Of a stretch of 64,000 nucleotides of DNA, positions 1 to 64,000 are shown piece by piece (the first letter of the stretch is position 1; every line of letters begins with the position of its first letter). A program made the translations under genes and the position numbers. This stretch comes from Methanotrichaceae archaeon (GTDB lineage: Archaea > Halobacteriota > Methanosarcinia > Methanotrichales > Methanotrichaceae), in the NCBI GenBank assembly GCA_963803145.1, contig CAWDLW010000008.1, positions 160,001-224,000 of the forward strand, read 5' to 3'. The notes beneath the pieces were generated by a model. The model ran no database searches. It was not told where the DNA came from and saw only the letters and a list, made by a program, of their open reading frames with translations.

Positions 1-56
1 AGGCGCTGAAGGCGGCTCTAAAGCGCTGCCGGCAATCTGCTGACAGAGTGCTATAG
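1..56 (+). CDS. 3' end of an upstream gene, possibly a receiver-domain protein (partial)
   Basis: Frame reads ...ALKAALKRCRQSADRVL*, resembling the final REC helix of the kinase at 3443-5578 (EELREALAG). Confidence 0.4.
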   Translation, partial: ALKAALKRCRQSADRVL

Positions 57-400
57 AGTCAGGAAGTATATTATGCCAGGGATAGCGCCGTTCGTAAGGG
101 AGGAAATTGATCGTTTTGATTGAATCCGCTTTATGTGGATTTTAATATAACAGAGATCGCCGAGGGAGCGAATTTATCTCGGCAGGCTGCGATTCCTATA
201 GTAAAAAAATTTCTTAAGCCTTTTCCCCCAGGTGCCGCCTCTGAAAGAAGTTCTAGAGGATATGGAGAAATAATACGGATCTGAATCACGATTAATAGAT
301 GATGGAACCTTAGGGGCAAAAATAATTATAGTAAGCCGTCACAGTATGATTAGATTTAAAGAGACAGCGGTAATATGCCAAGCTCGGCCTGCTGCCTAAA

Positions 401-3400
401 GTGGAACCCCACATGAGCCCAGATGATAAAGATTCAAAAGATGATGATTCTCTAGAAACATCAGAACCTCCACAAAAGGAGAGCGGATCCAGCGATAACG
501 GACAAAAGAAGCCCCTCTACATCGTTGGGATGGGCGGCTCAGCCGGGGGATTAGAGGCATTCGAGGAGTTTTTCAAAAATACGCCTGAGGACACGGGACT
601 TGCATTTGTGCTTGTGCCCCATCTTGATCCGACTCACAAGGGCCTCATGCCCGAACTGCTCCAGCGCTTCACGCCAATGAAGGTAGTGCAGGTAGAGGAC
701 GGGATGAGGGTTGAACCTGATCACGTCTACATAATCCCGCCGAACAAAGATATGGCAATCATGCATGGGATCTTGCAGCTGCTCGAGCCCGCCATGCCTA
801 GGGGGCTTCGAATGCCGATCGACTCCTTCCTCCGGCACCTGGCCCAGGATCAGGGAGAAAAGAGCATTGCCATTATACTTTCAGGAATGGGAACCGACGG
901 AACTTTAGGTATCAAAGCCATCAAAGAGAAGCTCGGGACTGTGATGGTCCAGGATCCAGAGTCCGCCAAGTACAATGGAATGCCCCAGAGCGCTGTCTCC
1001 ACCGGTCTCGTGGATTACATCGCACCTGCGTATGAGCTGCCTGATAGGCTGACAAAGCATGCGAACCAATACTATCAGATGAGAGAGGTGCCTCCTGCCG
1101 AAAAGAAGGTGGCGCTCGGAGCGCTTCAAAAGATCTTTTCGCTCATCCGGGCTCAGACAGGAAACGACTTCAGCCTTTATAAAAAGAGCACAGTTCGCCG
1201 TCGAATCGAGCGGAGGATGAGCGTTCACCAGATCATCGATATAAATACTTACGTCCGATTCCTTCAGGAAAATCCCCAGGAGATCGATCTGCTCTTCAGA
1301 GAGCTCTTGATCGGAGTCACGAGCTTTTTCAGGGATCCTGAGGCATTTGATGCCCTGAAAAAGGGTGCCTTTCCTGAAATGATGAAGTACAAGCAGTCGG
1401 AAGAACCCATTCGAGTCTGGGTGGTCGGATGCTCGACAGGAGAGGAGGCATATTCCATTGCAATCCTCCTCAAAGAGTATCTATCGGAGATAAAAACGAA
1501 GAACAACTTCAAGATCCAGGTATATGCTACGGACCTGGATAAAGGGGCAATTGATGTAGCTCGCCAGGGCGTTTATCCTGCCAACATTGCCCAAGATGTA
1601 ACATCGACGCGTCTGGAGAGATTCTTTATAAAAGAGGATGACCGCTACCGCGTCAAGAAGGAAATCAGAGAGATGATTGTATTTGCGGTCCAAAATGTTC
1701 TCGTCGATCCGCCTTTCACAAAGCTGAATATCCTGAGCTGCCGAAATCTCCTCATCTACCTGAGCTCAGAGCTCCAGAAGAAGATGATGCCTCTTTTCAA
1801 TTATTCCCTCAATCCCGGAGGCATTCTGTTTCTGGGATCATCAGAGTCTGTAGGCAACTTCACAGACCTTTTCGAGCCACTGGATAACAAATGGAAGATA
1901 TTCGAGCGCAGGGAAACACCCCTCTCCCGAAGACCACAGATTACTGATTTCCCGATATTGCCGATACCCTATGAGCCCAGGATAAAGGATGGAAAGGAAG
2001 AGAAAAAATATTCCGAGTCCAAAATTGTAAATGAAGTCCAGAAGATCATAATTCAGACAATCGTACCGCCTGTTGCGATCATAAATGATCGCGGCGATAT
2101 TATATACACCACGCGTCGAACGGGTAAATACCTTGAGCCGTCTGTTGGAAAAGCGAACCTGAACATATACGCAATGGCCCGCGAGGGACTCCGGGCGGAG
2201 CTCGGTATTGCCATCAGAAAAGCGACTACAGATAGGCAAAAGGTGATCCTGAAGGGGCTACGGGTCAGAACGAACGGCACAGATCAGACGATAAACCTGA
2301 AGGTCACGCCCTTGAATGAGCCTGATGTCATGAGTGGGCTCCTCATGATCGAGTTCGAGGATGTAGAGCTGCCATCCCGGGAGCCAAAAACATCCGGGGA
2401 AGAACCAGGATCTGCCACACAGCCGGAGCCGGAGAGCACCAACAAGGCGCTCGAAAAGGAGCTTCAAAGCACCAAGGAGCATCTTCAGACGGTCATCGAG
2501 GAGATGGAAACATCACAGGAGGAGCTGAAGTCGGCAAACGAGGAGCTGCAGTCGACAAATGAGGAGCTTCAATCTACAAACGAGGAGGTTGTGACCTCCA
2601 AAGAGGAACTGCAGTCGCTCAATGAGGAGCTGACAACCTTAAACTCCGAGCTCCAGTCAAAGAATGATGAGCTCACTTTAGCCAACAACGACATGACGAA
2701 CATCCTCAACAGCACTCAAGTCCCCACCATATTTGTAGATAATAACCTGAATATCAAGAGGTTCACACCTCAGGCTAGTAAGATCATCAGCCTGATACCA
2801 AGCGATACAGGCCGTCCGATAACCGACATCTCAAACAATCTGAAATATGAAGGTCTGGAAGACGATGTAAATGATGTGCTTTCGAGTCTGGTGCCCAAGG
2901 TGGTTCAGGTAGAGACAAAGAGCGGGGGCTGGTATCGGATGCATATCGTGCCCTATCGGACGACTGAAAATGTCATCGATGGCGTTGTGATCACATTCCT
3001 GGATATCACAGAATCGAGAAGGGCAACGGAGGGCCTGAAGGAGCGCAGTGAGCTTGCAGAGGGAATTATCCGCACGATCAGAGAACCGCTGATAATTCTG
3101 GATGGCGAGCTAAAGGTTATTTCAACCAATCCGTTCTTCTATAAGGTATTCAAAGTGGCGCCCCAGGAGACCGTTGGGAAACTTTTTTATAATCTTGGAA
3201 ATGGACAGTGGGATATCCCTGAGCTCCGGAAGCTTCTGGAGGATATCCTTCCAAAGAACACGAAGGTTGAGGATCTCCTGGTCGAGCACGACTTTCCAAG
3301 GGTTGGTCACAAAAAGATGCTGCTTAACGCTCGAAGAATAGTGTTTGATGAAAAACAAAAGCAGCTGATCCTCCTTGCCATAGAGGATGTTACGGATAGA

Positions 3401-3436
3401 AAAGAGCTTGTTCCTCAACCTGGGGGGGGGGGGTGA
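401..3436 (+). CDS. CheB methylesterase-CheR methyltransferase-coiled coil-PAS fusion
   Basis: CheB motifs GGSAGG, PHL, GMGTDG; CheR motifs [26 protein letters not shown]; EELQSTNEE heptads; C-terminal PAS domains. Confidence 0.95.
3422..3433 (+). repeat. G12 homopolymer at the end of cheBR, overlapping the SD of the kinase gene
   Basis: cct-GGGGGGGGGGGG-tga-agaagc-atg. Confidence 0.85.
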
Positions 3437-3442
3437 AGAAGC

Positions 3443-5578
3443 ATGAAGCCAGATCCGAAGGATGATTTACGCCGAAAAGCAGAGGATCTTTTGAATGAGA
3501 GAACCGATCAGGTCGGTTCCAAAGAAATGAATGAAGAAGATTCTCTGGCGCTGATCCATGAATTGCAGGTCCATCAGATTGAGCTGGAGATGCAGAATGA
3601 GGAGCTTCGGAAGGTGCAGGCAGAACTTGCAGTATCCGAGAGTAAGTATCGGGATCTCTACGAGTTCGCACCTATCGGCTATTTAACCCTGGACGGTTCC
3701 GGTAAGATTCTGGAGGCAAATCTCGCAAGTGCCTCTCTCTTGGGAACTGAACGGATATATATGGTGAATAACAGATTTCAGGCATACTTAGACAGGAATT
3801 ATATCCAGAAGTTCGATGCCTTCTGCAGTCGTGTTTTGGCCTCGGGCGAAAAGCAGGCCGCTGAGTTCGAGCTGAAATACACCGTAAGGGACCAGGAAGT
3901 CCATCGTTGGGTGTTAATTGAGGCTCAGGCGATACAGGGGGACATCTGCCAGATCTTCCAGATGGCAGTTATCGATATCACAGAGCGCAAGCTGATGGAG
4001 AAGGAGCTTATGGCAGCCAAGGATGCCGCTGAAGAGGCTGTCAGAGCAAAGGCAGCATTCCTGGCCAACATGTCTCACGAGATCAGGACGCCCATGAACT
4101 CTGTGATCGGCTTCACCAGTATACTGCTTGAGGAGCCTCTGACGCCCGAGCACAGAGACTGGATTGATAGCATAAGGATCAACGGCGAGGCACTCCTGGC
4201 CCTAATTAACGATATTCTTGACTTCTCGAAGCTGGAGAAGGAGAAGACTGAGCTTGAGCTTCATCCCTTCGACCTGCGCCAGCGCATTGAGGAGTCCCTG
4301 GATCTGGTATCTACAAAGGCGGCCGAGAAGGGGCTCGATCTGGCATATACGATCGACAGCAATATTCCCGAGACGATCATCACAGATTCAGGGAGGCTCC
4401 GTCAGGTGCTTGCCAACCTGCTCAGCAATGCAGTCAAATTCACAGATGCCGGGGAGGTCATTATTTCTGTCTCTTCGAAGCCCGGAGAGGAAGACCATGA
4501 AATTCATTTTGCTGTTAAGGACACCGGCATAGGCATGCCCCAGAGCCAGATGAGCAAGCTCTTCCAGCCCTTCAGCCAGATCAATACCTCGATCTCAAGG
4601 CCTAATGAGGGCACGGGGCTTGGTCTTGCTATCAGTAAAAAACTTGTTGAGCTTATGGGCGGCAGAATTTGGGTTGAGAGCGAGACGGGCAAAGGCTCGA
4701 CATTCCATTTCACGATCAAGGCAAAAGCCGTGCCTGAAGATAAGGCCGGAAAGCTTCCTGCTGGGAATCAGCCCGAGCTAGCTAATAAAAGCGTGTTAAT
4801 CGTGGATGATAACAAAAACATCAGAAGAATCCTGGCCCAACAGATTCACTCATGGGGCATGATACCCATCATCGCTTCATCAGGCTACGAGGCCCTCGAC
4901 CGGGCTCAAAAGGGTATCATTCTGGACGCTGCAATCCTGGATGTTAGTATGCCTGATATGGATGGCATAACCCTGGCAGAGGCGATCAGGAAATATAGAA
5001 AAGATCTGCCACTGGTTATGCTTACATCTGTAGGACAGCATATTCCTCCGGATCTCTCTGCCGTCAGTCTGGCGAAGCCGATCAAGCCAATGCATCTGTA
5101 CGATACCCTCACCGGTTTATTTGAGGGACGGCCCCTGCAGATGCAAGAACATATCCAAGCAGTGAATTCAGCCAGCATTACCCCTCTTCGAATACTTCTG
5201 GCAGAGGATAACGTATCGAGCCAGAAGATAACTCAAGGGATGCTAAAGAAGCTTGGCTGCAGGGCGGATGTCGTTTCCAATGGCATAGAGGTTATTCAAG
5301 CACTGGAACGCCAGCCATATGACGTCGTGTTAATGGATTTAAGGATGCCTGAGATGGACGGCTTCACTGCCACAAAGGAGATTCGCGAGCATTGGCCAAA
5401 TAATGGGCCAAGAATCATCGCTATTACAGCCTACGCTCTGGATGGCTTTCGGGAGAAGTGCACCGAAGCCGGCATGGATGACTATATCGCAAAGCCTGTG
5501 AAGATGGAGGAGCTGAGGGAGGCGCTGGCAGGCATCAGCCCACGCTTGGGTGAGGGCGGAAAGGGAGATGGAACTTAA
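3443..5578 (+). CDS. PAS hybrid sensor histidine kinase with two receiver domains
   Basis: H-box FLANMSHEIRTPMN, N-box NLLSNAVKFT, G-boxes DTGIG and GTGLGL, two REC domains (LIVDDN; LLAEDN...MDLRMPEMDG). Confidence 0.95.
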   Translation: MKPDPKDDLRRKAEDLLNERTDQVGSKEMNEEDSLALIHELQVHQIELEMQNEELRKVQAELAVSESKYRDLYEFAPIGYLTLDGSGKILEANLASASLLGTERIYMVNNRFQAYLDRNYIQKFDAFCSRVLASGEKQAAEFELKYTVRDQEVHRWVLIEAQAIQGDICQIFQMAVIDITERKLMEKELMAAKDAAEEAVRAKAAFLANMSHEIRTPMNSVIGFTSILLEEPLTPEHRDWIDSIRINGEALLALINDILDFSKLEKEKTELELHPFDLRQRIEESLDLVSTKAAEKGLDLAYTIDSNIPETIITDSGRLRQVLANLLSNAVKFTDAGEVIISVSSKPGEEDHEIHFAVKDTGIGMPQSQMSKLFQPFSQINTSISRPNEGTGLGLAISKKLVELMGGRIWVESETGKGSTFHFTIKAKAVPEDKAGKLPAGNQPELANKSVLIVDDNKNIRRILAQQIHSWGMIPIIASSGYEALDRAQKGIILDAAILDVSMPDMDGITLAEAIRKYRKDLPLVMLTSVGQHIPPDLSAVSLAKPIKPMHLYDTLTGLFEGRPLQMQEHIQAVNSASITPLRILLAEDNVSSQKITQGMLKKLGCRADVVSNGIEVIQALERQPYDVVLMDLRMPEMDGFTATKEIREHWPNNGPRIIAITAYALDGFREKCTEAGMDDYIAKPVKMEELREALAGISPRLGEGGKGDGT

Positions 5579-5618
5579 AATATCTTAAAGCTAAGAAGTT
5601 ACCGGAAAAGAGATCAAA

Positions 5619-5918
5619 TTAAATCTCCATTCGCTTGAACTCTTCAAGTTCTTCGGGCGTCATCATCTCCCACCACTTGAGTGGCTCGACGAGCAGCACG
5701 CCTCTTCCTCCACGCATCTCTCTTTTGACCCTTATCATCTTATCTTTTTCCAGCCGTATTACCGCACTGTGGGTTCTGCCGTGTGTCCAGCCTGCAAGCT
5801 TCGCCAGCTCATATACGCTTACGCCTGGGTGATCGCTGATAATTTCATAAAGTTCATAATCAGTATCTTCACCCAGCTCACGGCGTGCCTGGGATGCTCT
5901 AGCTGTTTTGCTTTGCAT
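5619..5918 (-). CDS. winged helix-turn-helix DNA-binding protein
   Basis: ELYEIISDHPGVSVYELAKLAGWTHGRTHSAVIRLEK is a wHTH pattern. Confidence 0.75.
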   Translation of the reverse strand: MQSKTARASQARRELGEDTDYELYEIISDHPGVSVYELAKLAGWTHGRTHSAVIRLEKDKMIRVKREMRGGRGVLLVEPLKWWEMMTPEELEEFKRMEI

Positions 5919-5953
5919 GCTCTCTTATCTGTATGCCATACTTAAAAACGTTT

Positions 5954-6026
5954 CGGGATATCCTATATATAGATAAAATATCCTAACTCACCAATCAAAG
6001 CTTTTATATTGATATAGGATATCCTA
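5954..6026. promoter_or_regulatory. three GGATATCCTA-type operator-like sites between divergent wHTH genes
   Basis: cgggatatccta 5954-5965, aaaatatccta 5975-5985, perfect palindrome taggatatccta 6015-6026. Confidence 0.5.
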
Positions 6027-6032
6027 ATTACT

Positions 6033-6284
6033 GTGCTGAGAGACTTCGAGCGCCAAGTTCTAGCGGAGATCTGCAAGGCGAACAATATGAGCAAGTCATC
6101 GCATGTACCAGAGCATGCATTCGTAAATAGGTTCCCAAATGCAAAGCATGCTAAGAAGGCACTGAACAAGCTCGTGACGCGAGGGTATGTTGCGAGGCAT
6201 CCAACCGGCAGCGAGATGACATATCAAATGACTCAACTGGGGTGGGAGGAATGCAAGAGGATGAAGGCCGAGATTCCAAAATAG
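6033..6284 (+). CDS. small winged-helix-like protein
   Basis: 83 aa; AKKALNKLVTRGYV...TYQMTQLG looks like a recognition helix plus wing. Confidence 0.65.
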   Translation: MLRDFERQVLAEICKANNMSKSSHVPEHAFVNRFPNAKHAKKALNKLVTRGYVARHPTGSEMTYQMTQLGWEECKRMKAEIPK

Positions 6285-6309
6285 GGACTTCCGAACGTTA
6301 TCAATTATA

Positions 6310-7590
6310 TCATTGCATCCCAGACCCTATATGCTCCACCATCTGGGTTATCCTGAAAGATCCATCAAGGATTTGCAATTTGAGCGCTTCTGCTAGCTTA
6401 ATCGCCCTAGCTCTATCGGACTCACGGAGAAGAATCGGAATTTTCTTGCCTTCAAAGTTGATAGCGCCCAGATTGCCTTTAAAGGCTCCGCCGATACATT
6501 GCGAAACGCAGAGGCCGCAGTTGAAGCATCTCTCTTTATTTCGCATGACCCGGCCTTTCTCAAAGGTTATCGCTCTCATAGGACAGACAGGTTCCACAGT
6601 ACAGCTCTTACAGTTGATACATTTGGATGGATCGAACCCTATCTCCAAATCTGCTCCACCCCATACATCCTCATAGTTTGTCTTGCAGACCGTCTGCCGT
6701 ATATTTACATCCATGATTGGTAGAGATATATCTCTGTCAAGCTTCTTTATGTTCTCCAGGATGGATTCGTTCAATACAGGGATAGGCACAGCCCAGGAGC
6801 CGATGCACTCCGGCCCCGCCGACGTCACAAAGCCTCCCATGTACTCCGGGTCCATATGATGCATATCTGCAAGCCCCAGGAGATTGGGCCTCGATGTCAT
6901 GCTGCGTGTGCCGGTGCCTACTACAAACCCCTGAGCACCGTTTAGGAGAACACGTGTGCCTACCCCTATTGTTTCCAGATATGGATCGTTTTTGACAGGA
7001 TTAAGTTGACCGCATCCCGAAACGGTGGCACAAGTCAAGCCTGGAGGGAAATCCATAGCGTTGAAGATTGTTGAAACTCGGGAGCTTCCAGGGTTGACGA
7101 AAGCTACATAGTTCTTGAAAGCATTGCGTGTAGAGAAGATGCGAGCATAGGGGATATCTTTTAACTTTATAACCTTTTCAAAAGAATTGCCTTCACCGGT
7201 CTCAGCCTTGGCTTGAACTTCCTTGCCTTCAACAAGATCTCTGAATAGGTGACCGCCACCATAATCTGGCTTCTCTTTACTGTGTGATGTACCAAAGACC
7301 ATCAGATCGATGATGCCAAGACGCTCGTTAGGGCATGGCCCAACGCTTGCAGGAACGCCATTGACGAGTGCATGCTCTGCACGGACAAATGAACAAGGTT
7401 CGGCCATGGGGAACGATAGCACAGCATAGGTACCGCTCATGATGGCTCGTGTTGCAGTGGTGACTACATCTACATCTTTAAGGTCAAGACTTTCGCCGCT
7501 CTTTACAATATCGCAGACTTCTTGAGCAGTCAATACAACTGCATCTCTACGCTCTATTTTCTCATTTATCTCTGCAATCGTTCGTCTCAC
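6310..7590 (-). CDS. methanogenesis marker 16 metalloprotein (DUF39-type plus 4Fe-4S dicluster)
   Basis: RTIAEINEKI...VDVVTTAT, GPCPNE, YGGGHLFRDLV and two C-terminal ferredoxin Cys motifs; GTG at 7590 preferred over the ORF-track start 7716. Confidence 0.88.
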   Translation of the reverse strand: MRRTIAEINEKIERRDAVVLTAQEVCDIVKSGESLDLKDVDVVTTATRAIMSGTYAVLSFPMAEPCSFVRAEHALVNGVPASVGPCPNERLGIIDLMVFGTSHSKEKPDYGGGHLFRDLVEGKEVQAKAETGEGNSFEKVIKLKDIPYARIFSTRNAFKNYVAFVNPGSSRVSTIFNAMDFPPGLTCATVSGCGQLNPVKNDPYLETIGVGTRVLLNGAQGFVVGTGTRSMTSRPNLLGLADMHHMDPEYMGGFVTSAGPECIGSWAVPIPVLNESILENIKKLDRDISLPIMDVNIRQTVCKTNYEDVWGGADLEIGFDPSKCINCKSCTVEPVCPMRAITFEKGRVMRNKERCFNCGLCVSQCIGGAFKGNLGAINFEGKKIPILLRESDRARAIKLAEALKLQILDGSFRITQMVEHIGSGMQ

Positions 7591-7862
7591 GATTATTGTC
7601 CTCTTGGAACCTACGCTAAGAATTAAACCAATATATATTGGAAGATTCCGATTGATTTTCCATCTTCGTAGTGAGCACCCAAGCTCCAATCCAAGATATC
7701 TGAGCATAGATTGCAATTTGAACCTATACTTTTTTTGGGGCTGCTACTAACGATCATTATAGCGCGCTTAGTCTCCGTGCAGTCATGAAAAATGTAATCA
7801 GGCTTATAATGCCCTCACACCACAGCTTCCCCGAAAAATCAAATTTAAAAGAAAGCGGCGCA

Positions 7863-8270
7863 TCATCGAGCGTCGCAATACCTGACCTCTTCCACATCCA
7901 GTCTGAGCGGAGCTCCGATCTCTCCAACCTCCGGCACTGCAGCCCGTTTGACGCGCCCGATTCCAACTAAGTGTAGCTGCACCCTGGCCGCCTGTGCCTC
8001 CCTCTCCTCGTAGTAGTCTTCGCTCGACTGTATAACGCGGTGAGTTACCACCTGAAGCGCCTGCACATCCGTAATCAAGCCGCTTGTGCCGCTTATAACA
8101 TCTGTTGGGCTTGATTCTGTCAGGAAGATCTTATCTCCCGGCTGGATGTTAAGGAGTGCAAAGAAGTTGTTCGGGCTTCTGATCTCCACAGTTCTGACCC
8201 TGGCTGCAAGAATCTCCTTCATCACATGCCTAGCTATCCCAGTTAATGCGGTGTAGATCATCACAATCAC
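7863..8270 (-). CDS. DUF473 family protein
   Basis: ALTGIA...RTVEIRSPNNF motif; overlaps the PAC2 gene. Confidence 0.8.
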   Translation of the reverse strand: MIVMIYTALTGIARHVMKEILAARVRTVEIRSPNNFFALLNIQPGDKIFLTESSPTDVISGTSGLITDVQALQVVTHRVIQSSEDYYEEREAQAARVQLHLVGIGRVKRAAVPEVGEIGAPLRLDVEEVRYCDAR

Positions 8271-9022
8271 CCGTACATCGGGAACTCCTTCGGAAGCTGC
8301 TGCTGCTCCTCCCCAGGTGTCGCAGCCTTGAGCTGCTGTGAAAGCTGCCGCATCTGAGTCTCAATCTGCTCAGTCTGCTCCTCGAGCTTCTTGGTGCTGA
8401 CTCCGAGATCGTATACTTTATTCAAGGTTTCAATGGCCGCAATCGCCGCCCTCGGATCGGGATCGGCGCTGGCCGTCTCTCCAAGGAAGCATATGGCAGG
8501 CAAATTTTTTATTTTACATTCGTTCATTATGCTTCCTGTTATGCCAGTTATTGTGCCGAGCTCGAATACCTCAGCCATTCCCTTGATCTTATCGAGAAGC
8601 TCTTTCTTGCTCACAGCTGCAAAGACCCTGTGCTGCTCGCTCATCACAGTTATCCCTGCGAGACACACCATCTCTTTCGCGTTTATTGACTCGGCCCAGG
8701 ACACGATCTCCTTCCCTATATCGTATGAGGCCAGTGGATGGACAGGAATGTCTGCGGTCAGAACTACCAAGTTCTTCTCAACATCCTCGTATATTCTTAC
8801 AGGCATATTCACGATCCCGCCAAGCAAGACCGCAAGCGGCGGGAAGAACCTTGAGTTCATCGCCCCGAGGTATGTCATCTTACGTTCATTTACTATATAC
8901 TGACTTGCGATGTTTCCTACCAGGCCGATTCCGGGGAAACCTTCGATCACAACAGGGTTTTTTATCGATGGTTCCTTTTCAAGAATGACCTGGACAATAT
9001 CCTTATCCATATCCTTGTCCAT
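8267..9022 (-). CDS. proteasome assembly chaperone (PAC2 family)
   Basis: IEGFPGIGLVGNIA and PDPRAA motifs; C-terminal MYG HbYX tail. Confidence 0.9.
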   Translation of the reverse strand: MDKDMDKDIVQVILEKEPSIKNPVVIEGFPGIGLVGNIASQYIVNERKMTYLGAMNSRFFPPLAVLLGGIVNMPVRIYEDVEKNLVVLTADIPVHPLASYDIGKEIVSWAESINAKEMVCLAGITVMSEQHRVFAAVSKKELLDKIKGMAEVFELGTITGITGSIMNECKIKNLPAICFLGETASADPDPRAAIAAIETLNKVYDLGVSTKKLEEQTEQIETQMRQLSQQLKAATPGEEQQQLPKEFPMYG

Positions 9023-9167
9023 GAAAAAATATAGGCTTTTATGTGAGATAAGAGCATCGCTCTAGACCAAGATATCCATCAGTGCGTGCTAATTTCAATG
9101 CAAAAAGTTTATGAGCACTACGCGTTAGAAATGATCATCGATACGATCATAAATTCTGGGATCGAAA

Positions 9168-11252
9168 ATGGCAGAATCATTGAATGAAATCATAAATCAT
9201 GCCCGAAGCGAGGGCAGAAGCTATCTTATGGAGCATGAGAGCAAAGCAATTCTGGAAAACATTGGGGTTTCAACATCAGGCTCCAAAGTAGCGAGATCTG
9301 AGGAGGAGGCTGTCAAGATATTCAATTCCATCGGCGCACCTGTGGCGCTGAAGGTGCTCTCTCCTGAGGTCGTTCATAAATCCGATGCAGGCGGAGTCAG
9401 GCTCAATTTGAAGAGCGAAAATGATGTGCGAGATGCTTATCGCAAAATCGAGTTAGCCTTCAGCGATAAAAAAGCTGTAGCCATATCAGTCCAAAGAATG
9501 GCAGAGCCAGGGCTAGAGGCAATCATCGGCGTTGCTCAGGACTCGACATTCGGCTCAATGTTGATGTTTGGCCTCGGCGGCATCTTCGTCGAGGTTCTCA
9601 AAGATGTATCATTCAGATCGATTCCTATTTCGGAATTGGATGCTTCAGATATGATAGAGGAGATCAAAGGTTATGCCATACTCAAAGGATATAGGGGGCA
9701 TTCCGCAGATATCCCCGCTCTGAAGCAATTGCTGCTGCAGATATCAGACCTTGTAGCAAAGCACCCTGAGATATCGGAGATGGATCTGAATCCAGTTTTC
9801 CTTTATCCCGACGGCTACGTCGTAGTCGATGCCAGGATAATCTTGGGAGTTGAGCATAAGCCGGTTTCTCAGCCTTCGGCATCTGCAAAGCAGGATCTTC
9901 ACGACCTCTTCTATCCGAGAAGCGTCGCTGTCATAGGTGCCTCAGGCACTCCAGGAAAGCTGGGCTGGAACGTGTTCACCAATCTCGTCAGCCACGGTTT
10001 CAAAGGCAACCTCTATCCCATAAACCCGAGAGCAAAAGAGGTCCATGGGATCAAGGCATATCCGAGGATTAGCGATGTCCCTGGGCCTGTGGATGTGGCG
10101 ATAATACTTGTTTCAGCAGGCATGACGCCTGATGTTGTCGAGGAGTGCTGCGAATGTGGCATTCGCTATATCGTAGTCGAGTCTGCAGGCTTCGCTGAGC
10201 TCGGGCAGTCAGGCAAGGAGATTGAGCTGCAGATGAAGGATATTGCCGACAAATACGGGGCACGCCTGCTCGGTCCGAACTGCTCAGGCATCATAAACAC
10301 CCACTGCAGCATGGTCCAATCGATAGGCATAGTTGATGCCCTGAGCAAAGGCAACATCGGCCTAGTCTCGCAGGCAGGCGTCTGCGCTGCAGGAATGCTC
10401 TGGGGGCTCCGGCATATCATGGACTTCGGCATAATCGCGACTATCGGCAACAAGCTGGATATCAATGAGACAGATATGCTTGATGCAGTCAGCAAAGACG
10501 AGAACGTGAACGTCATCTGCATGTATCTTGAGTCCGTCAAGGGCGGAAGAAGGTTCATCGATGTTGCCAAGGATGTTACCCTGGAAAAGCCTGTTATAAT
10601 CCTGAAGTCAGGCCGAACCGATGCCGGCAAGAAGGCAGTAGCGTCTCATACAGCATCGCTAGCAGGAAACGACCTGATCTTCAGTGCTGCATTCCGTCAG
10701 GCTAGAGTTATACGCGCCAGGGATTATGAGCATATGTTCAACCTTGCCAGAGTGATATCCAAGCAGCCCTTCCCAGATCGTGAGGGCGTTTTCATAATAA
10801 CCTATGCAGGCTCCCTGGGAGTAATCTCAGCAGACGCAATAACTGATAACGGAATGAGGCTTGCTGAGCTGAATCCTGAACTGAAGGCAAGGCTGATGAA
10901 GCTTCTCCCCGAGTATGTCGGAGGCCTCAATCCAGTGGATTACACCTTCAGCCAGAATGCGGATATCGTCAAAAAGACGATAGAGATCGGAGTGGAGAGC
11001 GATGATGTGGGAAGCTTCATCGTCGTGTTGCAGGCTGAGATACTCGGCAGCTATGTCGATGCTTTGAAGAGCATCGATTACGAGGGCAAGCCTATAATAG
11101 CCTGCGTTGCTGGCAAGGAGTTCGCCCTGGATGACGTCATAAAGCTGGAGAAGGCCGGGATACCTGTCCTATCTACGCCTGAGCAAGTTGCAGATGCGCT
11201 TGCAGTGATGTACAGGCATAGAAAGAGGATCGAGAGGGAGCAGTCTATCTAA
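9168..11252 (+). CDS. acetate/acyl-CoA ligase (ADP-forming), beta-alpha fusion
   Basis: N-terminal ATP-grasp (HKSDAGGV, FGLGGIFVEVLKD, DLNPV), CoA-binding domain (AVIGAS, GPNC), phospho-His motif SHTASLAG. Confidence 0.92.
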   Translation: MAESLNEIINHARSEGRSYLMEHESKAILENIGVSTSGSKVARSEEEAVKIFNSIGAPVALKVLSPEVVHKSDAGGVRLNLKSENDVRDAYRKIELAFSDKKAVAISVQRMAEPGLEAIIGVAQDSTFGSMLMFGLGGIFVEVLKDVSFRSIPISELDASDMIEEIKGYAILKGYRGHSADIPALKQLLLQISDLVAKHPEISEMDLNPVFLYPDGYVVVDARIILGVEHKPVSQPSASAKQDLHDLFYPRSVAVIGASGTPGKLGWNVFTNLVSHGFKGNLYPINPRAKEVHGIKAYPRISDVPGPVDVAIILVSAGMTPDVVEECCECGIRYIVVESAGFAELGQSGKEIELQMKDIADKYGARLLGPNCSGIINTHCSMVQSIGIVDALSKGNIGLVSQAGVCAAGMLWGLRHIMDFGIIATIGNKLDINETDMLDAVSKDENVNVICMYLESVKGGRRFIDVAKDVTLEKPVIILKSGRTDAGKKAVASHTASLAGNDLIFSAAFRQARVIRARDYEHMFNLARVISKQPFPDREGVFIITYAGSLGVISADAITDNGMRLAELNPELKARLMKLLPEYVGGLNPVDYTFSQNADIVKKTIEIGVESDDVGSFIVVLQAEILGSYVDALKSIDYEGKPIIACVAGKEFALDDVIKLEKAGIPVLSTPEQVADALAVMYRHRKRIEREQSI

Positions 11253-11402
11253 ATTCCCGATTATTATTTATTGCTCCCGGGTCTCCGAGAGATAAGCTGG
11301 CACTGAAGCAGCTTACTGTAATGATCCAATTCTTTTTAGCTTTGGATTAGTGTAAATAAGACTAAGAAAAAAAGTGATATCTTGTAAACCGATTAAATCT
11401 TC

Positions 11403-11840
11403 TCAGATCAGCCCGGGGTTATTTAGGTTTGCCCAGGTTCCGCCCTGTCCTACTCTCAGCGATGACTTTGACTCGGCGTATTTCAGATTGTTCTCCATGC
11501 CCCCGCTGAATGTTATCTGAGGTGGAGTGCTGTCAAGTTTCCCAGAGCTCCCAAGCGAAACCACTGTCGTCTTACTCTGATCTTGACCCGAGGAAGTGTT
11601 TATAGAGAACCCATGTCCGAGCATTGGAAATAATGGTGAGTTTATGATCTCAAATGGGGATAGATCTAGTGGCTTGAATGTGCCGATAGGGCTAGATTGA
11701 GACTGATATCCAAAGGAAGTGGCAGTAGTGCCTGATGGAAGTCCACTAAAGAATGTCGGATCGGTGTACAGCCACATTGTTCCGCTGGAAAGTCCAGCGA
11801 GCACAAAGAGCATAGCAATTGGAATTATATATCTTCTCAT
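11403..11840 (-). CDS. secreted hypothetical protein
   Basis: Signal peptide MRRYIIPIAMLFVLAGLSSG; Ser/Gly/Thr-rich. Confidence 0.7.
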   Translation of the reverse strand: MRRYIIPIAMLFVLAGLSSGTMWLYTDPTFFSGLPSGTTATSFGYQSQSSPIGTFKPLDLSPFEIINSPLFPMLGHGFSINTSSGQDQSKTTVVSLGSSGKLDSTPPQITFSGGMENNLKYAESKSSLRVGQGGTWANLNNPGLI

Positions 11841-11908
11841 AGCTCTAGGGTCCTAACTGTGGGGGATTTAAATGTTTCTAATCATACCCCATAGCCTGAA
11901 AATATATT

Positions 11909-12379
11909 CTAAAACTGCTTAGATATTCTCATAATGCATCCATTTTCGGTGTTCTCACATTCCATCTTCAAGTTGAGATTAGCGAAAACCTTTCTCCAAT
12001 GGCTCTCAGCGCAAGTTTTGCAGTGCTCCTTGGCGATCAGTGTTGCCCCTATCTTGGCAAAGGATTTTGCTCCATCGACCAGTCCGCACTTAATGCGCCT
12101 GATCTCCGTAAAGTCTTCTCCCTCTATTACTTCGATATTGCTGCCGAAGAGGTTTTTATCATTGGTAGCTATCGCCAGAGCGATCTCTCCTGGCTCTGTC
12201 AAACCAAGCTTCTTGAAAGTAGCCGCCACCTGGTGCGCCCCCTGGTCTTGGAACTCGCGCAGCCCTTTTTTGCCTAGTCTGCGTGCCACATAGCCACTGC
12301 TTCCATAGAAGCTTCCCATCCACATTGCAACAACACGCTGCTGGATCTGCTCCAAGGGTATATCCGGAACATCTGTCAT
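11909..12379 (-). CDS. hypothetical protein, V4R/ATC-hydrolase-like fold
   Basis: Probable start MTDVP at 12379; helical N-terminus followed by Cys pattern C...CxxC...C. Confidence 0.6.
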   Translation of the reverse strand: MTDVPDIPLEQIQQRVVAMWMGSFYGSSGYVARRLGKKGLREFQDQGAHQVAATFKKLGLTEPGEIALAIATNDKNLFGSNIEVIEGEDFTEIRRIKCGLVDGAKSFAKIGATLIAKEHCKTCAESHWRKVFANLNLKMECENTENGCIMRISKQF

Positions 12380-12592
12380 GTGGTTACAGCCTTTTCCTAA
12401 AATGATATAATCCTTCCGAGCAAATTTCGCAGTAATGTGAGCCAACATTTGCAATAAATTCATACTCAAGAGGATAATTTCTACAAAAGCAGCTTGAGCC
12501 TATCGAAATTCTTATGAAAAAACTATAAATAGTTGCGGTTACTAAATTATACATATCGGCTATATTATAGTCGATATAGAGGTGATATATAA

Positions 12593-12748
12593 ATGGCAAG
12601 TCTACTTTATTTGGCTATAATATTCTTTATATTAGCCATTATAGCAGCAGCGCTGGGAGCACGTGGAGTCGCCGGAGTATCGATGGATATTGCTAAATGG
12701 TTGGTAATTATCTTCATTGTGCTGGCAATTATATCGTTGATACTGTAA
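12593..12748 (+). CDS. DUF1328 (UPF0391) small membrane protein, not in the ORF track
   Basis: [51 protein letters not shown]; SD gaggtga upstream. Confidence 0.88.
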
Positions 12749-13422
12749 TAGTGTCAATGTTTAAGCTTCAATGCTAAAATTTTTATTTTTCCATTGGTCT
12801 ATTTCTCTCTATATTTATCAAGCTCTATCAAGCCCAAGAAACATAATTATAGCTGAACACGACTCTTGTTAAATTGCTGGTGATCCTACGGCTAAAGACA
12901 CGCTGAAATCCTATCTTAAAAAGAGAGACTTCAGCATCACGCCTGAGCCCCGTCCCGATAGCATGCACAGTTCCGAGAGTATTTTCGTTGTACAGAAGCA
13001 TGATTCCGAGCGGCTTCACTATGATTTTAGGCTTGAGGCGGGAGGAGTTCTCAAATCATGGGCAATCCCAAAAGGGCCTTCAAAAAATCCATCGGATAAA
13101 AGGCTGGCAGTTGAGACTGAGGACCATCCCATAGGATACGCTGACTTTGAAGGCATCATACCTAAGGGCCAATATGGAGCAGGAGCTGTAATAGTCTGGG
13201 ATAGAGGCCCTTACAGGAACCTGACCCAAAAGGATGGAAAAGAATTTTCTATAACTGATGCCCTAAAAGATGGCCATGTCGTGATATGGCTTTACGGCAA
13301 GAAATTGAAGGGTGGATATGCCTTCATTCGCACGAAGATGGGTTGGATATTGGTTAAGATGAGAGATGAGGAGGCAAATTCCTCATATGATATACTCAAG
13401 ATGGAGCCGGAATCTCTTATAA

Positions 13423-14982
13423 CCTTAACTCCGCATTACGTGGGGAATAGATTTAGTTTAAGCCTTACATCTAGATCACGAACTTTCTTAGGAATTTCCA
13501 TAATAGCGTCCTCTTCACCAAAGTCGATATGATATATTTTGCTAAACTCGAATAGTAAATCCATTGGTGTCATAGTTCTATTTAGATTGGCTTTCTTTAA
13601 TAGAGATTCGATTTTACAATATGCGTAGAGAGATAAAAATCCAATAAATACATGTCCGAAAACGCTTTCATCGTTATGTAGGTATAATCTATCTGCATAC
13701 AAAGTTGATTTATAGGTATCGAATAATTTCTCGACAACGTCCCTTTTCTTGTAGAATTCATAAGCTTCCTGCTCAGACATCTTTCGATTTGACAGAATTA
13801 AAATCCTTCCAGCTTTTTTAAAATTTTTATCAAACTGATTTTTATCAATCTCACCTTTATCAAGTTTATCGTAAAGGGTATTACGCTCTTCAAGCAAGAG
13901 TTCTTGATCTTCAAATAGATAGAGATACTTGTCTTTGCACATTCTGCTACCACATCGAATTAGCCGCTTACGGTAGCGAAAGTGACTATTTAGGTGAATG
14001 CGCGTATCATAATAATGGCTATTTCTTTTCGCCGGAATAAGGTATGAGATATCAAGTTCATTTAAATCCGAAAAGACATCTTCTGAGGAGAAACCTCTAT
14101 CCAATATGAGCATCTTGTTTTGGATATCAAATTCAGAAAGGGATTTTCTCAGGGTTGCTATGTCTTTGACACTGCCTGGAAGTGATCTTATCATAGTTGG
14201 CAGCCCAGTTTCAGCGTTACAAAGTAGCACTATGTTAATTTGAGGTAATTGAATTTTATCTTTATTATAGCCCTTTTCTGCTTGACGTATGCTCACAGAA
14301 CGCGAAAATATATAACTTAAATCGTATACAAGCTGTTCACTTTGATCGAGAAGGCCCTTAAATAATATGCTCTGACCTTTGCGGTTGCCGCCAATATCTT
14401 GCATTACTTTAGAGAGATGTTGAGACTTGAGATTAGGTTCAATGGATTCCACATTATAGAGCTTTTGCCATGCGCTTTCAGCTCTTTTTAAAGGGACATT
14501 TCCCATAACTCTCAACATAGAAAGCGAATAAATTTCCGACCAATTGTTAGGAAAACCTTCCATCAATAGCGGTTTTATGTCTTTCATGGCTTCGTGAAGC
14601 AAAAGGGCATTGCCGTACTCGGTAATGCTTCTAACCTTTGTTGATTTTTCAACCTTTACATTTTGGCTATCTTCTTCATGGGACCTTATTAAACCGCGCT
14701 CTTGATCAAGTTTACCAATATATTTTGAGGTCTTTATCGCTTTATTTTGAGTTTTATCCCAATGTGTCGTGGAATGGTAAACATAATGCTTAGCGCCATG
14801 CTGTTTTATTTCAAGGCATTTAACTCCTTTATTTCTTTGATCCTCTAACCACTCTTTAACCCAAGTCTCCATATTCACCATATGGGGGATAAAGGTTAAT
14901 TAAGCTTTCGCTCAAATAAGAATCTAGAGCCGAAATAACCACTTAAAAGCCCAATTTATTCCCCATATTCGCGGAGTTAAGG
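13423..14982 (-). mobile_element. insertion sequence, IS1634-like (IS4-related DDE), 1560 bp
   Basis: TIRs CCTTAACTCCGC...TGGGGAATA at both ends; flanking direct repeat TTATAA at 13417-13422 and 14983-14988; AT-rich. Confidence 0.92.
13436..14881 (-). CDS. DDE transposase (IS1634-like)
   Basis: VYDLS, KGYNKD, PGSVKD, ILDRGF, YKKRDVVEKLF; intact 481 aa. Confidence 0.9.
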   Translation of the reverse strand: MVNMETWVKEWLEDQRNKGVKCLEIKQHGAKHYVYHSTTHWDKTQNKAIKTSKYIGKLDQERGLIRSHEEDSQNVKVEKSTKVRSITEYGNALLLHEAMKDIKPLLMEGFPNNWSEIYSLSMLRVMGNVPLKRAESAWQKLYNVESIEPNLKSQHLSKVMQDIGGNRKGQSILFKGLLDQSEQLVYDLSYIFSRSVSIRQAEKGYNKDKIQLPQINIVLLCNAETGLPTMIRSLPGSVKDIATLRKSLSEFDIQNKMLILDRGFSSEDVFSDLNELDISYLIPAKRNSHYYDTRIHLNSHFRYRKRLIRCGSRMCKDKYLYLFEDQELLLEERNTLYDKLDKGEIDKNQFDKNFKKAGRILILSNRKMSEQEAYEFYKKRDVVEKLFDTYKSTLYADRLYLHNDESVFGHVFIGFLSLYAYCKIESLLKKANLNRTMTPMDLLFEFSKIYHIDFGEEDAIMEIPKKVRDLDVRLKLNLFPT

Positions 14983-15176
14983 TTATAAGTGGGATGACAA
15001 TCGAGGAACTCTGGGAGCGGGCAGGGGGCAAAAGTCCCAAGAGTTCAAATTTAGGCTGGAAGGTTTAATAAAAATAATAGAAGAATCCAGCGGTAGAACG
15101 ATGCTGGACCTATCTTAGACCTATATATTATAACGCAAACATTAATTTATAGCTTATTGGATGGCAGAGGGAGCGT

Positions 15177-15374
15177 TTACCTCTCTAGCTCTCCCCTTGC
15201 CCTCTTTCCTTCCTCTATAAGCTCCCTAACCCTCTGGCCGCCCTTGTGGCCTATCTCCTCATAGAACTCTCTGCCATGGGTTTGAGCTGTCTTCTCTCCG
15301 CCTTTCCTCCCGGCTTCCTGGACGGTCATTGATCCCTTTCCTTCTCTGCTCATTCTTCTTCTCTCTTCTGGCAT
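15177..15374 (-). CDS. KGG-motif GsiB/Em-like stress hydrophilin (copy 5)
   Basis: MTVQEAGRKGGEKTAQTHGREFYEEIGHKGG; SD ggaga. Confidence 0.9.
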   Translation of the reverse strand: MPEERRRMSREGKGSMTVQEAGRKGGEKTAQTHGREFYEEIGHKGGQRVRELIEEGKRARGELER

Positions 15375-15415
15375 TATTATCTCTCCAAATATAAATGTTA
15401 GTTTTACCTATAGCT

Positions 15416-15628
15416 TTATGTTCTCTTCTTGGCCTTGGCTTCGGTGCCTTCAGCCTGCTTTCCTTCCTCTATGAGTTCCTTTACTCTCTGGCCGCCCTTG
15501 TGGCCTATCTCCTCATAGAACTCTCTGCCGTGGGTTTGAGCGGTCTTCTCTCCGCCCTTATGTCCAGCCTCGGCAACGGTCATCTCGCCCTTTCCTTCCC
15601 TCTCCGTCCTTTTTCTCTCTCCTGCCAT
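15416..15628 (-). CDS. KGG-motif GsiB/Em-like stress hydrophilin (copy 4)
   Basis: MTVAEAGHKGGEKTAQTHGREFYEEIGHKGG; SD aggag. Confidence 0.9.
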   Translation of the reverse strand: MAGERKRTEREGKGEMTVAEAGHKGGEKTAQTHGREFYEEIGHKGGQRVKELIEEGKQAEGTEAKAKKRT

Positions 15629-15660
15629 TGCTTAATCTCCTTTTATTGCAATGAGATCAT

Positions 15661-15843
15661 TTATTTGGTTTCAGCTTTTTTTCCTTCCGCAATGAGTTCC
15701 TTTACTCTCTGGCCGCCCTTATGGCCTATCTCCTCATAAAATTCTTTGCCATGGGTTTGAGCGGTCTTCTCTCCGCCCTTATGTCCAGCCTCGGCAACGG
15801 TCATTCCGCCCTTTCCTTCTTTTCTCATTCTCTCTTCAGCCAT
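15661..15843 (-). CDS. KGG-motif GsiB/Em-like stress hydrophilin (copy 3)
   Basis: Same motif; SD aggag. Confidence 0.9.
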   Translation of the reverse strand: MAEERMRKEGKGGMTVAEAGHKGGEKTAQTHGKEFYEEIGHKGGQRVKELIAEGKKAETK

Positions 15844-15876
15844 TATTTACATCTCCTTTTATTATAATGATATTAT

Positions 15877-16035
15877 CTACCTGTTTTCAGATCTTTTCTT
15901 TCCTGTTTCAGTGACTTCGGCTTGCTTTCCTTCCTCAATGAGTTCCCGGACCCGCTGTCCGCCCTTGTGGCCAGCCTCTTCGACGGTCATGGAACCCTTT
16001 CTTTCTCTCTCGCTTCTTCCTCGCTCTTCAGCCAA
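15877..16035 (-). CDS. KGG hydrophilin with a single repeat (copy 2), not in the ORF track
   Basis: TTG start: MAEERGRSERERKGSMTVEEAGHKGGQRVRELIEEGKQAEVTETGKKRSENR*; SD aggag. Confidence 0.8.
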   Translation of the reverse strand: MAEERGRSERERKGSMTVEEAGHKGGQRVRELIEEGKQAEVTETGKKRSENR

Positions 16036-16089
16036 TTCAATCAACTCCTAAACCTAGTTATCCTCATGCATTAGGCTTTTCTGCCGATT

Positions 16090-16313
16090 TCATAGGTTTT
16101 TATCCTTAAACGCTTCTGATTTTCGCTTTTTCCCTTCTTCTATCAGCTCTTTAACTCTTCTTCCGCCGATCTCCCCGCCTTTATGTCCGATTGTTCGATA
16201 GAACTCGTGTCCATGTGTACTTGCAGTCCTCTGGCCGCCTTTTTGCCTGCCTCTGAAACGGACATGGATCCTTTTATAGTGTTCTCATTTCTTTTGGGCA
16301 GCTTTGTATCCAT
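16090..16313 (-). pseudogene. KGG hydrophilin (copy 1), frameshifted in an A5 run
   Basis: MDTKLPKRNENTIKGSMSVSEAGK, then a 1-nt shortfall near 16240-16244; the other frame continues GGQRTASTHGHEFYRTIGHKGGEIGGRRVKELIEEGKK. Confidence 0.8.
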
Positions 16314-17200
16314 GTGATCTCTCCTGGCTTTTTATCACAGACCTAAAGGACATTTAGCTTTGAATTAGCAATAGCATTCATGTTCGCTTGGATTCCTTCG
16401 CTTATACTCCGGGGGTGCGTTCATTTATCTCTAAATCAGCAGCGATTTATTTCATCGGCACCTATACTATTATTACTTCTTTCAATATTTATGTTTTACG
16501 CTAAATCATAATTTTAAAAAAAGTAAAAATTTCCGGACGCATGCGACTAAAATGCTCTTCAAGACTGTTCATAAAATATGAAGAAAGTTAAAATCCCCTC
16601 AAAGTATTAGCGATTCGTTATGATACCCTCGTCGAACGGAAGATGCCCGTATACAAATTTTGGACTTTGCCAGCGGGATGTAAACTCAAATCCCTTCGGA
16701 CCTTCTACGCTTTCTGCCATCCATCAACCGCAAATTCGTAAGTTTTATCCTTATTAACAAATATGACTGTGTTAATCGTAAGTATGGATCGTATTTACAA
16801 TCCTGGATAGTATTCAACATAACTAATAGTAATCTGTAAATTAAATGCTGTAATGATAAGCAGAAAACCGCTACTCATATAGATCCTGTCAGATCAGCTC
16901 ATTCAGGGCAGCGCCTATATCCATCGGTGGATATGTGATATTCAGGCCAATTAAATTGGCAAAACTGGTGATAATTGCCTGCCTATTGTAAATAGGTCAT
17001 CTAATATCGATTATCACTGGAATCAGCGATAGGGTGAGATACTATCCTTTGCCAATTGGGCAGTTTTATAGAGAACTTCTTCTAGGCATATGTACGCCGC
17101 GGGTTTGGAAGAATGATCCTAGGCCCGAGAATTACTCTTTACGGCTGTTATCTACATACTTGCCCCTCGAGTCCCTTCAATCATAGATTATAAAGCCCTT

Positions 17201-19123
17201 TTAGCCCCCATCCCCTCCCGTACCCCGAAATCTCATGCGCATCTCATAAGTCCCCTCTTCACGCCTCTTTTCGATATCAAACCCCATCTTCTCAAAGAGA
17301 TGCATCATCGGCCTATTCTCCACAAGCACCTCTGCTGTGAATCCGAGCAATCCCTGTCTTCTTGCAAGGAACGTAAGATAGGAAAGAAGCTCTGTGCCCA
17401 CGCCTTGATTTTGGTATTTATCGTGAACAACTAGAGCGACCTCTGCGGTATGCATGTCTGAGTTCAGCTCATATTGCCCAAGGCCTATTATTGTCTCCTT
17501 CTCCTTATCCTGGAGGACGGCAAGTATCTCCATCTTCCTGCTGTAATCAACGGCCACAAAATCCTGAAGCCTCTGATGCGGCATATCCTTTCTTGTTGAG
17601 AAGAATCGCAGATACATGCTATTTTCTGAAAGTTTGTAAAAGAAGTCCTTCAGCAAAGGCTCATCAGTGATCTTCACTGGCCGAAGAAGAATACTAAGCC
17701 CTGTGGATGTGGTCCTATAAGTCTCCAGCTCTTCAGGGTACACTCCCTTCTCTCCGGGTATGAAGATCTGATCTTTATAGATTAGAGTCCTCTTCCTAGC
17801 GGCCTCTATCAGCCATGGCCTGAACTTTGGATGAGCTATGGCTATAAGATCCATTGCACGCTCACGGATATTCTTTCCATAAAGATAGGCTATGCCGTAC
17901 TCAGTCACAACGTAGTGAACATCTCCACGTGTGAGCGTGACTCCTGCGCCTTCCTGCAAGGTAGGAACTATTCTGGATACTGTATCATTGAGGGCTGTGG
18001 AAGGTAAAGCCAGAATAGTCTTTCCTCCAGGTGCGAGAACTGCACCACGCATAAAGTCCGCCTGACCGCCTATACCGCTGTAAAATGTTCCTCCTAAAGA
18101 TTCGGCTGTTGCCTGGCCTGTCAGGTCTATCTCCATTGCGCTATTGATTGCAGTCATGAGGTTGTTTCTGGCTATAATCATTGGGTTATTGGTATAGTCG
18201 ATCCTCTTGAACTCAACTGTTGGATTCTCATCGAGGAAATCATAGGAATCCCTGCTGCCCATACAGAATGATGCTATCGTCTTGCCGGGATTATGTTCTT
18301 TCTTTGAGTTATCGGCGACACCTTGCTTCATAAGGTTCACTATGCCGTCGCTTAAGAGTTCGGTATGTACTCCCAAGTGCTTCTTGTCCATCAGGTTGGG
18401 GACAACTGCATCCGGTATTAGGCCATAACCAACCTGAATAGTCGAGCCATCCTCTATTATGCGTGCTACATATTTTCCTATTCTCTGAACAATATCATTG
18501 GGCGCTTTGATCGCATACTCGAGCAATGGCTCATCCTTGTTGATAACGAAATCGATATCTTTTAAATTTATGAATCCATCACCCTGTGTCCTCGGCATAT
18601 TGGAATTTACCTGGGCGATGATGATATCTGCCTTCTCTGTAGCAGCCTTGACTATATCGACGCTTATGCCGAGGCTTACATAGCCGTGCTTGTCCGGCAG
18701 AGAGGTTTGAATGAGAGCTACATCTACAGGTATCAGTTCTCTGCGGAAAAGCTCAGGGACAGCCGAGAGAAATATAGGAGTATAGTCTGCCTCGCCATGG
18801 TTAACGGCGTTTCTAGTGCTGTCTCCGACGAAGAAGGAGTCGAGCCTGAAGTTCTCCTGGAGAGTTTCATCGGTATAAGGTGCCACTCCCAGCGTCCAAA
18901 CGTGGATCAGCTCTGCATCGAAGAATGCCTTGGGATGGCTCTTTGTGTAATCCACAAGGGCATGGATAAGGTATTGAGGCTCGCCGCAGCCCGTTCCTAT
19001 GAATATTCTATCACCGGCATGAATATGGCTGAATGCCTGATCCTCAGGCACGAACTTCTCAGGATAGCTCTTCCGGAAGTCCTCTAGGAATGTCTTATCT
19101 TTCATACCAATCGATCCTGGCAC
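17201..19123 (-). CDS. acetyl-CoA hydrolase/transferase fused to a Pat-type GNAT acetyltransferase
   Basis: HTELLSDG, GIGGQADFMRGA, YVVTEYG; C-terminal YLRFF...AEVALVVHDKYQNQGVGT...AEVLVEN. Confidence 0.92.
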   Translation of the reverse strand: MPGSIGMKDKTFLEDFRKSYPEKFVPEDQAFSHIHAGDRIFIGTGCGEPQYLIHALVDYTKSHPKAFFDAELIHVWTLGVAPYTDETLQENFRLDSFFVGDSTRNAVNHGEADYTPIFLSAVPELFRRELIPVDVALIQTSLPDKHGYVSLGISVDIVKAATEKADIIIAQVNSNMPRTQGDGFINLKDIDFVINKDEPLLEYAIKAPNDIVQRIGKYVARIIEDGSTIQVGYGLIPDAVVPNLMDKKHLGVHTELLSDGIVNLMKQGVADNSKKEHNPGKTIASFCMGSRDSYDFLDENPTVEFKRIDYTNNPMIIARNNLMTAINSAMEIDLTGQATAESLGGTFYSGIGGQADFMRGAVLAPGGKTILALPSTALNDTVSRIVPTLQEGAGVTLTRGDVHYVVTEYGIAYLYGKNIRERAMDLIAIAHPKFRPWLIEAARKRTLIYKDQIFIPGEKGVYPEELETYRTTSTGLSILLRPVKITDEPLLKDFFYKLSENSMYLRFFSTRKDMPHQRLQDFVAVDYSRKMEILAVLQDKEKETIIGLGQYELNSDMHTAEVALVVHDKYQNQGVGTELLSYLTFLARRQGLLGFTAEVLVENRPMMHLFEKMGFDIEKRREEGTYEMRMRFRGTGGDGG

Positions 19124-19312
19124 CTTTGTGATCCTTGCTAATCTATGTTTTCTAGGGTAATTAGCATGACGCGTATTTAGGTATTGATTATGTCCATGTT
19201 AATACAACTTTTATTCGGCGATATGCTAGGTGAAGGAAACTAATTTAAGCGATTAATCATTAGGCTTCAATTAGCAGACAATCTCCATGAGTGAAGGATA
19301 TAGGGTTGGTGG

Positions 19313-21526
19313 GTGAATAGAATGAGGAATATATATCTGGCCATAATAAGCATATTTGCCTTATTGGCTGTTTCGATCTCCCTATTTGGATTAACTGGCG
19401 CTCAGCCGCAAGCGGATTTAGCATCAATAAATAGCAATATTATCGCTCACGCCTTAGAAAAGCCAAATAAAGAATTGCCGACGGGACAAGGCACGTGGGG
19501 CCTCGATAATCAAACTCGAACTCGAACTCAACCGAAATCTGAATCATATATCAGACCTGCAGTTCTAAACCCAAAAATCCATCCTGTACTTCCAATGCAG
19601 CCCATTGCGCCTGTGGTGATCGGCTTTGAGGATTTATCAAACGGAGACAATGTTTTCCATCAATATGCTTACCAAGGAATTGAATTCAATTATCCAAGGA
19701 TTATTGATTATTCTGAGGAAGCAGCTTCTTGGAGATATCAGGGATTTGCACATTCAGGCACAAAAGCCATTGAGCAATGCTATGGCGAAGAATTCTGTAC
19801 CAAGCCCATTCAGATGAATTTCACTGAGGGACAGAAGCACGTAAAGATCTGGGTGGGCTATTCTGATAACCTCGCTGCCCAGAAAACGGTGATAATGCGT
19901 GCTTTCGATTCGTCAGGCGAACAAGTAAACCAGACGACAGTAGTATTCCAGCCCAGCACTAGCCCTATATCTATTCATACACCTATGGAGATCACATCAG
20001 ACAGTGCAAATATCAGAAGCGTAATTGTAAATTTTGCACCTCAAAATTATGGCGAATCACAAACAAATCATCTGGCTGTTGATGATGTCGAGTTTGATTC
20101 AAGCGGACCTGCACCATTATGTAATACTACTGAAGCACCAGTCGTGACGCTCGCACAGCCGACATCTGGGCAAGTTGTAAGGAGCAATGTATTCAGTTTA
20201 CAGGGTACGGTTGTCACCACAGCTCCGCTTGAGAGCGCTACATTAATTGTAACAGGGTCAGGCGGCAGTAATTCGATGAATCTTTTAAGCGACAATACAT
20301 TCCCACGGAGTGGAGGCACTTTTAGCGTTAATGGAATCCAGGATATGTTGTCTATGGGTTCCAACTCGATTACAGTCAGAGTTCAAAATTGTGCAGGTTC
20401 TGGAGAGAGTAGTGCAACATTAAATCTTCAGCCATGTGACAGCACCACGAGTCCAACCGTAACTATAACTGAGCCTAATCCATCAAAGCCAGGTGGTACA
20501 GTCATATCTGATCAGTACTGGAAATTGACGGGCAAAATTAACTCTTCGTCTAAGATAACAAATGTTGCCGCAACTGTGACTTCGGGGCTGCCGGCAAATA
20601 CCGGTATTCATCAAATAAACAGCATCCCAACCTATGATAATTCTTTTGGGGCGATTTTAGAAAGCGGCGGTCGTGAATATCCGCCTCCTGACCAAAGTCT
20701 ACTGTGGCCAGGTCCCAATACTATTACAGTCACAGCAACAAACAGCGAGGGTTGTTCAGGCCAGGCCAGCATATCAGTAGTATTCGAAAAAAGGGTATTC
20801 AAACGCATTTCCGGAGAAAACTACTTCCAATTAGCACAAGGAGACTCCAATGACAAGTATACAGCAAAAAATGGCTACCTTTACGTCTCGCATGATCCGG
20901 GATGTGGCATATCCGGCAATAATGGGGACGATGTATTCTTTTCACCTAATAAGCTCCCGTTCTGGTGCAAACTTGTAGGCGTTGAATTTCACCAGTTCTG
21001 GCCAACAGAGAGGAGACCCGATGATTGTGGCATTGGTGCCGTGTTCGGTGCGGGCTCGTATCTTACTGAGCTCACCCACGGTAACCTCTCGAACGGTTCC
21101 AAAGTGACTGTTCATTGGGAGAATTCGTGCTGCGGCAGATATTCAGGAAAGAACATCGAATACGTGATAAGCTTCATCGTCTCCGTACCAGAAGACTTGA
21201 CGGGATTAGCACTCGGCGAACCTCTATTCAATCTTACGGAAACTCCCGCAAATTCGATTCAGCCACCTAACGGATTTGGCTTATACGAACAGCCCGCACC
21301 CACTGAATCTTCTAATCCAAATCCGCCTGCGATACAGGAACAATGGTTCTTCTTCCAAATGACCAATCCTCAGAGTTGGGTGAAACCATGCTTCCCAATA
21401 GCTGAGCTCGCTCCTGATGAACCAACAGCGGCGAGTATGGCAGAAGCAGAGAATCAACCCTATAAAGCAGAACCAATTAGCTACGAGACGTATTTGCAGG
21501 ATACTACTAATAATGAGTGTACCTGA
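19313..21526 (+). CDS. large secreted protein with Ig-like repeats
   Basis: Signal peptide; IGFEDL domain; two P-x-V-T-[LI]...G-x-N-[ST]-I-T-V repeats; paired Cys. Confidence 0.8.
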   Translation: MNRMRNIYLAIISIFALLAVSISLFGLTGAQPQADLASINSNIIAHALEKPNKELPTGQGTWGLDNQTRTRTQPKSESYIRPAVLNPKIHPVLPMQPIAPVVIGFEDLSNGDNVFHQYAYQGIEFNYPRIIDYSEEAASWRYQGFAHSGTKAIEQCYGEEFCTKPIQMNFTEGQKHVKIWVGYSDNLAAQKTVIMRAFDSSGEQVNQTTVVFQPSTSPISIHTPMEITSDSANIRSVIVNFAPQNYGESQTNHLAVDDVEFDSSGPAPLCNTTEAPVVTLAQPTSGQVVRSNVFSLQGTVVTTAPLESATLIVTGSGGSNSMNLLSDNTFPRSGGTFSVNGIQDMLSMGSNSITVRVQNCAGSGESSATLNLQPCDSTTSPTVTITEPNPSKPGGTVISDQYWKLTGKINSSSKITNVAATVTSGLPANTGIHQINSIPTYDNSFGAILESGGREYPPPDQSLLWPGPNTITVTATNSEGCSGQASISVVFEKRVFKRISGENYFQLAQGDSNDKYTAKNGYLYVSHDPGCGISGNNGDDVFFSPNKLPFWCKLVGVEFHQFWPTERRPDDCGIGAVFGAGSYLTELTHGNLSNGSKVTVHWENSCCGRYSGKNIEYVISFIVSVPEDLTGLALGEPLFNLTETPANSIQPPNGFGLYEQPAPTESSNPNPPAIQEQWFFFQMTNPQSWVKPCFPIAELAPDEPTAASMAEAENQPYKAEPISYETYLQDTTNNECT

Positions 21527-21539
21527 TGAGATATGAATT

Positions 21540-22583
21540 GTGGAGGGTTTGAATAGTATGTGGTTAGTAAGTGACCATAATAAGCAGAGTATTATAATAT
21601 TATCAGCAATATTTATAATACTCTGCTTGTGTCTGATACCCGTCTTTTGTCTTGAAGACAACACTGATCGTCCAGGTGGCGATTACAAGAAATACGATAT
21701 GACCACTCCTGATCCAAGCTTGTGTCAACAGTATTGTGCAGCAGATCCTGACTGCCAGGCTTTCACTTATGTCAAGCCAGGAATCCAGGGACCTTATTCC
21801 AGTTGCTATCTGAAGAATACCGTGCCTCCTGCAAAATCAGACAGCTGCTGTCTATCCGGCACGAAGACCGCTCAAACAAGCGGATCGCCAGTTCCATTTA
21901 GTACTATGGATTATTCATCTATTCCTGGCCTTGTTTTGCATTTATGGCATAACATGAACCAGCCTGATCCACAATTAGATTCAAACAGATCCGATTTGAT
22001 ATTTTTGCACGGAGGAGATCTTGGGGCCCCTCAGGATTGTGGGTATAGCTGGTGGATGATTCCCGATAATCAAAATGCAGATCCGATGAAATGGAGTACT
22101 CAGCTTCCACCTGGATTAGTTCTATGTCTCAGGCATTCTTCAAACCAGGCGAACGATAACCGGATTACAGTTGGCGGTCAGAACCCCGTTGAAGGTCCAG
22201 ATACATTTGGTGGCCTTGTAAAGCAAAACGGAGGCGATAGAGATGGATCGGAGGGTGAAGGCTACTACTGGTATGAAACTTTTAATCCCAATTTTCAAAA
22301 CTGGGATGACGCAGAAAAAACTTTGCCTAAGGGAACGATCCTAGGTCTGAAGCATTCTATGAACCAGCCAGATAAGACTGTATACTGGCGCGGCCAGGAA
22401 TACGATCCAGTCAAGTGTTTCAGGAGTGCACAAGAGTATCCGTCCCCGCCAACTTTCGCTCCAAGACATGGAGGTGACCGTGGCACTCCCTCTGGTGAAG
22501 GTTACTACTGGTTTGAGAAAGTGGATGGGCCTGATTATTTCAAGCCAGGACCTGCAAGCGGGCCAATATGCGGCGAAGCGTAG
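21540..22583 (+). CDS. secreted PAN/apple-domain protein with three internal repeats
   Basis: DNTDRPGGDY...CQQYCAADPDCQAFTYVKPG...CYLK is PAN-like; three copies of LP.G.[VI]L.L.H..NQ and GGD.....G.GY.W. Confidence 0.82.
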   Translation: MEGLNSMWLVSDHNKQSIIILSAIFIILCLCLIPVFCLEDNTDRPGGDYKKYDMTTPDPSLCQQYCAADPDCQAFTYVKPGIQGPYSSCYLKNTVPPAKSDSCCLSGTKTAQTSGSPVPFSTMDYSSIPGLVLHLWHNMNQPDPQLDSNRSDLIFLHGGDLGAPQDCGYSWWMIPDNQNADPMKWSTQLPPGLVLCLRHSSNQANDNRITVGGQNPVEGPDTFGGLVKQNGGDRDGSEGEGYYWYETFNPNFQNWDDAEKTLPKGTILGLKHSMNQPDKTVYWRGQEYDPVKCFRSAQEYPSPPTFAPRHGGDRGTPSGEGYYWFEKVDGPDYFKPGPASGPICGEA

Positions 22584-22634
22584 CATTCCAAATTTCTGCC
22601 TTTTTTATCGCAACATCCCCGCAGCCTGTTGTGG

Positions 22635-22975
22635 GAAGCACCTTAAGGCCGGTTCTTGTAGTTCTTGAAGTCTCGAGCTCTTCAGGATACTCCCTTGGAA
22701 CGTATGCCTGATCAGGGTATATAAGCGATAGCCTTTTTGCCTCCTCTATGAGCCACGGCCTGAACTCTGGATGGGCTATGGCTATTAGATCCATTGCCCT
22801 CTCAAGGATGCTCTTTCCATGGAGATAGGCTATGCCGTATTCGGTGACCACATAATGAATATCCCCACGTGTAAGTGTAGTTCCTGCTCCCGCTGTGAGG
22901 AAGGGAACTATCCTTGAAACCCTTTCATCGTCTGCTGTGGAAGGCAGCGCAAGGATGGTTTTTCCATCGAACTCC
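22635..22975 (-). pseudogene. internal fragment of a second acetyl-CoA hydrolase-GNAT paralog (ends approximate)
   Basis: GKTILALPSTA...YVVTEYGIAYLHGK...YPEELETSRTTRTGL closely matches the middle of 17201-19123; both ends missing. Confidence 0.85.
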
Positions 22976-22982
22976 AGCTGCA

Positions 22983-24665
22983 TTATGGTTTTACTGAAAA
23001 GAATTGCATGGATTTCAAAGCCAGCCTTTTAGCCAGCCATTTGTCGTAGGCGCGATTAAATGCCTCAATTCCCTGTGGGCTGCCGATTATGGCTATTATA
23101 TCTCCCTGCTCTATCATTATGCTTTTATCCGGTCCTGCAATCGATCTTCCTTCATGCTTCATAGCCGCAGCTCTACAGCCGAACATACCCGGCAGATCGA
23201 TCTCTTCCAGGGTCTTTCCTATAAGATTCGATCCTTTTTCAGCTTCGTGAAGCTCCAGCTCCAGATCCTCGTAAAGCAAAGCCAGCTCCTCCTCCTCTTG
23301 CTGGATCACCTTTGCCAGCATGTGACTCGCAACGATCGGCAAAGACGCCACGTAATCAGCACCTGCTCGATAAATCTTCTCAGAAGATTTCGCGAGATTT
23401 GCCCTGGCAACAACGAACGCATCTGGATTGAGGTTCTTTGCAAGAAGCGTCGCATAGACCGCCTCTGAATCATCATCGAGTAGTATCATAGTTCCAACGG
23501 CCTTTTTGATGCCGGCTTTAAGCAGTATATCCTCTGATGTGGCATCGCCCTTTATCTGCTCGAAGGGAATCTCCCCCAAATCTTGTGAATCCACGATGAT
23601 CGGGTTTATGCCTCCCTCACAAAGGATGGCTGCAACATGCCTGCCTACATCCCCATAGCCCAAAATTATCAGAGGGCCTTCTCTCCTAGCGCCCAGCGTC
23701 AGATTTCTGATCTTTGTAACCTGATCTGTCTTACCTACAGCCATCAGCACTGAGTTCGGTATAATCGCCTCCTCCGGCGTTGGGTCAGGCAAAAAATTAC
23801 CTTTCTGCCACATTCCTACAATGCGGGCTCCGGTGGACTTTGTTGAATCTATAGTCAGCCTTTGCTTAATCAGCTTGCTGCCCGGGTATATCGGCAGCTC
23901 AGCCAGAATTAGGTCTTCAAAGAGCTTTATGGCACCAGGAAATACATTTTTCTTGGGAGGTGCTGTGATCTGTGCTAAAAATTTTCCAAGAAGCATTTTC
24001 GGCGAGACAGTCCTGGATGCTCCTGCATAACTCAGGAACCTGGATTGGACATGACCATCCACGAGAGCGATGACTTGCACATCCGAAATGCTGCGAGCCG
24101 CCAGGATGACATCTGCATTCAGTTCTTCTTTCTCATTGGCAATGAGAAGCCTGGCGGAATTGACCCCTGCCTTTAGGAGAATGTTGGTCTCAGATGGGTC
24201 TCCACAGATGGTAGGATATTCACGGTAAATGCTCCTTGCCACATTCTCAGATCTCTCGATAATAATGAAGGAGATCTTCAGCGGTGCCAATCGTTCTGCC
24301 AGAATCTCTACCATTGAACTGTACCCTGAGATGATGATATGATCCTCATTCTTTTCAGGTGCTGAGTTGGGCTTTGCTTTTATCAGGCTCTCGAACCTGG
24401 GAGTAAGCTCCATTGGCAAAATCACTGCCCAGAATATGGCTATTCCAGAAAGAGCCACTATTATGGTGAAGAAGCGGCCGATCTGGCTATGGAATACTAT
24501 ATCACCATATCCTAAGGTGGTTATGGTGACCATAACCCAGTACAGGGCAGTTATCGGATTGATATTCTGGGGCTGGTCCTCAAAGCCCATTAGAATCATG
24601 AAAATGAGGCTATAAACTGCTATCAGCAGGACTATGGCCAGGATAAGCTTGATATTCTTGCGCAG
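22983..24665 (-). CDS. potassium channel with TrkA/RCK domains
   Basis: Selectivity filter TTLGYGD and two RCK domains; the frame extends upstream of ATG 24599 through a hydrophobic helix to CTG 24665. Confidence 0.88.
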   Translation of the reverse strand: MRKNIKLILAIVLLIAVYSLIFMILMGFEDQPQNINPITALYWVMVTITTLGYGDIVFHSQIGRFFTIIVALSGIAIFWAVILPMELTPRFESLIKAKPNSAPEKNEDHIIISGYSSMVEILAERLAPLKISFIIIERSENVARSIYREYPTICGDPSETNILLKAGVNSARLLIANEKEELNADVILAARSISDVQVIALVDGHVQSRFLSYAGASRTVSPKMLLGKFLAQITAPPKKNVFPGAIKLFEDLILAELPIYPGSKLIKQRLTIDSTKSTGARIVGMWQKGNFLPDPTPEEAIIPNSVLMAVGKTDQVTKIRNLTLGARREGPLIILGYGDVGRHVAAILCEGGINPIIVDSQDLGEIPFEQIKGDATSEDILLKAGIKKAVGTMILLDDDSEAVYATLLAKNLNPDAFVVARANLAKSSEKIYRAGADYVASLPIVASHMLAKVIQQEEEELALLYEDLELELHEAEKGSNLIGKTLEEIDLPGMFGCRAAAMKHEGRSIAGPDKSIMIEQGDIIAIIGSPQGIEAFNRAYDKWLAKRLALKSMQFFSVKP

Positions 24666-24701
24666 GCATTAGACCCCCGTTTCACTTCTGCTGCAATCAT
24701 A

Positions 24702-25463
24702 TTAAAATGATTTCGCAGTACATACCAGATCTAGAAACCGCTGAACTTGCACACCCAAATGCTCGATTAGATGGGCATCGCCACCCGCAACTGCCATAGT
24801 GGCCCCAAGCCAGCGGCTGCAGTCCAGATTGGCATCGCTGAATCTTAATGTGTATTTCCTGAGACTGGCTTCCATTGCTGTCTCCTCTCCGACCATCTGC
24901 CACCAAAGGACGATCCAGCCTGCCCTTTCTGCAGAGCGCAGAAGGTTCCACGCCTGCTTAATATCGTTCTCATCTAAATAGGGAGGATCGATCAAAACCA
25001 TACCGGGAAGAGATCGATCAAGAATAGACTGGACTCCCATAAAGCCGTCTTCTAATTTGAAGTTGACTCTGGGGTCTCCATACCAGGCGGCAGCTACAAG
25101 TGGATCAATATCCCAAACTTCTACATCAATATTGCAGCCTTGCCTCCTGGCGACATCAAGAACAAGATTTGTTGATCCAGGGTAGCAAACTAGTCCCTGA
25201 GAATTCATATTCTCGATGATTCTAAAATAACAAAAAACATCTAGAGCAGAGATGTGGGGCCAGCATCTGCCTATCCCACATTCCCATTCGCCCGGGGTAC
25301 CTAGGTTATATTTTGGGTAGCCCACATGGCTCTCTGCATAGGTAAGTATCTTCCTCTCTATGAGCAGATAGTCAACTGCCTCAGCCAGGATGAAGTGTTT
25401 CCAGACATCACCTGCATTGCCTGCATGTATTCTATGGTCATAATGCGGCCTTTCAGCCTTCAT
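24702..25463 (-). CDS. RlmJ-like adenine-N6 methyltransferase
   Basis: YDHRIHAGNAGDVWKH, YAESH.G, YPGS, EDGF, LIDPPY. Confidence 0.8.
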   Translation of the reverse strand: MKAERPHYDHRIHAGNAGDVWKHFILAEAVDYLLIERKILTYAESHVGYPKYNLGTPGEWECGIGRCWPHISALDVFCYFRIIENMNSQGLVCYPGSTNLVLDVARRQGCNIDVEVWDIDPLVAAAWYGDPRVNFKLEDGFMGVQSILDRSLPGMVLIDPPYLDENDIKQAWNLLRSAERAGWIVLWWQMVGEETAMEASLRKYTLRFSDANLDCSRWLGATMAVAGGDAHLIEHLGVQVQRFLDLVCTAKSF

Positions 25464-25473
25464 TGCATTAGTA

Positions 25474-25938
25474 TTATCGTTCTATATACATCCTCTTGGC
25501 GATGTTGAATGCCTGAGCTGGAGTTGAAACTGCAATCCTCTGAGACTCATCGAAGGACTGCTTTGCCGCTGCAGCAGTTACCGCAGCAGTCCTCAGAAGG
25601 GACTTATCTACTTCATTTGTCAGCCATCGCGCGCCGCCAATCCCTACTAGGAGAGAGCCTGCCAGAGTCGAAATTGTTATACCAAAATCGCCGGTGCTGA
25701 TACCAGTCAGGGACCCATAAAGCATTGTGCTGCTGTATGCTCCATAGAGCCCCCACGAGATAAACGAAGCCACTGCGCCGAGAATTATGTTTCCTATAAA
25801 GCCCGGTCTGAAGATGCTTACGTTATTGACGTTCTCTTCACGTGGCCAGATGAACCCGTTATCGCTGATAATAGCATTGAATATGCCGCCTACAGCGCCG
25901 CTCAGCAAAATGGCGACTAATACTATTAGTAGTGACAT
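25474..25938 (-). CDS. membrane hypothetical protein (3 TM)
   Basis: Gly-rich hydrophobic helices GAVGGIFNA, GNIILGAVAS, VGIGGARWL. Confidence 0.75.
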   Translation of the reverse strand: MSLLIVLVAILLSGAVGGIFNAIISDNGFIWPREENVNNVSIFRPGFIGNIILGAVASFISWGLYGAYSSTMLYGSLTGISTGDFGITISTLAGSLLVGIGGARWLTNEVDKSLLRTAAVTAAAAKQSFDESQRIAVSTPAQAFNIAKRMYIER

Positions 25939-26430
25939 TGTAATTTATCCCCTCAAATACATTCGGCAACGAATATCGGATTGCGTTTTGGAAGCTGTTG
26001 CGATATTCATGCTGTATTACCCCCACCCATTATATATCGCTAACTTTTTTAATTAACTCATGTCAATAAGACTATTTAAAATTTGTGCTCATATAAACGG
26101 TTTAGACTTCTGAAAAAGCTAAAATAAATATAAATAGTAGCACTATATCCATGTATTATAGACAGATTACTATACATCCTTCGAATTATCCTTCAGTATA
26201 GTCCTAAGAATAATAGCATGAATATATATAATTAGGCATGCTGCTTTTACTTAAAAGCACAAAGGCTACGGTTAAATCATAAAAAATTTTTAACTACTAA
26301 TTTATCGTAATCCCCTCTGCTTGCGGCCATGTGGCTTCATTCAGCATAGCTGAAGCTATAACGAACGTATTAGTGTACGACAGATCCTACTTGGTGACCC
26401 TGCTGGTATCCGGATCTTAGCGTTCCTGTG

Positions 26431-26461
26431 ATGAAGGGGAGATCTCTAAATCTCCCTTCAT
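26431..26461 (-). terminator. hairpin just downstream of the Cys-rich gene
   Basis: atgaaggggagat-ctctaa-atctcccttcat inverted repeat about 11 bp after the stop. Confidence 0.5.
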
Positions 26462-26472
26462 GCTATCCAAGA

Positions 26473-27390
26473 TCAGTATGCTGTAGCCTTCGAGGACTGG
26501 TCATCAGCTGCAGACTTGGCACAAGTATCGCAGCTCCCAGTAGTGCTCTTGCCCAAATCATTGTTTATATTTATCTTAGCACAGCTTGGGCAGAGTGCAT
26601 CAGTGGGTTTATTTGTATACTCGTAGCAGTACTTATCGCAGTAAACGTAGCAGCATTTATCTAATATAATCTTCTGGTGTGTAGTTTCGCTGTATCCATC
26701 AAAGTAATGGGTATATCCGCACTTATCGCATTTCTCAACGTAGATGAGCGGTGTACCGTCCGTGGGGCAGTTCATGGTGCCATCTGCAGGGTACTTAGCA
26801 TTGCATTTGGGGCAATATGCGTAAGCTTCGCAAGGGTCACCACATTTATCACAAGTGCCGTCACAATAGTGTTTCTCGCCAGTACTTGGATCGAAATCGT
26901 AGATCATGCATTTGAGATAGCAGTTCTCAACGCAATTGTTGTATTCACATGGCTGGCCACACTTATCGCAATTGCCATCGAAAATATGTGTCCAGCCGCA
27001 TTTATCGCACTTCTCGCTTGTATAGCAGGGGCTTCCGCAAAACTTGCAAATGCCAGGCTGATCGTCGCCCTTAAGCTCGTAGGTTATACCGCACTTGGGA
27101 CAATAATTGTACATAGTGCACTTTCCGCCATCATTGGGGCAGATGCCATTATCATAATATACTTTGCCGTACTCAGTACAGTTTGGATTCGTACACTTCT
27201 CATAGGGATAAGTTTTCTCCCAGGAGTTACTGCTATATTTGCTCATGTCTCCTGCCGAAGTCGTTGAAGTTTGCATGCATTGTCCTGTTGCACAGTTATC
27301 ACTTTTTGCTGTTGAATAGCTATCGGAGATTGCCATAGAACAGCCCATAAATATTGCTGCTAGAAGCAATATAATTAAAGCAATTCTCAT
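26473..27390 (-). CDS. secreted Cys-rich tandem-CxxC protein A
   Basis: Signal peptide; about 37 Cys in 305 aa (hand count); repeated CDKCG / CPKC / FDG.C units. Confidence 0.82.
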   Translation of the reverse strand: MRIALIILLLAAIFMGCSMAISDSYSTAKSDNCATGQCMQTSTTSAGDMSKYSSNSWEKTYPYEKCTNPNCTEYGKVYYDNGICPNDGGKCTMYNYCPKCGITYELKGDDQPGICKFCGSPCYTSEKCDKCGWTHIFDGNCDKCGQPCEYNNCVENCYLKCMIYDFDPSTGEKHYCDGTCDKCGDPCEAYAYCPKCNAKYPADGTMNCPTDGTPLIYVEKCDKCGYTHYFDGYSETTHQKIILDKCCYVYCDKYCYEYTNKPTDALCPSCAKININNDLGKSTTGSCDTCAKSAADDQSSKATAY

Positions 27391-27668
27391 AACATAGCCT
27401 TTCCATATTTGATATTATTTAGAAATGTAACTGATTATATTTAATGTTCCACTATATTTTGATTAGTAGTGTTAATAGTAACATAATATACTATATTTAG
27501 GCACCTAAAGATTGATACTAATAGCTATGCGTCAATGAATCGTAGATTGATCCTGATAGCCTCGTCATATTGCCCTATTCTTCAAGAGTCACCATTCACA
27601 ATGCAACAGTACAGCTGTGATTATATGAAGGATATATTGGGTTTGGATATTGCTAACATACTTTTGCT

Positions 27669-28172
27669 CTATAACTTGGCTGTCTTCACTATATGCTCAT
27701 TTAAGGTTTCGTTTTTGAACGAGGCGACGATTTCAACACAGGTTGTAAAATTATCATTCTTTAAATCTAGAGGTGCAATGACGCCCCAAAGCGCTTGGCT
27801 TCCAAGACGATCTTGCCCTGTCGTGATATATCCATTTCCATAAGGCTGATCAGATATCCTATCGCACATTGCTCCCATAATGCTATCTAGCTCCGTTTCC
27901 AGATCGCTGATAGGGCGAAGACTATCGTGGCCAATTAGATATGCAAAACTTGAGCTGTTCGTATTACGATCTACCATCTTTATATAATGCGTTAATACTC
28001 CGGTGCAATCCTGGTAATCCGGTGCCATTGGTATAACGGCGATGTTTTGTCCTCCGAAGTCCAGGGAGATATTGTGGCTGCCAAGTGGTATAATCTGATA
28101 GCTGCCTAGCGCTGGAGTTACGACCGCCACAATCACAAGCGCCGAGGCAATTATTAATAGATGAGTATTCAT
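27669..28172 (-). CDS. secreted hypothetical protein
   Basis: Signal peptide; LGSHNISLDFG start resembles 51504-52085. Confidence 0.7.
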   Translation of the reverse strand: MNTHLLIIASALVIVAVVTPALGSYQIIPLGSHNISLDFGGQNIAVIPMAPDYQDCTGVLTHYIKMVDRNTNSSSFAYLIGHDSLRPISDLETELDSIMGAMCDRISDQPYGNGYITTGQDRLGSQALWGVIAPLDLKNDNFTTCVEIVASFKNETLNEHIVKTAKL

Positions 28173-28221
28173 CCACCCCTAATTGCATAACGATTAATTA
28201 AAAGGTAACGCTCGCTGTTCT

Positions 28222-29163
28222 TCACTGGTAATGACCACCTGCATACTGAATAACTAATCCCGCTAAGACACTTATCCCAAACAATAGAAGCAAAATCCTC
28301 AATACGTCTCTCTTGTCCTTTTCTTCTCTAAGTAAGACTAACAATCCCAAACCGCTACTAGCACAGAGCCCAGCAATCACTGAACCATAAGAAATGGCAC
28401 CTTTGAGATACAACACCGTTATTGCGACGGATGCAGCACAATTTGGAATAAGTCCAACTAACGCCACCAGGAATGGTTGGAGAAAACCGTAACCTAAGAA
28501 CAATTTACCGAATGCTTCTTCACCCATCTGGGAAATGATGAAATTTATTGCAAATGAAACACCAAAAATAAAAGCAAAAACCTTGGCGGTATGGATTATT
28601 GGGTGAAGGATAATCTCTTTGGGACTAAATTTTATTGAGGAAGGGCTTGCGCTGTGGCCGCAGCAAGCTTTTTCTTCCAAGATTGTTTCGTGATGATGAC
28701 CTTCATCATCGGAACCTTCTGAATATGCCTTAACATGGGCTAAAGTCTTTTTATTTGATGATCTAAAAGCGAAATCAACAGTATATCCACCGATTAGAGC
28801 AATAATGATTTTTGTCAGGATCAAAGGCACGACGATTTCAGCCTTCTCTGGATCTGAAAGAATTACTGGAATAGCCTCATCTGAAGTGGATAGATAAACA
28901 GCAAGCAAAGTGCCAATTGTGGCTAGCCTTTGCGTGTAGAGAACCGAGGCGACAACTGATATGCCACACTGAGGGAAACTACCTGCTACCGCTCCAATAG
29001 CAGGTCCAGCTGCACCAGCCTTTTGCACCATTTCCCTTATCTTGTTTGCGTATTTATATTCAAATAACTCGATCCCAATATAAATAATAAGAAGCAGTGG
29101 AATCATTTTTGCGCTATCTGTTAAAGCGTCTAAGAAAATATCAGAAAGAGAATCTATTCCCAT
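28222..29163 (-). CDS. putative manganese/divalent-metal transporter (DUF2899-like)
   Basis: PQCG, GTLLAVYLSTSDEAIP, GLIPNCAASV; His/Cys loop GHHHE...CCGH. Confidence 0.85.
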   Translation of the reverse strand: MGIDSLSDIFLDALTDSAKMIPLLLIIYIGIELFEYKYANKIREMVQKAGAAGPAIGAVAGSFPQCGISVVASVLYTQRLATIGTLLAVYLSTSDEAIPVILSDPEKAEIVVPLILTKIIIALIGGYTVDFAFRSSNKKTLAHVKAYSEGSDDEGHHHETILEEKACCGHSASPSSIKFSPKEIILHPIIHTAKVFAFIFGVSFAINFIISQMGEEAFGKLFLGYGFLQPFLVALVGLIPNCAASVAITVLYLKGAISYGSVIAGLCASSGLGLLVLLREEKDKRDVLRILLLLFGISVLAGLVIQYAGGHYQ

Positions 29164-29262
29164 CTTGATGGCCCTACCTAGGAAATTGCACTTAGCTTCC
29201 GGTGAGAAGGAAGATCGATCTTAATCTGCTTGATGGTTCTGCCATTCGTAAGCCCCCTGGAA

Positions 29263-29535
29263 TTATATCTTAAATCTGGTATATAGAAATGCGCATATTA
29301 TAATCAGGGCTGAAGCAATGATTACGTAGGCTACAGGGTTGCCTTCGATATTAAATCCAAATACGCCAGATGGACCTTCTTCCTCTGAATCAGCATGGAT
29401 TCCCACTGCATTGTTAAACCTCTCCTCAATACCCATGTGGCCCGAGATCACATATGCAGCTATGCTCAAGGCTAAAAAGACGAGGATCAGTCCACCAAAT
29501 ATTATGAATCCCCTTTTATCGATTACCTTAGACAT
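29263..29535 (-). CDS. CbiN/NikN-like small accessory membrane protein
   Basis: Two TM helices with an acidic loop; overlaps the cbiM stop. Confidence 0.7.
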   Translation of the reverse strand: MSKVIDKRGFIIFGGLILVFLALSIAAYVISGHMGIEERFNNAVGIHADSEEEGPSGVFGFNIEGNPVAYVIIASALIIICAFLYTRFKI

Positions 29536-30184
29536 CGGTTTTCATCCCCGGAAGCATATCCGGCCTCATTCTCTCGATATAGGATACAGCATAGCCAGTG
29601 ATTATCGCCTCTATTACAGCTACACCCATGTTGACTCCTGCCAGAAGCGAGAGTCCATAGAGCATATCCGTGCGGCTCTGAGTTACTCCCTGAATGCCTG
29701 AGATCAATATCACAGCGATCATGGTTATGTTTCCCAGGAATAGGCCGACAAGTGTGGCGGCGCCTGCCCTTGCAAAGGTACTCACCTTTGTTTTGCCGAT
29801 CCATTTGTAGGTGCCAAACGCAGCAGAGACCTCAGTCATATTGACCAGGACATTCGCACCAATCATGCCCCATCCGCCATGCCCAATGGCGGCAGATAAT
29901 ATGTTCACTATGAATACGATAATGCCCCCGACTGCCGGTCCCCCCAAGATGCCTATAAGAGGCGTGAGATTCATGTGAACGCCACCGAACAAAGGAATGT
30001 TAACTTGAAAGATAGCGAATGAGGCTGCAGTACACATCGCGGCAATAGTTATGGTCTTGCTATCGATTCCATTCCCTCTCCTCATCCAATACAGGCATAG
30101 TCCGATCAGAACTATAGCGAGGATCCACCATACGGAGATCCATTGCAGCGTGAAGGCGCCGTCTTCTAGATGTATATGAGCCAT
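29528..30184 (-). CDS. cbiM: ECF transporter S component, CbiM/NikM family
   Basis: N-terminal MAHIHLEDG; GGVH, GHGG, GANVL, EAIITG motifs. Confidence 0.85.
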   Translation of the reverse strand: MAHIHLEDGAFTLQWISVWWILAIVLIGLCLYWMRRGNGIDSKTITIAAMCTAASFAIFQVNIPLFGGVHMNLTPLIGILGGPAVGGIIVFIVNILSAAIGHGGWGMIGANVLVNMTEVSAAFGTYKWIGKTKVSTFARAGAATLVGLFLGNITMIAVILISGIQGVTQSRTDMLYGLSLLAGVNMGVAVIEAIITGYAVSYIERMRPDMLPGMKTDV

Positions 30185-30250
30185 TGATATGACATCCTCA
30201 TACGTTTATGCGAATCATCGTTGAGATTGCCTGATCATTGCCACCGTGGT

Positions 30251-30304
30251 ATTTAAAACTTGGTGTCATACCAAACAAGTTGGTAGATGACCAAAAGTTT
30301 AAAT
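30251..30304. promoter_or_regulatory. tandem TTGG-N7-CCAA operator pair upstream of cbiM
   Basis: ttggtgtcataccaa 30260-30274 and ttggtagatgaccaa 30280-30294, inside a larger inverted repeat. Confidence 0.7.
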
Positions 30305-30370
30305 AATCGCAAACATACTGGCAGGTAGTACTAAAATGGAAAGAAATATAATAATTGTTGGAGGGCGACA

Positions 30371-30676
30371 ATGAGAAAGTTAATAATATTCTGCTTAGTC
30401 CTTTTGCTATTGGCGTTGGATTGCAAGGCGACAGCACCAGTACAACTCAGTGGAATTGGTGGCAAGACTATTTTGGCGCAGGTAGCCAGCACGAATATAA
30501 CTAATCAAATAACCAAAGTGTCTGCTGCTGATATCTGGAGCTGGGGCAAGATTCCGCTAAACTATGCATTGAATGGATCGGGAAAAATATTCGAGATACC
30601 ACCGATAGACGACGATAATGTGTGGTTGGGGGCCATATCTCAAGAGTTAGCGTTAAACACAAGTGTGTATACATAA
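30371..30676 (+). CDS. small secreted hypothetical protein
   Basis: Signal peptide; SD ggagg; IWSWGKIP motif. Confidence 0.7.
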   Translation: MRKLIIFCLVLLLLALDCKATAPVQLSGIGGKTILAQVASTNITNQITKVSAADIWSWGKIPLNYALNGSGKIFEIPPIDDDNVWLGAISQELALNTSVYT

Positions 30677-30946
30677 GCGTAATTAAGATCGCTATATTTG
30701 ATGTGGCAAGACAGCAAAGCCAGTACCAATCGAGTAATCTTATTGATAGGTAGGAGTTCCAGCCCAAGGCCATGGTCTGGAGCTCGGCTATTTATCCTTG
30801 CCTGTCTGAGGAGTTGTAGGTCTAGCTCAGGATTACTTTGCGTCATATGTGATATAATCAAGTTCTTATCACCTTAGCCTATTTAAATCCAGTATATCCG
30901 CGATCCCTTTAAGGTGATTTGACTTAGAGCCGTATTAAAAGATAAA

Positions 30947-30963
30947 TTTGGCATCAAACCAAA
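30947..30963. promoter_or_regulatory. TTTGG-N7-CCAAA site
   Basis: tttggcatcaaaccaaa. Confidence 0.55.
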
Positions 30964-30995
30964 ATTAGGCGTATGTATCTATCCGCATCTTTAGT

Positions 30996-31898
30996 TCATG
31001 CTTTGGCAAGGCATCCTACCAGCTCCTCTATGGTTACAGGTCTGCCACCCAGCTTCATTCCCCTGCTTTTGCAAAACTCCTCGTAAATTTGAGCAATCTT
31101 TGGCTTTCTTAGACCTGCCTCTGCAAGGAGTTTGGCATCGTAAAAAATCTCCGAGGGGCTGCCTTCAGCTATAATAGATCCGTCTTTTACGATGCATATG
31201 CGATCGGCAATACGTGCTGCGAGATCAAGGTCATGGGTAGCAATGACTGCGCTTATACCGAATTTATTCTTTAATTCAGTTATTATGTTTTCAACTATCT
31301 CGGCATGTCTGGGATCCAGGTCAGATGTAGGTTCATCCAGTGCCATGATTTTGGGCTTCATGGCCAATATGCCTGCTATGGAGACCAGTCTCTTCTGTCC
31401 GCCGCTGAGATAGTTGGGCATCTTGTTTACGAGCTCCTCTGCACCTACGGCACTTAGAGATTCCAAGGCTACAATTCTCGCATCCTCCTTGCTCATACCC
31501 AGATTGAGCGGCCCAAACATCACGTCATCCAGCACAGTAGGTGCAAAAAGCTGATCATCAGCTCTCTGAAATACTATGCCTACATCTTTCCACAGCTCTT
31601 TTTTGGTCCTAACATCGACCTTTTTGCCCATGATATATATATCGCCTTTCGACGGCAGGAGAAGGCCGTTCAAATGCTCCAAGAGCGTGGATTTACCAGA
31701 TCCATTGGCTCCACAAATCGCGATTATCTCATGCTCTCTGATCCTGAAACATAGATTATGGATTCCAATGCTGTTGTCAGGATAGATATGGCTTACACAA
31801 TCTATATGTATCAGCTCATGAGGCTCAGGGCAAGCATGATCCGGAGCTGGGTCAACATGATCAGTATCTTTTCTATCATCCATGAATTGTAAACTCAC
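30996..31898 (-). CDS. cbiO: ECF transporter ATPase
   Basis: GANGSGKST, QLFAPTV.DDV.FGP, LSGGQK, LDEPT. Confidence 0.92.
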   Translation of the reverse strand: MSLQFMDDRKDTDHVDPAPDHACPEPHELIHIDCVSHIYPDNSIGIHNLCFRIREHEIIAICGANGSGKSTLLEHLNGLLLPSKGDIYIMGKKVDVRTKKELWKDVGIVFQRADDQLFAPTVLDDVMFGPLNLGMSKEDARIVALESLSAVGAEELVNKMPNYLSGGQKRLVSIAGILAMKPKIMALDEPTSDLDPRHAEIVENIITELKNKFGISAVIATHDLDLAARIADRICIVKDGSIIAEGSPSEIFYDAKLLAEAGLRKPKIAQIYEEFCKSRGMKLGGRPVTIEELVGCLAKA

Positions 31899-31905
31899 CC
31901 CTAAA

Positions 31906-32709
31906 TTAATGAATTATTACAAGCAGATAAGCTGCTATGGAGAACGCCATCAGCAGAATGACATAGTCTCTTAGTACCATTGGCTGAACATCTGTTGCTG
32001 CAATATATGTTCCATTATATCCCCTTGACTCCATTGCTTTGCTCACCCTCTCTGCCCGATCGTAAGATCTGATAAAAACAAGCGCAAAGATCTCTGCAAA
32101 GGTCCGGCTCTGCCTTCTCATGCTCTTTATAAACCCTCCACCCCTCGATTTAAAGGCCCTGATGATGGAGTCCACCATGCTCAATGTTACAAAGAGGAAC
32201 CTATAGGACATCAGAAATATCTGGTCTATCGGAGAAGGAAATATCCTGTAAATCATAGTCGAAAGATGGGCATACCTCGTAGTCATGAGTAGCAGGAGAG
32301 AAGCGGTCATGGATATCAGAGCTTTCAATAGAAGCCTTATCACCAGCAATAAGCCCTTATCCGTCAGGGTCAAAGATAACCAAGAGGTATGCAAAGAAAT
32401 CAACTGTATGCCAGGCTCATTCCATATCAATAGAATGACGAGAGATAAAACAAACAAAACCGGCAAAAGATACCAGTTAAATAAGTTTTTCAGAGGTAGG
32501 CCAGAGCGCCAATACAATGCCAGTATGGAAATATACAAAGCTGCTAGCAGAACAACGTTTTGGGCGGTGGTCAAGACTAGAATAGTGGCAATGAGTGCTA
32601 TTAGCTTCATCCAAGGGCTGGTCTTGGAGAGCAATGAACGGCCATTCTCACTGTAATAGGTAATGAGATCAAGATCTGGGATATGGCCTGATGCTTGTGA
32701 TTTGCTCAT
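31906..32709 (-). CDS. cbiQ: ECF transporter T component
   Basis: YRFLF, KSRGG, RSYDRAERVSKAMESRGY; ATG at 32709 preferred. Confidence 0.88.
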   Translation of the reverse strand: MSKSQASGHIPDLDLITYYSENGRSLLSKTSPWMKLIALIATILVLTTAQNVVLLAALYISILALYWRSGLPLKNLFNWYLLPVLFVLSLVILLIWNEPGIQLISLHTSWLSLTLTDKGLLLVIRLLLKALISMTASLLLLMTTRYAHLSTMIYRIFPSPIDQIFLMSYRFLFVTLSMVDSIIRAFKSRGGGFIKSMRRQSRTFAEIFALVFIRSYDRAERVSKAMESRGYNGTYIAATDVQPMVLRDYVILLMAFSIAAYLLVIIH

Positions 32710-32741
32710 GGGTAATCGTATATGTTTAAGATAAATCTCCT

Positions 32742-33176
32742 CTAATCTCCAGCAGGACAGCAGCAACAGGTGTCATGGTGTATCTTTCCGCATACGCCCA
32801 TAGTAGGATGCCCCAAAGAGGCACACATTTTATCTATCACGTCTTTGGGCACATATCCTTCGAACTTAGAGGCAGTTTCGCAGGCCTCATTGCTCGATAG
32901 CCCGTAACGGCTCAATATCAGGCCGAGGATTCTATGTCGCCTAACCAGAAACTCAGCGTAATCTCTTCCATGCTCGGTTAAAGTTATTCCTCTATATGGT
33001 ATATGCAATATCAAGCCAGTAGTGGCTAATTCGTTGATGCTCTTGGTTATCGTTGAAGGGTCAACTTTAAACCAAGAAGATATATCCGTGGTCTTTACAG
33101 GCCCCCTCTGTTCCAGGATATACTTCAAATACTCGTTCTTTTTGGGTGAAAGTTCTAACCCGGTGATATCCTTCAT
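32742..33176 (-). CDS. DtxR/MntR-family metal-dependent repressor
   Basis: EYLKYI, PYRGITLTEHG, RRHRIL; C-terminal HHDTCCCC. Confidence 0.9.
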   Translation of the reverse strand: MKDITGLELSPKKNEYLKYILEQRGPVKTTDISSWFKVDPSTITKSINELATTGLILHIPYRGITLTEHGRDYAEFLVRRHRILGLILSRYGLSSNEACETASKFEGYVPKDVIDKMCASLGHPTMGVCGKIHHDTCCCCPAGD

Positions 33177-33210
33177 AACTTGTCATGTTTATCCAGGGCC
33201 TTAAATAACT

Positions 33211-33227
33211 TTTGGGTATATGCCAAA
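33211..33227. promoter_or_regulatory. TTTGG-N7-CCAAA site upstream of dtxR-cbiQO
   Basis: tttgggtatatgccaaa next to a TATA-like ttatttaa. Confidence 0.65.
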
Positions 33228-33380
33228 TTTTGAGGATATATTATGAGCCGTACCAAAGAGCAATTTTCTTGCGATTCCATCATCTGCTTTGGTGGCTACA
33301 TCTAATGGATCGGCCTTGACAATCTCAGTCATAACTGAAGAAACTATTTATAGAAATCATAAGCAATAATACGTTATTGG

Positions 33381-33899
33381 GTGATATCAACGAGTGTTAA
33401 GTTTATTATGATTTTGATAGCGCTGACTATATTATATATGCCAGTATTAGGGCAAGAAAACACAGCTGATTACTGGAACAATAATGGTGTAAATCTTTCT
33501 AGAGCAGGTCAATACAATGAGGCTCTTGCAGCATTTGATAAGGCCATCGAACTAAACAAATCATATGTTCAAGCCTGGAGCAACAAAGGAAACGCTTTGA
33601 ATGAATTAGGCAAGCACGATGATGCCATTAATGCATATGATAATGCTATCAAAATAAATCCCGAATATGATGCAGCATGGTATAATAAAGGCTTGACTCT
33701 TGACGCTATCGGCAAGCACGACGAAGCTGTCAATGCATATGATAATGCAATCAAGATAAATCCGGAATATGCAGAAGCCTGGTACCACAAAGGCATTGCT
33801 CTCCTAGTACTAGGTCGCTTCACCGAGTCAAAGGATGCATTCGCTAAAGCCCAGAATCTAGGATATACAGAGCTACCTCCTGTGAACGAATCCGCTTGA
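33381..33899 (+). CDS. secreted TPR protein
   Basis: Signal peptide; four AW.NKG-type TPR repeats. Confidence 0.9.
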   Translation: MISTSVKFIMILIALTILYMPVLGQENTADYWNNNGVNLSRAGQYNEALAAFDKAIELNKSYVQAWSNKGNALNELGKHDDAINAYDNAIKINPEYDAAWYNKGLTLDAIGKHDEAVNAYDNAIKINPEYAEAWYHKGIALLVLGRFTESKDAFAKAQNLGYTELPPVNESA

Positions 33900-34109
33900 T
33901 AATTGTTTATTGCGAGCATACATAAACTCGAAACAACTGAACATTCCTGAAGCAACTGCAGTGAACTATCGCGTCCTGAATGGATATGGAGATTGGCAGT
34001 CCTTTTTGGATTGCTAGCTACTTAAGGGTTATAAAATCGTAAATTGGCAAAAACGTCACCGGTAGGTGCAGTCTTTGCCTGATTAGTTGTTGGAACGATT
34101 GCGTTTATT

Positions 34110-34820
34110 CTAGTATGCAGAGTAGCCCGTTTGGCCGTCCATCGTGTAGCCGCCGTAGTTCGAATTGCAGGGCATCATGCTCTTGCATTTCTCATCGGGC
34201 TTCTTTTCCATGGGCTTCTTCTCTTCTACCTTCTTCTCCTCCGGCTTCTTTACTTCTAACTGTACCTCTGCGGGTTTCTTCTCTTCTACCTTCTTGTTAT
34301 CCTCGCAAACAACTACACACTGCTTCTCTTCCTTCTCGAAAGTCATTGGCTGTTCAGATTCGCAGCATACGGTAACGCACTTCTCGCATTCCCTGTTGAA
34401 ATTGCACTTCTCGCCGCATTTATCGCAGTTTCCATCAAAGTAGTGCGAGTAGCCGCATGCATCGCACATCTCCCAGCCATAGCAATCTGATCCGCAAGTA
34501 TCACAGCGTCCATCTGGATTATCTGTGGCGTATGTCTTATGGCACTTGGGGCAATACTCATATGCGTGGCACTTTTCTCCACATTTGTCGCATTTCCCGT
34601 CGAATGTATACTTCTCATTACATTTATCGCAGGATTCTACAACGCAACATTTCTCGTTGGTCTTATCTTTACACGTATCTTGGGAATAGCTTGCGCCCGA
34701 TGAATGTGAATTATCGCTCGAGCCGGATGCGTACGAATTGTCCTGTGTGCCGTATTGGGCTGACGCAAAAGATACCATGGCTGCCACTGATATCAGCAGC
34801 AAAATCAATATTTTCTTCAC
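34110..34820 (-). CDS. secreted Cys-rich tandem-CxxC protein B
   Basis: Signal peptide; about 26 Cys (hand count); same FDG.CDKCG..C..Y.YCPKC units as protein A; EEKKP-rich tail. Confidence 0.82.
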   Translation of the reverse strand: MKKILILLLISVAAMVSFASAQYGTQDNSYASGSSDNSHSSGASYSQDTCKDKTNEKCCVVESCDKCNEKYTFDGKCDKCGEKCHAYEYCPKCHKTYATDNPDGRCDTCGSDCYGWEMCDACGYSHYFDGNCDKCGEKCNFNRECEKCVTVCCESEQPMTFEKEEKQCVVVCEDNKKVEEKKPAEVQLEVKKPEEKKVEEKKPMEKKPDEKCKSMMPCNSNYGGYTMDGQTGYSAY

Positions 34821-35129
34821 GTTTTACATACCTCAAAGGTTTTTGGTATATAATCGTAAACCAATGAATTAAAAACTATAGTAATATTAAATTAGTATTC
34901 TAATTAAAATCTATCGCTCCTTATTAAAATTACTTATATAGTTTATTAAAAAGTCGTTAATATTAAAAATCTATCTTCGAAATATGGTTATTGACACCGG
35001 ATAGAGTATTTCTCGGCCTCTTCCTGTAGTTTTATATATCGTTTTCATATTTGTCTGGTAGACTATCCTTGTCTTGCTTGCGCCACTTACACAAATTATG
35101 ATCGGATTTGTTGTCTCTATGTATCACGT

Positions 35130-35169
35130 TTTAGGGCAACCGAAAGACATATATTTAGGCCAACCTTAA
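35130..35169. promoter_or_regulatory. two DtxR/IdeR-like boxes upstream of dtxR-feoA/feoB
   Basis: tttagggcaaccgaaa 35130-35145 and tttaggccaaccttaa 35154-35169. Confidence 0.6.
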
Positions 35170-35176
35170 CGTCAGC

Positions 35177-35875
35177 GTGATGCCCAAAGAACAGGTTGAA
35201 GAGTATATCGAGGCGATCTTTGATATTGCCGGAAAGGATGGCACAGCCAAAACTCTGGAAGTTGCAAAGAGGCTTAACAACGCCCCAGCAAGTGTGACCG
35301 AAGTATTCCAGAGCATGGCTCAGAACGGCCTTGTGCAATACGAGCCATACAAGGGCGTATCTCTAACAGAGAAAGGTACCGAAGCTGCGATGAAGATCAA
35401 AAGAAAGCATAGGCTCCTCGAAGTATTTTTGACAGAGATATTACACATAGACCCCGAGAAAGTCCATGACGAAGCATGCAAGATGGAACACTGCATCTCT
35501 GATGATGTTGGCGATGCCATTTGCAAGATGCTTGACGCTCCCGCCAGATGCCCCAGTGGAAAGCCGATTTACCTTTGTGAAAAAGGAATAGAGACCTGTA
35601 ACGAGTGCAACAAGGTGGCAGAAAAAGACAAGCTTGTCCATAGGGCGGTTCTGCCCATAACCGACTTAAAACCCTGTCAAAAAGGAATCATAGCCTTTCT
35701 TAGAGGAGGCCGAAAAGCAATTCAGAGGCTTTCGGACCTCGGCCTCACACCCGGAACTGAGGTAACTCTGTTAAGGAAGACGCCCTTACGGGGACCCATT
35801 GAACTGTCGGTGAGGAGGACGTCACTAGCGGTAGGACACGACATCGCTGACAATATCTTTGTTGAGGCCACATGA
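35177..35875 (+). CDS. DtxR-family repressor with C-terminal FeoA domain
   Basis: EEYIEAI, RKHRLLEVFL, EACKMEH, RLSDLGLTPG. Confidence 0.93.
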   Translation: MMPKEQVEEYIEAIFDIAGKDGTAKTLEVAKRLNNAPASVTEVFQSMAQNGLVQYEPYKGVSLTEKGTEAAMKIKRKHRLLEVFLTEILHIDPEKVHDEACKMEHCISDDVGDAICKMLDAPARCPSGKPIYLCEKGIETCNECNKVAEKDKLVHRAVLPITDLKPCQKGIIAFLRGGRKAIQRLSDLGLTPGTEVTLLRKTPLRGPIELSVRRTSLAVGHDIADNIFVEAT

Positions 35876-37857
35876 GTAAGGCCGAGGTGCCAGTCTTCAC
35901 GAGCTGCACATCTTCTCAGAGCTTGAAAAAAGATGTAAAAGATATAGATCTCACTGTGGCTCTTGCCGGCAACGCCAATGTGGGAAAGAGCGCGGTATTC
36001 AACCAGCTGACAGGTGTTGACCAGATCATAGGCAACTGGCCAGGAAAGACCGTCGAACGGGCAGAGGGAATGCTTGCCCATAAAGGATTAAAAATCAAGA
36101 TCATAGACCTGCCGGGGATCTACTCCTTCTCAACCTACTCAATGGAAGAGATGGTTTCAAGGGATTTTATCGCCCTGGAGAAGCCGGATATTGTGGTCAA
36201 CGTCGTGGATGCATCGGCTCTCGAGAGAAACCTGTTCTTTACAATCCAGCTTCTTGAGCTGAATGCTAACATGATAATCGCCCTCAACCAGATAGATCTC
36301 ATGGAGAAGAAAGGGATCTCCATAGATTACGATAAGCTGGGTGAGCTTTTGAAAGTTCCTGTTGTTCCAACGGTTGCAATAAAGGGAAAAGGCATTTCAG
36401 AGCTGACTGAACAGATAGTGAAGCTGGCTCGGGAAAGAAGAGCCCCTCCGGAGATCAAATATGGGAGAGAAGTAGAGCAGAGAATAAAGAAGCTTTCAGT
36501 TTTACTCGAAAAAGTCGAGATCAATTATCCTCGCAGGTGGCTGGCCATAAAGCTTCTTGAAAGGGACGAGGAAATCACGAAACTCGTCAAAGGGCTCGAT
36601 GGAAGCATCGTCCAAGCTGCAGTGACCCTGGCAGAGGAGATCGAGAAGATCCATGGAGAACCCAGCAGTGTGGTCATAAGTGCCGAACGATACAAAATTG
36701 CAGACGAGATCGCAATAGCGGTTCAGAAGATCCATACCGAAGAGGAATCGCTGACAGACAAGCTTGATAGAATTGCGTTGCATCCAGTCCTTGGATATTT
36801 GGTGATATTAGCAGTAATAGGCGGCCTATTAATATGGACATTCATTATTGGAGATGGGATCTCCAGAGTTCTCGCAGACGTATTCAGCTCCATAGAGCAG
36901 TATGAGCCTGTTATCTCAGGTCCACTCGGAGATATCATCTGGAATGGGGCCTTCACAGGCTTTGTTGCAGGCATAACTCTCATCGTTCCATATGTGCTGC
37001 CATTCTACATCATACTGGCAGCAATCGAGGATTCAGGTTACCTGACCAGGATATCCCTCATGCTTGACAGGGGAATGCATAAGCTGGGGCTGCACGGCAA
37101 AGCGATTATCCCCATGATCCTGGGATACGGATGCAACGTGCCTGCTTGCTTCTCCTGCAGGATAATGGAGACCCCAAAACAGAAGCTTTTGGCAGCATTT
37201 CTAGTTACTCTGGTACCATGCACTGCCAGAACTGTGGTAATCTTAGGATTAGTGGCAAAATTCGTCAGCGTTTGGTGGGCTATGGCATTATATGTTTTCG
37301 ATATAGCCCTCATCATTCTCCTGGGAAGGGTTGCGTTCAAGATTGTACCTGGAGAATCGGTCGGCCTTATCATGGAGATGCCAAGCTATCATACCCCGTC
37401 AGCGAAAGTTGTGCTGAAGCAGACCTGGGCCCGGACGAAATCGCTCATATGGGTAGTCTTCCCTGCATATATCATCGGCAGCGCAGCGCTTCAGGCTTTT
37501 TATGCTGCAGGATGGCTGAATCCGATTAATGAGGTCTTGAGCCCGGTTACAGTGGGATGGCTGGGGCTTCCGGCTGCTGTAGGCATCCTGCTCATATTCG
37601 GTGTGGTAAGAAAGGAGCTAACAATCCTGATGCTGGCAGTGATATTTCAGACAACGAACTTTGGGTCCGTCATGTCTCCAGTGCAACTGATAGTCCTCGC
37701 ACTTGTGTCAATGATTTACATTCCCTGCCTGGCTATGATCCTCAGCCTCGCAAGAGAGTTCGGATGGAAGAAGGCGTCAGCAATCGCCGTCTTTGAGGTG
37801 GTATTTGCAATCTTCCTTGGCGGGATCATGTTTCGTTTGTTAAGCTTAATTATTTAG
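35872..37857 (+). CDS. feoB: ferrous iron transporter B
   Basis: GNANVGKS, GNWPGKTVE, DLPG, EDSGY, GYGCNVPA, YIPC. Confidence 0.96.
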   Translation: MSKAEVPVFTSCTSSQSLKKDVKDIDLTVALAGNANVGKSAVFNQLTGVDQIIGNWPGKTVERAEGMLAHKGLKIKIIDLPGIYSFSTYSMEEMVSRDFIALEKPDIVVNVVDASALERNLFFTIQLLELNANMIIALNQIDLMEKKGISIDYDKLGELLKVPVVPTVAIKGKGISELTEQIVKLARERRAPPEIKYGREVEQRIKKLSVLLEKVEINYPRRWLAIKLLERDEEITKLVKGLDGSIVQAAVTLAEEIEKIHGEPSSVVISAERYKIADEIAIAVQKIHTEEESLTDKLDRIALHPVLGYLVILAVIGGLLIWTFIIGDGISRVLADVFSSIEQYEPVISGPLGDIIWNGAFTGFVAGITLIVPYVLPFYIILAAIEDSGYLTRISLMLDRGMHKLGLHGKAIIPMILGYGCNVPACFSCRIMETPKQKLLAAFLVTLVPCTARTVVILGLVAKFVSVWWAMALYVFDIALIILLGRVAFKIVPGESVGLIMEMPSYHTPSAKVVLKQTWARTKSLIWVVFPAYIIGSAALQAFYAAGWLNPINEVLSPVTVGWLGLPAAVGILLIFGVVRKELTILMLAVIFQTTNFGSVMSPVQLIVLALVSMIYIPCLAMILSLAREFGWKKASAIAVFEVVFAIFLGGIMFRLLSLII

Positions 37858-38064
37858 GCTCTTTAGGCCTGTGCTGATATCCCGTGAGCTTCATGGATAG
37901 CTAATCTGCTAATCTATATACTTACTGGATTATAAAAAAAGGGCTTTTCCACATAGTGTTAGGGCACTTTTGCATTGCATGCTCGACGGATTAAACGCTT
38001 ACATTACCTTTTGTTATGTTACTGCTATATGTCGAGTTATTGCCCTATGTCATATTACTTCTGT

Positions 38065-38961
38065 TTAATATGTTGCTGCTATAGTTGTACTATTATCCAG
38101 GGGCTGATTATCAATCCAATTCTGCCATGAATAAAGCAAGGCATCATAACCCAAGAGCTTCAATGAAAACCATACTACAGATGCCTTGACACCAGTATCT
38201 GTGAACACAACTACTGGTCGGTCTTTACTCAGGTTGATAAATGCTTTTTCTAAGCCCGTTTCGTTTTTAATTTTGTGACCATCGAGCACATTATCATAGG
38301 GTATACTGATGGCTCCGGGTATTGAACCTGCTTCGAATTCTTCAGGAAGTCTTGCATCTACAATCTGGGCCTTGTCGTCTTTTACGTATTCGTATGTGGC
38401 AAAGAGATCCGTTGTGAGATTCGGCGTGTAGTTTGTGCTTGGCCTGATTGCGGATTCGTTGGATGTTGGACCTCCTGCTGCGGCCCAATCCTCCACGGTT
38501 CCATCAAGCACCCTTATGTCCTTCTGTCCTAGACACTTCATCATCCAATAGATGTAAGTCGCAGGTGCAGGTCCGCCGCCGCATGCGAGGCACTCACCGT
38601 ATACTACAACTTTGTCATTACTTGATATTCCCGCATTTCCCAAGATCTGGGCGACCTCGGGCACTGATTTCAGAAGCCCTCCGCCAAGGATGAATTCCGT
38701 ATAGGGAATGACTACTGAGCCCTTTATATGCTTTGTAGAGTTCTGGCTGATATCAAACAGTACATCTGAGTTCGAGACATCGGAGATGGGTAGAAGCATT
38801 TTCTCGAACTTATCGCTTCTATCGGATGTGATATTGCCCTTGTCAAAATTCCCTATAAGATAACTCTCATTTTGGAAATGTGTGCCGCATACCAGAACAG
38901 TCAACGCTAGGAGCAATACGAATATGCCCAACAGCCAATACTGTAGCTTAGTCGGTTTCAT
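38065..38961 (-). CDS. tandem rhodanese-domain protein, N-terminally anchored or secreted
   Basis: HIKGSV, VVVYG, LDG, IVDAR...GSIPGAI; hydrophobic N-terminus. Confidence 0.85.
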   Translation of the reverse strand: MKPTKLQYWLLGIFVLLLALTVLVCGTHFQNESYLIGNFDKGNITSDRSDKFEKMLLPISDVSNSDVLFDISQNSTKHIKGSVVIPYTEFILGGGLLKSVPEVAQILGNAGISSNDKVVVYGECLACGGGPAPATYIYWMMKCLGQKDIRVLDGTVEDWAAAGGPTSNESAIRPSTNYTPNLTTDLFATYEYVKDDKAQIVDARLPEEFEAGSIPGAISIPYDNVLDGHKIKNETGLEKAFINLSKDRPVVVFTDTGVKASVVWFSLKLLGYDALLYSWQNWIDNQPLDNSTTIAATY

Positions 38962-39140
38962 AAATTATCACTCTACTCCCAATCCGCATTTATCCATCTG
39001 CCAATAATACATGCTCTCATGATTAGGTGTGGTGATAGGTATATAAAACTTACTTAGAATATTTAGTAGATCTTAATAATGTTAATAAAAATGAATAAAA
39101 GTGTAGATTTATAGATTCTGTAGGTCTAGAGATTCATACG

Positions 39141-39626
39141 CTATTGGGGAATTACTTTTGCGCTTATTATCTTTACTTCCTTCAGCGGCTTATCTCTAAA
39201 ATCCTTCTTGACCTTGCCGATTTTATCAATGACATCCATGCCCTCGATCACTTTTCCGAAGGCTGGATGAGCCTTATCCAGATAATTGTTATCTACCAGA
39301 TTGATGAAGAACTGGCTTCCGCCTGTGTTGGGACCGGCGTTGGCCATGGCTATTGTTCCCCGGTTGTTGCGGTTGTGATCCGTGAACTCGTCCTTGATTG
39401 TGTATCCAGGCCCTCCAGTGCCGGTTCCTGTTGGGTCTCCTCCCTGGATCATGAAGCTGTCGATTACTCTGTGAAAAATCGTGCCGTCGTAGAAGCCGCT
39501 CTCCACGAGCTTCTTGAAGTTGCCTGCTGTGATCGGCATGTCATCATAAAGCTGGATAGTTATATCGCCCATGCTGGTCTTCAGTAAGACCTTGGTCGAA
39601 TTTGCCTGTGTACTGTTATCTGCCAT
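39141..39626 (-). CDS. cyclophilin-type peptidyl-prolyl isomerase
   Basis: FHRVIDSFMIQGGDP, AMANAGPNTGGSQFFI. Confidence 0.96.
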   Translation of the reverse strand: MADNSTQANSTKVLLKTSMGDITIQLYDDMPITAGNFKKLVESGFYDGTIFHRVIDSFMIQGGDPTGTGTGGPGYTIKDEFTDHNRNNRGTIAMANAGPNTGGSQFFINLVDNNYLDKAHPAFGKVIEGMDVIDKIGKVKKDFRDKPLKEVKIISAKVIPQ

Positions 39627-39818
39627 ATTCCTGCTCCAATGATATCCCTATATGGGGCTCGAAAATAAATAGACTATTGTACTCCGCTTTATCACTGATA
39701 AAGTCTATACCTAAATGAAGTTAAGCCTTTCCTCTAAAGAGGATGTGGGATTGTGAGCTTGAAAATTATATGCTTGGATATGTAATTTAGAGAAGCTCTA
39801 TGATAAATTACGAGGATA

Positions 39819-40088
39819 TTATCCATCATTCTTTACTGCTCTGCCCTCATCCACAACTATATAGTCCTTGATAGCAGAAACGGAATCGAAGGGAATCAGC
39901 ACATACTTGCCATCTTCTCTATATTTATTCCGAGGCAGCTCTGAATCGGGCTTGACCACAAGATCGATCAGCTCTCCAGTTTCGACGTCAAAGACCATGT
40001 TCTCCAGTTCTCCAAGCACAGTGCCGTCGACGTTCACAATCTCCATGCCTGCGATACTACCTGCAAATACCTTGGACAATCCCCTCAC
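39819..40088 (-). CDS. PRC-barrel domain protein
   Basis: G.EIVNVDG..LG.LE...D.ETGE...L.V; IPFDSVSAIKDYIVV. Confidence 0.88.
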   Translation of the reverse strand: MRGLSKVFAGSIAGMEIVNVDGTVLGELENMVFDVETGELIDLVVKPDSELPRNKYREDGKYVLIPFDSVSAIKDYIVVDEGRAVKNDG

Positions 40089-40108
40089 CGTTCCCTATTA
40101 TACAATCC

Positions 40109-42313
40109 CTATCTATAACCTATGTAAGATGGCGGCTCGACCTTCAATCCGCCTTTAAACCTTTCGCCAATGCGCTCATAATAGCTTATCATGCTCTCTT
40201 CTACGGATGGCCTCACCTTCTTCAATGCTTCTCTGAAGTGGTTCATTTCCACCTTGTCCAGATCCTCACGCATTGCAAGAATTGCAGCCTCGCGGCAGAG
40301 CGAATCCAGATCAGAGCCAACATAGCCCTCTGTGAGCTCAGCCAGCTCCTCGATATTGACTTCATCACTCATTGGTGTCTTTGATGTGTGAATTTTCAGG
40401 ATCTCATGCCTGCTGAACTTATCGGGCGGACCTATCATAAGCAGCCTATCGAATCTGCCCGACCGCAGAAGCGCAGGATCAAGGATATCCGGCCTGTTTG
40501 TAGCTGCAATGACCACTACATCCTTCAACGTTTCGAGCCCATCCATCTCTGCAAGAAGTTGATTCACAACGCGTTCCGTTACACGGCTCCCGTCATCCAA
40601 TCCTCTTATCGGGGCTATTGCATCCAGTTCATCGAAGAATATGATCGAGGGCGATACCTGCTTGGCCTTCTTGAATATTTCGCGGATAGCCTTCTCGGAT
40701 TCGCCCACCCATTTCGAGAGCATTTGAGGTCCGCGGATACTTATGAAGTTGGCTTGGCTTTCAGTTGCTATTGCTTGTGCAATCATCGTTTTTCCAGTGC
40801 CCGGCGGGCCATAGAGTAGTATACCCCTTGGCGGGCGTATTCCCATCTTGTGGAACTTTTCAGGTTGCTTAAGCGGCCATTCTATCGCTTCTATCAGCTC
40901 CTGCCTGAGCGTTCCTAAGCCCCCGAGGTCGTTCCAGGTAACTCTGGGCAGCTCCACAAGCACCTCCCTCATGGCAGAGGGTTCTATCTCTTTGAGTGCC
41001 TCATCGAAGTCGTCTCCCGTGACGAGCATCTCATCGATGGTCTTCCGGGGTATCTCATCCTCGGTAGTGAGGTCAGGCAGGTAGCGCCGTAATGCCTTCA
41101 TCGCCGCTTCCTTACAAAGCGCATTTATGTCTGCGCCCACAAATCCGTGCGTGCGATCAACCAGATCATCGAGGATTACATCTTGGTCAATTGGCATACT
41201 ATGCATATGAATCTGAAGGATCTCTATGCGGCCTGCTCTATCTGGAACGCCTATCTCGATCTCTCTGTCAAATCGCCCAGGTCTCCTCAGCGCTGGATCT
41301 ATGGCATCCACACGATTCGTAGCTCCTATTACCACTACTTGCCCTCGCTCTTTCAGCCCGTCCATCATGGCCAGGAGCTGAGCTACAACGCGGCGCTCAA
41401 CCTCACCGGTAACTTCGCTTCTCTTGGGCGCTATTGAATCAATTTCATCTATAAATATAATCGAAGGAGCTGACTTTTGTGCCTCATCGAATATTTCCCT
41501 CAAGCGCTGCTCGCTTTCTCCGTAAAATTTGGACATGATCTCAGGCCCGGCAATTGAGAAGAAGCTGGCTCCACTCTCGTTAGCCACTGCCTTGGCGATC
41601 AGCGTCTTTCCGGTTCCAGGAGGTCCATGGAGCAATACTCCCTTCGGCGGCTCTATTCCGAGCTTCTGGAATACCTCCGGGTGCTTCATTGGGAGTTCGA
41701 TCATCTCACGCACGCGCTGAACTTCAGCTCTCAGTCCGCCGACATTCTCGTAAGTTGTGCCTGTAGCCTTAATGGACCCAACGCCTTTCGCAGGTTTTTC
41801 AAGCAGTATGATCTCAGTACGCTCGCAGATCATCACCACTCCGCCTGGCTCAGCTCCAGTTACTACTAAGGGAACTGCCTCCATTCTGCCGATAAAAGGA
41901 TGGGTTCCTGAACTCATTATAGGAAGGATATCGCCGCTCACGATTGGACGCTTGAGGGTTTGACGGCGAATCAGATCTGCAGCCTCTTCCCCGTAATGCA
42001 TGTGTGCGCCTGCTGGAGGAGCTAGAGTTACTCTCAGGGCATCGGAATATTTTGCCTTGCGGATCTTCACACGGTCGCCGATTCCAACTCCTGCATTCTG
42101 ACGGATAAAGCCGTCAATCCTTATGTAATCCTGTGACCAGTCCTGCCTGTCTGCACGCCAGACTTTGGCAGCCGTAGTCCTCTTGCCCTCGATCTCTATG
42201 ATATCTCCCGGTGAAAGTCTCAAGGTAAGAAGAGCATTGGGGTCAAGCCTGGCTATGCCCCTAGCCGAATCATTCGGATATGCCTTTGCCACCTTGAGCA
42301 GAATATCCTTCAC
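40109..42313 (-). CDS. cdc48: CDC48/VCP AAA+ ATPase
   Basis: N-domain plus two AAA modules (GPPGTGKT twice, [17 protein letters not shown]). Confidence 0.97.
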
Positions 42314-42544
42314 TTCTCGTACACCCTTTGTATGTTTTAATCCAAGTGATTTAAGTTTATCCTACTACCGACACAAATATAGGCATAAATGAGATAGTAA
42401 TGTATTTAATATTTATGGATGGGCTGCGATCCAATAAATTATACGCTTATTTAATAACCGATATATTCTAAGAATCCTAATAGTAATGATATTACTTACT
42501 TATCATTAGATCATTCTTAAATTATTGCAAATCAAGTATTACCT

Positions 42545-43939
42545 ATGAATAAAAAAGCCCATTTCACAGTCATAATACTTTTCTTAATAACCTTTTTATC
42601 TGCAGGTATCTGCAGCGGCTTCAACGTATCCCCTCTGCAGGGAGACGAGCCGACTGGAGGCCAGTGGAAGACAATAGTCCTGGGATCAGGGGATTCCATA
42701 CGGCTTGTTCCGCCACCTAATGCAAGCACTCAGAACACAGAGATCCAGGAGCTTTTGAAGCTACAGGATGAGCGAACGCCAAGTATTGTCAAGACAATTG
42801 AATTCTGGGATGTCGGCTCATCTGTTCGGTGGAACGAGATAGCCAGGAACCTTGTGATAAAGCATAAGACAGATCCTCCCATGGCATCCAGGGTTTATGC
42901 GCTCTTGAGCATTGCCCAATATGACGCACTTATAACAGCCTGGAACAATAAATACTACTTTAAACGCCCAGCTCCCAACCAGGTGAACGGAGACCTCTTC
43001 CCATTTGTGTCGACTACAAAAGACCCAGTTTACCCGTCAGATCACGCTGTAGTGGCCGCTGCATCAGCAACTGTATTGGAGTACATTTACCCGGATGAAG
43101 CTGCCTACTTAGATCAAAAGGTCAAGGAGGATGAGGCGTCACGCCTTTGGGCCGGAGTCAACTATCCGAGCGATATATCTGCAGGCAATGCGTTGGGCAT
43201 GAAGGTTGGAGGAAAGGTGGTTGATAGGGCCAAGACAGATGGATCTGATGCCAAAGGAAACATAACTATGCCCAAAGGTCCCGGATACTGGACAGGCACA
43301 AATCCCCTAAGGCCGCTTTGGGGAAAGGTTAGGCCATGTTTGGTGGATAACATTACCCAGTTCCGCCCGAGCCCTCCTCCCGCATATGGCTCCCCTGAGT
43401 TCAATGCGGCTTTAAGTGAGGTAAGACAGATCTCAGATACCCGCACAAAATGGCAAACTCAAATAGCAGAGAAATGGGCAGACGGCGCAGGCACAGCCAC
43501 GCCTTCAGGCCACTGGAACCAGATCGCATGCGATCTCATTAATAACTCTCATTTAAGCGAGCTTAGGTCTGCCAGGGCATTGGCATTGATGAATATGGGG
43601 ATGATGGATGCAGGAATATGCTGCTGGGAGGCCAAATATTATTACTGCCTTATCCGGCCATGGCAGGCAGACCCGAAGATAACGACTGCAGTTGCCAAGC
43701 CGAACTTCCCATCGTACACATCGGGCCATTCCGACTTCTCATCGGCTGCAGCCGAGGTCCTGGATTACATATTCCCGAGCGATAAATCCCAGGTAGATTC
43801 GATGGCAGAGGAGGCGGGAATTTCAAGGCTTTATGGCGGAATACATTATAGATTCGATATCGATAAGGGCAGCGAGGTTGGAAGGATGATGGGACGTATG
43901 GCGGTGGAGCGCGGGATTGCAGACGGGTCACCGCAGTAG
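42545..43939 (+). CDS. secreted vanadium haloperoxidase / PAP2 phosphatase-like protein, two domains
   Basis: KYYFKRPAP...YPSDHA...SRLWAGVNY and KYYYCLIRP...YTSGHS...SRLYGGIHY. Confidence 0.85.
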   Translation: MNKKAHFTVIILFLITFLSAGICSGFNVSPLQGDEPTGGQWKTIVLGSGDSIRLVPPPNASTQNTEIQELLKLQDERTPSIVKTIEFWDVGSSVRWNEIARNLVIKHKTDPPMASRVYALLSIAQYDALITAWNNKYYFKRPAPNQVNGDLFPFVSTTKDPVYPSDHAVVAAASATVLEYIYPDEAAYLDQKVKEDEASRLWAGVNYPSDISAGNALGMKVGGKVVDRAKTDGSDAKGNITMPKGPGYWTGTNPLRPLWGKVRPCLVDNITQFRPSPPPAYGSPEFNAALSEVRQISDTRTKWQTQIAEKWADGAGTATPSGHWNQIACDLINNSHLSELRSARALALMNMGMMDAGICCWEAKYYYCLIRPWQADPKITTAVAKPNFPSYTSGHSDFSSAAAEVLDYIFPSDKSQVDSMAEEAGISRLYGGIHYRFDIDKGSEVGRMMGRMAVERGIADGSPQ

Positions 43940-44083
43940 TAACAACAGCAGATGGTTTGTGTTGCCGGGCATAAGGAGCACGACCATCTACCTATTTTTT
44001 CTCTTAAAAATCCCACGGTTTTTGGAGTCCGTCCCTCAGTATCATTTTCAGGGCTTTTTTGTCACTCTGGGTTGGTAGGAGGT

Positions 44084-44248
44084 TCACAACTCATATTCGA
44101 TATCTTCCGGGCTTAGGAGCGGTATGCCTGCATCTATTATTTTCTGCCGGAGTGCCAGGAGTCGACGTCCGCGTGGAGTTTTAGGGGAAAAAGACTCAAC
44201 ACTGTGTCCGTGAGATCTTTTAACGGCTTTAGATTTGGATATGCTCAT
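44084..44248 (-). CDS. 54-aa hypothetical, possibly antitoxin-like, not in the ORF track
   Basis: MSISKSK...PKTPRGRRLLALRQKIIDAGIPLLSPEDIEYEL*, starting 11 bp after the MNT stop. Confidence 0.55.
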   Translation of the reverse strand: MSISKSKAVKRSHGHSVESFSPKTPRGRRLLALRQKIIDAGIPLLSPEDIEYEL

Positions 44249-44259
44249 ACTATCATCCT

Positions 44260-44556
44260 TCATAAAGGAGTAGCCTCGGCTAGCACTCGGTCTCTAATAT
44301 ACCAGTGAAGGGCTTTATCGCTAACCACATCTACTTTTCGTCCCAAAAGGTCTTCGAGATCCTGCATAAGGGCTACGTGATCCATCAAGCTTGTACCTGG
44401 TTCCATCTCAACAAGAATGTCCAGGTCGCTCTCAGGCCCGGCCTCTCCTTTAGCCACTGAGCCAAAGACCCGTACGTTGTGGGCACCGTGCCTGGCAGCT
44501 ATGGCTAAAATCTCCTGGCGCTTGGATTTTAGCATTTCACCGATTTTCATGGGCAT
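44260..44556 (-). CDS. minimal nucleotidyltransferase (MNT antitoxin)
   Basis: VFGSVAKGEAGPESDLDILV, LEDLLGRKVDVV. Confidence 0.92.
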   Translation of the reverse strand: MPMKIGEMLKSKRQEILAIAARHGAHNVRVFGSVAKGEAGPESDLDILVEMEPGTSLMDHVALMQDLEDLLGRKVDVVSDKALHWYIRDRVLAEATPL

Positions 44557-44814
44557 ATCTTATCGGGCTCTGCTGTATAGTGAAACATAATGAAACGCAT
44601 TAAATTTATACGTTTTCTGCCACGACTTAAATATATTGATATGATCATTGATGGAGTTGGGCACATTCGACTATTCTCTCTTCGTTGTCATATTCTAACT
44701 GCTTTAGATTGGAATAATTGCATTAGATGTCTTCTTTCTTCAATAAATTTGCTAGGTGCCTAGAGTTTTATCAAAGTCTCATGATATTGATCCGCTTGTT
44801 TAAGCCGGAATGTA

Positions 44815-46164
44815 CTAAGTATGTATGTTTTTAAACTCATTCATGTTTTTTCTAGATATTATATGCCCGAGGTCTAGGAGAAGTTGCAGTGAATACATTA
44901 AATCGTACGCCTCCCCTATCATGAACTCTCCACGCTCCCAAATCATTATTTTCGGAACCCACTCTATGCCTAGCTCTTCTCTAGCGCTCTTGATTATATC
45001 GAATACCTTTTGGTCTTTTGCAGTTATCCTATCCCTTATACCTTGTACTTTGGCGGCATCAAGGTTATAGGACTGACGATTTGGGTTCTCTTCAGATCTT
45101 TTTCTTAGATCGATATATTGTTTGTAGTTATCCTCGAATATTTTGGCAGCCTCTGCGATCCTGGATTCATTCATTTTCTCATAAAGGTTCAATCTACATA
45201 AAGCCGAAGCCAGCTTTCCTATAGCATAGCTATCTATACGGCTAATATCTGCATTGCGGCCTTTCAGCTTATTTACTCGAAGTACGCTTTTCTCTATGGC
45301 TTTTATCAGATCATCATCGATCGGAGGCTTGATCATCTGAGCATGAATTATGAAATCAGTGATATCTTGATCGTAGGTTGCTTCCTTACTCTTGTATTTA
45401 GCATCTCTTATGTCGGCTGCCACCTGGATTGGCATGATGTCATTGGGACCAATATTATAGAGATAATTGTAAGAGATCTCATGGCAAGATCCCATCGATC
45501 TCCTATGCTCTACATCAGAATATGTTCTTTTATCATCTATGTTGTAATATTCATACGAGCCGTTAGAAGTAGGAGTTCTAAGGTCTATAGGTAATATCTT
45601 ATCTGTGAAGCGTTTTATATCTTTCAGAGATTGTCTAGTGCTGCCATACTCTGAGAAGGATTCACCTCCCGTTCCTCCGTTGCCCCATGATCCCTCAGGA
45701 CATGACACTAGCAAAACGGCTAAGGTCCAATCAAGATTATCTTTGTCGGCATCTTTCCAGTAAGAGCCAATCCGATTTATGAATACATCTTTTTTAAATT
45801 CGTCCTTAAGCTCTAAGAACCTTAGAATAGCTTCATCTCTGTATAGATTGGGTTTCCCTAGATCTAGATCGAGGGGATTTATCTCGGCGACTTTAACAGC
45901 ATCGTAATACCGCAGTGGGATTATTCCGCTTACATCCCATTTAGCAGAGCCCTCTGTATCTACCCATACAAACGCATTATCTGGCGGCGAAATGTCATTG
46001 GGTAACCTATAGGCGTCTGGAGAATATATTTCGGTGTACTTGGATTTGCGTAATTTTATGGTGTTCCTATTTAGGTATTTAACATATCCAGCAGGAATAT
46101 TGAAAAGGCCGCTTTCGCATGATGCGAATCCAGTTGTTCTATTCTTCAAGCTGACCTTCGACAT
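44815..46164 (-). CDS. hypothetical protein, degenerate MCM-like architecture
   Basis: ITDFIIHAQMIKPPI...IGKLASALCRLNL...EAAKIF resembles the MCM AAA lid; wHTH-like C-terminus; no Walker motifs. Confidence 0.6.
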   Translation of the reverse strand: MSKVSLKNRTTGFASCESGLFNIPAGYVKYLNRNTIKLRKSKYTEIYSPDAYRLPNDISPPDNAFVWVDTEGSAKWDVSGIIPLRYYDAVKVAEINPLDLDLGKPNLYRDEAILRFLELKDEFKKDVFINRIGSYWKDADKDNLDWTLAVLLVSCPEGSWGNGGTGGESFSEYGSTRQSLKDIKRFTDKILPIDLRTPTSNGSYEYYNIDDKRTYSDVEHRRSMGSCHEISYNYLYNIGPNDIMPIQVAADIRDAKYKSKEATYDQDITDFIIHAQMIKPPIDDDLIKAIEKSVLRVNKLKGRNADISRIDSYAIGKLASALCRLNLYEKMNESRIAEAAKIFEDNYKQYIDLRKRSEENPNRQSYNLDAAKVQGIRDRITAKDQKVFDIIKSAREELGIEWVPKIMIWERGEFMIGEAYDLMYSLQLLLDLGHIISRKNMNEFKNIHT

Positions 46165-46393
46165 ATGGCGATCTAGTCTCTACCGCAATAAAAGCTTTTA
46201 GCTGATCAGCAAGGACCTCCTCAATTGTTCGGCGATATTTTTCCCAGGGATGTATGCCAAAAGCGTACATTGTAATATAGGTGCAATTATAGATTTTAGG
46301 TTGATAGACGGCATAGATACATGGTTTGTCCTCTCTTTTTATGGCGTTTTCTTTTACTATTAGCCGTGTATAGTCAGCACCGTAAAACATCAA
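46139..46393 (-). CDS. hypothetical protein overlapping the start of the MCM-like gene
   Basis: 84-aa ORF with a 26-bp overlap. Confidence 0.45.
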   Translation of the reverse strand: MMFYGADYTRLIVKENAIKREDKPCIYAVYQPKIYNCTYITMYAFGIHPWEKYRRTIEEVLADQLKAFIAVETRSPYVEGQLEE

Positions 46394-46437
46394 GCTAATT
46401 ATATAAGCTCACAATGCACGTCAATCTTGGTGATGAA

Positions 46438-46618
46438 ATGAGCTTCAAAGCAAAAAAACGAAAACAACGTCTTGAAGACTCTTGGGAAGCTAGACCTTAA
46501 GGAAGGTGAAGTGGTGGATATTGAATTAAAGGAAAGAAGCATCTTTTGCCTCTTGAAAGGTTGGAAGATCGATTCTCAATCCCTGAAGGACGAGCTGAGG
46601 GGGAACTCCTCCAGGTAA
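46438..46618 (+). pseudogene. DUF104/AF2212-type antitoxin, frameshifted
   Basis: MSFKA, an extra base in the A run, then ENNVLKTLGKLDLKEGEVVDIELK...LLKGWKIDSQSLKDELR; near-copy of 48419-48595. Confidence 0.75.
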
Positions 46619-46755
46619 AGCTCCGTTGCCTCTTTGAGATTGGTCACAGCCTCTTCGATCGTCTTCCCCTGGCTCACAGTACCAACTTCAGGGCAATCAG
46701 CGACAAACATATCCTCTTCTTTGTGAATAACGGCCGTGAAGATTTGCGTGTTCAT
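46576..46755 (-). CDS. HicB-family antitoxin, 3' end probably truncated, not in the ORF track
   Basis: MNTQIFTAVIHKEEDMFVADCPEVGTVSQGKTIEEAVTNLKEATELYLEEFP. Confidence 0.8.
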   Translation of the reverse strand: MNTQIFTAVIHKEEDMFVADCPEVGTVSQGKTIEEAVTNLKEATELYLEEFPLSSSFRD

Positions 46756-47009
46756 ATATCCAGAATTAATGGCACCTCTTCTAATTAAAGATCATGCTTC
46801 AGTATTTCCTGAAATTGGATGTATGTGTCACACAGGCGTTCAAATCTATCTTGCAGCGTCCGCACTCATCTCGCAGTTGCCTGGCATCATCTGTGCTACG
46901 GGCGAGTTAATGCCTCTGGCCTAATTCAAATATTATTTATCCTAACAAGCTATTTCTATTTTCAAGAATCGAGAATCGTGAGTCAAGGGTCAAGAATTAC
47001 GAGGTTGGA

Positions 47010-47204
47010 ATGTCAGAGGGCCCGAATATAAAGATCCAGGTGGTCTATGAGGGAGGTGTCTTCAAGCCCCTGCAGGATGTAGATCTGCGTGAGGGAACGA
47101 AGGCTTTCGTCGTCCTAAAGCCTGGAACGATAACCAGCGTGGCCAGGAAATGTAGGATTAAAGTAGGCCAGGATGTAATGTCGGAGTTCATCGAGAAGAG
47201 ATGA
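47010..47204 (+). CDS. DUF104/AF2212-type antitoxin
   Basis: IQVVYEGGVFKPLQDVDLREG; ATGA overlap with an MKLVL stub. Confidence 0.85.
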   Translation: MSEGPNIKIQVVYEGGVFKPLQDVDLREGTKAFVVLKPGTITSVARKCRIKVGQDVMSEFIEKR

Positions 47205-47259
47205 AATTAGTATTGAATGCCCCAATCACAATAGATCCGATCGCTGAATATCGAGAGCT

Positions 47260-47484
47260 TCACAGCAGTCTTTCCAGATCATCCCTGCTGATGCCTGCAT
47301 CCTCCAGGATCTGAAGCAAAGTTCCTTTGGCTATCTCTTTACTATGGCAGGGTACAGTCACCCGTCTTTTTGTCTCAGGATGTGCAAAAATAAAGTGGCT
47401 TCCTGTTGTCCTTTTTAGCACGAAGCCTTTTTTCTCGAGTATTTTTATAACTTTATCTGAAGTGAGCGGCGGCAGCTTAGGCAT
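47260..47484 (-). CDS. hicA: HicA mRNA interferase toxin
   Basis: LEKKGF...TGSH.IF.H....VTVP.H..EI.KGTL..IL. Confidence 0.92.
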   Translation of the reverse strand: MPKLPPLTSDKVIKILEKKGFVLKRTTGSHFIFAHPETKRRVTVPCHSKEIAKGTLLQILEDAGISRDDLERLL

Positions 47485-47710
47485 GAGCCTCCACTGTCAG
47501 CCTGCACTCAAGAATCTCCTCCTCTATAGGAACTTCTTCACCGTCCTCGATGAGGCTCTCAACATATCCTTTGATGGCATCCTTTGCCATCTCAATGGCC
47601 TCCTCAACGGTCTTACCATAGGTAACGCATCCAGGTAGGGTGGGAACAAGCACGGTATATCCTCCCTCTGGCTCTTTCCGAAGAATTATCCGATAGCTTA
47701 GCTGAGGCAT
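47477..47710 (-). CDS. hicB: HicB antitoxin
   Basis: EPEGGYTVLVPTLPGCVTYGKTVEEAIEMAKDAI; ATG at 47710. Confidence 0.92.
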   Translation of the reverse strand: MPQLSYRIILRKEPEGGYTVLVPTLPGCVTYGKTVEEAIEMAKDAIKGYVESLIEDGEEVPIEEEILECRLTVEAHA

Positions 47711-48000
47711 TGAAATTACTATCGGAGTCTTGCTATATATCTTCAATGGATGTGCAGGAAAATTATGCTTTCCAAGATTAGAGGTATTTTAATTGTAGGA
47801 AAAATACCTTAACGGTTTTTATGATGAACTGAGTAACTTTACTGGATCATTGGCGAGCTATCTTTATCATGCTAGCGATAAATAAAAGCAGCTCTTTGAA
47901 GAGTTATATACCACTTGAAGTAGTTTAGAAATAACAAGTTACTTCTAGACAAACACTAGCATAGGGATATCTAAGCTGAACGCTTGAGGGAGATATAGCC

Positions 48001-48327
48001 ATGCAAGACAATAACCCCGGAAATAATCAAGAAAAGAAGCACTTTGCAATCAAGCTCATTCCACCCAGGCCAACCTTCCACCTGGATATGTCAGAGAATG
48101 AAAAAGATATAATGAAACAGCATGCTGCATACTGGAATGATTTAGTCAGCAAAGGAATAGTTATCGTCTTTGGGCCTGTACTTGATCCCAAAGGCGTTTA
48201 TGGTCTTGGAATCCTTGAAGTTGAAACTGAAGCTCAAGCCCATGCATTCATAGCAGAGGATCCGGCTGTTAAATCCGGGCTTGTGGAGATGGAAATCTAT
48301 CCGATACTTGCAACTGTGCGAAGATAA
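48001..48327 (+). CDS. YciI/YCII-related protein
   Basis: HAAYW...FGPVLDP..G.....AEDPAV. Confidence 0.82.
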   Translation: MQDNNPGNNQEKKHFAIKLIPPRPTFHLDMSENEKDIMKQHAAYWNDLVSKGIVIVFGPVLDPKGVYGLGILEVETEAQAHAFIAEDPAVKSGLVEMEIYPILATVRR

Positions 48328-48418
48328 GGGTTCTGAATTGGAACATCTTGGCTGTAATCTGCTTTCATCCCTAGGCTAATTATTTAACCTCACAATGTAA
48401 GTAAATCTCGGTGGCCGG

Positions 48419-48595
48419 ATGATCGTAAAGGCGGTTTATGAGAACAATGTCCTGAGGCCTCTTGAGAAGTTGGACCTGAAGGAAGGAGAAGAGGTGGATA
48501 TTGAATTAAAGAGAAAGAGCCTCTTCGGTTTATTGAAAGGTTGGAAGGTCGATTCTCAATCTCTAAAGGATGAGCTAAGAGAGATCAATGGCTAG
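48419..48595 (+). CDS. DUF104/AF2212-type antitoxin, not in the ORF track
   Basis: MIVKAVYENNVLRPLEKLDLKEGEEVDIELKRKSLFGLLKGWKVDSQSLKDELREING*. Confidence 0.85.
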   Translation: MIVKAVYENNVLRPLEKLDLKEGEEVDIELKRKSLFGLLKGWKVDSQSLKDELREING

Positions 48596-48744
48596 ACTAT
48601 TTGGGGATACCTACGCGCTGATTGAGCTTCTTAATTTCTCTCGTGGATGCCCTTGGATATACTTGTTCTAGGCGGCTGGGAATCAAATTTTTGACGGAAG
48701 ACAAAGAGTTCAAATTCATGGAAAACGTCGAGTATGTCAAATAG
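48588..48744 (+). pseudogene. VapC/PIN toxin remnant, frameshifted and internally deleted
   Basis: Fragments YFGDTYALIE and SLVDALGYTCSRRLGIKFLTEDKEFKFMENVEYVK* in different frames; middle missing. Confidence 0.75.
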
Positions 48745-48890
48745 CTGTTGGTGTGTATTCTATTCTTATAAAGCTCAGCTGGAGAGCGGAATTTCGTGAA
48801 GTTGCATGTCCCCCATATTTTGCGGATCCCCGACTGATAAAAATTAGTCATTCACAACGAATTTAAGCAAATGCCATCATAGTCAGCCTC

Positions 48891-50612
48891 ATGGATTCCC
48901 TTGAGGAGCTGATATCCGCCGCCAGATGCGAGATAGAAGTCGATCTTCTCCTTGAAGGCGCTGATATCGTGAACACCCTTTCGGGCGAGCTTCACAGAGC
49001 TGATGTTGCAATTCATAATGGTCGAATAATCGGCTTCGATTGCTCCAGCGTCAGAGAGACCATAGATCTCACCGGACTCATCCTCTCGCCAGGATTCATA
49101 GACGGCCACGTTCACATCGAGAGCGCAATGGTAACAGTGGCTGAATATGCAAGGACCGTTGTGCCGAAGGGAACAACCTCAGTGATCACCGATCCTCATG
49201 AGATCGCCAATGTCCTTGGCATCGAGGGAATCAAGTACATGCTCGACTCCTCAAGGCATGTTCCCCTGAACGTCTTCATAATGCTCTCATCCTGCGTTCC
49301 AGCAACGAATATGGAGACATCGGGCGCAGTCTTGGATGCCGATTCTCTGGCAGGCCTCATAAGCGATGATCGGGTCCTTGGCATCGCCGAGATGATGAAC
49401 TATCCGGGAGTGATCTTCCGAGACCCTGAGGTTCTGAAGAAGATCAGGCTTGCTGCCGCTTACAGAAAGCGCATTGATGGCCACTCTCCTAAACTCACAG
49501 GGAAAGATCTGACAGCCTACATTGCTGCAGGGATAACATCCGATCATGAGTGCACGTCTGTGGGCGAGGCCAGGGAGAAGCTTCGCCAGGGAATGTACAT
49601 CATGGTACGTGAAGGCAGTGCAGCCAAGAACCTTCTGGACCTTCTTCCGCTGATCACGCCCAAGAATTCAAGGCGCTTCATGTTTGTGTCGGACGACAGG
49701 CACCCTGCCGATATCCTGAAGGAAGGTCATATCGATTTCATGATCAGGACCGCAATCAAGCACGGCCTTGATCCGATTCTTGCGCTGCAGATTGCTAGCC
49801 TGAATGCAGCCGAATACTTCGGCCTGAGAGATCTTGGAGCTATTGCTCCCGGCTACAGGGCTGATATCGCAGTTCTAGATGACCTGGAATCGCCGAATGT
49901 TATGAAGGTTTTCAAAGATGGGCGGCTTGTAGCAGAGGATGGCGATCTTATAGCTCGACTTGAGGCGGCTCCTGCTCCTAAGAGCTCGGCGATGAGGATA
50001 GGAAGGATTGATGCAGGATCATTTGAAATCAGGGCTTTATCTTCGAAGGCCAGAGTGATCGGAGTAATTCCTGACCAGATAATCACAAAATCATTGGTCT
50101 GCGGAGTGAAGGCCGCCGAAGGCAGGATCGCCGCAGACACAGGTCGGGATATTCTGAAGATGGCTGTTATTGAACGCCATAAGGCTACTGGCAATGTAGG
50201 ACTCGGCCTCGTGAAGGGCTTTGGCCTCCAGACAGGAGCCATAGCCACCTCCGTTGCCCACGACTCGCACAACATAGCGGTTGTCGGCATCAGCTCAGAG
50301 GATATGTTCGCTTCTGTCCTAGCCGTGAAAGAAATGAACGGCGGGCTAGCAGTAGTAAAAGATGGCCTTCTGAAGGCAAGGCTTGCCCTGCCTGTCGCAG
50401 GCCTCATGTCCGAGAGGTATATGAGGGAGGTGGCAGACGGCATAGGTGATTGCATTGATGCGGCTCATAGTCTGGGCTGTGGTCTCAAGGACCCGTTCAT
50501 GACCTTGTCATTTTTGTGTTTGCCTGTTATACCTGAGCTGAAGCTGACTGATAAAGGATTGGTCGATGTAAATAAATTCGCTTTTGTGCCTTTGTTTGTT
50601 GAGGACGCTTGA
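48891..50612 (+). CDS. ade: adenine deaminase
   Basis: DGHVHIES, DPHEIANV, DHEC, REGS, SDDRH, AHDSHN. Confidence 0.96.
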   Translation: MDSLEELISAARCEIEVDLLLEGADIVNTLSGELHRADVAIHNGRIIGFDCSSVRETIDLTGLILSPGFIDGHVHIESAMVTVAEYARTVVPKGTTSVITDPHEIANVLGIEGIKYMLDSSRHVPLNVFIMLSSCVPATNMETSGAVLDADSLAGLISDDRVLGIAEMMNYPGVIFRDPEVLKKIRLAAAYRKRIDGHSPKLTGKDLTAYIAAGITSDHECTSVGEAREKLRQGMYIMVREGSAAKNLLDLLPLITPKNSRRFMFVSDDRHPADILKEGHIDFMIRTAIKHGLDPILALQIASLNAAEYFGLRDLGAIAPGYRADIAVLDDLESPNVMKVFKDGRLVAEDGDLIARLEAAPAPKSSAMRIGRIDAGSFEIRALSSKARVIGVIPDQIITKSLVCGVKAAEGRIAADTGRDILKMAVIERHKATGNVGLGLVKGFGLQTGAIATSVAHDSHNIAVVGISSEDMFASVLAVKEMNGGLAVVKDGLLKARLALPVAGLMSERYMREVADGIGDCIDAAHSLGCGLKDPFMTLSFLCLPVIPELKLTDKGLVDVNKFAFVPLFVEDA

Positions 50613-50726
50613 ATATGGAGTGGCTCATCCTGGTACGTTTAAGTTTCAAAAACCTGGCCTTATAAGATCTAACGGAAGGAAACCGTTAAACTCTTTTGAT
50701 ACAATCTTCGGGATCGGGTATATTTC

Positions 50727-51353
50727 ATGAAAGTTTCGATAATTCTTGCTCATCCCAGGTCAGGAAGCTTCAATCACGCCATTGCTGAGGTGGCCAGGAA
50801 AAGCCTGCAAAGCTGCGGCCACCAAGTCGCTTTCCATGACCTTTACCTGGAGAGATTCGATCCCGTCCTGCGCTACGAGGAGATTCCACAAAACGCTGCT
50901 GTAGATACGATCATCCAGAAGCATTGCGAGGAGATCTCCTCTGCAGAGGGAATAATCGTCGTCCATCCCAACTGGTGGGGTATGCCTCCGTCTATTCTCA
51001 AGGGATGGGTAGACAGGGTCATTAGGCCCGGTGTGGCTTATAAGTTCCTGGAAGGAGATAGTGGCGAGGGTGTGCCCCTTGGGCTGCTCAGGGCCAGGAA
51101 AGCAATAGTTTTTAACACATCTAATACTTCTCCAGAGCGAGAGCATCAGGTATTCGGCGATCCCCTGGAAACGATCTGGAATAACTGTATCTTCCATCTT
51201 TGTGGAGTAAAGGAGTTTCACAGGAGGACCTATTGTGTAGTTGTGACCAGCACGCTAGAGCAGCGAAAAGTTTGGCTGGAGGACGTAAGAAAAACAGTCG
51301 CAGAGTGTTTTCCGGAGGACAGAGAGAGCACGGGGACTTATGAAAATGGATGA
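50727..51353 (+). CDS. flavodoxin-fold NAD(P)H:quinone oxidoreductase
   Basis: AHP..GSFN, DLY...FDP, PNWWGMPP.ILKGWVDRV. Confidence 0.9.
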   Translation: MKVSIILAHPRSGSFNHAIAEVARKSLQSCGHQVAFHDLYLERFDPVLRYEEIPQNAAVDTIIQKHCEEISSAEGIIVVHPNWWGMPPSILKGWVDRVIRPGVAYKFLEGDSGEGVPLGLLRARKAIVFNTSNTSPEREHQVFGDPLETIWNNCIFHLCGVKEFHRRTYCVVVTSTLEQRKVWLEDVRKTVAECFPEDRESTGTYENG

Positions 51354-51503
51354 GGAAACCATCAGACAGAAGGCTCATAGATTGAAGGCTTGCCTCTGCC
51401 ATCCTCGCTCAACCGAAGTCCAGTCGATAAGAAAGCAGTCCTGCTCACTGACTGCTTGCCGACCAAAAGCTTTTTCGCCCGATTATCTGCTTAAGGATCA
51501 ATC

Positions 51504-52085
51504 ATGAAGTTGTTGGCGGCGCTATTAGCATCTCTGTTATTCTTCTCTGCGGCAGCTTTTGCGGTTCCAGATAGCATGACAGCCGGGACGTATAAAATAT
51601 CTTTTGATTTAGGATGTAATCACAGCTTGTATTCAACAAAAATCTTGCCTCCAAAGAGTACTGAATCCTCCTTGAGAAAATCTACCGATTATAATATAGA
51701 AATAACAAAAGGATCAGGACAGGCTATTATAAGAATAACGAATTATAAAGTAGCACAACCGATAATATCGCCTGAAGATTTAGCAAAAGCGATGATATAT
51801 TCATATTTATCGACAAATACTAAAGTCCTTAATTATTCTATAAGCAGCATCGATGGAACATCGGGCCCTCTTTACTCAGTAAACTATCTTATGAGCTCTA
51901 TCATTGGCTATAAAAATGTTTATCAGATAGAATATTATCCGACCTATAATAAGGGCCATACTTTTTGCGCTATCTCTTCAACTGTTCCATGGGATGCGGG
52001 CACACGACAATTAATCGAAACCATTCACATTGAACCCATGATCGTCCAAACAAATTCTTCCAATTATAATTCTTCTTTCGACTGA
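51504..52085 (+). CDS. secreted hypothetical protein
   Basis: Signal peptide; VPDSMTAGTYKISFDLG...ISSTVPWD.GT..LIETIHIE. Confidence 0.75.
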   Translation: MKLLAALLASLLFFSAAAFAVPDSMTAGTYKISFDLGCNHSLYSTKILPPKSTESSLRKSTDYNIEITKGSGQAIIRITNYKVAQPIISPEDLAKAMIYSYLSTNTKVLNYSISSIDGTSGPLYSVNYLMSSIIGYKNVYQIEYYPTYNKGHTFCAISSTVPWDAGTRQLIETIHIEPMIVQTNSSNYNSSFD

Positions 52086-52399
52086 TTGCCCAATAAATTC
52101 AAGCTTTTTAAGTACATTCTTTGTGTCTTCGTGTCTTTGTGGTGAGCGTTCAATGTTGGTCAACAACAAAGTTATGCTTCCTTTTGAGGCTAATACTAGC
52201 GGCTTTATGGCCCACTCAATCACCGCGCAGGCTACCCTAACCCATCTCCTGGGGAGGTTTCTTGAAACACAAGCGATAAGGCTGACGGGGATAAGATGAA
52301 CGATTTCTTATGTTGAAGAGGATGCACATCCGTAATTATAAACAAATAGTGAAGACCGAAAGAAGCATAACTCTATAGGCAGCATTCCCCACATCGTAT

Positions 52400-53548
52400 T
52401 TGCTTATGAATGAGGATAGGGAATTGAACCAGCTCCAGGTCTGGTTCCGCTGGAATAATAAAAACTCTTACAGCATTGCAGCTTTGTTGCCTCTGATTGA
52501 TGCAGGTCTTGCCAGGGAGCCGAGACCTGGGATTATGCTCTACAGCTTTGCCACAGCGCAGGCGGAAGAAGTCTATGAAGAGATTTCAGAGGCCAATGTC
52601 GATGCAATTTACATTGCCGGAGGCCCTCATCCTTCGGCGATGCCTGACGAGGTTTTGGATTATTTCGATTATGTTGTCATCGGCGAGGGTGAAGAGACTT
52701 TGCCTGAGCTGTTAGAGGCAATAACAAGAAGCGAAGATCCAAAAAACGTCAAGGGGATAGCATATAAAGCGAATTCTAAAATCGTCTATACAGGCCAGCG
52801 AGAACCTGTAGATCTTGACCTCTATCCGCCGTTTGGAAAAATCCTATCGCCTATTGAGATCAGCCGAGGTTGCCCATGGAAATGCGCCTATTGTCAGACA
52901 TCTTGCCTTTTTGGCAGCATTATGCGCCATCGCTCTATTGCTACCATTATCAAATATGCCCATCGCCATAAGGATATCAGGCTGACATCCCCGAACTCGC
53001 TCGCCTATGGCTCAGACGGGCTAAGCCCTCGCCTGGATAAGGTGGAATTTCTTCTTAGCTCGCTCTCAGAGCTGAAGAGGCCGATCTACTTCGGAACTTT
53101 TCCTTCCGAGGTCAGGCCCGAGTTTGTATCACATAAAGCTCTAGAGCTGATAACGAAATACTGTGCCAACAAGACGCTGAGCGTCGGCGGTCAGTCTGGC
53201 AGCCCTGCTGTTCTGAGGGCCATCGGTCGAGGCCATAGCGTCGCCCGGGTCGAAGAGGCATGCGATCTCTGCGTGGAGCACTGTTTGATTCCACAGGTTG
53301 ATCTTATCTTTGGCCTGCCGATGGAATCCCCAGAGGATCAGATGCTCACACTGGATCTGGCAAAGAGGATTGTGGCAAAGGGCGGAAAGGTCAGGGCGCA
53401 TTACTTCACGCCTCTGCCTGGAACGCCTCTGGCGGGCGCGCTGCCATCACTTTTGGCAGAGGATGTTGAAGCTGAGCTTGGAAGATTGGCCTTGGGAGGC
53501 CAGCTGACAGGAGTCTGGGCTGCTAGAGCTAGAGGTAGAACTGCTTGA
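52400..53548 (+). CDS. B12-binding domain / radical SAM protein (archaeal TIGR04013-like)
   Basis: GGPHPS, GEGE, EISRGCPWKCAYCQT. Confidence 0.9.
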   Translation: MLMNEDRELNQLQVWFRWNNKNSYSIAALLPLIDAGLAREPRPGIMLYSFATAQAEEVYEEISEANVDAIYIAGGPHPSAMPDEVLDYFDYVVIGEGEETLPELLEAITRSEDPKNVKGIAYKANSKIVYTGQREPVDLDLYPPFGKILSPIEISRGCPWKCAYCQTSCLFGSIMRHRSIATIIKYAHRHKDIRLTSPNSLAYGSDGLSPRLDKVEFLLSSLSELKRPIYFGTFPSEVRPEFVSHKALELITKYCANKTLSVGGQSGSPAVLRAIGRGHSVARVEEACDLCVEHCLIPQVDLIFGLPMESPEDQMLTLDLAKRIVAKGGKVRAHYFTPLPGTPLAGALPSLLAEDVEAELGRLALGGQLTGVWAARARGRTA

Positions 53549-53864
53549 ATGGCTTCCGGTACTCGTCCTGGAGTTCGTATACTATTATTACCTTCTCCTG
53601 CATAACGTGAATCTCCTTCACAGCTTGGGAGAATAGAAACCAGATATAGCCGCGGTCAGGGAGCTTGTACTTGTCCGGCAGTGAGGAGGTGAACTCAGTT
53701 TCTCCTAGAATATAGGTTCTGAGAAGCTCGCTTCCCGATGCGAACAGGAACGGAAAGCTCACTTTCTCGATCTCACGCTGGCAGGAGCCTCTCAGCCTGA
53801 GGCGATCTGCCAGATATCGTAGATAATCGTCCCTAGTTATCACCAGTTCTCTAAGCTCGCCCAC
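53529..53864 (-). CDS. hypothetical protein
   Basis: 111-aa ORF with SD-like gtggtga upstream. Confidence 0.65.
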   Translation of the reverse strand: MGELRELVITRDDYLRYLADRLRLRGSCQREIEKVSFPFLFASGSELLRTYILGETEFTSSLPDKYKLPDRGYIWFLFSQAVKEIHVMQEKVIIVYELQDEYRKPFKQFYL

Positions 53865-54028
53865 TGTATCACCACGGAAAGGAGGAGACTCGAATAGATA
53901 AAACTAATCATCTGGCTTGGCCGCTATTTTACTTAATAATTTTTGGCATAAACCATGGCATCATTGAAAGGCGCGGAGGAAATAGGAATGCTGTGGGTTG
54001 TGATCCCAAAATCAATACACACTCGAGC

Positions 54029-56200
54029 TCAATACACGCTCAAGCCTGCTGCCGAAGCCTCCGCCTTTGGCGTCACGGGAATTACCTCATCCACTGGACA
54101 GGCGCTTATCTTCTCAGCGAGCTTAGCAAGAACCTCTTTCCGCATTCCGCCTACAAATTTGATTGAGCCGACGACCAAATGTCCGCCGCCCGAAACGCCG
54201 CCGTTCGGGATCTCCTCCATAAGCTCTCTGACCATTTGTGGAATGTTCATCTTGACACCACGAGAACGAAGCACGGCGAAATCCGGGCCATAGCCTATTG
54301 TCACCACCGGCTTTCCGGCAAACTTCTTGCAAAGCCGATCATGCACCTCGCCAGATGTTTTTCCTGGCGGTGGGAATGTGAACTTGTGAGCGAAGTTCTC
54401 CACATCCAGAACGTTCATGATTGTGCCATTGGGGAGCTTTGTGCTCTTCACATTGCCCATGCTTGCCCTGAGCTGCTCATCTATTGCAGCATTTGCCTGC
54501 TCAGAAAGCAGATCTACAAACCTCTGATGCCGGTCCAGTCTTCCAAGGCAGAGAATATCGTTGATCAGCCCTCGGCCCTCGTTGTACCGCAGCCAGAATG
54601 CTTCATAATCCAAAGCAAGCGCGATCTTCTTCAGATCCTCCAGCTTGAACTTGTCTTCAATAAGCTTTTTATAACGTTCGGCCTCCGGCGCCTCACTGCG
54701 GTCGCCAACAGCAGAGACTGCAGGGAAATGTTTGATCTTGCTCTCTACCTGGGGGTAGATCATGCGAGCTATCTCAGTTCCAAGCATGCCGGTTGTAACT
54801 CCGAAGTCTCCTCCTGCGTGAGCCGGGTTCACGTGTGCTATCAGGAACTGATCTACAATCTTATCTGGATGGTGATGGTCTACAACTATCATTTCCATTC
54901 CGTAAACCTGGGCCTGCTTCATGGCCGGCAGATCCTCTTCAGTCGAGCCGTTATCCATCAGAATCACAAGCGGCATCTTCTGGCCATGTCTGCTCAGATC
55001 CTCCAAAGCATAGCTCAGATCCTTGGTTATGTCCTCAAGCTCGTAGAACGGAGCCTTGCTTGGAGCTCTGCGGTAGTTATAATATTCAGCATCAGTTCCG
55101 CCTACCTCTTTAATCAGCGGGAGTATGGCAGTCTCGATTGCCACAGCAGAGGTTATTCCGTCAGCATCAGCATGATGCCTTAGTATTATTGGCGTTGACT
55201 TGAGAATAGCTCTTCTGATCTCTCTAGCAACTTTCTTCATTGCAGGCTTAAGCCTTTCCATGACTTCGCTCTCTACAAGCAAAGGAACATCAGAAGGCTC
55301 AGCCCTTTTATCTATCGCTTGTTCTATCTGGTCCTTAACATGTGACGCCTCCCCGCCCCAGAGGCGCTTCATAGACTTGATCTCTATCTGGACCTGGTTG
55401 TTTCTGACAGTGACTTCACCTATTACTCTGACGATCATCTCGCTATCGATGTCAGGATAGGCACGCACCCCTGCACGCTCAAAGGCGGCACAAAAAACCA
55501 GACCGCTGTCATCCGCCACAGTAAAGATTGTCGGTCCGCCCGTCTGCTTGACCTGAATAACCTCCCCTTTTATGAGCACCGATTTGCCGACAAGGCGTTC
55601 CAAATGGGCTGCTTTGGAGAGAGGCAGCTCTTTCTCGACCTCAATTGTATTGTATTCCTTGAGCTCCACCGGCTCAAGCTCAATATTGCCGTTGGGTGCA
55701 ATATTATTGACTCTCACAAGAAAAGGATCTCCCACTTCAGGTTTTGATTTTAAATATTTATTATGAGCCAGTCCTCTGACATGATCGTTCAAATCGACAA
55801 AAGCCCCGAAGTTTGCAATTCCAGATACCTTTCCCTGGTATGCCTCTCCAACAACTAGATCGCCTGTATCGCATGCCTGGTCAAGTATATGAACCAGGGG
55901 CTTTTTGGAACAACGCTCACACAGCTCCTTCTTGCTCGTCAGCTTAGCGCCGCAGACCGCGCAACTATATTCGCGCCCTAGGCCGCCGCATGCTTCACAG
56001 GGCTCAGTGACAGGCATTTTTCCTGAGCCATGGCATACGCTGCACTTCGTTGTACCTTGCTCTATCAGCGCCTTCATATCGCTATCTGATGCCTCGCCTA
56101 AGCTGATGGATTCAGTCTTCCCGCTGCCGCCGCAGTTTGGGCAAGGCTTCTCTCCTGTTACGAGGTATCCTTTGCCCCTGCAATTATCGCACAGGTTCAT
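54029..56200 (-). CDS. archaeal RecJ-like DHH phosphoesterase with DnaJ-type Zn finger, S1 and OB domains
   Basis: CxxCxGxG repeats, FGAFV, HHADADG, DNGS, VDHH, GGGH; ATG at 56200 preferred. Confidence 0.92.
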   Translation of the reverse strand: MNLCDNCRGKGYLVTGEKPCPNCGGSGKTESISLGEASDSDMKALIEQGTTKCSVCHGSGKMPVTEPCEACGGLGREYSCAVCGAKLTSKKELCERCSKKPLVHILDQACDTGDLVVGEAYQGKVSGIANFGAFVDLNDHVRGLAHNKYLKSKPEVGDPFLVRVNNIAPNGNIELEPVELKEYNTIEVEKELPLSKAAHLERLVGKSVLIKGEVIQVKQTGGPTIFTVADDSGLVFCAAFERAGVRAYPDIDSEMIVRVIGEVTVRNNQVQIEIKSMKRLWGGEASHVKDQIEQAIDKRAEPSDVPLLVESEVMERLKPAMKKVAREIRRAILKSTPIILRHHADADGITSAVAIETAILPLIKEVGGTDAEYYNYRRAPSKAPFYELEDITKDLSYALEDLSRHGQKMPLVILMDNGSTEEDLPAMKQAQVYGMEMIVVDHHHPDKIVDQFLIAHVNPAHAGGDFGVTTGMLGTEIARMIYPQVESKIKHFPAVSAVGDRSEAPEAERYKKLIEDKFKLEDLKKIALALDYEAFWLRYNEGRGLINDILCLGRLDRHQRFVDLLSEQANAAIDEQLRASMGNVKSTKLPNGTIMNVLDVENFAHKFTFPPPGKTSGEVHDRLCKKFAGKPVVTIGYGPDFAVLRSRGVKMNIPQMVRELMEEIPNGGVSGGGHLVVGSIKFVGGMRKEVLAKLAEKISACPVDEVIPVTPKAEASAAGLSVY

Positions 56201-56274
56201 CCCTGATGATAATGTGCACCATGAATTTATTGATTTTGCAAGAGAATAAATAACATGTCTGTTCTCTACCAAGC

Positions 56275-56826
56275 ATGCGAATTGTGGTTCTCCGGCTGGG
56301 GCATCGACCTGAGCGCGATAAACGTATCACTACACACGTAGGCCTGGTGGCCCGAGCATTCGGAGCTGAGGAGATGCTTCTGACAGGCCATGACGCCCAT
56401 GTCGAGGAGAGCCTGGTTGATGTAACAGAACGATGGGGTGGAGATTTTCGCTTAAAATCGGGCGTAAGCTGGCAAGGGGAGGCCGTGCGCTGGAAGGAGG
56501 CAGGAGGAAAGATAGCTCACCTCACCATGTATGGCTCGAACCTGCCTGATGTAATAAATGAGATCAAAGGATGCGAAAACTTATTGGTCGTAGTCGGGGC
56601 AGAGAAGGTTCCTGCTGAGATGTACGACCTGGCAGATTGGAATGTGGCAGTAGGGAATCAGCCTCATTCTGAAGTTGCCGCATTGGCAGTATTCCTTGAC
56701 AGGCTCTTTGAAGGAAAAGAACTTTTGAACAAGTTTGAAGGCGGTCTGGAGATTGTTCCCTCGCCCAGAGGAAAGCAAGTGATCTATCCAAAAGAGTACA
56801 ATCTAAAGGATCATAATCTGAAGTAG
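56275..56826 (+). CDS. trm56: tRNA (cytidine56-2'-O)-methyltransferase aTrm56
   Basis: [39 protein letters not shown]. Confidence 0.96.
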
Positions 56827-56893
56827 AATAATCTAAAGAAATGCAAGTTCAATAGGGTTCAATTCAAAAATTGTATCAGAGATACATAATATT

Positions 56894-57988
56894 ATGATGA
56901 TTTTAATAGCAGGCATCAGTGTCAGGCATATCGCCTGCTCAGCAGCCAGGGCAGGCTGCTCAGTTATCGCTGCTGATTGCTACTGCGATCTAGACTTAGA
57001 ACGGTGTACCTCACATACGATCCTGCTCCCAGAGGAAGATGTGACGCGAAATCTTCAGGAGTATATCGATATGTTCTCTCCTGATGCTGTTATCCTGGGG
57101 CCGGGGATTGAGGAGACAAGGGTAAAGAATGTTCGCGTTTTAAACAACTCCTCTGAAAAGATCGCTCGAGTCTCCGATAAGCTGTGGTTGGCTCGCTGGC
57201 TGGAGAGCAAAGGCTTTCCAAGCATAAAGACGCAAGCATCAGTTGACGACATGAATTTTCCCGCCATCGTAAAGCCTCGCAAAGGTGCTGGGGGTGTGGG
57301 CTGTGAGCTTATCCAAAATAAAATTGACCTATCGCTTGGGGACGACGTGATCGTCCAAGAGTTTATAAAGGGCTTGCCTGCTAGCGTCTCCACTATTGGA
57401 AACGGTCACGAAGGACGAGCATTAGCTGTGAATGAGCAGCTCATAGGCGCTAGTTGGACAGGAGCGCGCGGGTTTAGATATAGTGGAAACATCACGCCAT
57501 TAGAGGCGCCGTCACAAGGGATCGCGGAGATAGCCGAGGATATTACAACTGAGCTGGGGCTTATAGGAAGCAACGGCGTGGATTTTCTGCTTACTGAGAA
57601 AGGCCCAGTTGTTGTGGAGGTAAACCCGCGTTTTCAGGGCAGCATTGATACTGTTGAGCTTTCAACAGGCATTAACGTATTTAGCGCACACCTGGAGTCT
57701 TTCGATGGCATCCTCCCTGAGTATCCCAATCCAGAAAGGGTTGCGGGAAGGGCGATAATCTATGCAGAAGATGATTTATCGATCGATGAAGATCTGAGCT
57801 CAGTTTGGACAACGGATATCCCACGGATTGGATCGATTATAAAAAAGGATGATCCTGTTGCGTCTATCCTGGCCACCGGCAAGGACAGAGAGGGCACCCT
57901 GAGTTTGCTCATGGATAGAGCAACAGGGCTGCGGGGGAGTTTAAGAGCTTTCTCGAAGGTATCAAATGCAGGGCAGCCTTTGCAATAA
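56894..57988 (+). CDS. ATP-grasp protein
   Basis: VKPRKGAGG, QEFIKG, YSGN, GVDF, EVNPRFQG. Confidence 0.9.
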   Translation: MMILIAGISVRHIACSAARAGCSVIAADCYCDLDLERCTSHTILLPEEDVTRNLQEYIDMFSPDAVILGPGIEETRVKNVRVLNNSSEKIARVSDKLWLARWLESKGFPSIKTQASVDDMNFPAIVKPRKGAGGVGCELIQNKIDLSLGDDVIVQEFIKGLPASVSTIGNGHEGRALAVNEQLIGASWTGARGFRYSGNITPLEAPSQGIAEIAEDITTELGLIGSNGVDFLLTEKGPVVVEVNPRFQGSIDTVELSTGINVFSAHLESFDGILPEYPNPERVAGRAIIYAEDDLSIDEDLSSVWTTDIPRIGSIIKKDDPVASILATGKDREGTLSLLMDRATGLRGSLRAFSKVSNAGQPLQ

Positions 57989-58021
57989 TAATGCTATTAG
58001 GTATTGATGCTGGCAGATGAT

Positions 58022-58150
58022 CTACCAGCGCAGGAATCTATAGAGCCAGTTGCAGGTCAGCGTCCAGGCTTTGACACAGCCTGATCCCTTCTCCAGCTTC
58101 TGCCTATCTTTTTCGCTATACCTTTTTTCATCCTTCATCCACGAATCCAT
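58022..58150 (-). CDS. possible 42-aa small protein
   Basis: MDSWMKDEKRYSEKDRQKLEKGSGCVKAWTLTCNWLYRFLRW*; ORF evidence only. Confidence 0.3.
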   Translation of the reverse strand: MDSWMKDEKRYSEKDRQKLEKGSGCVKAWTLTCNWLYRFLRW

Positions 58151-58333
58151 AGTCTGACATTTAGACAATTTGAATATAACAATATCGGTCTCACTGTATT
58201 GATCCCGCTTAGCCTCAACTAGCCGAAATAGACGGAAGATGCCTTCCGGCCTCAGCCTAAATAGTTAACGTCGAAAAAGGTAATATAGCAAAAGCGTAAA
58301 AGATAGAAATTCAAAAGAGCCTATGAGGACTAG

Positions 58334-58882
58334 ATGAAGTCACCTGAAAGGATTACCATTGCACTCGATGAAGAAACTGCAGGCCTGTTCAAGAAGATGA
58401 AGGAAGACCTGGGCATGTCCCAGAGCGAACTTATGCGTGAGTCGCTGAAGTTCTTCGGCAAGCACAAATCACTCTTTGACTTTGCTGAGGACAAGAAGGT
58501 CTATACACATGCAGAGATGCTGTCTGCGGGAGAACACATAATCCTTGATATCGATCACTGGATTTTATTCCTGAGCTTCATTGAGACACATCCAGATAAG
58601 CAAAAATTCTGGGATATGCATAAAGAGGTCAGCCAGGCCCATGCAGAGCAGTTTAAACATAAGCTCTATAATGCGGAGAGCATTCTTAAGCGTCTGGAGA
58701 TCTGCAACCTTTTCCAGCTAAGCAGGACATCAAAGAATGAGTTCACTCTGATCTTCGGATCGGATCTTGCTAAAAAGTTTGTTCGGCTGGAGCTGGAGGA
58801 GATCTTTGCAGGAATGGGATTCCTGGTGGAGATCAAGGAGGACTTTTCCAAGCTCAGGCTGAAGGTAATACACGACCTCTAA
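58334..58882 (+). CDS. CopG/RHH transcriptional regulator
   Basis: RITIALDEE...SQSELMRESL ribbon-helix-helix plus a C-terminal domain. Confidence 0.85.
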   Translation: MKSPERITIALDEETAGLFKKMKEDLGMSQSELMRESLKFFGKHKSLFDFAEDKKVYTHAEMLSAGEHIILDIDHWILFLSFIETHPDKQKFWDMHKEVSQAHAEQFKHKLYNAESILKRLEICNLFQLSRTSKNEFTLIFGSDLAKKFVRLELEEIFAGMGFLVEIKEDFSKLRLKVIHDL

Positions 58883-58994
58883 AATTTTAGATTAATATTA
58901 TTAGATAACTTCAGTAGATTTAGCTTGTAGTACTCTTATGGAAAGCATACGCAAAGGTGCTAAGGCACCAGCACAATCGATGCTGATATCGACG

Positions 58995-59414
58995 CTATGG
59001 GTTCTTCCTGCTTCTCCCTAGCACCATCTGTTTCGTCGCCCTCTCTGCCTCGATACTCCTTCGGCACACTGGACATACCCATATCCATTCGAGGCCGCTC
59101 GAGTCCTTCTGTAAATTGGACGGCAAGGCCTTCTCTATATACCTCAGCATCGGCCCAGTTGCATAGCGTGTACCGCAGATCTTACAAGGCACAAGATCAA
59201 AGGCCACAGTGGGCTCCTCGCTCTCAGGCTCGAAGGGAACAAGGGTCAGCGCCTTTGCGGGGCAGAACTCAACACACAGATCGCACTCTTCTTTGCATTT
59301 CTTCCAATGGATTGACCTTTTTTCAGGCGTCTCCTCGCGAACGATGTTCTGGTTAGGACAGACGTTGGAACAGGAGAAGCACCCTAGACATTTGCTTGCA
59401 TCAACTTTGATCAT
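58995..59414 (-). CDS. 4Fe-4S ferredoxin-like protein
   Basis: CLGCFSCSNVCP, C...CDLCVEFCP, plus CKIC/CPVC. Confidence 0.88.
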   Translation of the reverse strand: MIKVDASKCLGCFSCSNVCPNQNIVREETPEKRSIHWKKCKEECDLCVEFCPAKALTLVPFEPESEEPTVAFDLVPCKICGTRYATGPMLRYIEKALPSNLQKDSSGLEWIWVCPVCRRSIEAERATKQMVLGRSRKNP

Positions 59415-59848
59415 CTTCTACCTCCATGTGCTACAGCTATGGCTGCCCTCGCTCTTGCGCGCTTCGATGCAAGCTCGAAGTCTGTGCTCAGGGCGTTGGC
59501 AGGGCAGGTTATGATGCATGTCGGTGTCTCTCGTCCTGCGCATAAGTCGCATTTATGCGCAACCTTATCCGACCAGACGACCCCGAAGGGACATGCCAAT
59601 CTGCATAGCCCGCAGCCCGTGCATTTTTCAAGTGCAAAGGCTGTGCGCTCTCCATCTTTTGAAAGAGCACCTGAGAAACAGGCCATAGTGCATGTCGCCT
59701 CCTCGCAGTGGTGGCAGAAAATTGGTACGGAGGCATGGTCCCCCACCATATGCACATTCACATGCCCTTTTCCGCCATGGACTCTTTTACATGCCACTTC
59801 GCAGGATCTGCAGCCTATGCATCTGCTTATATCAACATAAACGGGCAT
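59411..59848 (-). CDS. 4Fe-4S dicluster protein (HydN/DmsB-like)
   Basis: Four Cys clusters: CIGCRSCEVAC, CHHC...C...C, CTGCGLCRLACP, CDLC. Confidence 0.9.
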   Translation of the reverse strand: MPVYVDISRCIGCRSCEVACKRVHGGKGHVNVHMVGDHASVPIFCHHCEEATCTMACFSGALSKDGERTAFALEKCTGCGLCRLACPFGVVWSDKVAHKCDLCAGRETPTCIITCPANALSTDFELASKRARARAAIAVAHGGRR

Positions 59849-59850
59849 CT

Positions 59851-61902
59851 TTAGTCACTCCCTGCAATCTTACAGACAGAGACTTTGAATTCAGGGATTC
59901 TCGACTCTGCATCCCTAGAATCCGTGGTCAGGATATTCGTTCCAGGGAAATGGAATGGCATGAAGACGACACCGCGCTTCACACGATCTGTGATACGAGC
60001 CATAGCCGTAGTTTCACCCCGAGGCGTAGTAATTACCACCTCATTCCCATCCGCTATCTTCAGCTTCGACGCATCTGCGGTGTTAATCTCCACAAACAAA
60101 TCAGGTTCGCGTTCAATCAGCGATGGGCTCCTGCGGGTCATTGAGCCGGCATTATGATGCACTACGACACGTCCAGTCGTCAAAATAAACGGATACTCCC
60201 ATCCGGGTTCCTCTGAGGGCGACCTGTACTGCACAGGGACTATAGCAGCTTTACCTCCAGGCAGCTTAAAGCCCTGTGAGTGCAATATCGGCGTCCCCGG
60301 ATGATCCGAGCTCGGGCATGGCCAGACCAGGCCATGTGAGCTCAGTTGTTCTGAGTTCAGCCGTTCATGAGTGATGCCTCCATAGGCTGGCACTAGCCTA
60401 TTGATCTCCGCCGTAACAGATGCCGCATCTGGATAGTTGAACTCAAGGCCAAGCCTTCGAGCAACATCACAGATGATATCCAAATCGGATCTTGCCTCAC
60501 CAGGAGGCTCAAGAGCCTTGTTGCTCCACTGAACGCGCCTCTCAGTAGATGTGTAGGTGCCTTCCTTCTCAGCCCAAACCGATGCCGGAAGAACGATATC
60601 CGCCAGCTGAGCCGTGGCCGTCATGAATATGTCCTGTACAGCTAGAAAGTCGAGGTTTTCCAGAGCATCTCTTGTATGGCTGCTTCTGGGATCGGAGTTT
60701 GCGGGGTCCTCTCCCACGATATACATAGCCTTGATCTCGCCATTGCCGGCTGCATCGATCATCTCAGTAGCTGTGAGTCCGCGGCCAATAGGAATGCCGC
60801 TAACTCCCCATGCTTTCTCGAAGAATTTTGCTGTTTCAGGATCATCGGCCTTTCTGTAGCCCGGATAAAACTCCGCAAGAGCACCCATATCGCATGCGCC
60901 CTGCACATTGTTCTGGCCTCTCAGGGGCATTATGCCTGTTCCGGGTCGTCCGAGGTGGCCTGTAATCAGCGCCAGATTGGCGATGGCCTGAACGTTATCT
61001 GTTCCTGTAGTATGCTGTGTGATTCCCATTGAGTAAACTATGGCTGAGGCCGGAGAGATTGCATATGCACGGGCAGCGCGAATTATATCGTCTGCCGGGA
61101 TTCCAGTTATCGCTCCCGCCTTTTCAGGCGTATAATCGGAAACAGCTCCTCCCAGCTTCTCATATCCCGTCGTCCACTTAGCTATGTACTCATTATCGGT
61201 TAGCCCTTCATTTATGATCACATTTGCAATGCCGTTTAACAGGGCTACATCAGTGCCAGGCTTTATCTGCAGGAAAATATCGGCCAGCCAGGCTGTATGA
61301 GTCATCCTCGGGTCGGCTACTATTACCACAGCGCCTGCATCTTTGGCCCTGTGAATCCAGCGGGAGAGGACAGGATGATTCTCGGCTAAGTTCGAGCCAA
61401 TGATGAAAATGCATTTTGAGTTTGCGAGGTCTGAGATAGGGTTCGTCATGCCAGCCGCACCAAGCGTCCTATTCAAGCCCACAACGGACGGCGCATGACA
61501 TAGGCGCGCACAGTTATCGATATTGGGTGTACCAAAGCACCTGGCCATTTTCTCGACCAGGTAGTTCTCTTCGTTGGTACATTTTGAAGAGGATAAGAAC
61601 CCCACACTTCCAGGTCCATATTCCTTTATGGTTCCTGCAAGGCTCTTTGCAACTCTATCAAGGGCTTCATCCCAGGATATTCTGGCCCAGCCATCACCCT
61701 TTCGCTTTAGAGGATGTCGTAGCCTATCCTCATGGTAAAGGATCTCCAGGGCGGCGTTCCCTTTGGGGCATAAAGCACCCTCACTTGCCGGGTGCTCAAG
61801 CATGTATTCGATCCCCGTAGCTTTTTCCTTTTCCACTGTAATATAAAATCCACAGCCTGCAGCGCAATACGGACAGATCGTTGGAACAAGCATTTTTGGC
61901 AT
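59851..61902 (-). CDS. fdhA: formate dehydrogenase alpha-like molybdopterin oxidoreductase (Cys form)
   Basis: CPYCAAGC, CPKG, CARLCHAPS, RGQNNVQG, EKEGT...ERR. Confidence 0.9.
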   Translation of the reverse strand: MPKMLVPTICPYCAAGCGFYITVEKEKATGIEYMLEHPASEGALCPKGNAALEILYHEDRLRHPLKRKGDGWARISWDEALDRVAKSLAGTIKEYGPGSVGFLSSSKCTNEENYLVEKMARCFGTPNIDNCARLCHAPSVVGLNRTLGAAGMTNPISDLANSKCIFIIGSNLAENHPVLSRWIHRAKDAGAVVIVADPRMTHTAWLADIFLQIKPGTDVALLNGIANVIINEGLTDNEYIAKWTTGYEKLGGAVSDYTPEKAGAITGIPADDIIRAARAYAISPASAIVYSMGITQHTTGTDNVQAIANLALITGHLGRPGTGIMPLRGQNNVQGACDMGALAEFYPGYRKADDPETAKFFEKAWGVSGIPIGRGLTATEMIDAAGNGEIKAMYIVGEDPANSDPRSSHTRDALENLDFLAVQDIFMTATAQLADIVLPASVWAEKEGTYTSTERRVQWSNKALEPPGEARSDLDIICDVARRLGLEFNYPDAASVTAEINRLVPAYGGITHERLNSEQLSSHGLVWPCPSSDHPGTPILHSQGFKLPGGKAAIVPVQYRSPSEEPGWEYPFILTTGRVVVHHNAGSMTRRSPSLIEREPDLFVEINTADASKLKIADGNEVVITTPRGETTAMARITDRVKRGVVFMPFHFPGTNILTTDSRDAESRIPEFKVSVCKIAGSD

Positions 61903-61974
61903 CTTTATCCCTAACAGTTTGTTATCTCACAGCATTTTAGTTTCAAGATGCATTTCCTTTTCGGAGAGATTTCA

Positions 61975-62781
61975 TTAAGCGTAAAGCTTACCATAAGGCC
62001 TCTTTGACTTTGGAGTCAACCTGATGAAATTCTCTTTGAGAATTTGATCTTTCCTCAAATGAAGACTTGGGAAGCGTTCGACAAACTCTGAGACGTAACC
62101 TTCCACAACGTCTCTATCGATGTCATTTAGCTGCGATATCTCCACCTGGGCGCCAACCTGGGTTTTATCTACGGATCCTCGCAGATAGATCACGCCCCCG
62201 TGCATTCCAGTGCCTATGAAGTTGGCCTTATGCGGGCGTCCTTCGAGTCCCAGAAGGATCACTATGCCGCCAGCCATATATTCTCCGAGGAAATCCTGGG
62301 AAGTGCCTCCTATCACGACTACAGGCCTCTTCTCTTCATACTCCTTCATATGCAGAGCAGTCCTGTAGCCCACATTGTCTCGGACGAAGATCTTGCCGCC
62401 TCGCATACTGAACCCGAGTACATCCCCTGCCCGTCCCTCAACAGTGATATCTCCTGCATCCATAGTATTCCCAACGCCGTCCTGAGCATTGCCGTGAACT
62501 ACCAGGCTGTGGCCGTAAAGGAATGCTCCCAGATCGTTCCCAGGGGTTCCGAAGATCTCAATATCCATAATCTTTCGCTCTGGAGAGTACAGTCGTGTGC
62601 CGATGTACCTCTGTCCGCACACATTTCTTAAAACGACCTTCTTCACGCCCGAGAGCATGAGATCCCTGAGTCTATCATTGAGCTCTTTTGTAGCGAGTCC
62701 AGCGGCATCGATCTCCGCAGACTCCATTCCTTCGGCCTCATTCCGAGGCTTTGATCCTGTTGCCACTTCCGCCCTCGCCAT
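61975..62781 (-). CDS. glutamate synthase GXGXG-domain subunit (GltB3-like)
   Basis: GQRYIG, GTPGNDLGAF, GNAQDGVGNTM, GEYMAGG. Confidence 0.9.
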   Translation of the reverse strand: MARAEVATGSKPRNEAEGMESAEIDAAGLATKELNDRLRDLMLSGVKKVVLRNVCGQRYIGTRLYSPERKIMDIEIFGTPGNDLGAFLYGHSLVVHGNAQDGVGNTMDAGDITVEGRAGDVLGFSMRGGKIFVRDNVGYRTALHMKEYEEKRPVVVIGGTSQDFLGEYMAGGIVILLGLEGRPHKANFIGTGMHGGVIYLRGSVDKTQVGAQVEISQLNDIDRDVVEGYVSEFVERFPSLHLRKDQILKENFIRLTPKSKRPYGKLYA

Positions 62782-62787
62782 CTTGGT

Positions 62788-64000
62788 TCACTCTCCAGCG
62801 CCCTTTATGCCGAGGACATCCAGCTCCCACTCGTGTAGGCCAATGCCCCTAAGATGATCGCGGTTTCCTCGCAAGCTTTCAAGAGCATTGATTCCCATGC
62901 CGCCAAGCATCTCCTGGATCTCATGAGACCATGCATTCAGCAGGTTGGACAGCCTTTGAGCAGCGATTTCGGTATTCAGCCTTCCTGACAGGCGCGGGTC
63001 CTGTGTGCATATGCCCCAATTGCACTTTCCTGTATAGCACTTTTGGCAGAGGTTGCAGCCCATTGCGATTAGCGCAGCCGTGCCTATATAAACAGCATCA
63101 GCACCCAAGGCTATAGCCTTAATTACATCGGCGCTGCATCTTATTCCACCTGCTGCAACTATAGAGCATCTATTCCGTATCCCTTCGCTTTTCAGGCGGC
63201 GATCTAATGAAGAGATGGCGAGCTCAATGGGTATTCCTACATTATCCCTTATAGCCTTTGGAGCGGCACCGGTTCCGCCTCGTAGACCATCGATAGCTAT
63301 AATATCAGCACCCGCACGGGCAATACCCGAACCTATTGCCGCGAAATTATGTACTGCAGCAATCTTTACTGAGACTGGCTTCTCATAGTTCGTGGCCTCC
63401 TTCAGGGCATGGATGAGCATCGATAGATCTTCAATTGAATATATATCATGGTGAGGCGCCGGCGAGATTGCATCTGTTCCGGCAGGGATCATTCTCGTAG
63501 CTGCGACCATTGGCGAGACCTTTTCGCCTGGCAGATGGCCTCCGATTCCAGGCTTTGCCCCCTGGCCAACTTTGATCTCTACTGCAGAAGCACAGTTCAG
63601 GTACTCTGCATCTATTCCAAAGCGGCCCGATGCTACCTGGACTATTGCGCAGCGGCCAAACAGCTCCCTCATCTCCTTCGGCAGGCCGCCCTCGCCTGTG
63701 TTGAAGAACGTTCCAGAGTTGCAGGCCGCGGTGGCTAAAGCCTTGAATGCATTTAGACTGATGGCTCCGTAGGACATAGCCGAAAATAGGATCGGTGTCT
63801 CAATCATCAGATTAGGTCCAATATTGGTTTCAATCTTGACATCGCCATCCGCTGTGTTTATGCTCATGAGATCGGGCTTAGATCCTAGGAATGTTCTAAG
63901 CTCCATTGGCTCTCTAAGTGGATCGATGGAAGGGTTGGTTACCTGTGATGCGTTTAGCACAATGTGATCCCAATAGATCCTGAACGGCTTATCGTTACCG
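62788..64000 (-). CDS. glutamate synthase FMN-binding subunit (GltB2-like), 5' end outside the window
   Basis: AMSYGAIS, NTGEGG, QVASGRFG, GQGAKPGIGGHLPG.KV, CNLCQKC 3Fe-4S motif; frame open to the window edge. Confidence 0.93.
   Translation of the reverse strand, partial: GNDKPFRIYWDHIVLNASQVTNPSIDPLREPMELRTFLGSKPDLMSINTADGDVKIETNIGPNLMIETPILFSAMSYGAISLNAFKALATAACNSGTFFNTGEGGLPKEMRELFGRCAIVQVASGRFGIDAEYLNCASAVEIKVGQGAKPGIGGHLPGEKVSPMVAATRMIPAGTDAISPAPHHDIYSIEDLSMLIHALKEATNYEKPVSVKIAAVHNFAAIGSGIARAGADIIAIDGLRGGTGAAPKAIRDNVGIPIELAISSLDRRLKSEGIRNRCSIVAAGGIRCSADVIKAIALGADAVYIGTAALIAMGCNLCQKCYTGKCNWGICTQDPRLSGRLNTEIAAQRLSNLLNAWSHEIQEMLGGMGINALESLRGNRDHLRGIGLHEWELDVLGIKGAGE

Follow-up and report, generated by a model that had tools for sequence, protein, structure and literature searches.

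Two paralogous genes, A and B, in the 64,000-nucleotide stretch of DNA analysed here (the window) encode cysteine-rich proteins of a small, unnamed family known so far only from Methanotrichaceae. We hold, with moderate confidence, that both are metal-clamped extracellular envelope proteins whose fold depends on the bound metal; metal binding, the identity of the metal, the envelope location and the function are what we infer.

An earlier note on this DNA had proposed an undescribed exported family, which our searches bear out. The note had named a full-length match to a characterised family as telling against it, and none was found: no Pfam or NCBIfam model matches A or B at E≤1. All source names of family members are 'hypothetical protein', and a full-text literature search returned no published description of the family among the matches listed. 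Only 23 of 1.84 billion representative proteins match the family profile at E≤1e-10, and only 10 clusters match in 5.8 billion proteins. Full-length members come from Methanotrichaceae only, 17/101 genomes of which hold a match (one query), and among 401 genomes sampled from the phylum no full-length match fell outside this same archaeal family.

Architecture and predicted export of A and B

The two ORFs lie where the earlier note had placed them (Table 1), and its approximate cysteine counts of 37 and 26 proved exact. They are paralogues, as it had also stated, with 34% identity over 174 residues (BLASTP, E 4e-22). The shared domain comprises ~85 residues with three CxxC-x9-15-CxxCG modules; B has one copy and A two, and each A copy aligns full-length with the single B domain. 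About six units in A, CPxDG variants included, and three in B had been counted previously. This agrees with the six unit positions found in A (two Cys4, two Cys3Asp with CPNDG or CPTDG, and two with one knuckle only) and the three complete units in B. CxxCG occurs six times in A vs 0.34 in shuffles and four times in B vs 0.21, the observed number being reached in 0/5000 shuffles. The shared ...AY ends do exist (KATAY in A, GYSAY in B) but make a weak signature, as a C-terminal Y is found in only 8 of 29 aligned family members. Genome-wide, such an end is mildly enriched among signal-peptide-like ORFs (25/499 vs 98/3469, OR 1.8, p 0.012). A GAGGT Shine-Dalgarno-like site precedes the GTG start of B.

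Table 1. Features of the A/B locus, with positions in the window
Feature	Position	Strand	Remarks
Gene A	26473..27390	-	305 aa, 37 Cys, predicted exported, ATG start; signal peptide, S/T-rich segment, two three-ribbon domains, Cys-rich cap, low-complexity tail (KATAY end)
A, putative Sec-type signal peptide, residues ~1-20	27331..27390	-	MRIALIILLLAAIFMGCSMA; from sequence, own heuristic, AF2 helix 3-15 then disorder
A, three-ribbon domain 1, residues ~62-150	26941..27207	-	pLDDT ~75-85; E 1e-22 vs B domain; unit 1 Cys3Asp (CPNDG), units 2 and 3 Cys4
A, three-ribbon domain 2, residues ~160-245	26656..26913	-	pLDDT ~80-90; E 3e-19 vs B domain; unit 4 without first knuckle, unit 5 Cys3Asp (CPTDG), unit 6 without second knuckle
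A, C-terminal Cys-rich cap	26521..26655	-	CCYVYCDKYCYEY ... CPSC ... CDTC; low model confidence
Gene B	34110..34820	-	236 aa, 26 Cys, predicted exported, GTG start; signal peptide, S/G-rich segment, one three-ribbon domain, Cys cap, K/E/P-rich linker, tail (GYSAY end)
B, three-ribbon domain, residues ~58-140	34401..34649	-	three complete CxxC...CxxCG-xx-C units
15/30-nt tandem repeat	34212..34295	-	encodes the K/E/P-rich linker of B
7.9-kb block	26098..34032	.	blastn breakpoints; missing between the B-like gene and the TM154 gene in same-genus G004; holds A, sec167, ArsP-like permease, cbiN-like, cbiM, cbiO, cbiQ, MntR-like dtxR, secreted TPR protein
sec167	27669..28172	-	167-aa secreted protein, no family; A neighbour kept in G019
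ArsP_2 / 'arsenic efflux protein' permease	28222..29163	-	'Mn transporter' of the earlier note
cbiM (218 aa) and 90-aa CbiN-like gene	29263..30184	-	ECF S-component pair
MntR-like DtxR (144 aa), CbiQ, ECF ATPase	30996..33176	-	
dtxR-feoA fusion and feoB	35177..37857	+	divergent from B
Perfect palindrome TTTAGGCACCTAAA	27496..27509	.	106 nt 5' of the A ATG; abuts a TATA-like stretch

A and B are predicted to be Sec-exported and to have no membrane anchor. The signal peptides noted previously on both pass a Sec-type rule, which is our own and crude (K/R, a hydrophobic core of at least 12 and no later membrane helix); 27/29 family members pass it, and the two that fail look N-terminally cut. No Tat motif was found in the 29 members.

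Zinc-ribbon affinity and the state of the cysteines

Weak matches in profile and structure searches indicate that the modules of A and B are divergent zinc ribbons, in keeping with the zinc-ribbon-like paired CxxC knuckles described before. Pfam DZR/Zn_Ribbon proteins account for 14 of the 16 proteins scanned from the weak tail of family-profile matches. In hhalign the core pairs with DZR segments knuckle-to-knuckle at 97.5%, although these segments were preselected by the family profile and Cys-rich composition inflates such scores. Against PDB sequences the profile gave weak matches only, to the Zn modules of the archaeal DNA polymerase D large subunit (PolD DP2), to YfgJ and to a MetRS knuckle. 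The best Foldseek matches were PolD DP2, Pirh2 CHY, MetRS and Rpb9 (all weak, E≥0.03), and those of VIA were the ZPR1, TFIIS, NrdR and Rpb9 ribbons (weak, Z≤4.3). The core is modelled by AF2 as beta-hairpins with pLDDT ~80-90.

Like A and B, the Pfam families DZR (PF12773), Zn_Ribbon_1 (PF13240) and Zn_ribbon_3 (PF13248) carry paired CxxC...CxxCG on beta-hairpins, often in tandem. A and B differ from them in matching no model at E≤1 and in their predicted export. They also conserve a fifth Cys as well as aromatic/Asp-Gly spacers (GY.HYFDG), their three-ribbon domain is fixed, and they bear a Cys-rich cap. The tandem Cys4 Zn modules of PolD DP2 (PDB 6hms, 5ijl, 6t8h, 9f29) are the best, though weak, profile and Foldseek matches, with two adjacent Cys4 knuckle pairs aligned over ~50-70 residues. 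However, E reaches only 0.02-0.1, any homology is limited to the knuckles, and these modules are cytoplasmic and lie within a 1200-aa enzyme. The CHY/CTCHY arrays of Pirh2 (PDB 7ynx, 2dkt) also string together small Cys-rich zinc sites but are eukaryotic and cytoplasmic, and at a probability of 0.11-0.18 and an rmsd of ~14 Å there is effectively no fold match.

The 12 core knuckle Cys columns are invariant or kept in at least 26/29 members. Where a single knuckle Cys is replaced, it is always by D or E and in a CPxD/EG-type context, which amounts to only 3-4 independent events: C2 to D in P0006 and P0014, C4 to D in A, C4 to E in P0003 and, in both A and P0004, CPNDG in unit 1. Each unit has a fifth Cys that is dispensable (20-24/29 members) and was lost jointly across units in P0021, P0029, P0026 and P0019. 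Taken together with odd Cys totals in 4/12 members, these patterns argue for metal rather than disulfide.

At least 15 other exported proteins of this genome contain >10% Cys, and one of the six exported Cys-rich repeat proteins scanned matches Pfam Dicty_CTDC and Stig1, which are disulfide-bonded extracellular repeats of eukaryotes. These proteins resemble A and B in being exported, repetitive and Cys-rich, but their motifs are CPTGxxC, NCGxCG and TCxxTC without paired CxxC knuckles, and by sequence similarity only A and B themselves match in this genome.

Such proteins lend some weight to A and B being disulfide-knotted structural envelope repeats that hold no metal, their CxxC pairs oxidised outside the cell as has been proposed for sheath cross-links. 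We consider this unlikely, even though Sec export hands over unfolded chains, each unit has five Cys, and the pairwise loss of whole knuckles in A and P0003 is also compatible with intra-knuckle disulfides. The sole single replacements, Asp and Glu, are both metal ligands, odd totals recur, every one of the nearest neighbours in sequence and fold is a metal-binding zinc ribbon, and the habitat would be strongly reducing. Rubredoxin too has CxxCG knuckles followed by aromatic residues, a likeness that extends to the CxxCGY.HY stretch, and the core of A is Tyr-rich (21/189 residues). That A and B might form a rubredoxin-like Fe(Cys)4 chain, a heme-free extracellular conduit for direct interspecies electron transfer, is nonetheless highly improbable. 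No Pfam rubredoxin match was found at E≤1; the knuckles of A/B-type units are 8-16 residues apart vs ~29 in rubredoxin, and the units are tandem and predicted to be Sec-exported. Moreover, the two half-sites of A would break the chain, the copy in the closest relative (G019) is truncated, and the family is absent from 84/101 genomes of its archaeal family (one query). Passages of PMC10470525 describe Methanothrix as having no multiheme cytochromes at its surface and leave its route of electron uptake open, which favours such a conduit, but the DIET transcriptome presented there names other surface proteins. For the disulfide case, passages of PMC11576556 and PMC10593813 contain proposals of disulfide links in methanogen sheaths and reports of thiol-exchange proteins in Methanotrichales.

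The metal-gene region and its counterparts in related genomes

Both genes sit in a metal-gene region of this genome, a counterpoint to an envelope reading: no feoB or cbiM match occurs in the genome outside the ~10-kb stretch with A and B, which also contains both dtxR paralogues. The gene context is as given in the earlier note except for its 'Mn transporter', which belongs to Pfam ArsP_2, scores 300 bits (cut-off 100) for NCBIfam 'arsenic efflux protein' and is not a recognised Mn transporter. The 278-nt AT-rich gap between A and sec167 suggests that A may have a promoter of its own. The palindrome TTTAGGCACCTAAA occurs once in the window and is not conserved in the closest relative.

Across 16 related genomes, synteny was compared at 24 further places. 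Just one of these, in G019, adjoins cbiMNQO/dtxR, and its A-like gene is truncated after ~residue 98; no FeoB, DtxR, CbiM or ArsP homologue was found at the other 23 (±10 kb or to contig ends). Two-domain relatives adjoin HisRS (histidyl-tRNA synthetase)/DUF131 in five genera. The A-sec167-cbiNM-cbiOQ-dtxR block recurs elsewhere on the chromosome in G019, and therefore moved as a unit. TM154 and dtxR-feoA-feoB are adjacent in G019 and G026 without A or B between them, and window positions 26098-34032, which separate B from its ancestral neighbour, are inserted by comparison with G004. The juxtaposition of A and B with metal genes is due to a lineage-specific 7.9-9 kb rearrangement. A candidate cbi/dtxR operator, TTTGG-N7-CCAAA, keeps its position between G000 and G019; it is absent upstream of A and of B, and no shared operator was found.

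The earlier note had proposed for A and B a role serving the adjacent importers, and had named homologues unlinked to metal genes as evidence to the contrary. Such homologues are largely what we see, at 23/24 places, and A and B probably do not serve specifically to supply the transporters next to them. An extracellular metal sponge or metallochaperone, capturing Fe, Co, Ni or Mn for Feo and CbiMNQO, would account for both paralogues lying beside these genes and for the block recurring in G019, and Cys4 sites are able to bind Fe, Co and Ni. We nevertheless judge it improbable, given the single and truncated metal-linked counterpart, the HisRS/DUF131 neighbourhoods, the Feo neighbours without A or B, the insertion and the missing operator; very tight Cys4 sites would also be poor donors to a transporter. 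The permease, two genes 5' of A, raises instead the case that A and B trap toxic thiophilic metals or metalloids (As, Cd, Cu) outside the cell, to which we give very little credence. Permease, sec167 and A do follow in order on one strand, the NCBIfam match is well above its cut-off, and thiolates bind As(III) and Cd. However, the permease is missing beside sec167 and the A-like gene in G019, no ArsP-like permease lies near any other family member, and the gap before A suggests separate transcription from its own promoter.

A likely place in the cell envelope

The envelope role rests on the gene neighbourhood in another genus. At 8 places, in three wider contexts, the family gene lies directly 3' of the gene for a secreted 259-aa protein, on the same strand. 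This neighbour has no PDB or Atlas match and belongs to a multi-copy family: each genome of that genus carries 4-5 copies, and the one analysed here at least 10.

As metal-clamped envelope proteins, A and B would leave the cell as unfolded chains and enter reduced, sulfidic surroundings, where each ribbon would close round one thiophilic divalent ion, most likely Zn2+, with Fe2+, Ni2+ and Co2+ possible. The ligands would be the four knuckle Cys, or Cys3Asp in two units of A. This would yield a string of metal-clamped beads, compact, acidic and rich in tyrosine, with disordered low-complexity tails on either side. Most likely it would form part of the envelope, sheath or extracellular matrix of the cell, any metal buffering being a by-product.

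Paralogous exported genes A and B and their modules

Genes A and B had been described in the earlier note as a pair of paralogous, exported proteins rich in CxxC motifs. Both are real ORFs, encoding 305 aa and 236 aa with 37 and 26 cysteines respectively by direct count, and B begins with GTG preceded by a GAGGT site. The two are paralogous (BLASTP, E 4e-22) and are the only family members in the source genome, G000 (4.13 Mb, 51 contigs). The arrangement of their motifs far exceeds what composition would yield: CxxCG occurs six times in A and four times in B versus 0.34 and 0.21 in shuffled sequences, and the observed number was reached in 0/5000 shuffles. By a crude rule of our own, the N-termini of A and B resemble Sec signal peptides, as do those of 27 of the 29 members in the family alignment, the remaining two being apparently cut at the N-terminus. 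In none of the 29 does a further membrane helix follow, nor is there a Tat motif. Mature A and B are acidic (pI 4.8-5.0) and Tyr-rich. The AY ending reported for both is indeed present, but it is a weak feature, with a terminal Y in just 8/29 members. A C-terminal Y is found in 25/499 signal-peptide-like ORFs of G000 versus 98/3469 others, a 1.8-fold enrichment that we considered too weak to retain AY as a sorting signal.

The repeat module of the family is CxxC-x(8-15)-CxxCG-xx-C. Three modules make up a fixed domain of ~85 residues, which B has once and A twice, and X-type (C..CGEKH.CDG.CDKCGEKC), Y-type (YCP.C...Y......C..CG..C) and Z-type (CDKCGY.HYFDGYCD.CG.KC) modules can be distinguished. 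Both domains of A align end-to-end with that of B (E 1e-22 and 3e-19). The ribbon domain or domains are followed by a Cys-rich cap (CCY..CDKYCYEY..KC..CP.C) and then by a low-complexity tail, which in B has a K/E/P-rich stretch coded by a 15/30-nt tandem repeat. An AF2 model of A, built on a 12-sequence alignment, predicts beta-hairpins for residues 62-250 (pLDDT ~80-90) and disordered tails. Two CxxC knuckles ~8-20 residues apart on predicted beta-hairpins are the zinc-ribbon hallmark, and both proteins have it.

Neither A nor B matched a Pfam family at E<=1, the curated zinc-ribbon models and the rubredoxin model included. The sole rows of the Pfam and NCBIfam scans, argininosuccinate synthase (E 0.063) and AimP (E 0.022), were rejected as chance-level, and an ESM Atlas search with A gave no usable match. 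Against PDB sequences the family profile weakly matched PolD DP2 Zn modules, YfgJ and MetRS knuckles (E 0.02-0.95). The best Foldseek rows were PolD DP2, Pirh2 CHY, MetRS and Rpb9, all weak (E>=0.03), whilst the top rows of the Foldseek-independent VIA comparison were ZPR1, TFIIS, NrdR and Rpb9 ribbons (Z 2.7-4.3), over residues 175-231 only. Moreover, Pfam DZR or Zn_Ribbon was present in 14 of 16 proteins taken from the tail of the profile search (weaker than E 1e-16). With hhalign the family core aligned knuckle-to-knuckle with DZR segments at 97.5% probability, a score that Cys-rich composition inflates and that is not an independent test, since it was the family profile itself that had selected the segments. 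Each of these lines is weak and every one points to zinc ribbons; we therefore file the modules, by likeness, as divergent zinc ribbons outside every curated family. A c-type cytochrome (CxxCH) was also considered and rejected: B has one CPKCH, the corresponding residues of A are CPKCN, and elsewhere in the 29-member alignment the His position holds N, G, K or other residues.

Metal ligands and disulfides

Cysteine conservation was read column by column in the alignment of 29 members. Of the twelve knuckle cysteines in the three-ribbon core, some never vary and the rest occur in no fewer than 26/29 members. Where one is singly replaced, the substitute is Asp or Glu without exception, within a CPxD/E(G) motif each time (C2 to D in P0006 and P0014, C4 to D in A, C4 to E in P0003, and CPNDG in unit 1 of A and of P0004). 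These replacements, just three or four independent events, are as expected if one metal ligand were exchanged for another, and do not fit the loss of half a disulfide. As such they count against an all-disulfide model, in which the knuckle cysteines would be oxidised outside the cell and hold no metal. In favour of that model, whole knuckles are lost pairwise in A and P0003, and Sec export means that any metal would have to be acquired outside the cell. Moreover, G000 encodes at least 15 other exported proteins with >10% Cys and unrelated repeats, and PMC11576556 and PMC10593813 tell of disulfide links proposed in methanogen sheaths and of thiol-exchange proteins in Methanotrichales. On balance we regard the all-disulfide model as unlikely.

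Conservation is much lower for the fifth cysteine of the units (20-24/29 members). In P0021, P0029, P0026 and P0019 it is missing from several units at once, along with the cap cysteines, and this joint loss suggests that the fifth cysteine and the cap form a separate set. Cysteine totals are odd in 4/12 members. Judging from the sequences, we lean towards metal-clamped zinc-ribbon beads in preference to the all-disulfide model. The best reading of A and B would be an exported string of such beads that is part of the envelope or matrix, and we hold it, with some reserve, to be the most likely one.

The further Cys-rich proteins of G000 with signal peptides, at least 15 in number, contain 10-18% Cys in repeats such as CPTGxxC, NCGxCG and TCxxTC and reach 978 aa with 101 Cys. 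Pfam matches (Dicty_CTDC, Stig1) were obtained in one of six scanned.

Coordinates of genes, sites and segments in the window, in the source genome (G000; C, contig) and in matching places of relatives (L)
Feature	Sequence	Coordinates
Gene A	window	26473-27390(-)
Gene B	window	34110-34820(-)
Insertion relative to G004	window	26098-34032
Stretch replaced in G019	window	26090-35128
TTTGG-N7-CCAAA sites, cbi/dtxR block	window	30259-30275, 30279-30295, 30947-30963, 33211-33227
TTTGG-N7-CCAAA sites, matching positions	L023 (G019)	11929-11945, 12210-12226, 14462-14478
Perfect palindrome upstream of A	window	27496-27509
A-like gene, truncated	L023 (G019)	9816-10157
TTTTAAT-like words	window	34868-34975
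Secreted 737-aa protein	window	19313-21526
Secreted 347-aa PAN/apple protein	window	21540-22583
Double-rhodanese protein	window	38065-38961
Secreted ~260-aa family	L032 and equivalents	8839-9615
Secreted ~260-aa family	G000 (others also present)	C25:101081-101872, C26:90692-91501, C15:160784-161662
Cys-rich exported proteins, examples	G000	C20:144144-145259, C27:92807-94006, C20:151005-152195, C26:10941-12581, C43:33067-34482, C49:6387-9323, C15:247343-249460

Distribution of the family and linkage to metal genes

A word-indexed search of 5.8 billion proteins returned 10 clusters, all unnamed or labelled 'hypothetical protein'. An exhaustive profile search of 1.84 billion representatives found 53 proteins at E<=1e-3 and 23 at E<=1e-10, the latter including P0031, a 1744-aa repeat protein that does not resemble a family member. 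Within the same taxonomic family 17 of 101 genomes have a match, G000 included. By genus these fall as 2/2, 8/55, 1/2, 1/1, 1/1, 2/2 and 1/1, with none in nine further genera (36 genomes). Across a phylum sample of 401 genomes, full-length matches were confined to the own family; outside it, matches were ~55-residue ribbon stretches within ORFs of 570-700 aa (E 1e-6 to 1e-8). A search for related loci from B alone matched just two G004-like contigs. None of the papers listed by full-text literature searches describes the family, which upholds the proposal that it is undescribed. Nor is it mentioned in the portions available of PMC10470525, PMC6962339 and PMC3282944; the reference list of the last has an entry from 1988 on the adsorption of nickel by Methanothrix concilii.

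On the minus strand, the genes run in the order MntR-like DtxR (144 aa), CbiQ, ECF ATPase, a gap, CbiM, a 90-aa CbiN-like protein, permease, sec167 (a secreted 167-aa protein without a family) and, after a 278-nt AT-rich gap, A. B is divergent from dtxR-feoA and feoB and is closely followed by a secreted TPR gene. The permease had been taken for a Mn transporter; it matches Pfam ArsP_2 and the NCBIfam 'arsenic efflux protein' (300 bits vs a cut-off of 100). Apart from this name, every detail of the original observation is confirmed. No Rfam family was found within the window at the gathering threshold. Two further secreted proteins are encoded upstream of this region, one of 737 aa without a family and one of 347 aa carrying PAN_4, a PAN/apple domain (E 1.6e-18) unusual in archaea. 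Adjoining feoB is an exported or membrane-anchored double-rhodanese protein ending in ATY; the feoB-rhodanese adjacency is kept in G019, the closest relative.

The earlier note had proposed that A and B act as an extracellular metal sponge or metallophore for the adjacent Feo and Cbi importers, and had suggested synteny with feoB, cbiM and dtxR as a check. We took 24 other matching places in 16 other genomes with flanks of up to 10 kb on either side and searched them by tblastn with the window's 18 neighbouring proteins. A Pfam scan covered 247 of the 260 flanking ORFs, the other 13 having been recognised already as TPR or 259-aa family members or coming from L037, a short G004 contig matched by tblastn. 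The cbi/dtxR block stands beside an A-like gene at a single place, L023, in the same-genus genome G019 (proteins ~85-95% identical). There the gene breaks off in the second ribbon, at about residue 98, and is probably a pseudogene left by deletion. The searched flanks of the other 23 places contain no FeoB, DtxR, CbiM or ArsP homologue. Beyond these, neighbours connected with metals are limited to a NikR ~5 kb off (L025) and a P-type cation ATPase ~3 kb off (L035). Conserved synteny is thus limited to 1/24 places, with the gene truncated there, and service to the adjacent importers is not supported by the comparative context. In five genera, two-domain (A-type) genes instead lie beside a histidyl-tRNA synthetase and/or DUF131 gene (L021, L022, L024, L025, L028); the slot beside HisRS is empty in G000. 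Secreted TPR proteins occur within ~2 kb at 5/24 other places and beside B, but with ~83 TPR places in the genome (~8% by chance), and with the TPR gene of the window being part of the insertion described below, we rejected them as a conserved partner.

Comparison with related genomes bears on how the arrangement arose. In G019, TrkA-RlmJ-TM154 directly adjoins dtxR-feoA-feoB-rhodanese, G026 is similar, and in neither genome do A, B or cbi genes lie between the TM154 and dtxR-feoA sides; in a blastn comparison, G019 has 516 nt in place of the corresponding stretch of the window. The TM154 gene of G004 has a B-like gene (84% nucleotide identity) right beside it, so that relative to G004 the window carries an insertion between B and its neighbour, comprising A, sec167, the permease, cbi genes, the MntR-like dtxR and the TPR gene beside B. 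The dtxR-feoA-feoB genes of G004 have 8.5 kb of other genes upstream, without a B-like gene. Against two same-genus genomes the insertion measures 7.9-9 kb and separates the TM154-RlmJ-TrkA genes from B (or from the dtxR-feoA gene). The paralogues A and B form its two ends in the same orientation, and no transposase was seen inside the block. The block A-sec167-cbiNM-cbiOQ-dtxR occurs at another chromosomal place in G019, which indicates that A travelled with the cbi genes in one lineage; the decay of A there indicates that the coupling is not essential. The metal-locus context of A and B thus stems from a recent rearrangement and does not extend to other family members.

Four TTTGG-N7-CCAAA motifs lie between genes of the cbi/dtxR block, two upstream of cbiM, one after the ATPase gene and one upstream of dtxR, with counterparts at matching positions in L023. 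The motif has six matches in the window vs 2.2 expected, none of them upstream of A or B, and is a candidate operator, as read from the sequence, of the 144-aa DtxR-family repressor. The perfect palindrome TTTAGGCACCTAAA lies 106 nt upstream of A. It was rejected as a shared DtxR-type operator, being a single perfect copy in the window (at <=2 mismatches, two matches vs 3.1 expected) that is absent in G019, where the A-like gene is broken. Between B and dtxR-feoA there are six TTTTAAT-like words ~15-24 nt apart, either phased TATA-like boxes or mere AT-richness.

A secreted neighbour family and the Methanothrix surface

In the genus with most genomes, the family gene lies 40-95 nt downstream of, and on the same strand as, a gene for a secreted 259-aa protein at eight places. 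These represent three wider contexts (M48 peptidase-PspAB...FEN1-Dph2; aminotransferase...DUF255 thioredoxin-like; UvrB). With only 4-5 copies of the 259-aa family per genome there, chance adjacency is very unlikely, and the two genes move as a cassette. G000 has at least 10 copies of the 259-aa family; none lies near A or B, and no general pairing with Cys-rich genes was seen in that genome. The AF2 model of the 259-aa protein predicts six long beta-strand elements and helices (pLDDT 63). Foldseek found no match to it in the PDB at E<=0.001, and ESM Atlas gave scores <=0.83 only. Methanothrix sheath (SH) proteins, Mthe_0667 and Mthe_0668 among those named, are described in PMC11576556 as multi-copy proteins with a signal peptide and a beta core with variable extra domains. 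By analogy this description fits, and the 259-aa family may be the SH family, a candidate identity. The secreted family of ~260 aa has no Pfam model, an N-terminal PPVQYEQFC, a C-terminal C.GIDC and predicted long beta-hairpins; in some copies further domains are fused on, giving 552 and 632 aa.

Zinc ribbons are, to our knowledge, cytoplasmic modules, and the A/B family would present this familiar module in an uncommon compartment and an uncommon architecture. A Sec-exported, ribbon-only family restricted to a single family of strictly anaerobic methanogens would exemplify extracellular folding clamped by metal thiolates, not disulfides, which is sensible only in permanently reduced habitats. 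It is very improbable that Fe-binding beads in the tyrosine-rich scaffold form an exported, heme-free, rubredoxin-like redox string serving as an extracellular electron uptake path or surface redox buffer; if true, this would give Methanothrix cells, which are without multiheme cytochromes, a protein path for electron uptake. Methanothrix, a major global methane producer, is poorly understood as regards its envelope, its handling of trace metals and its electron uptake. A new class of metal-binding surface proteins would therefore offer a way into this biology.
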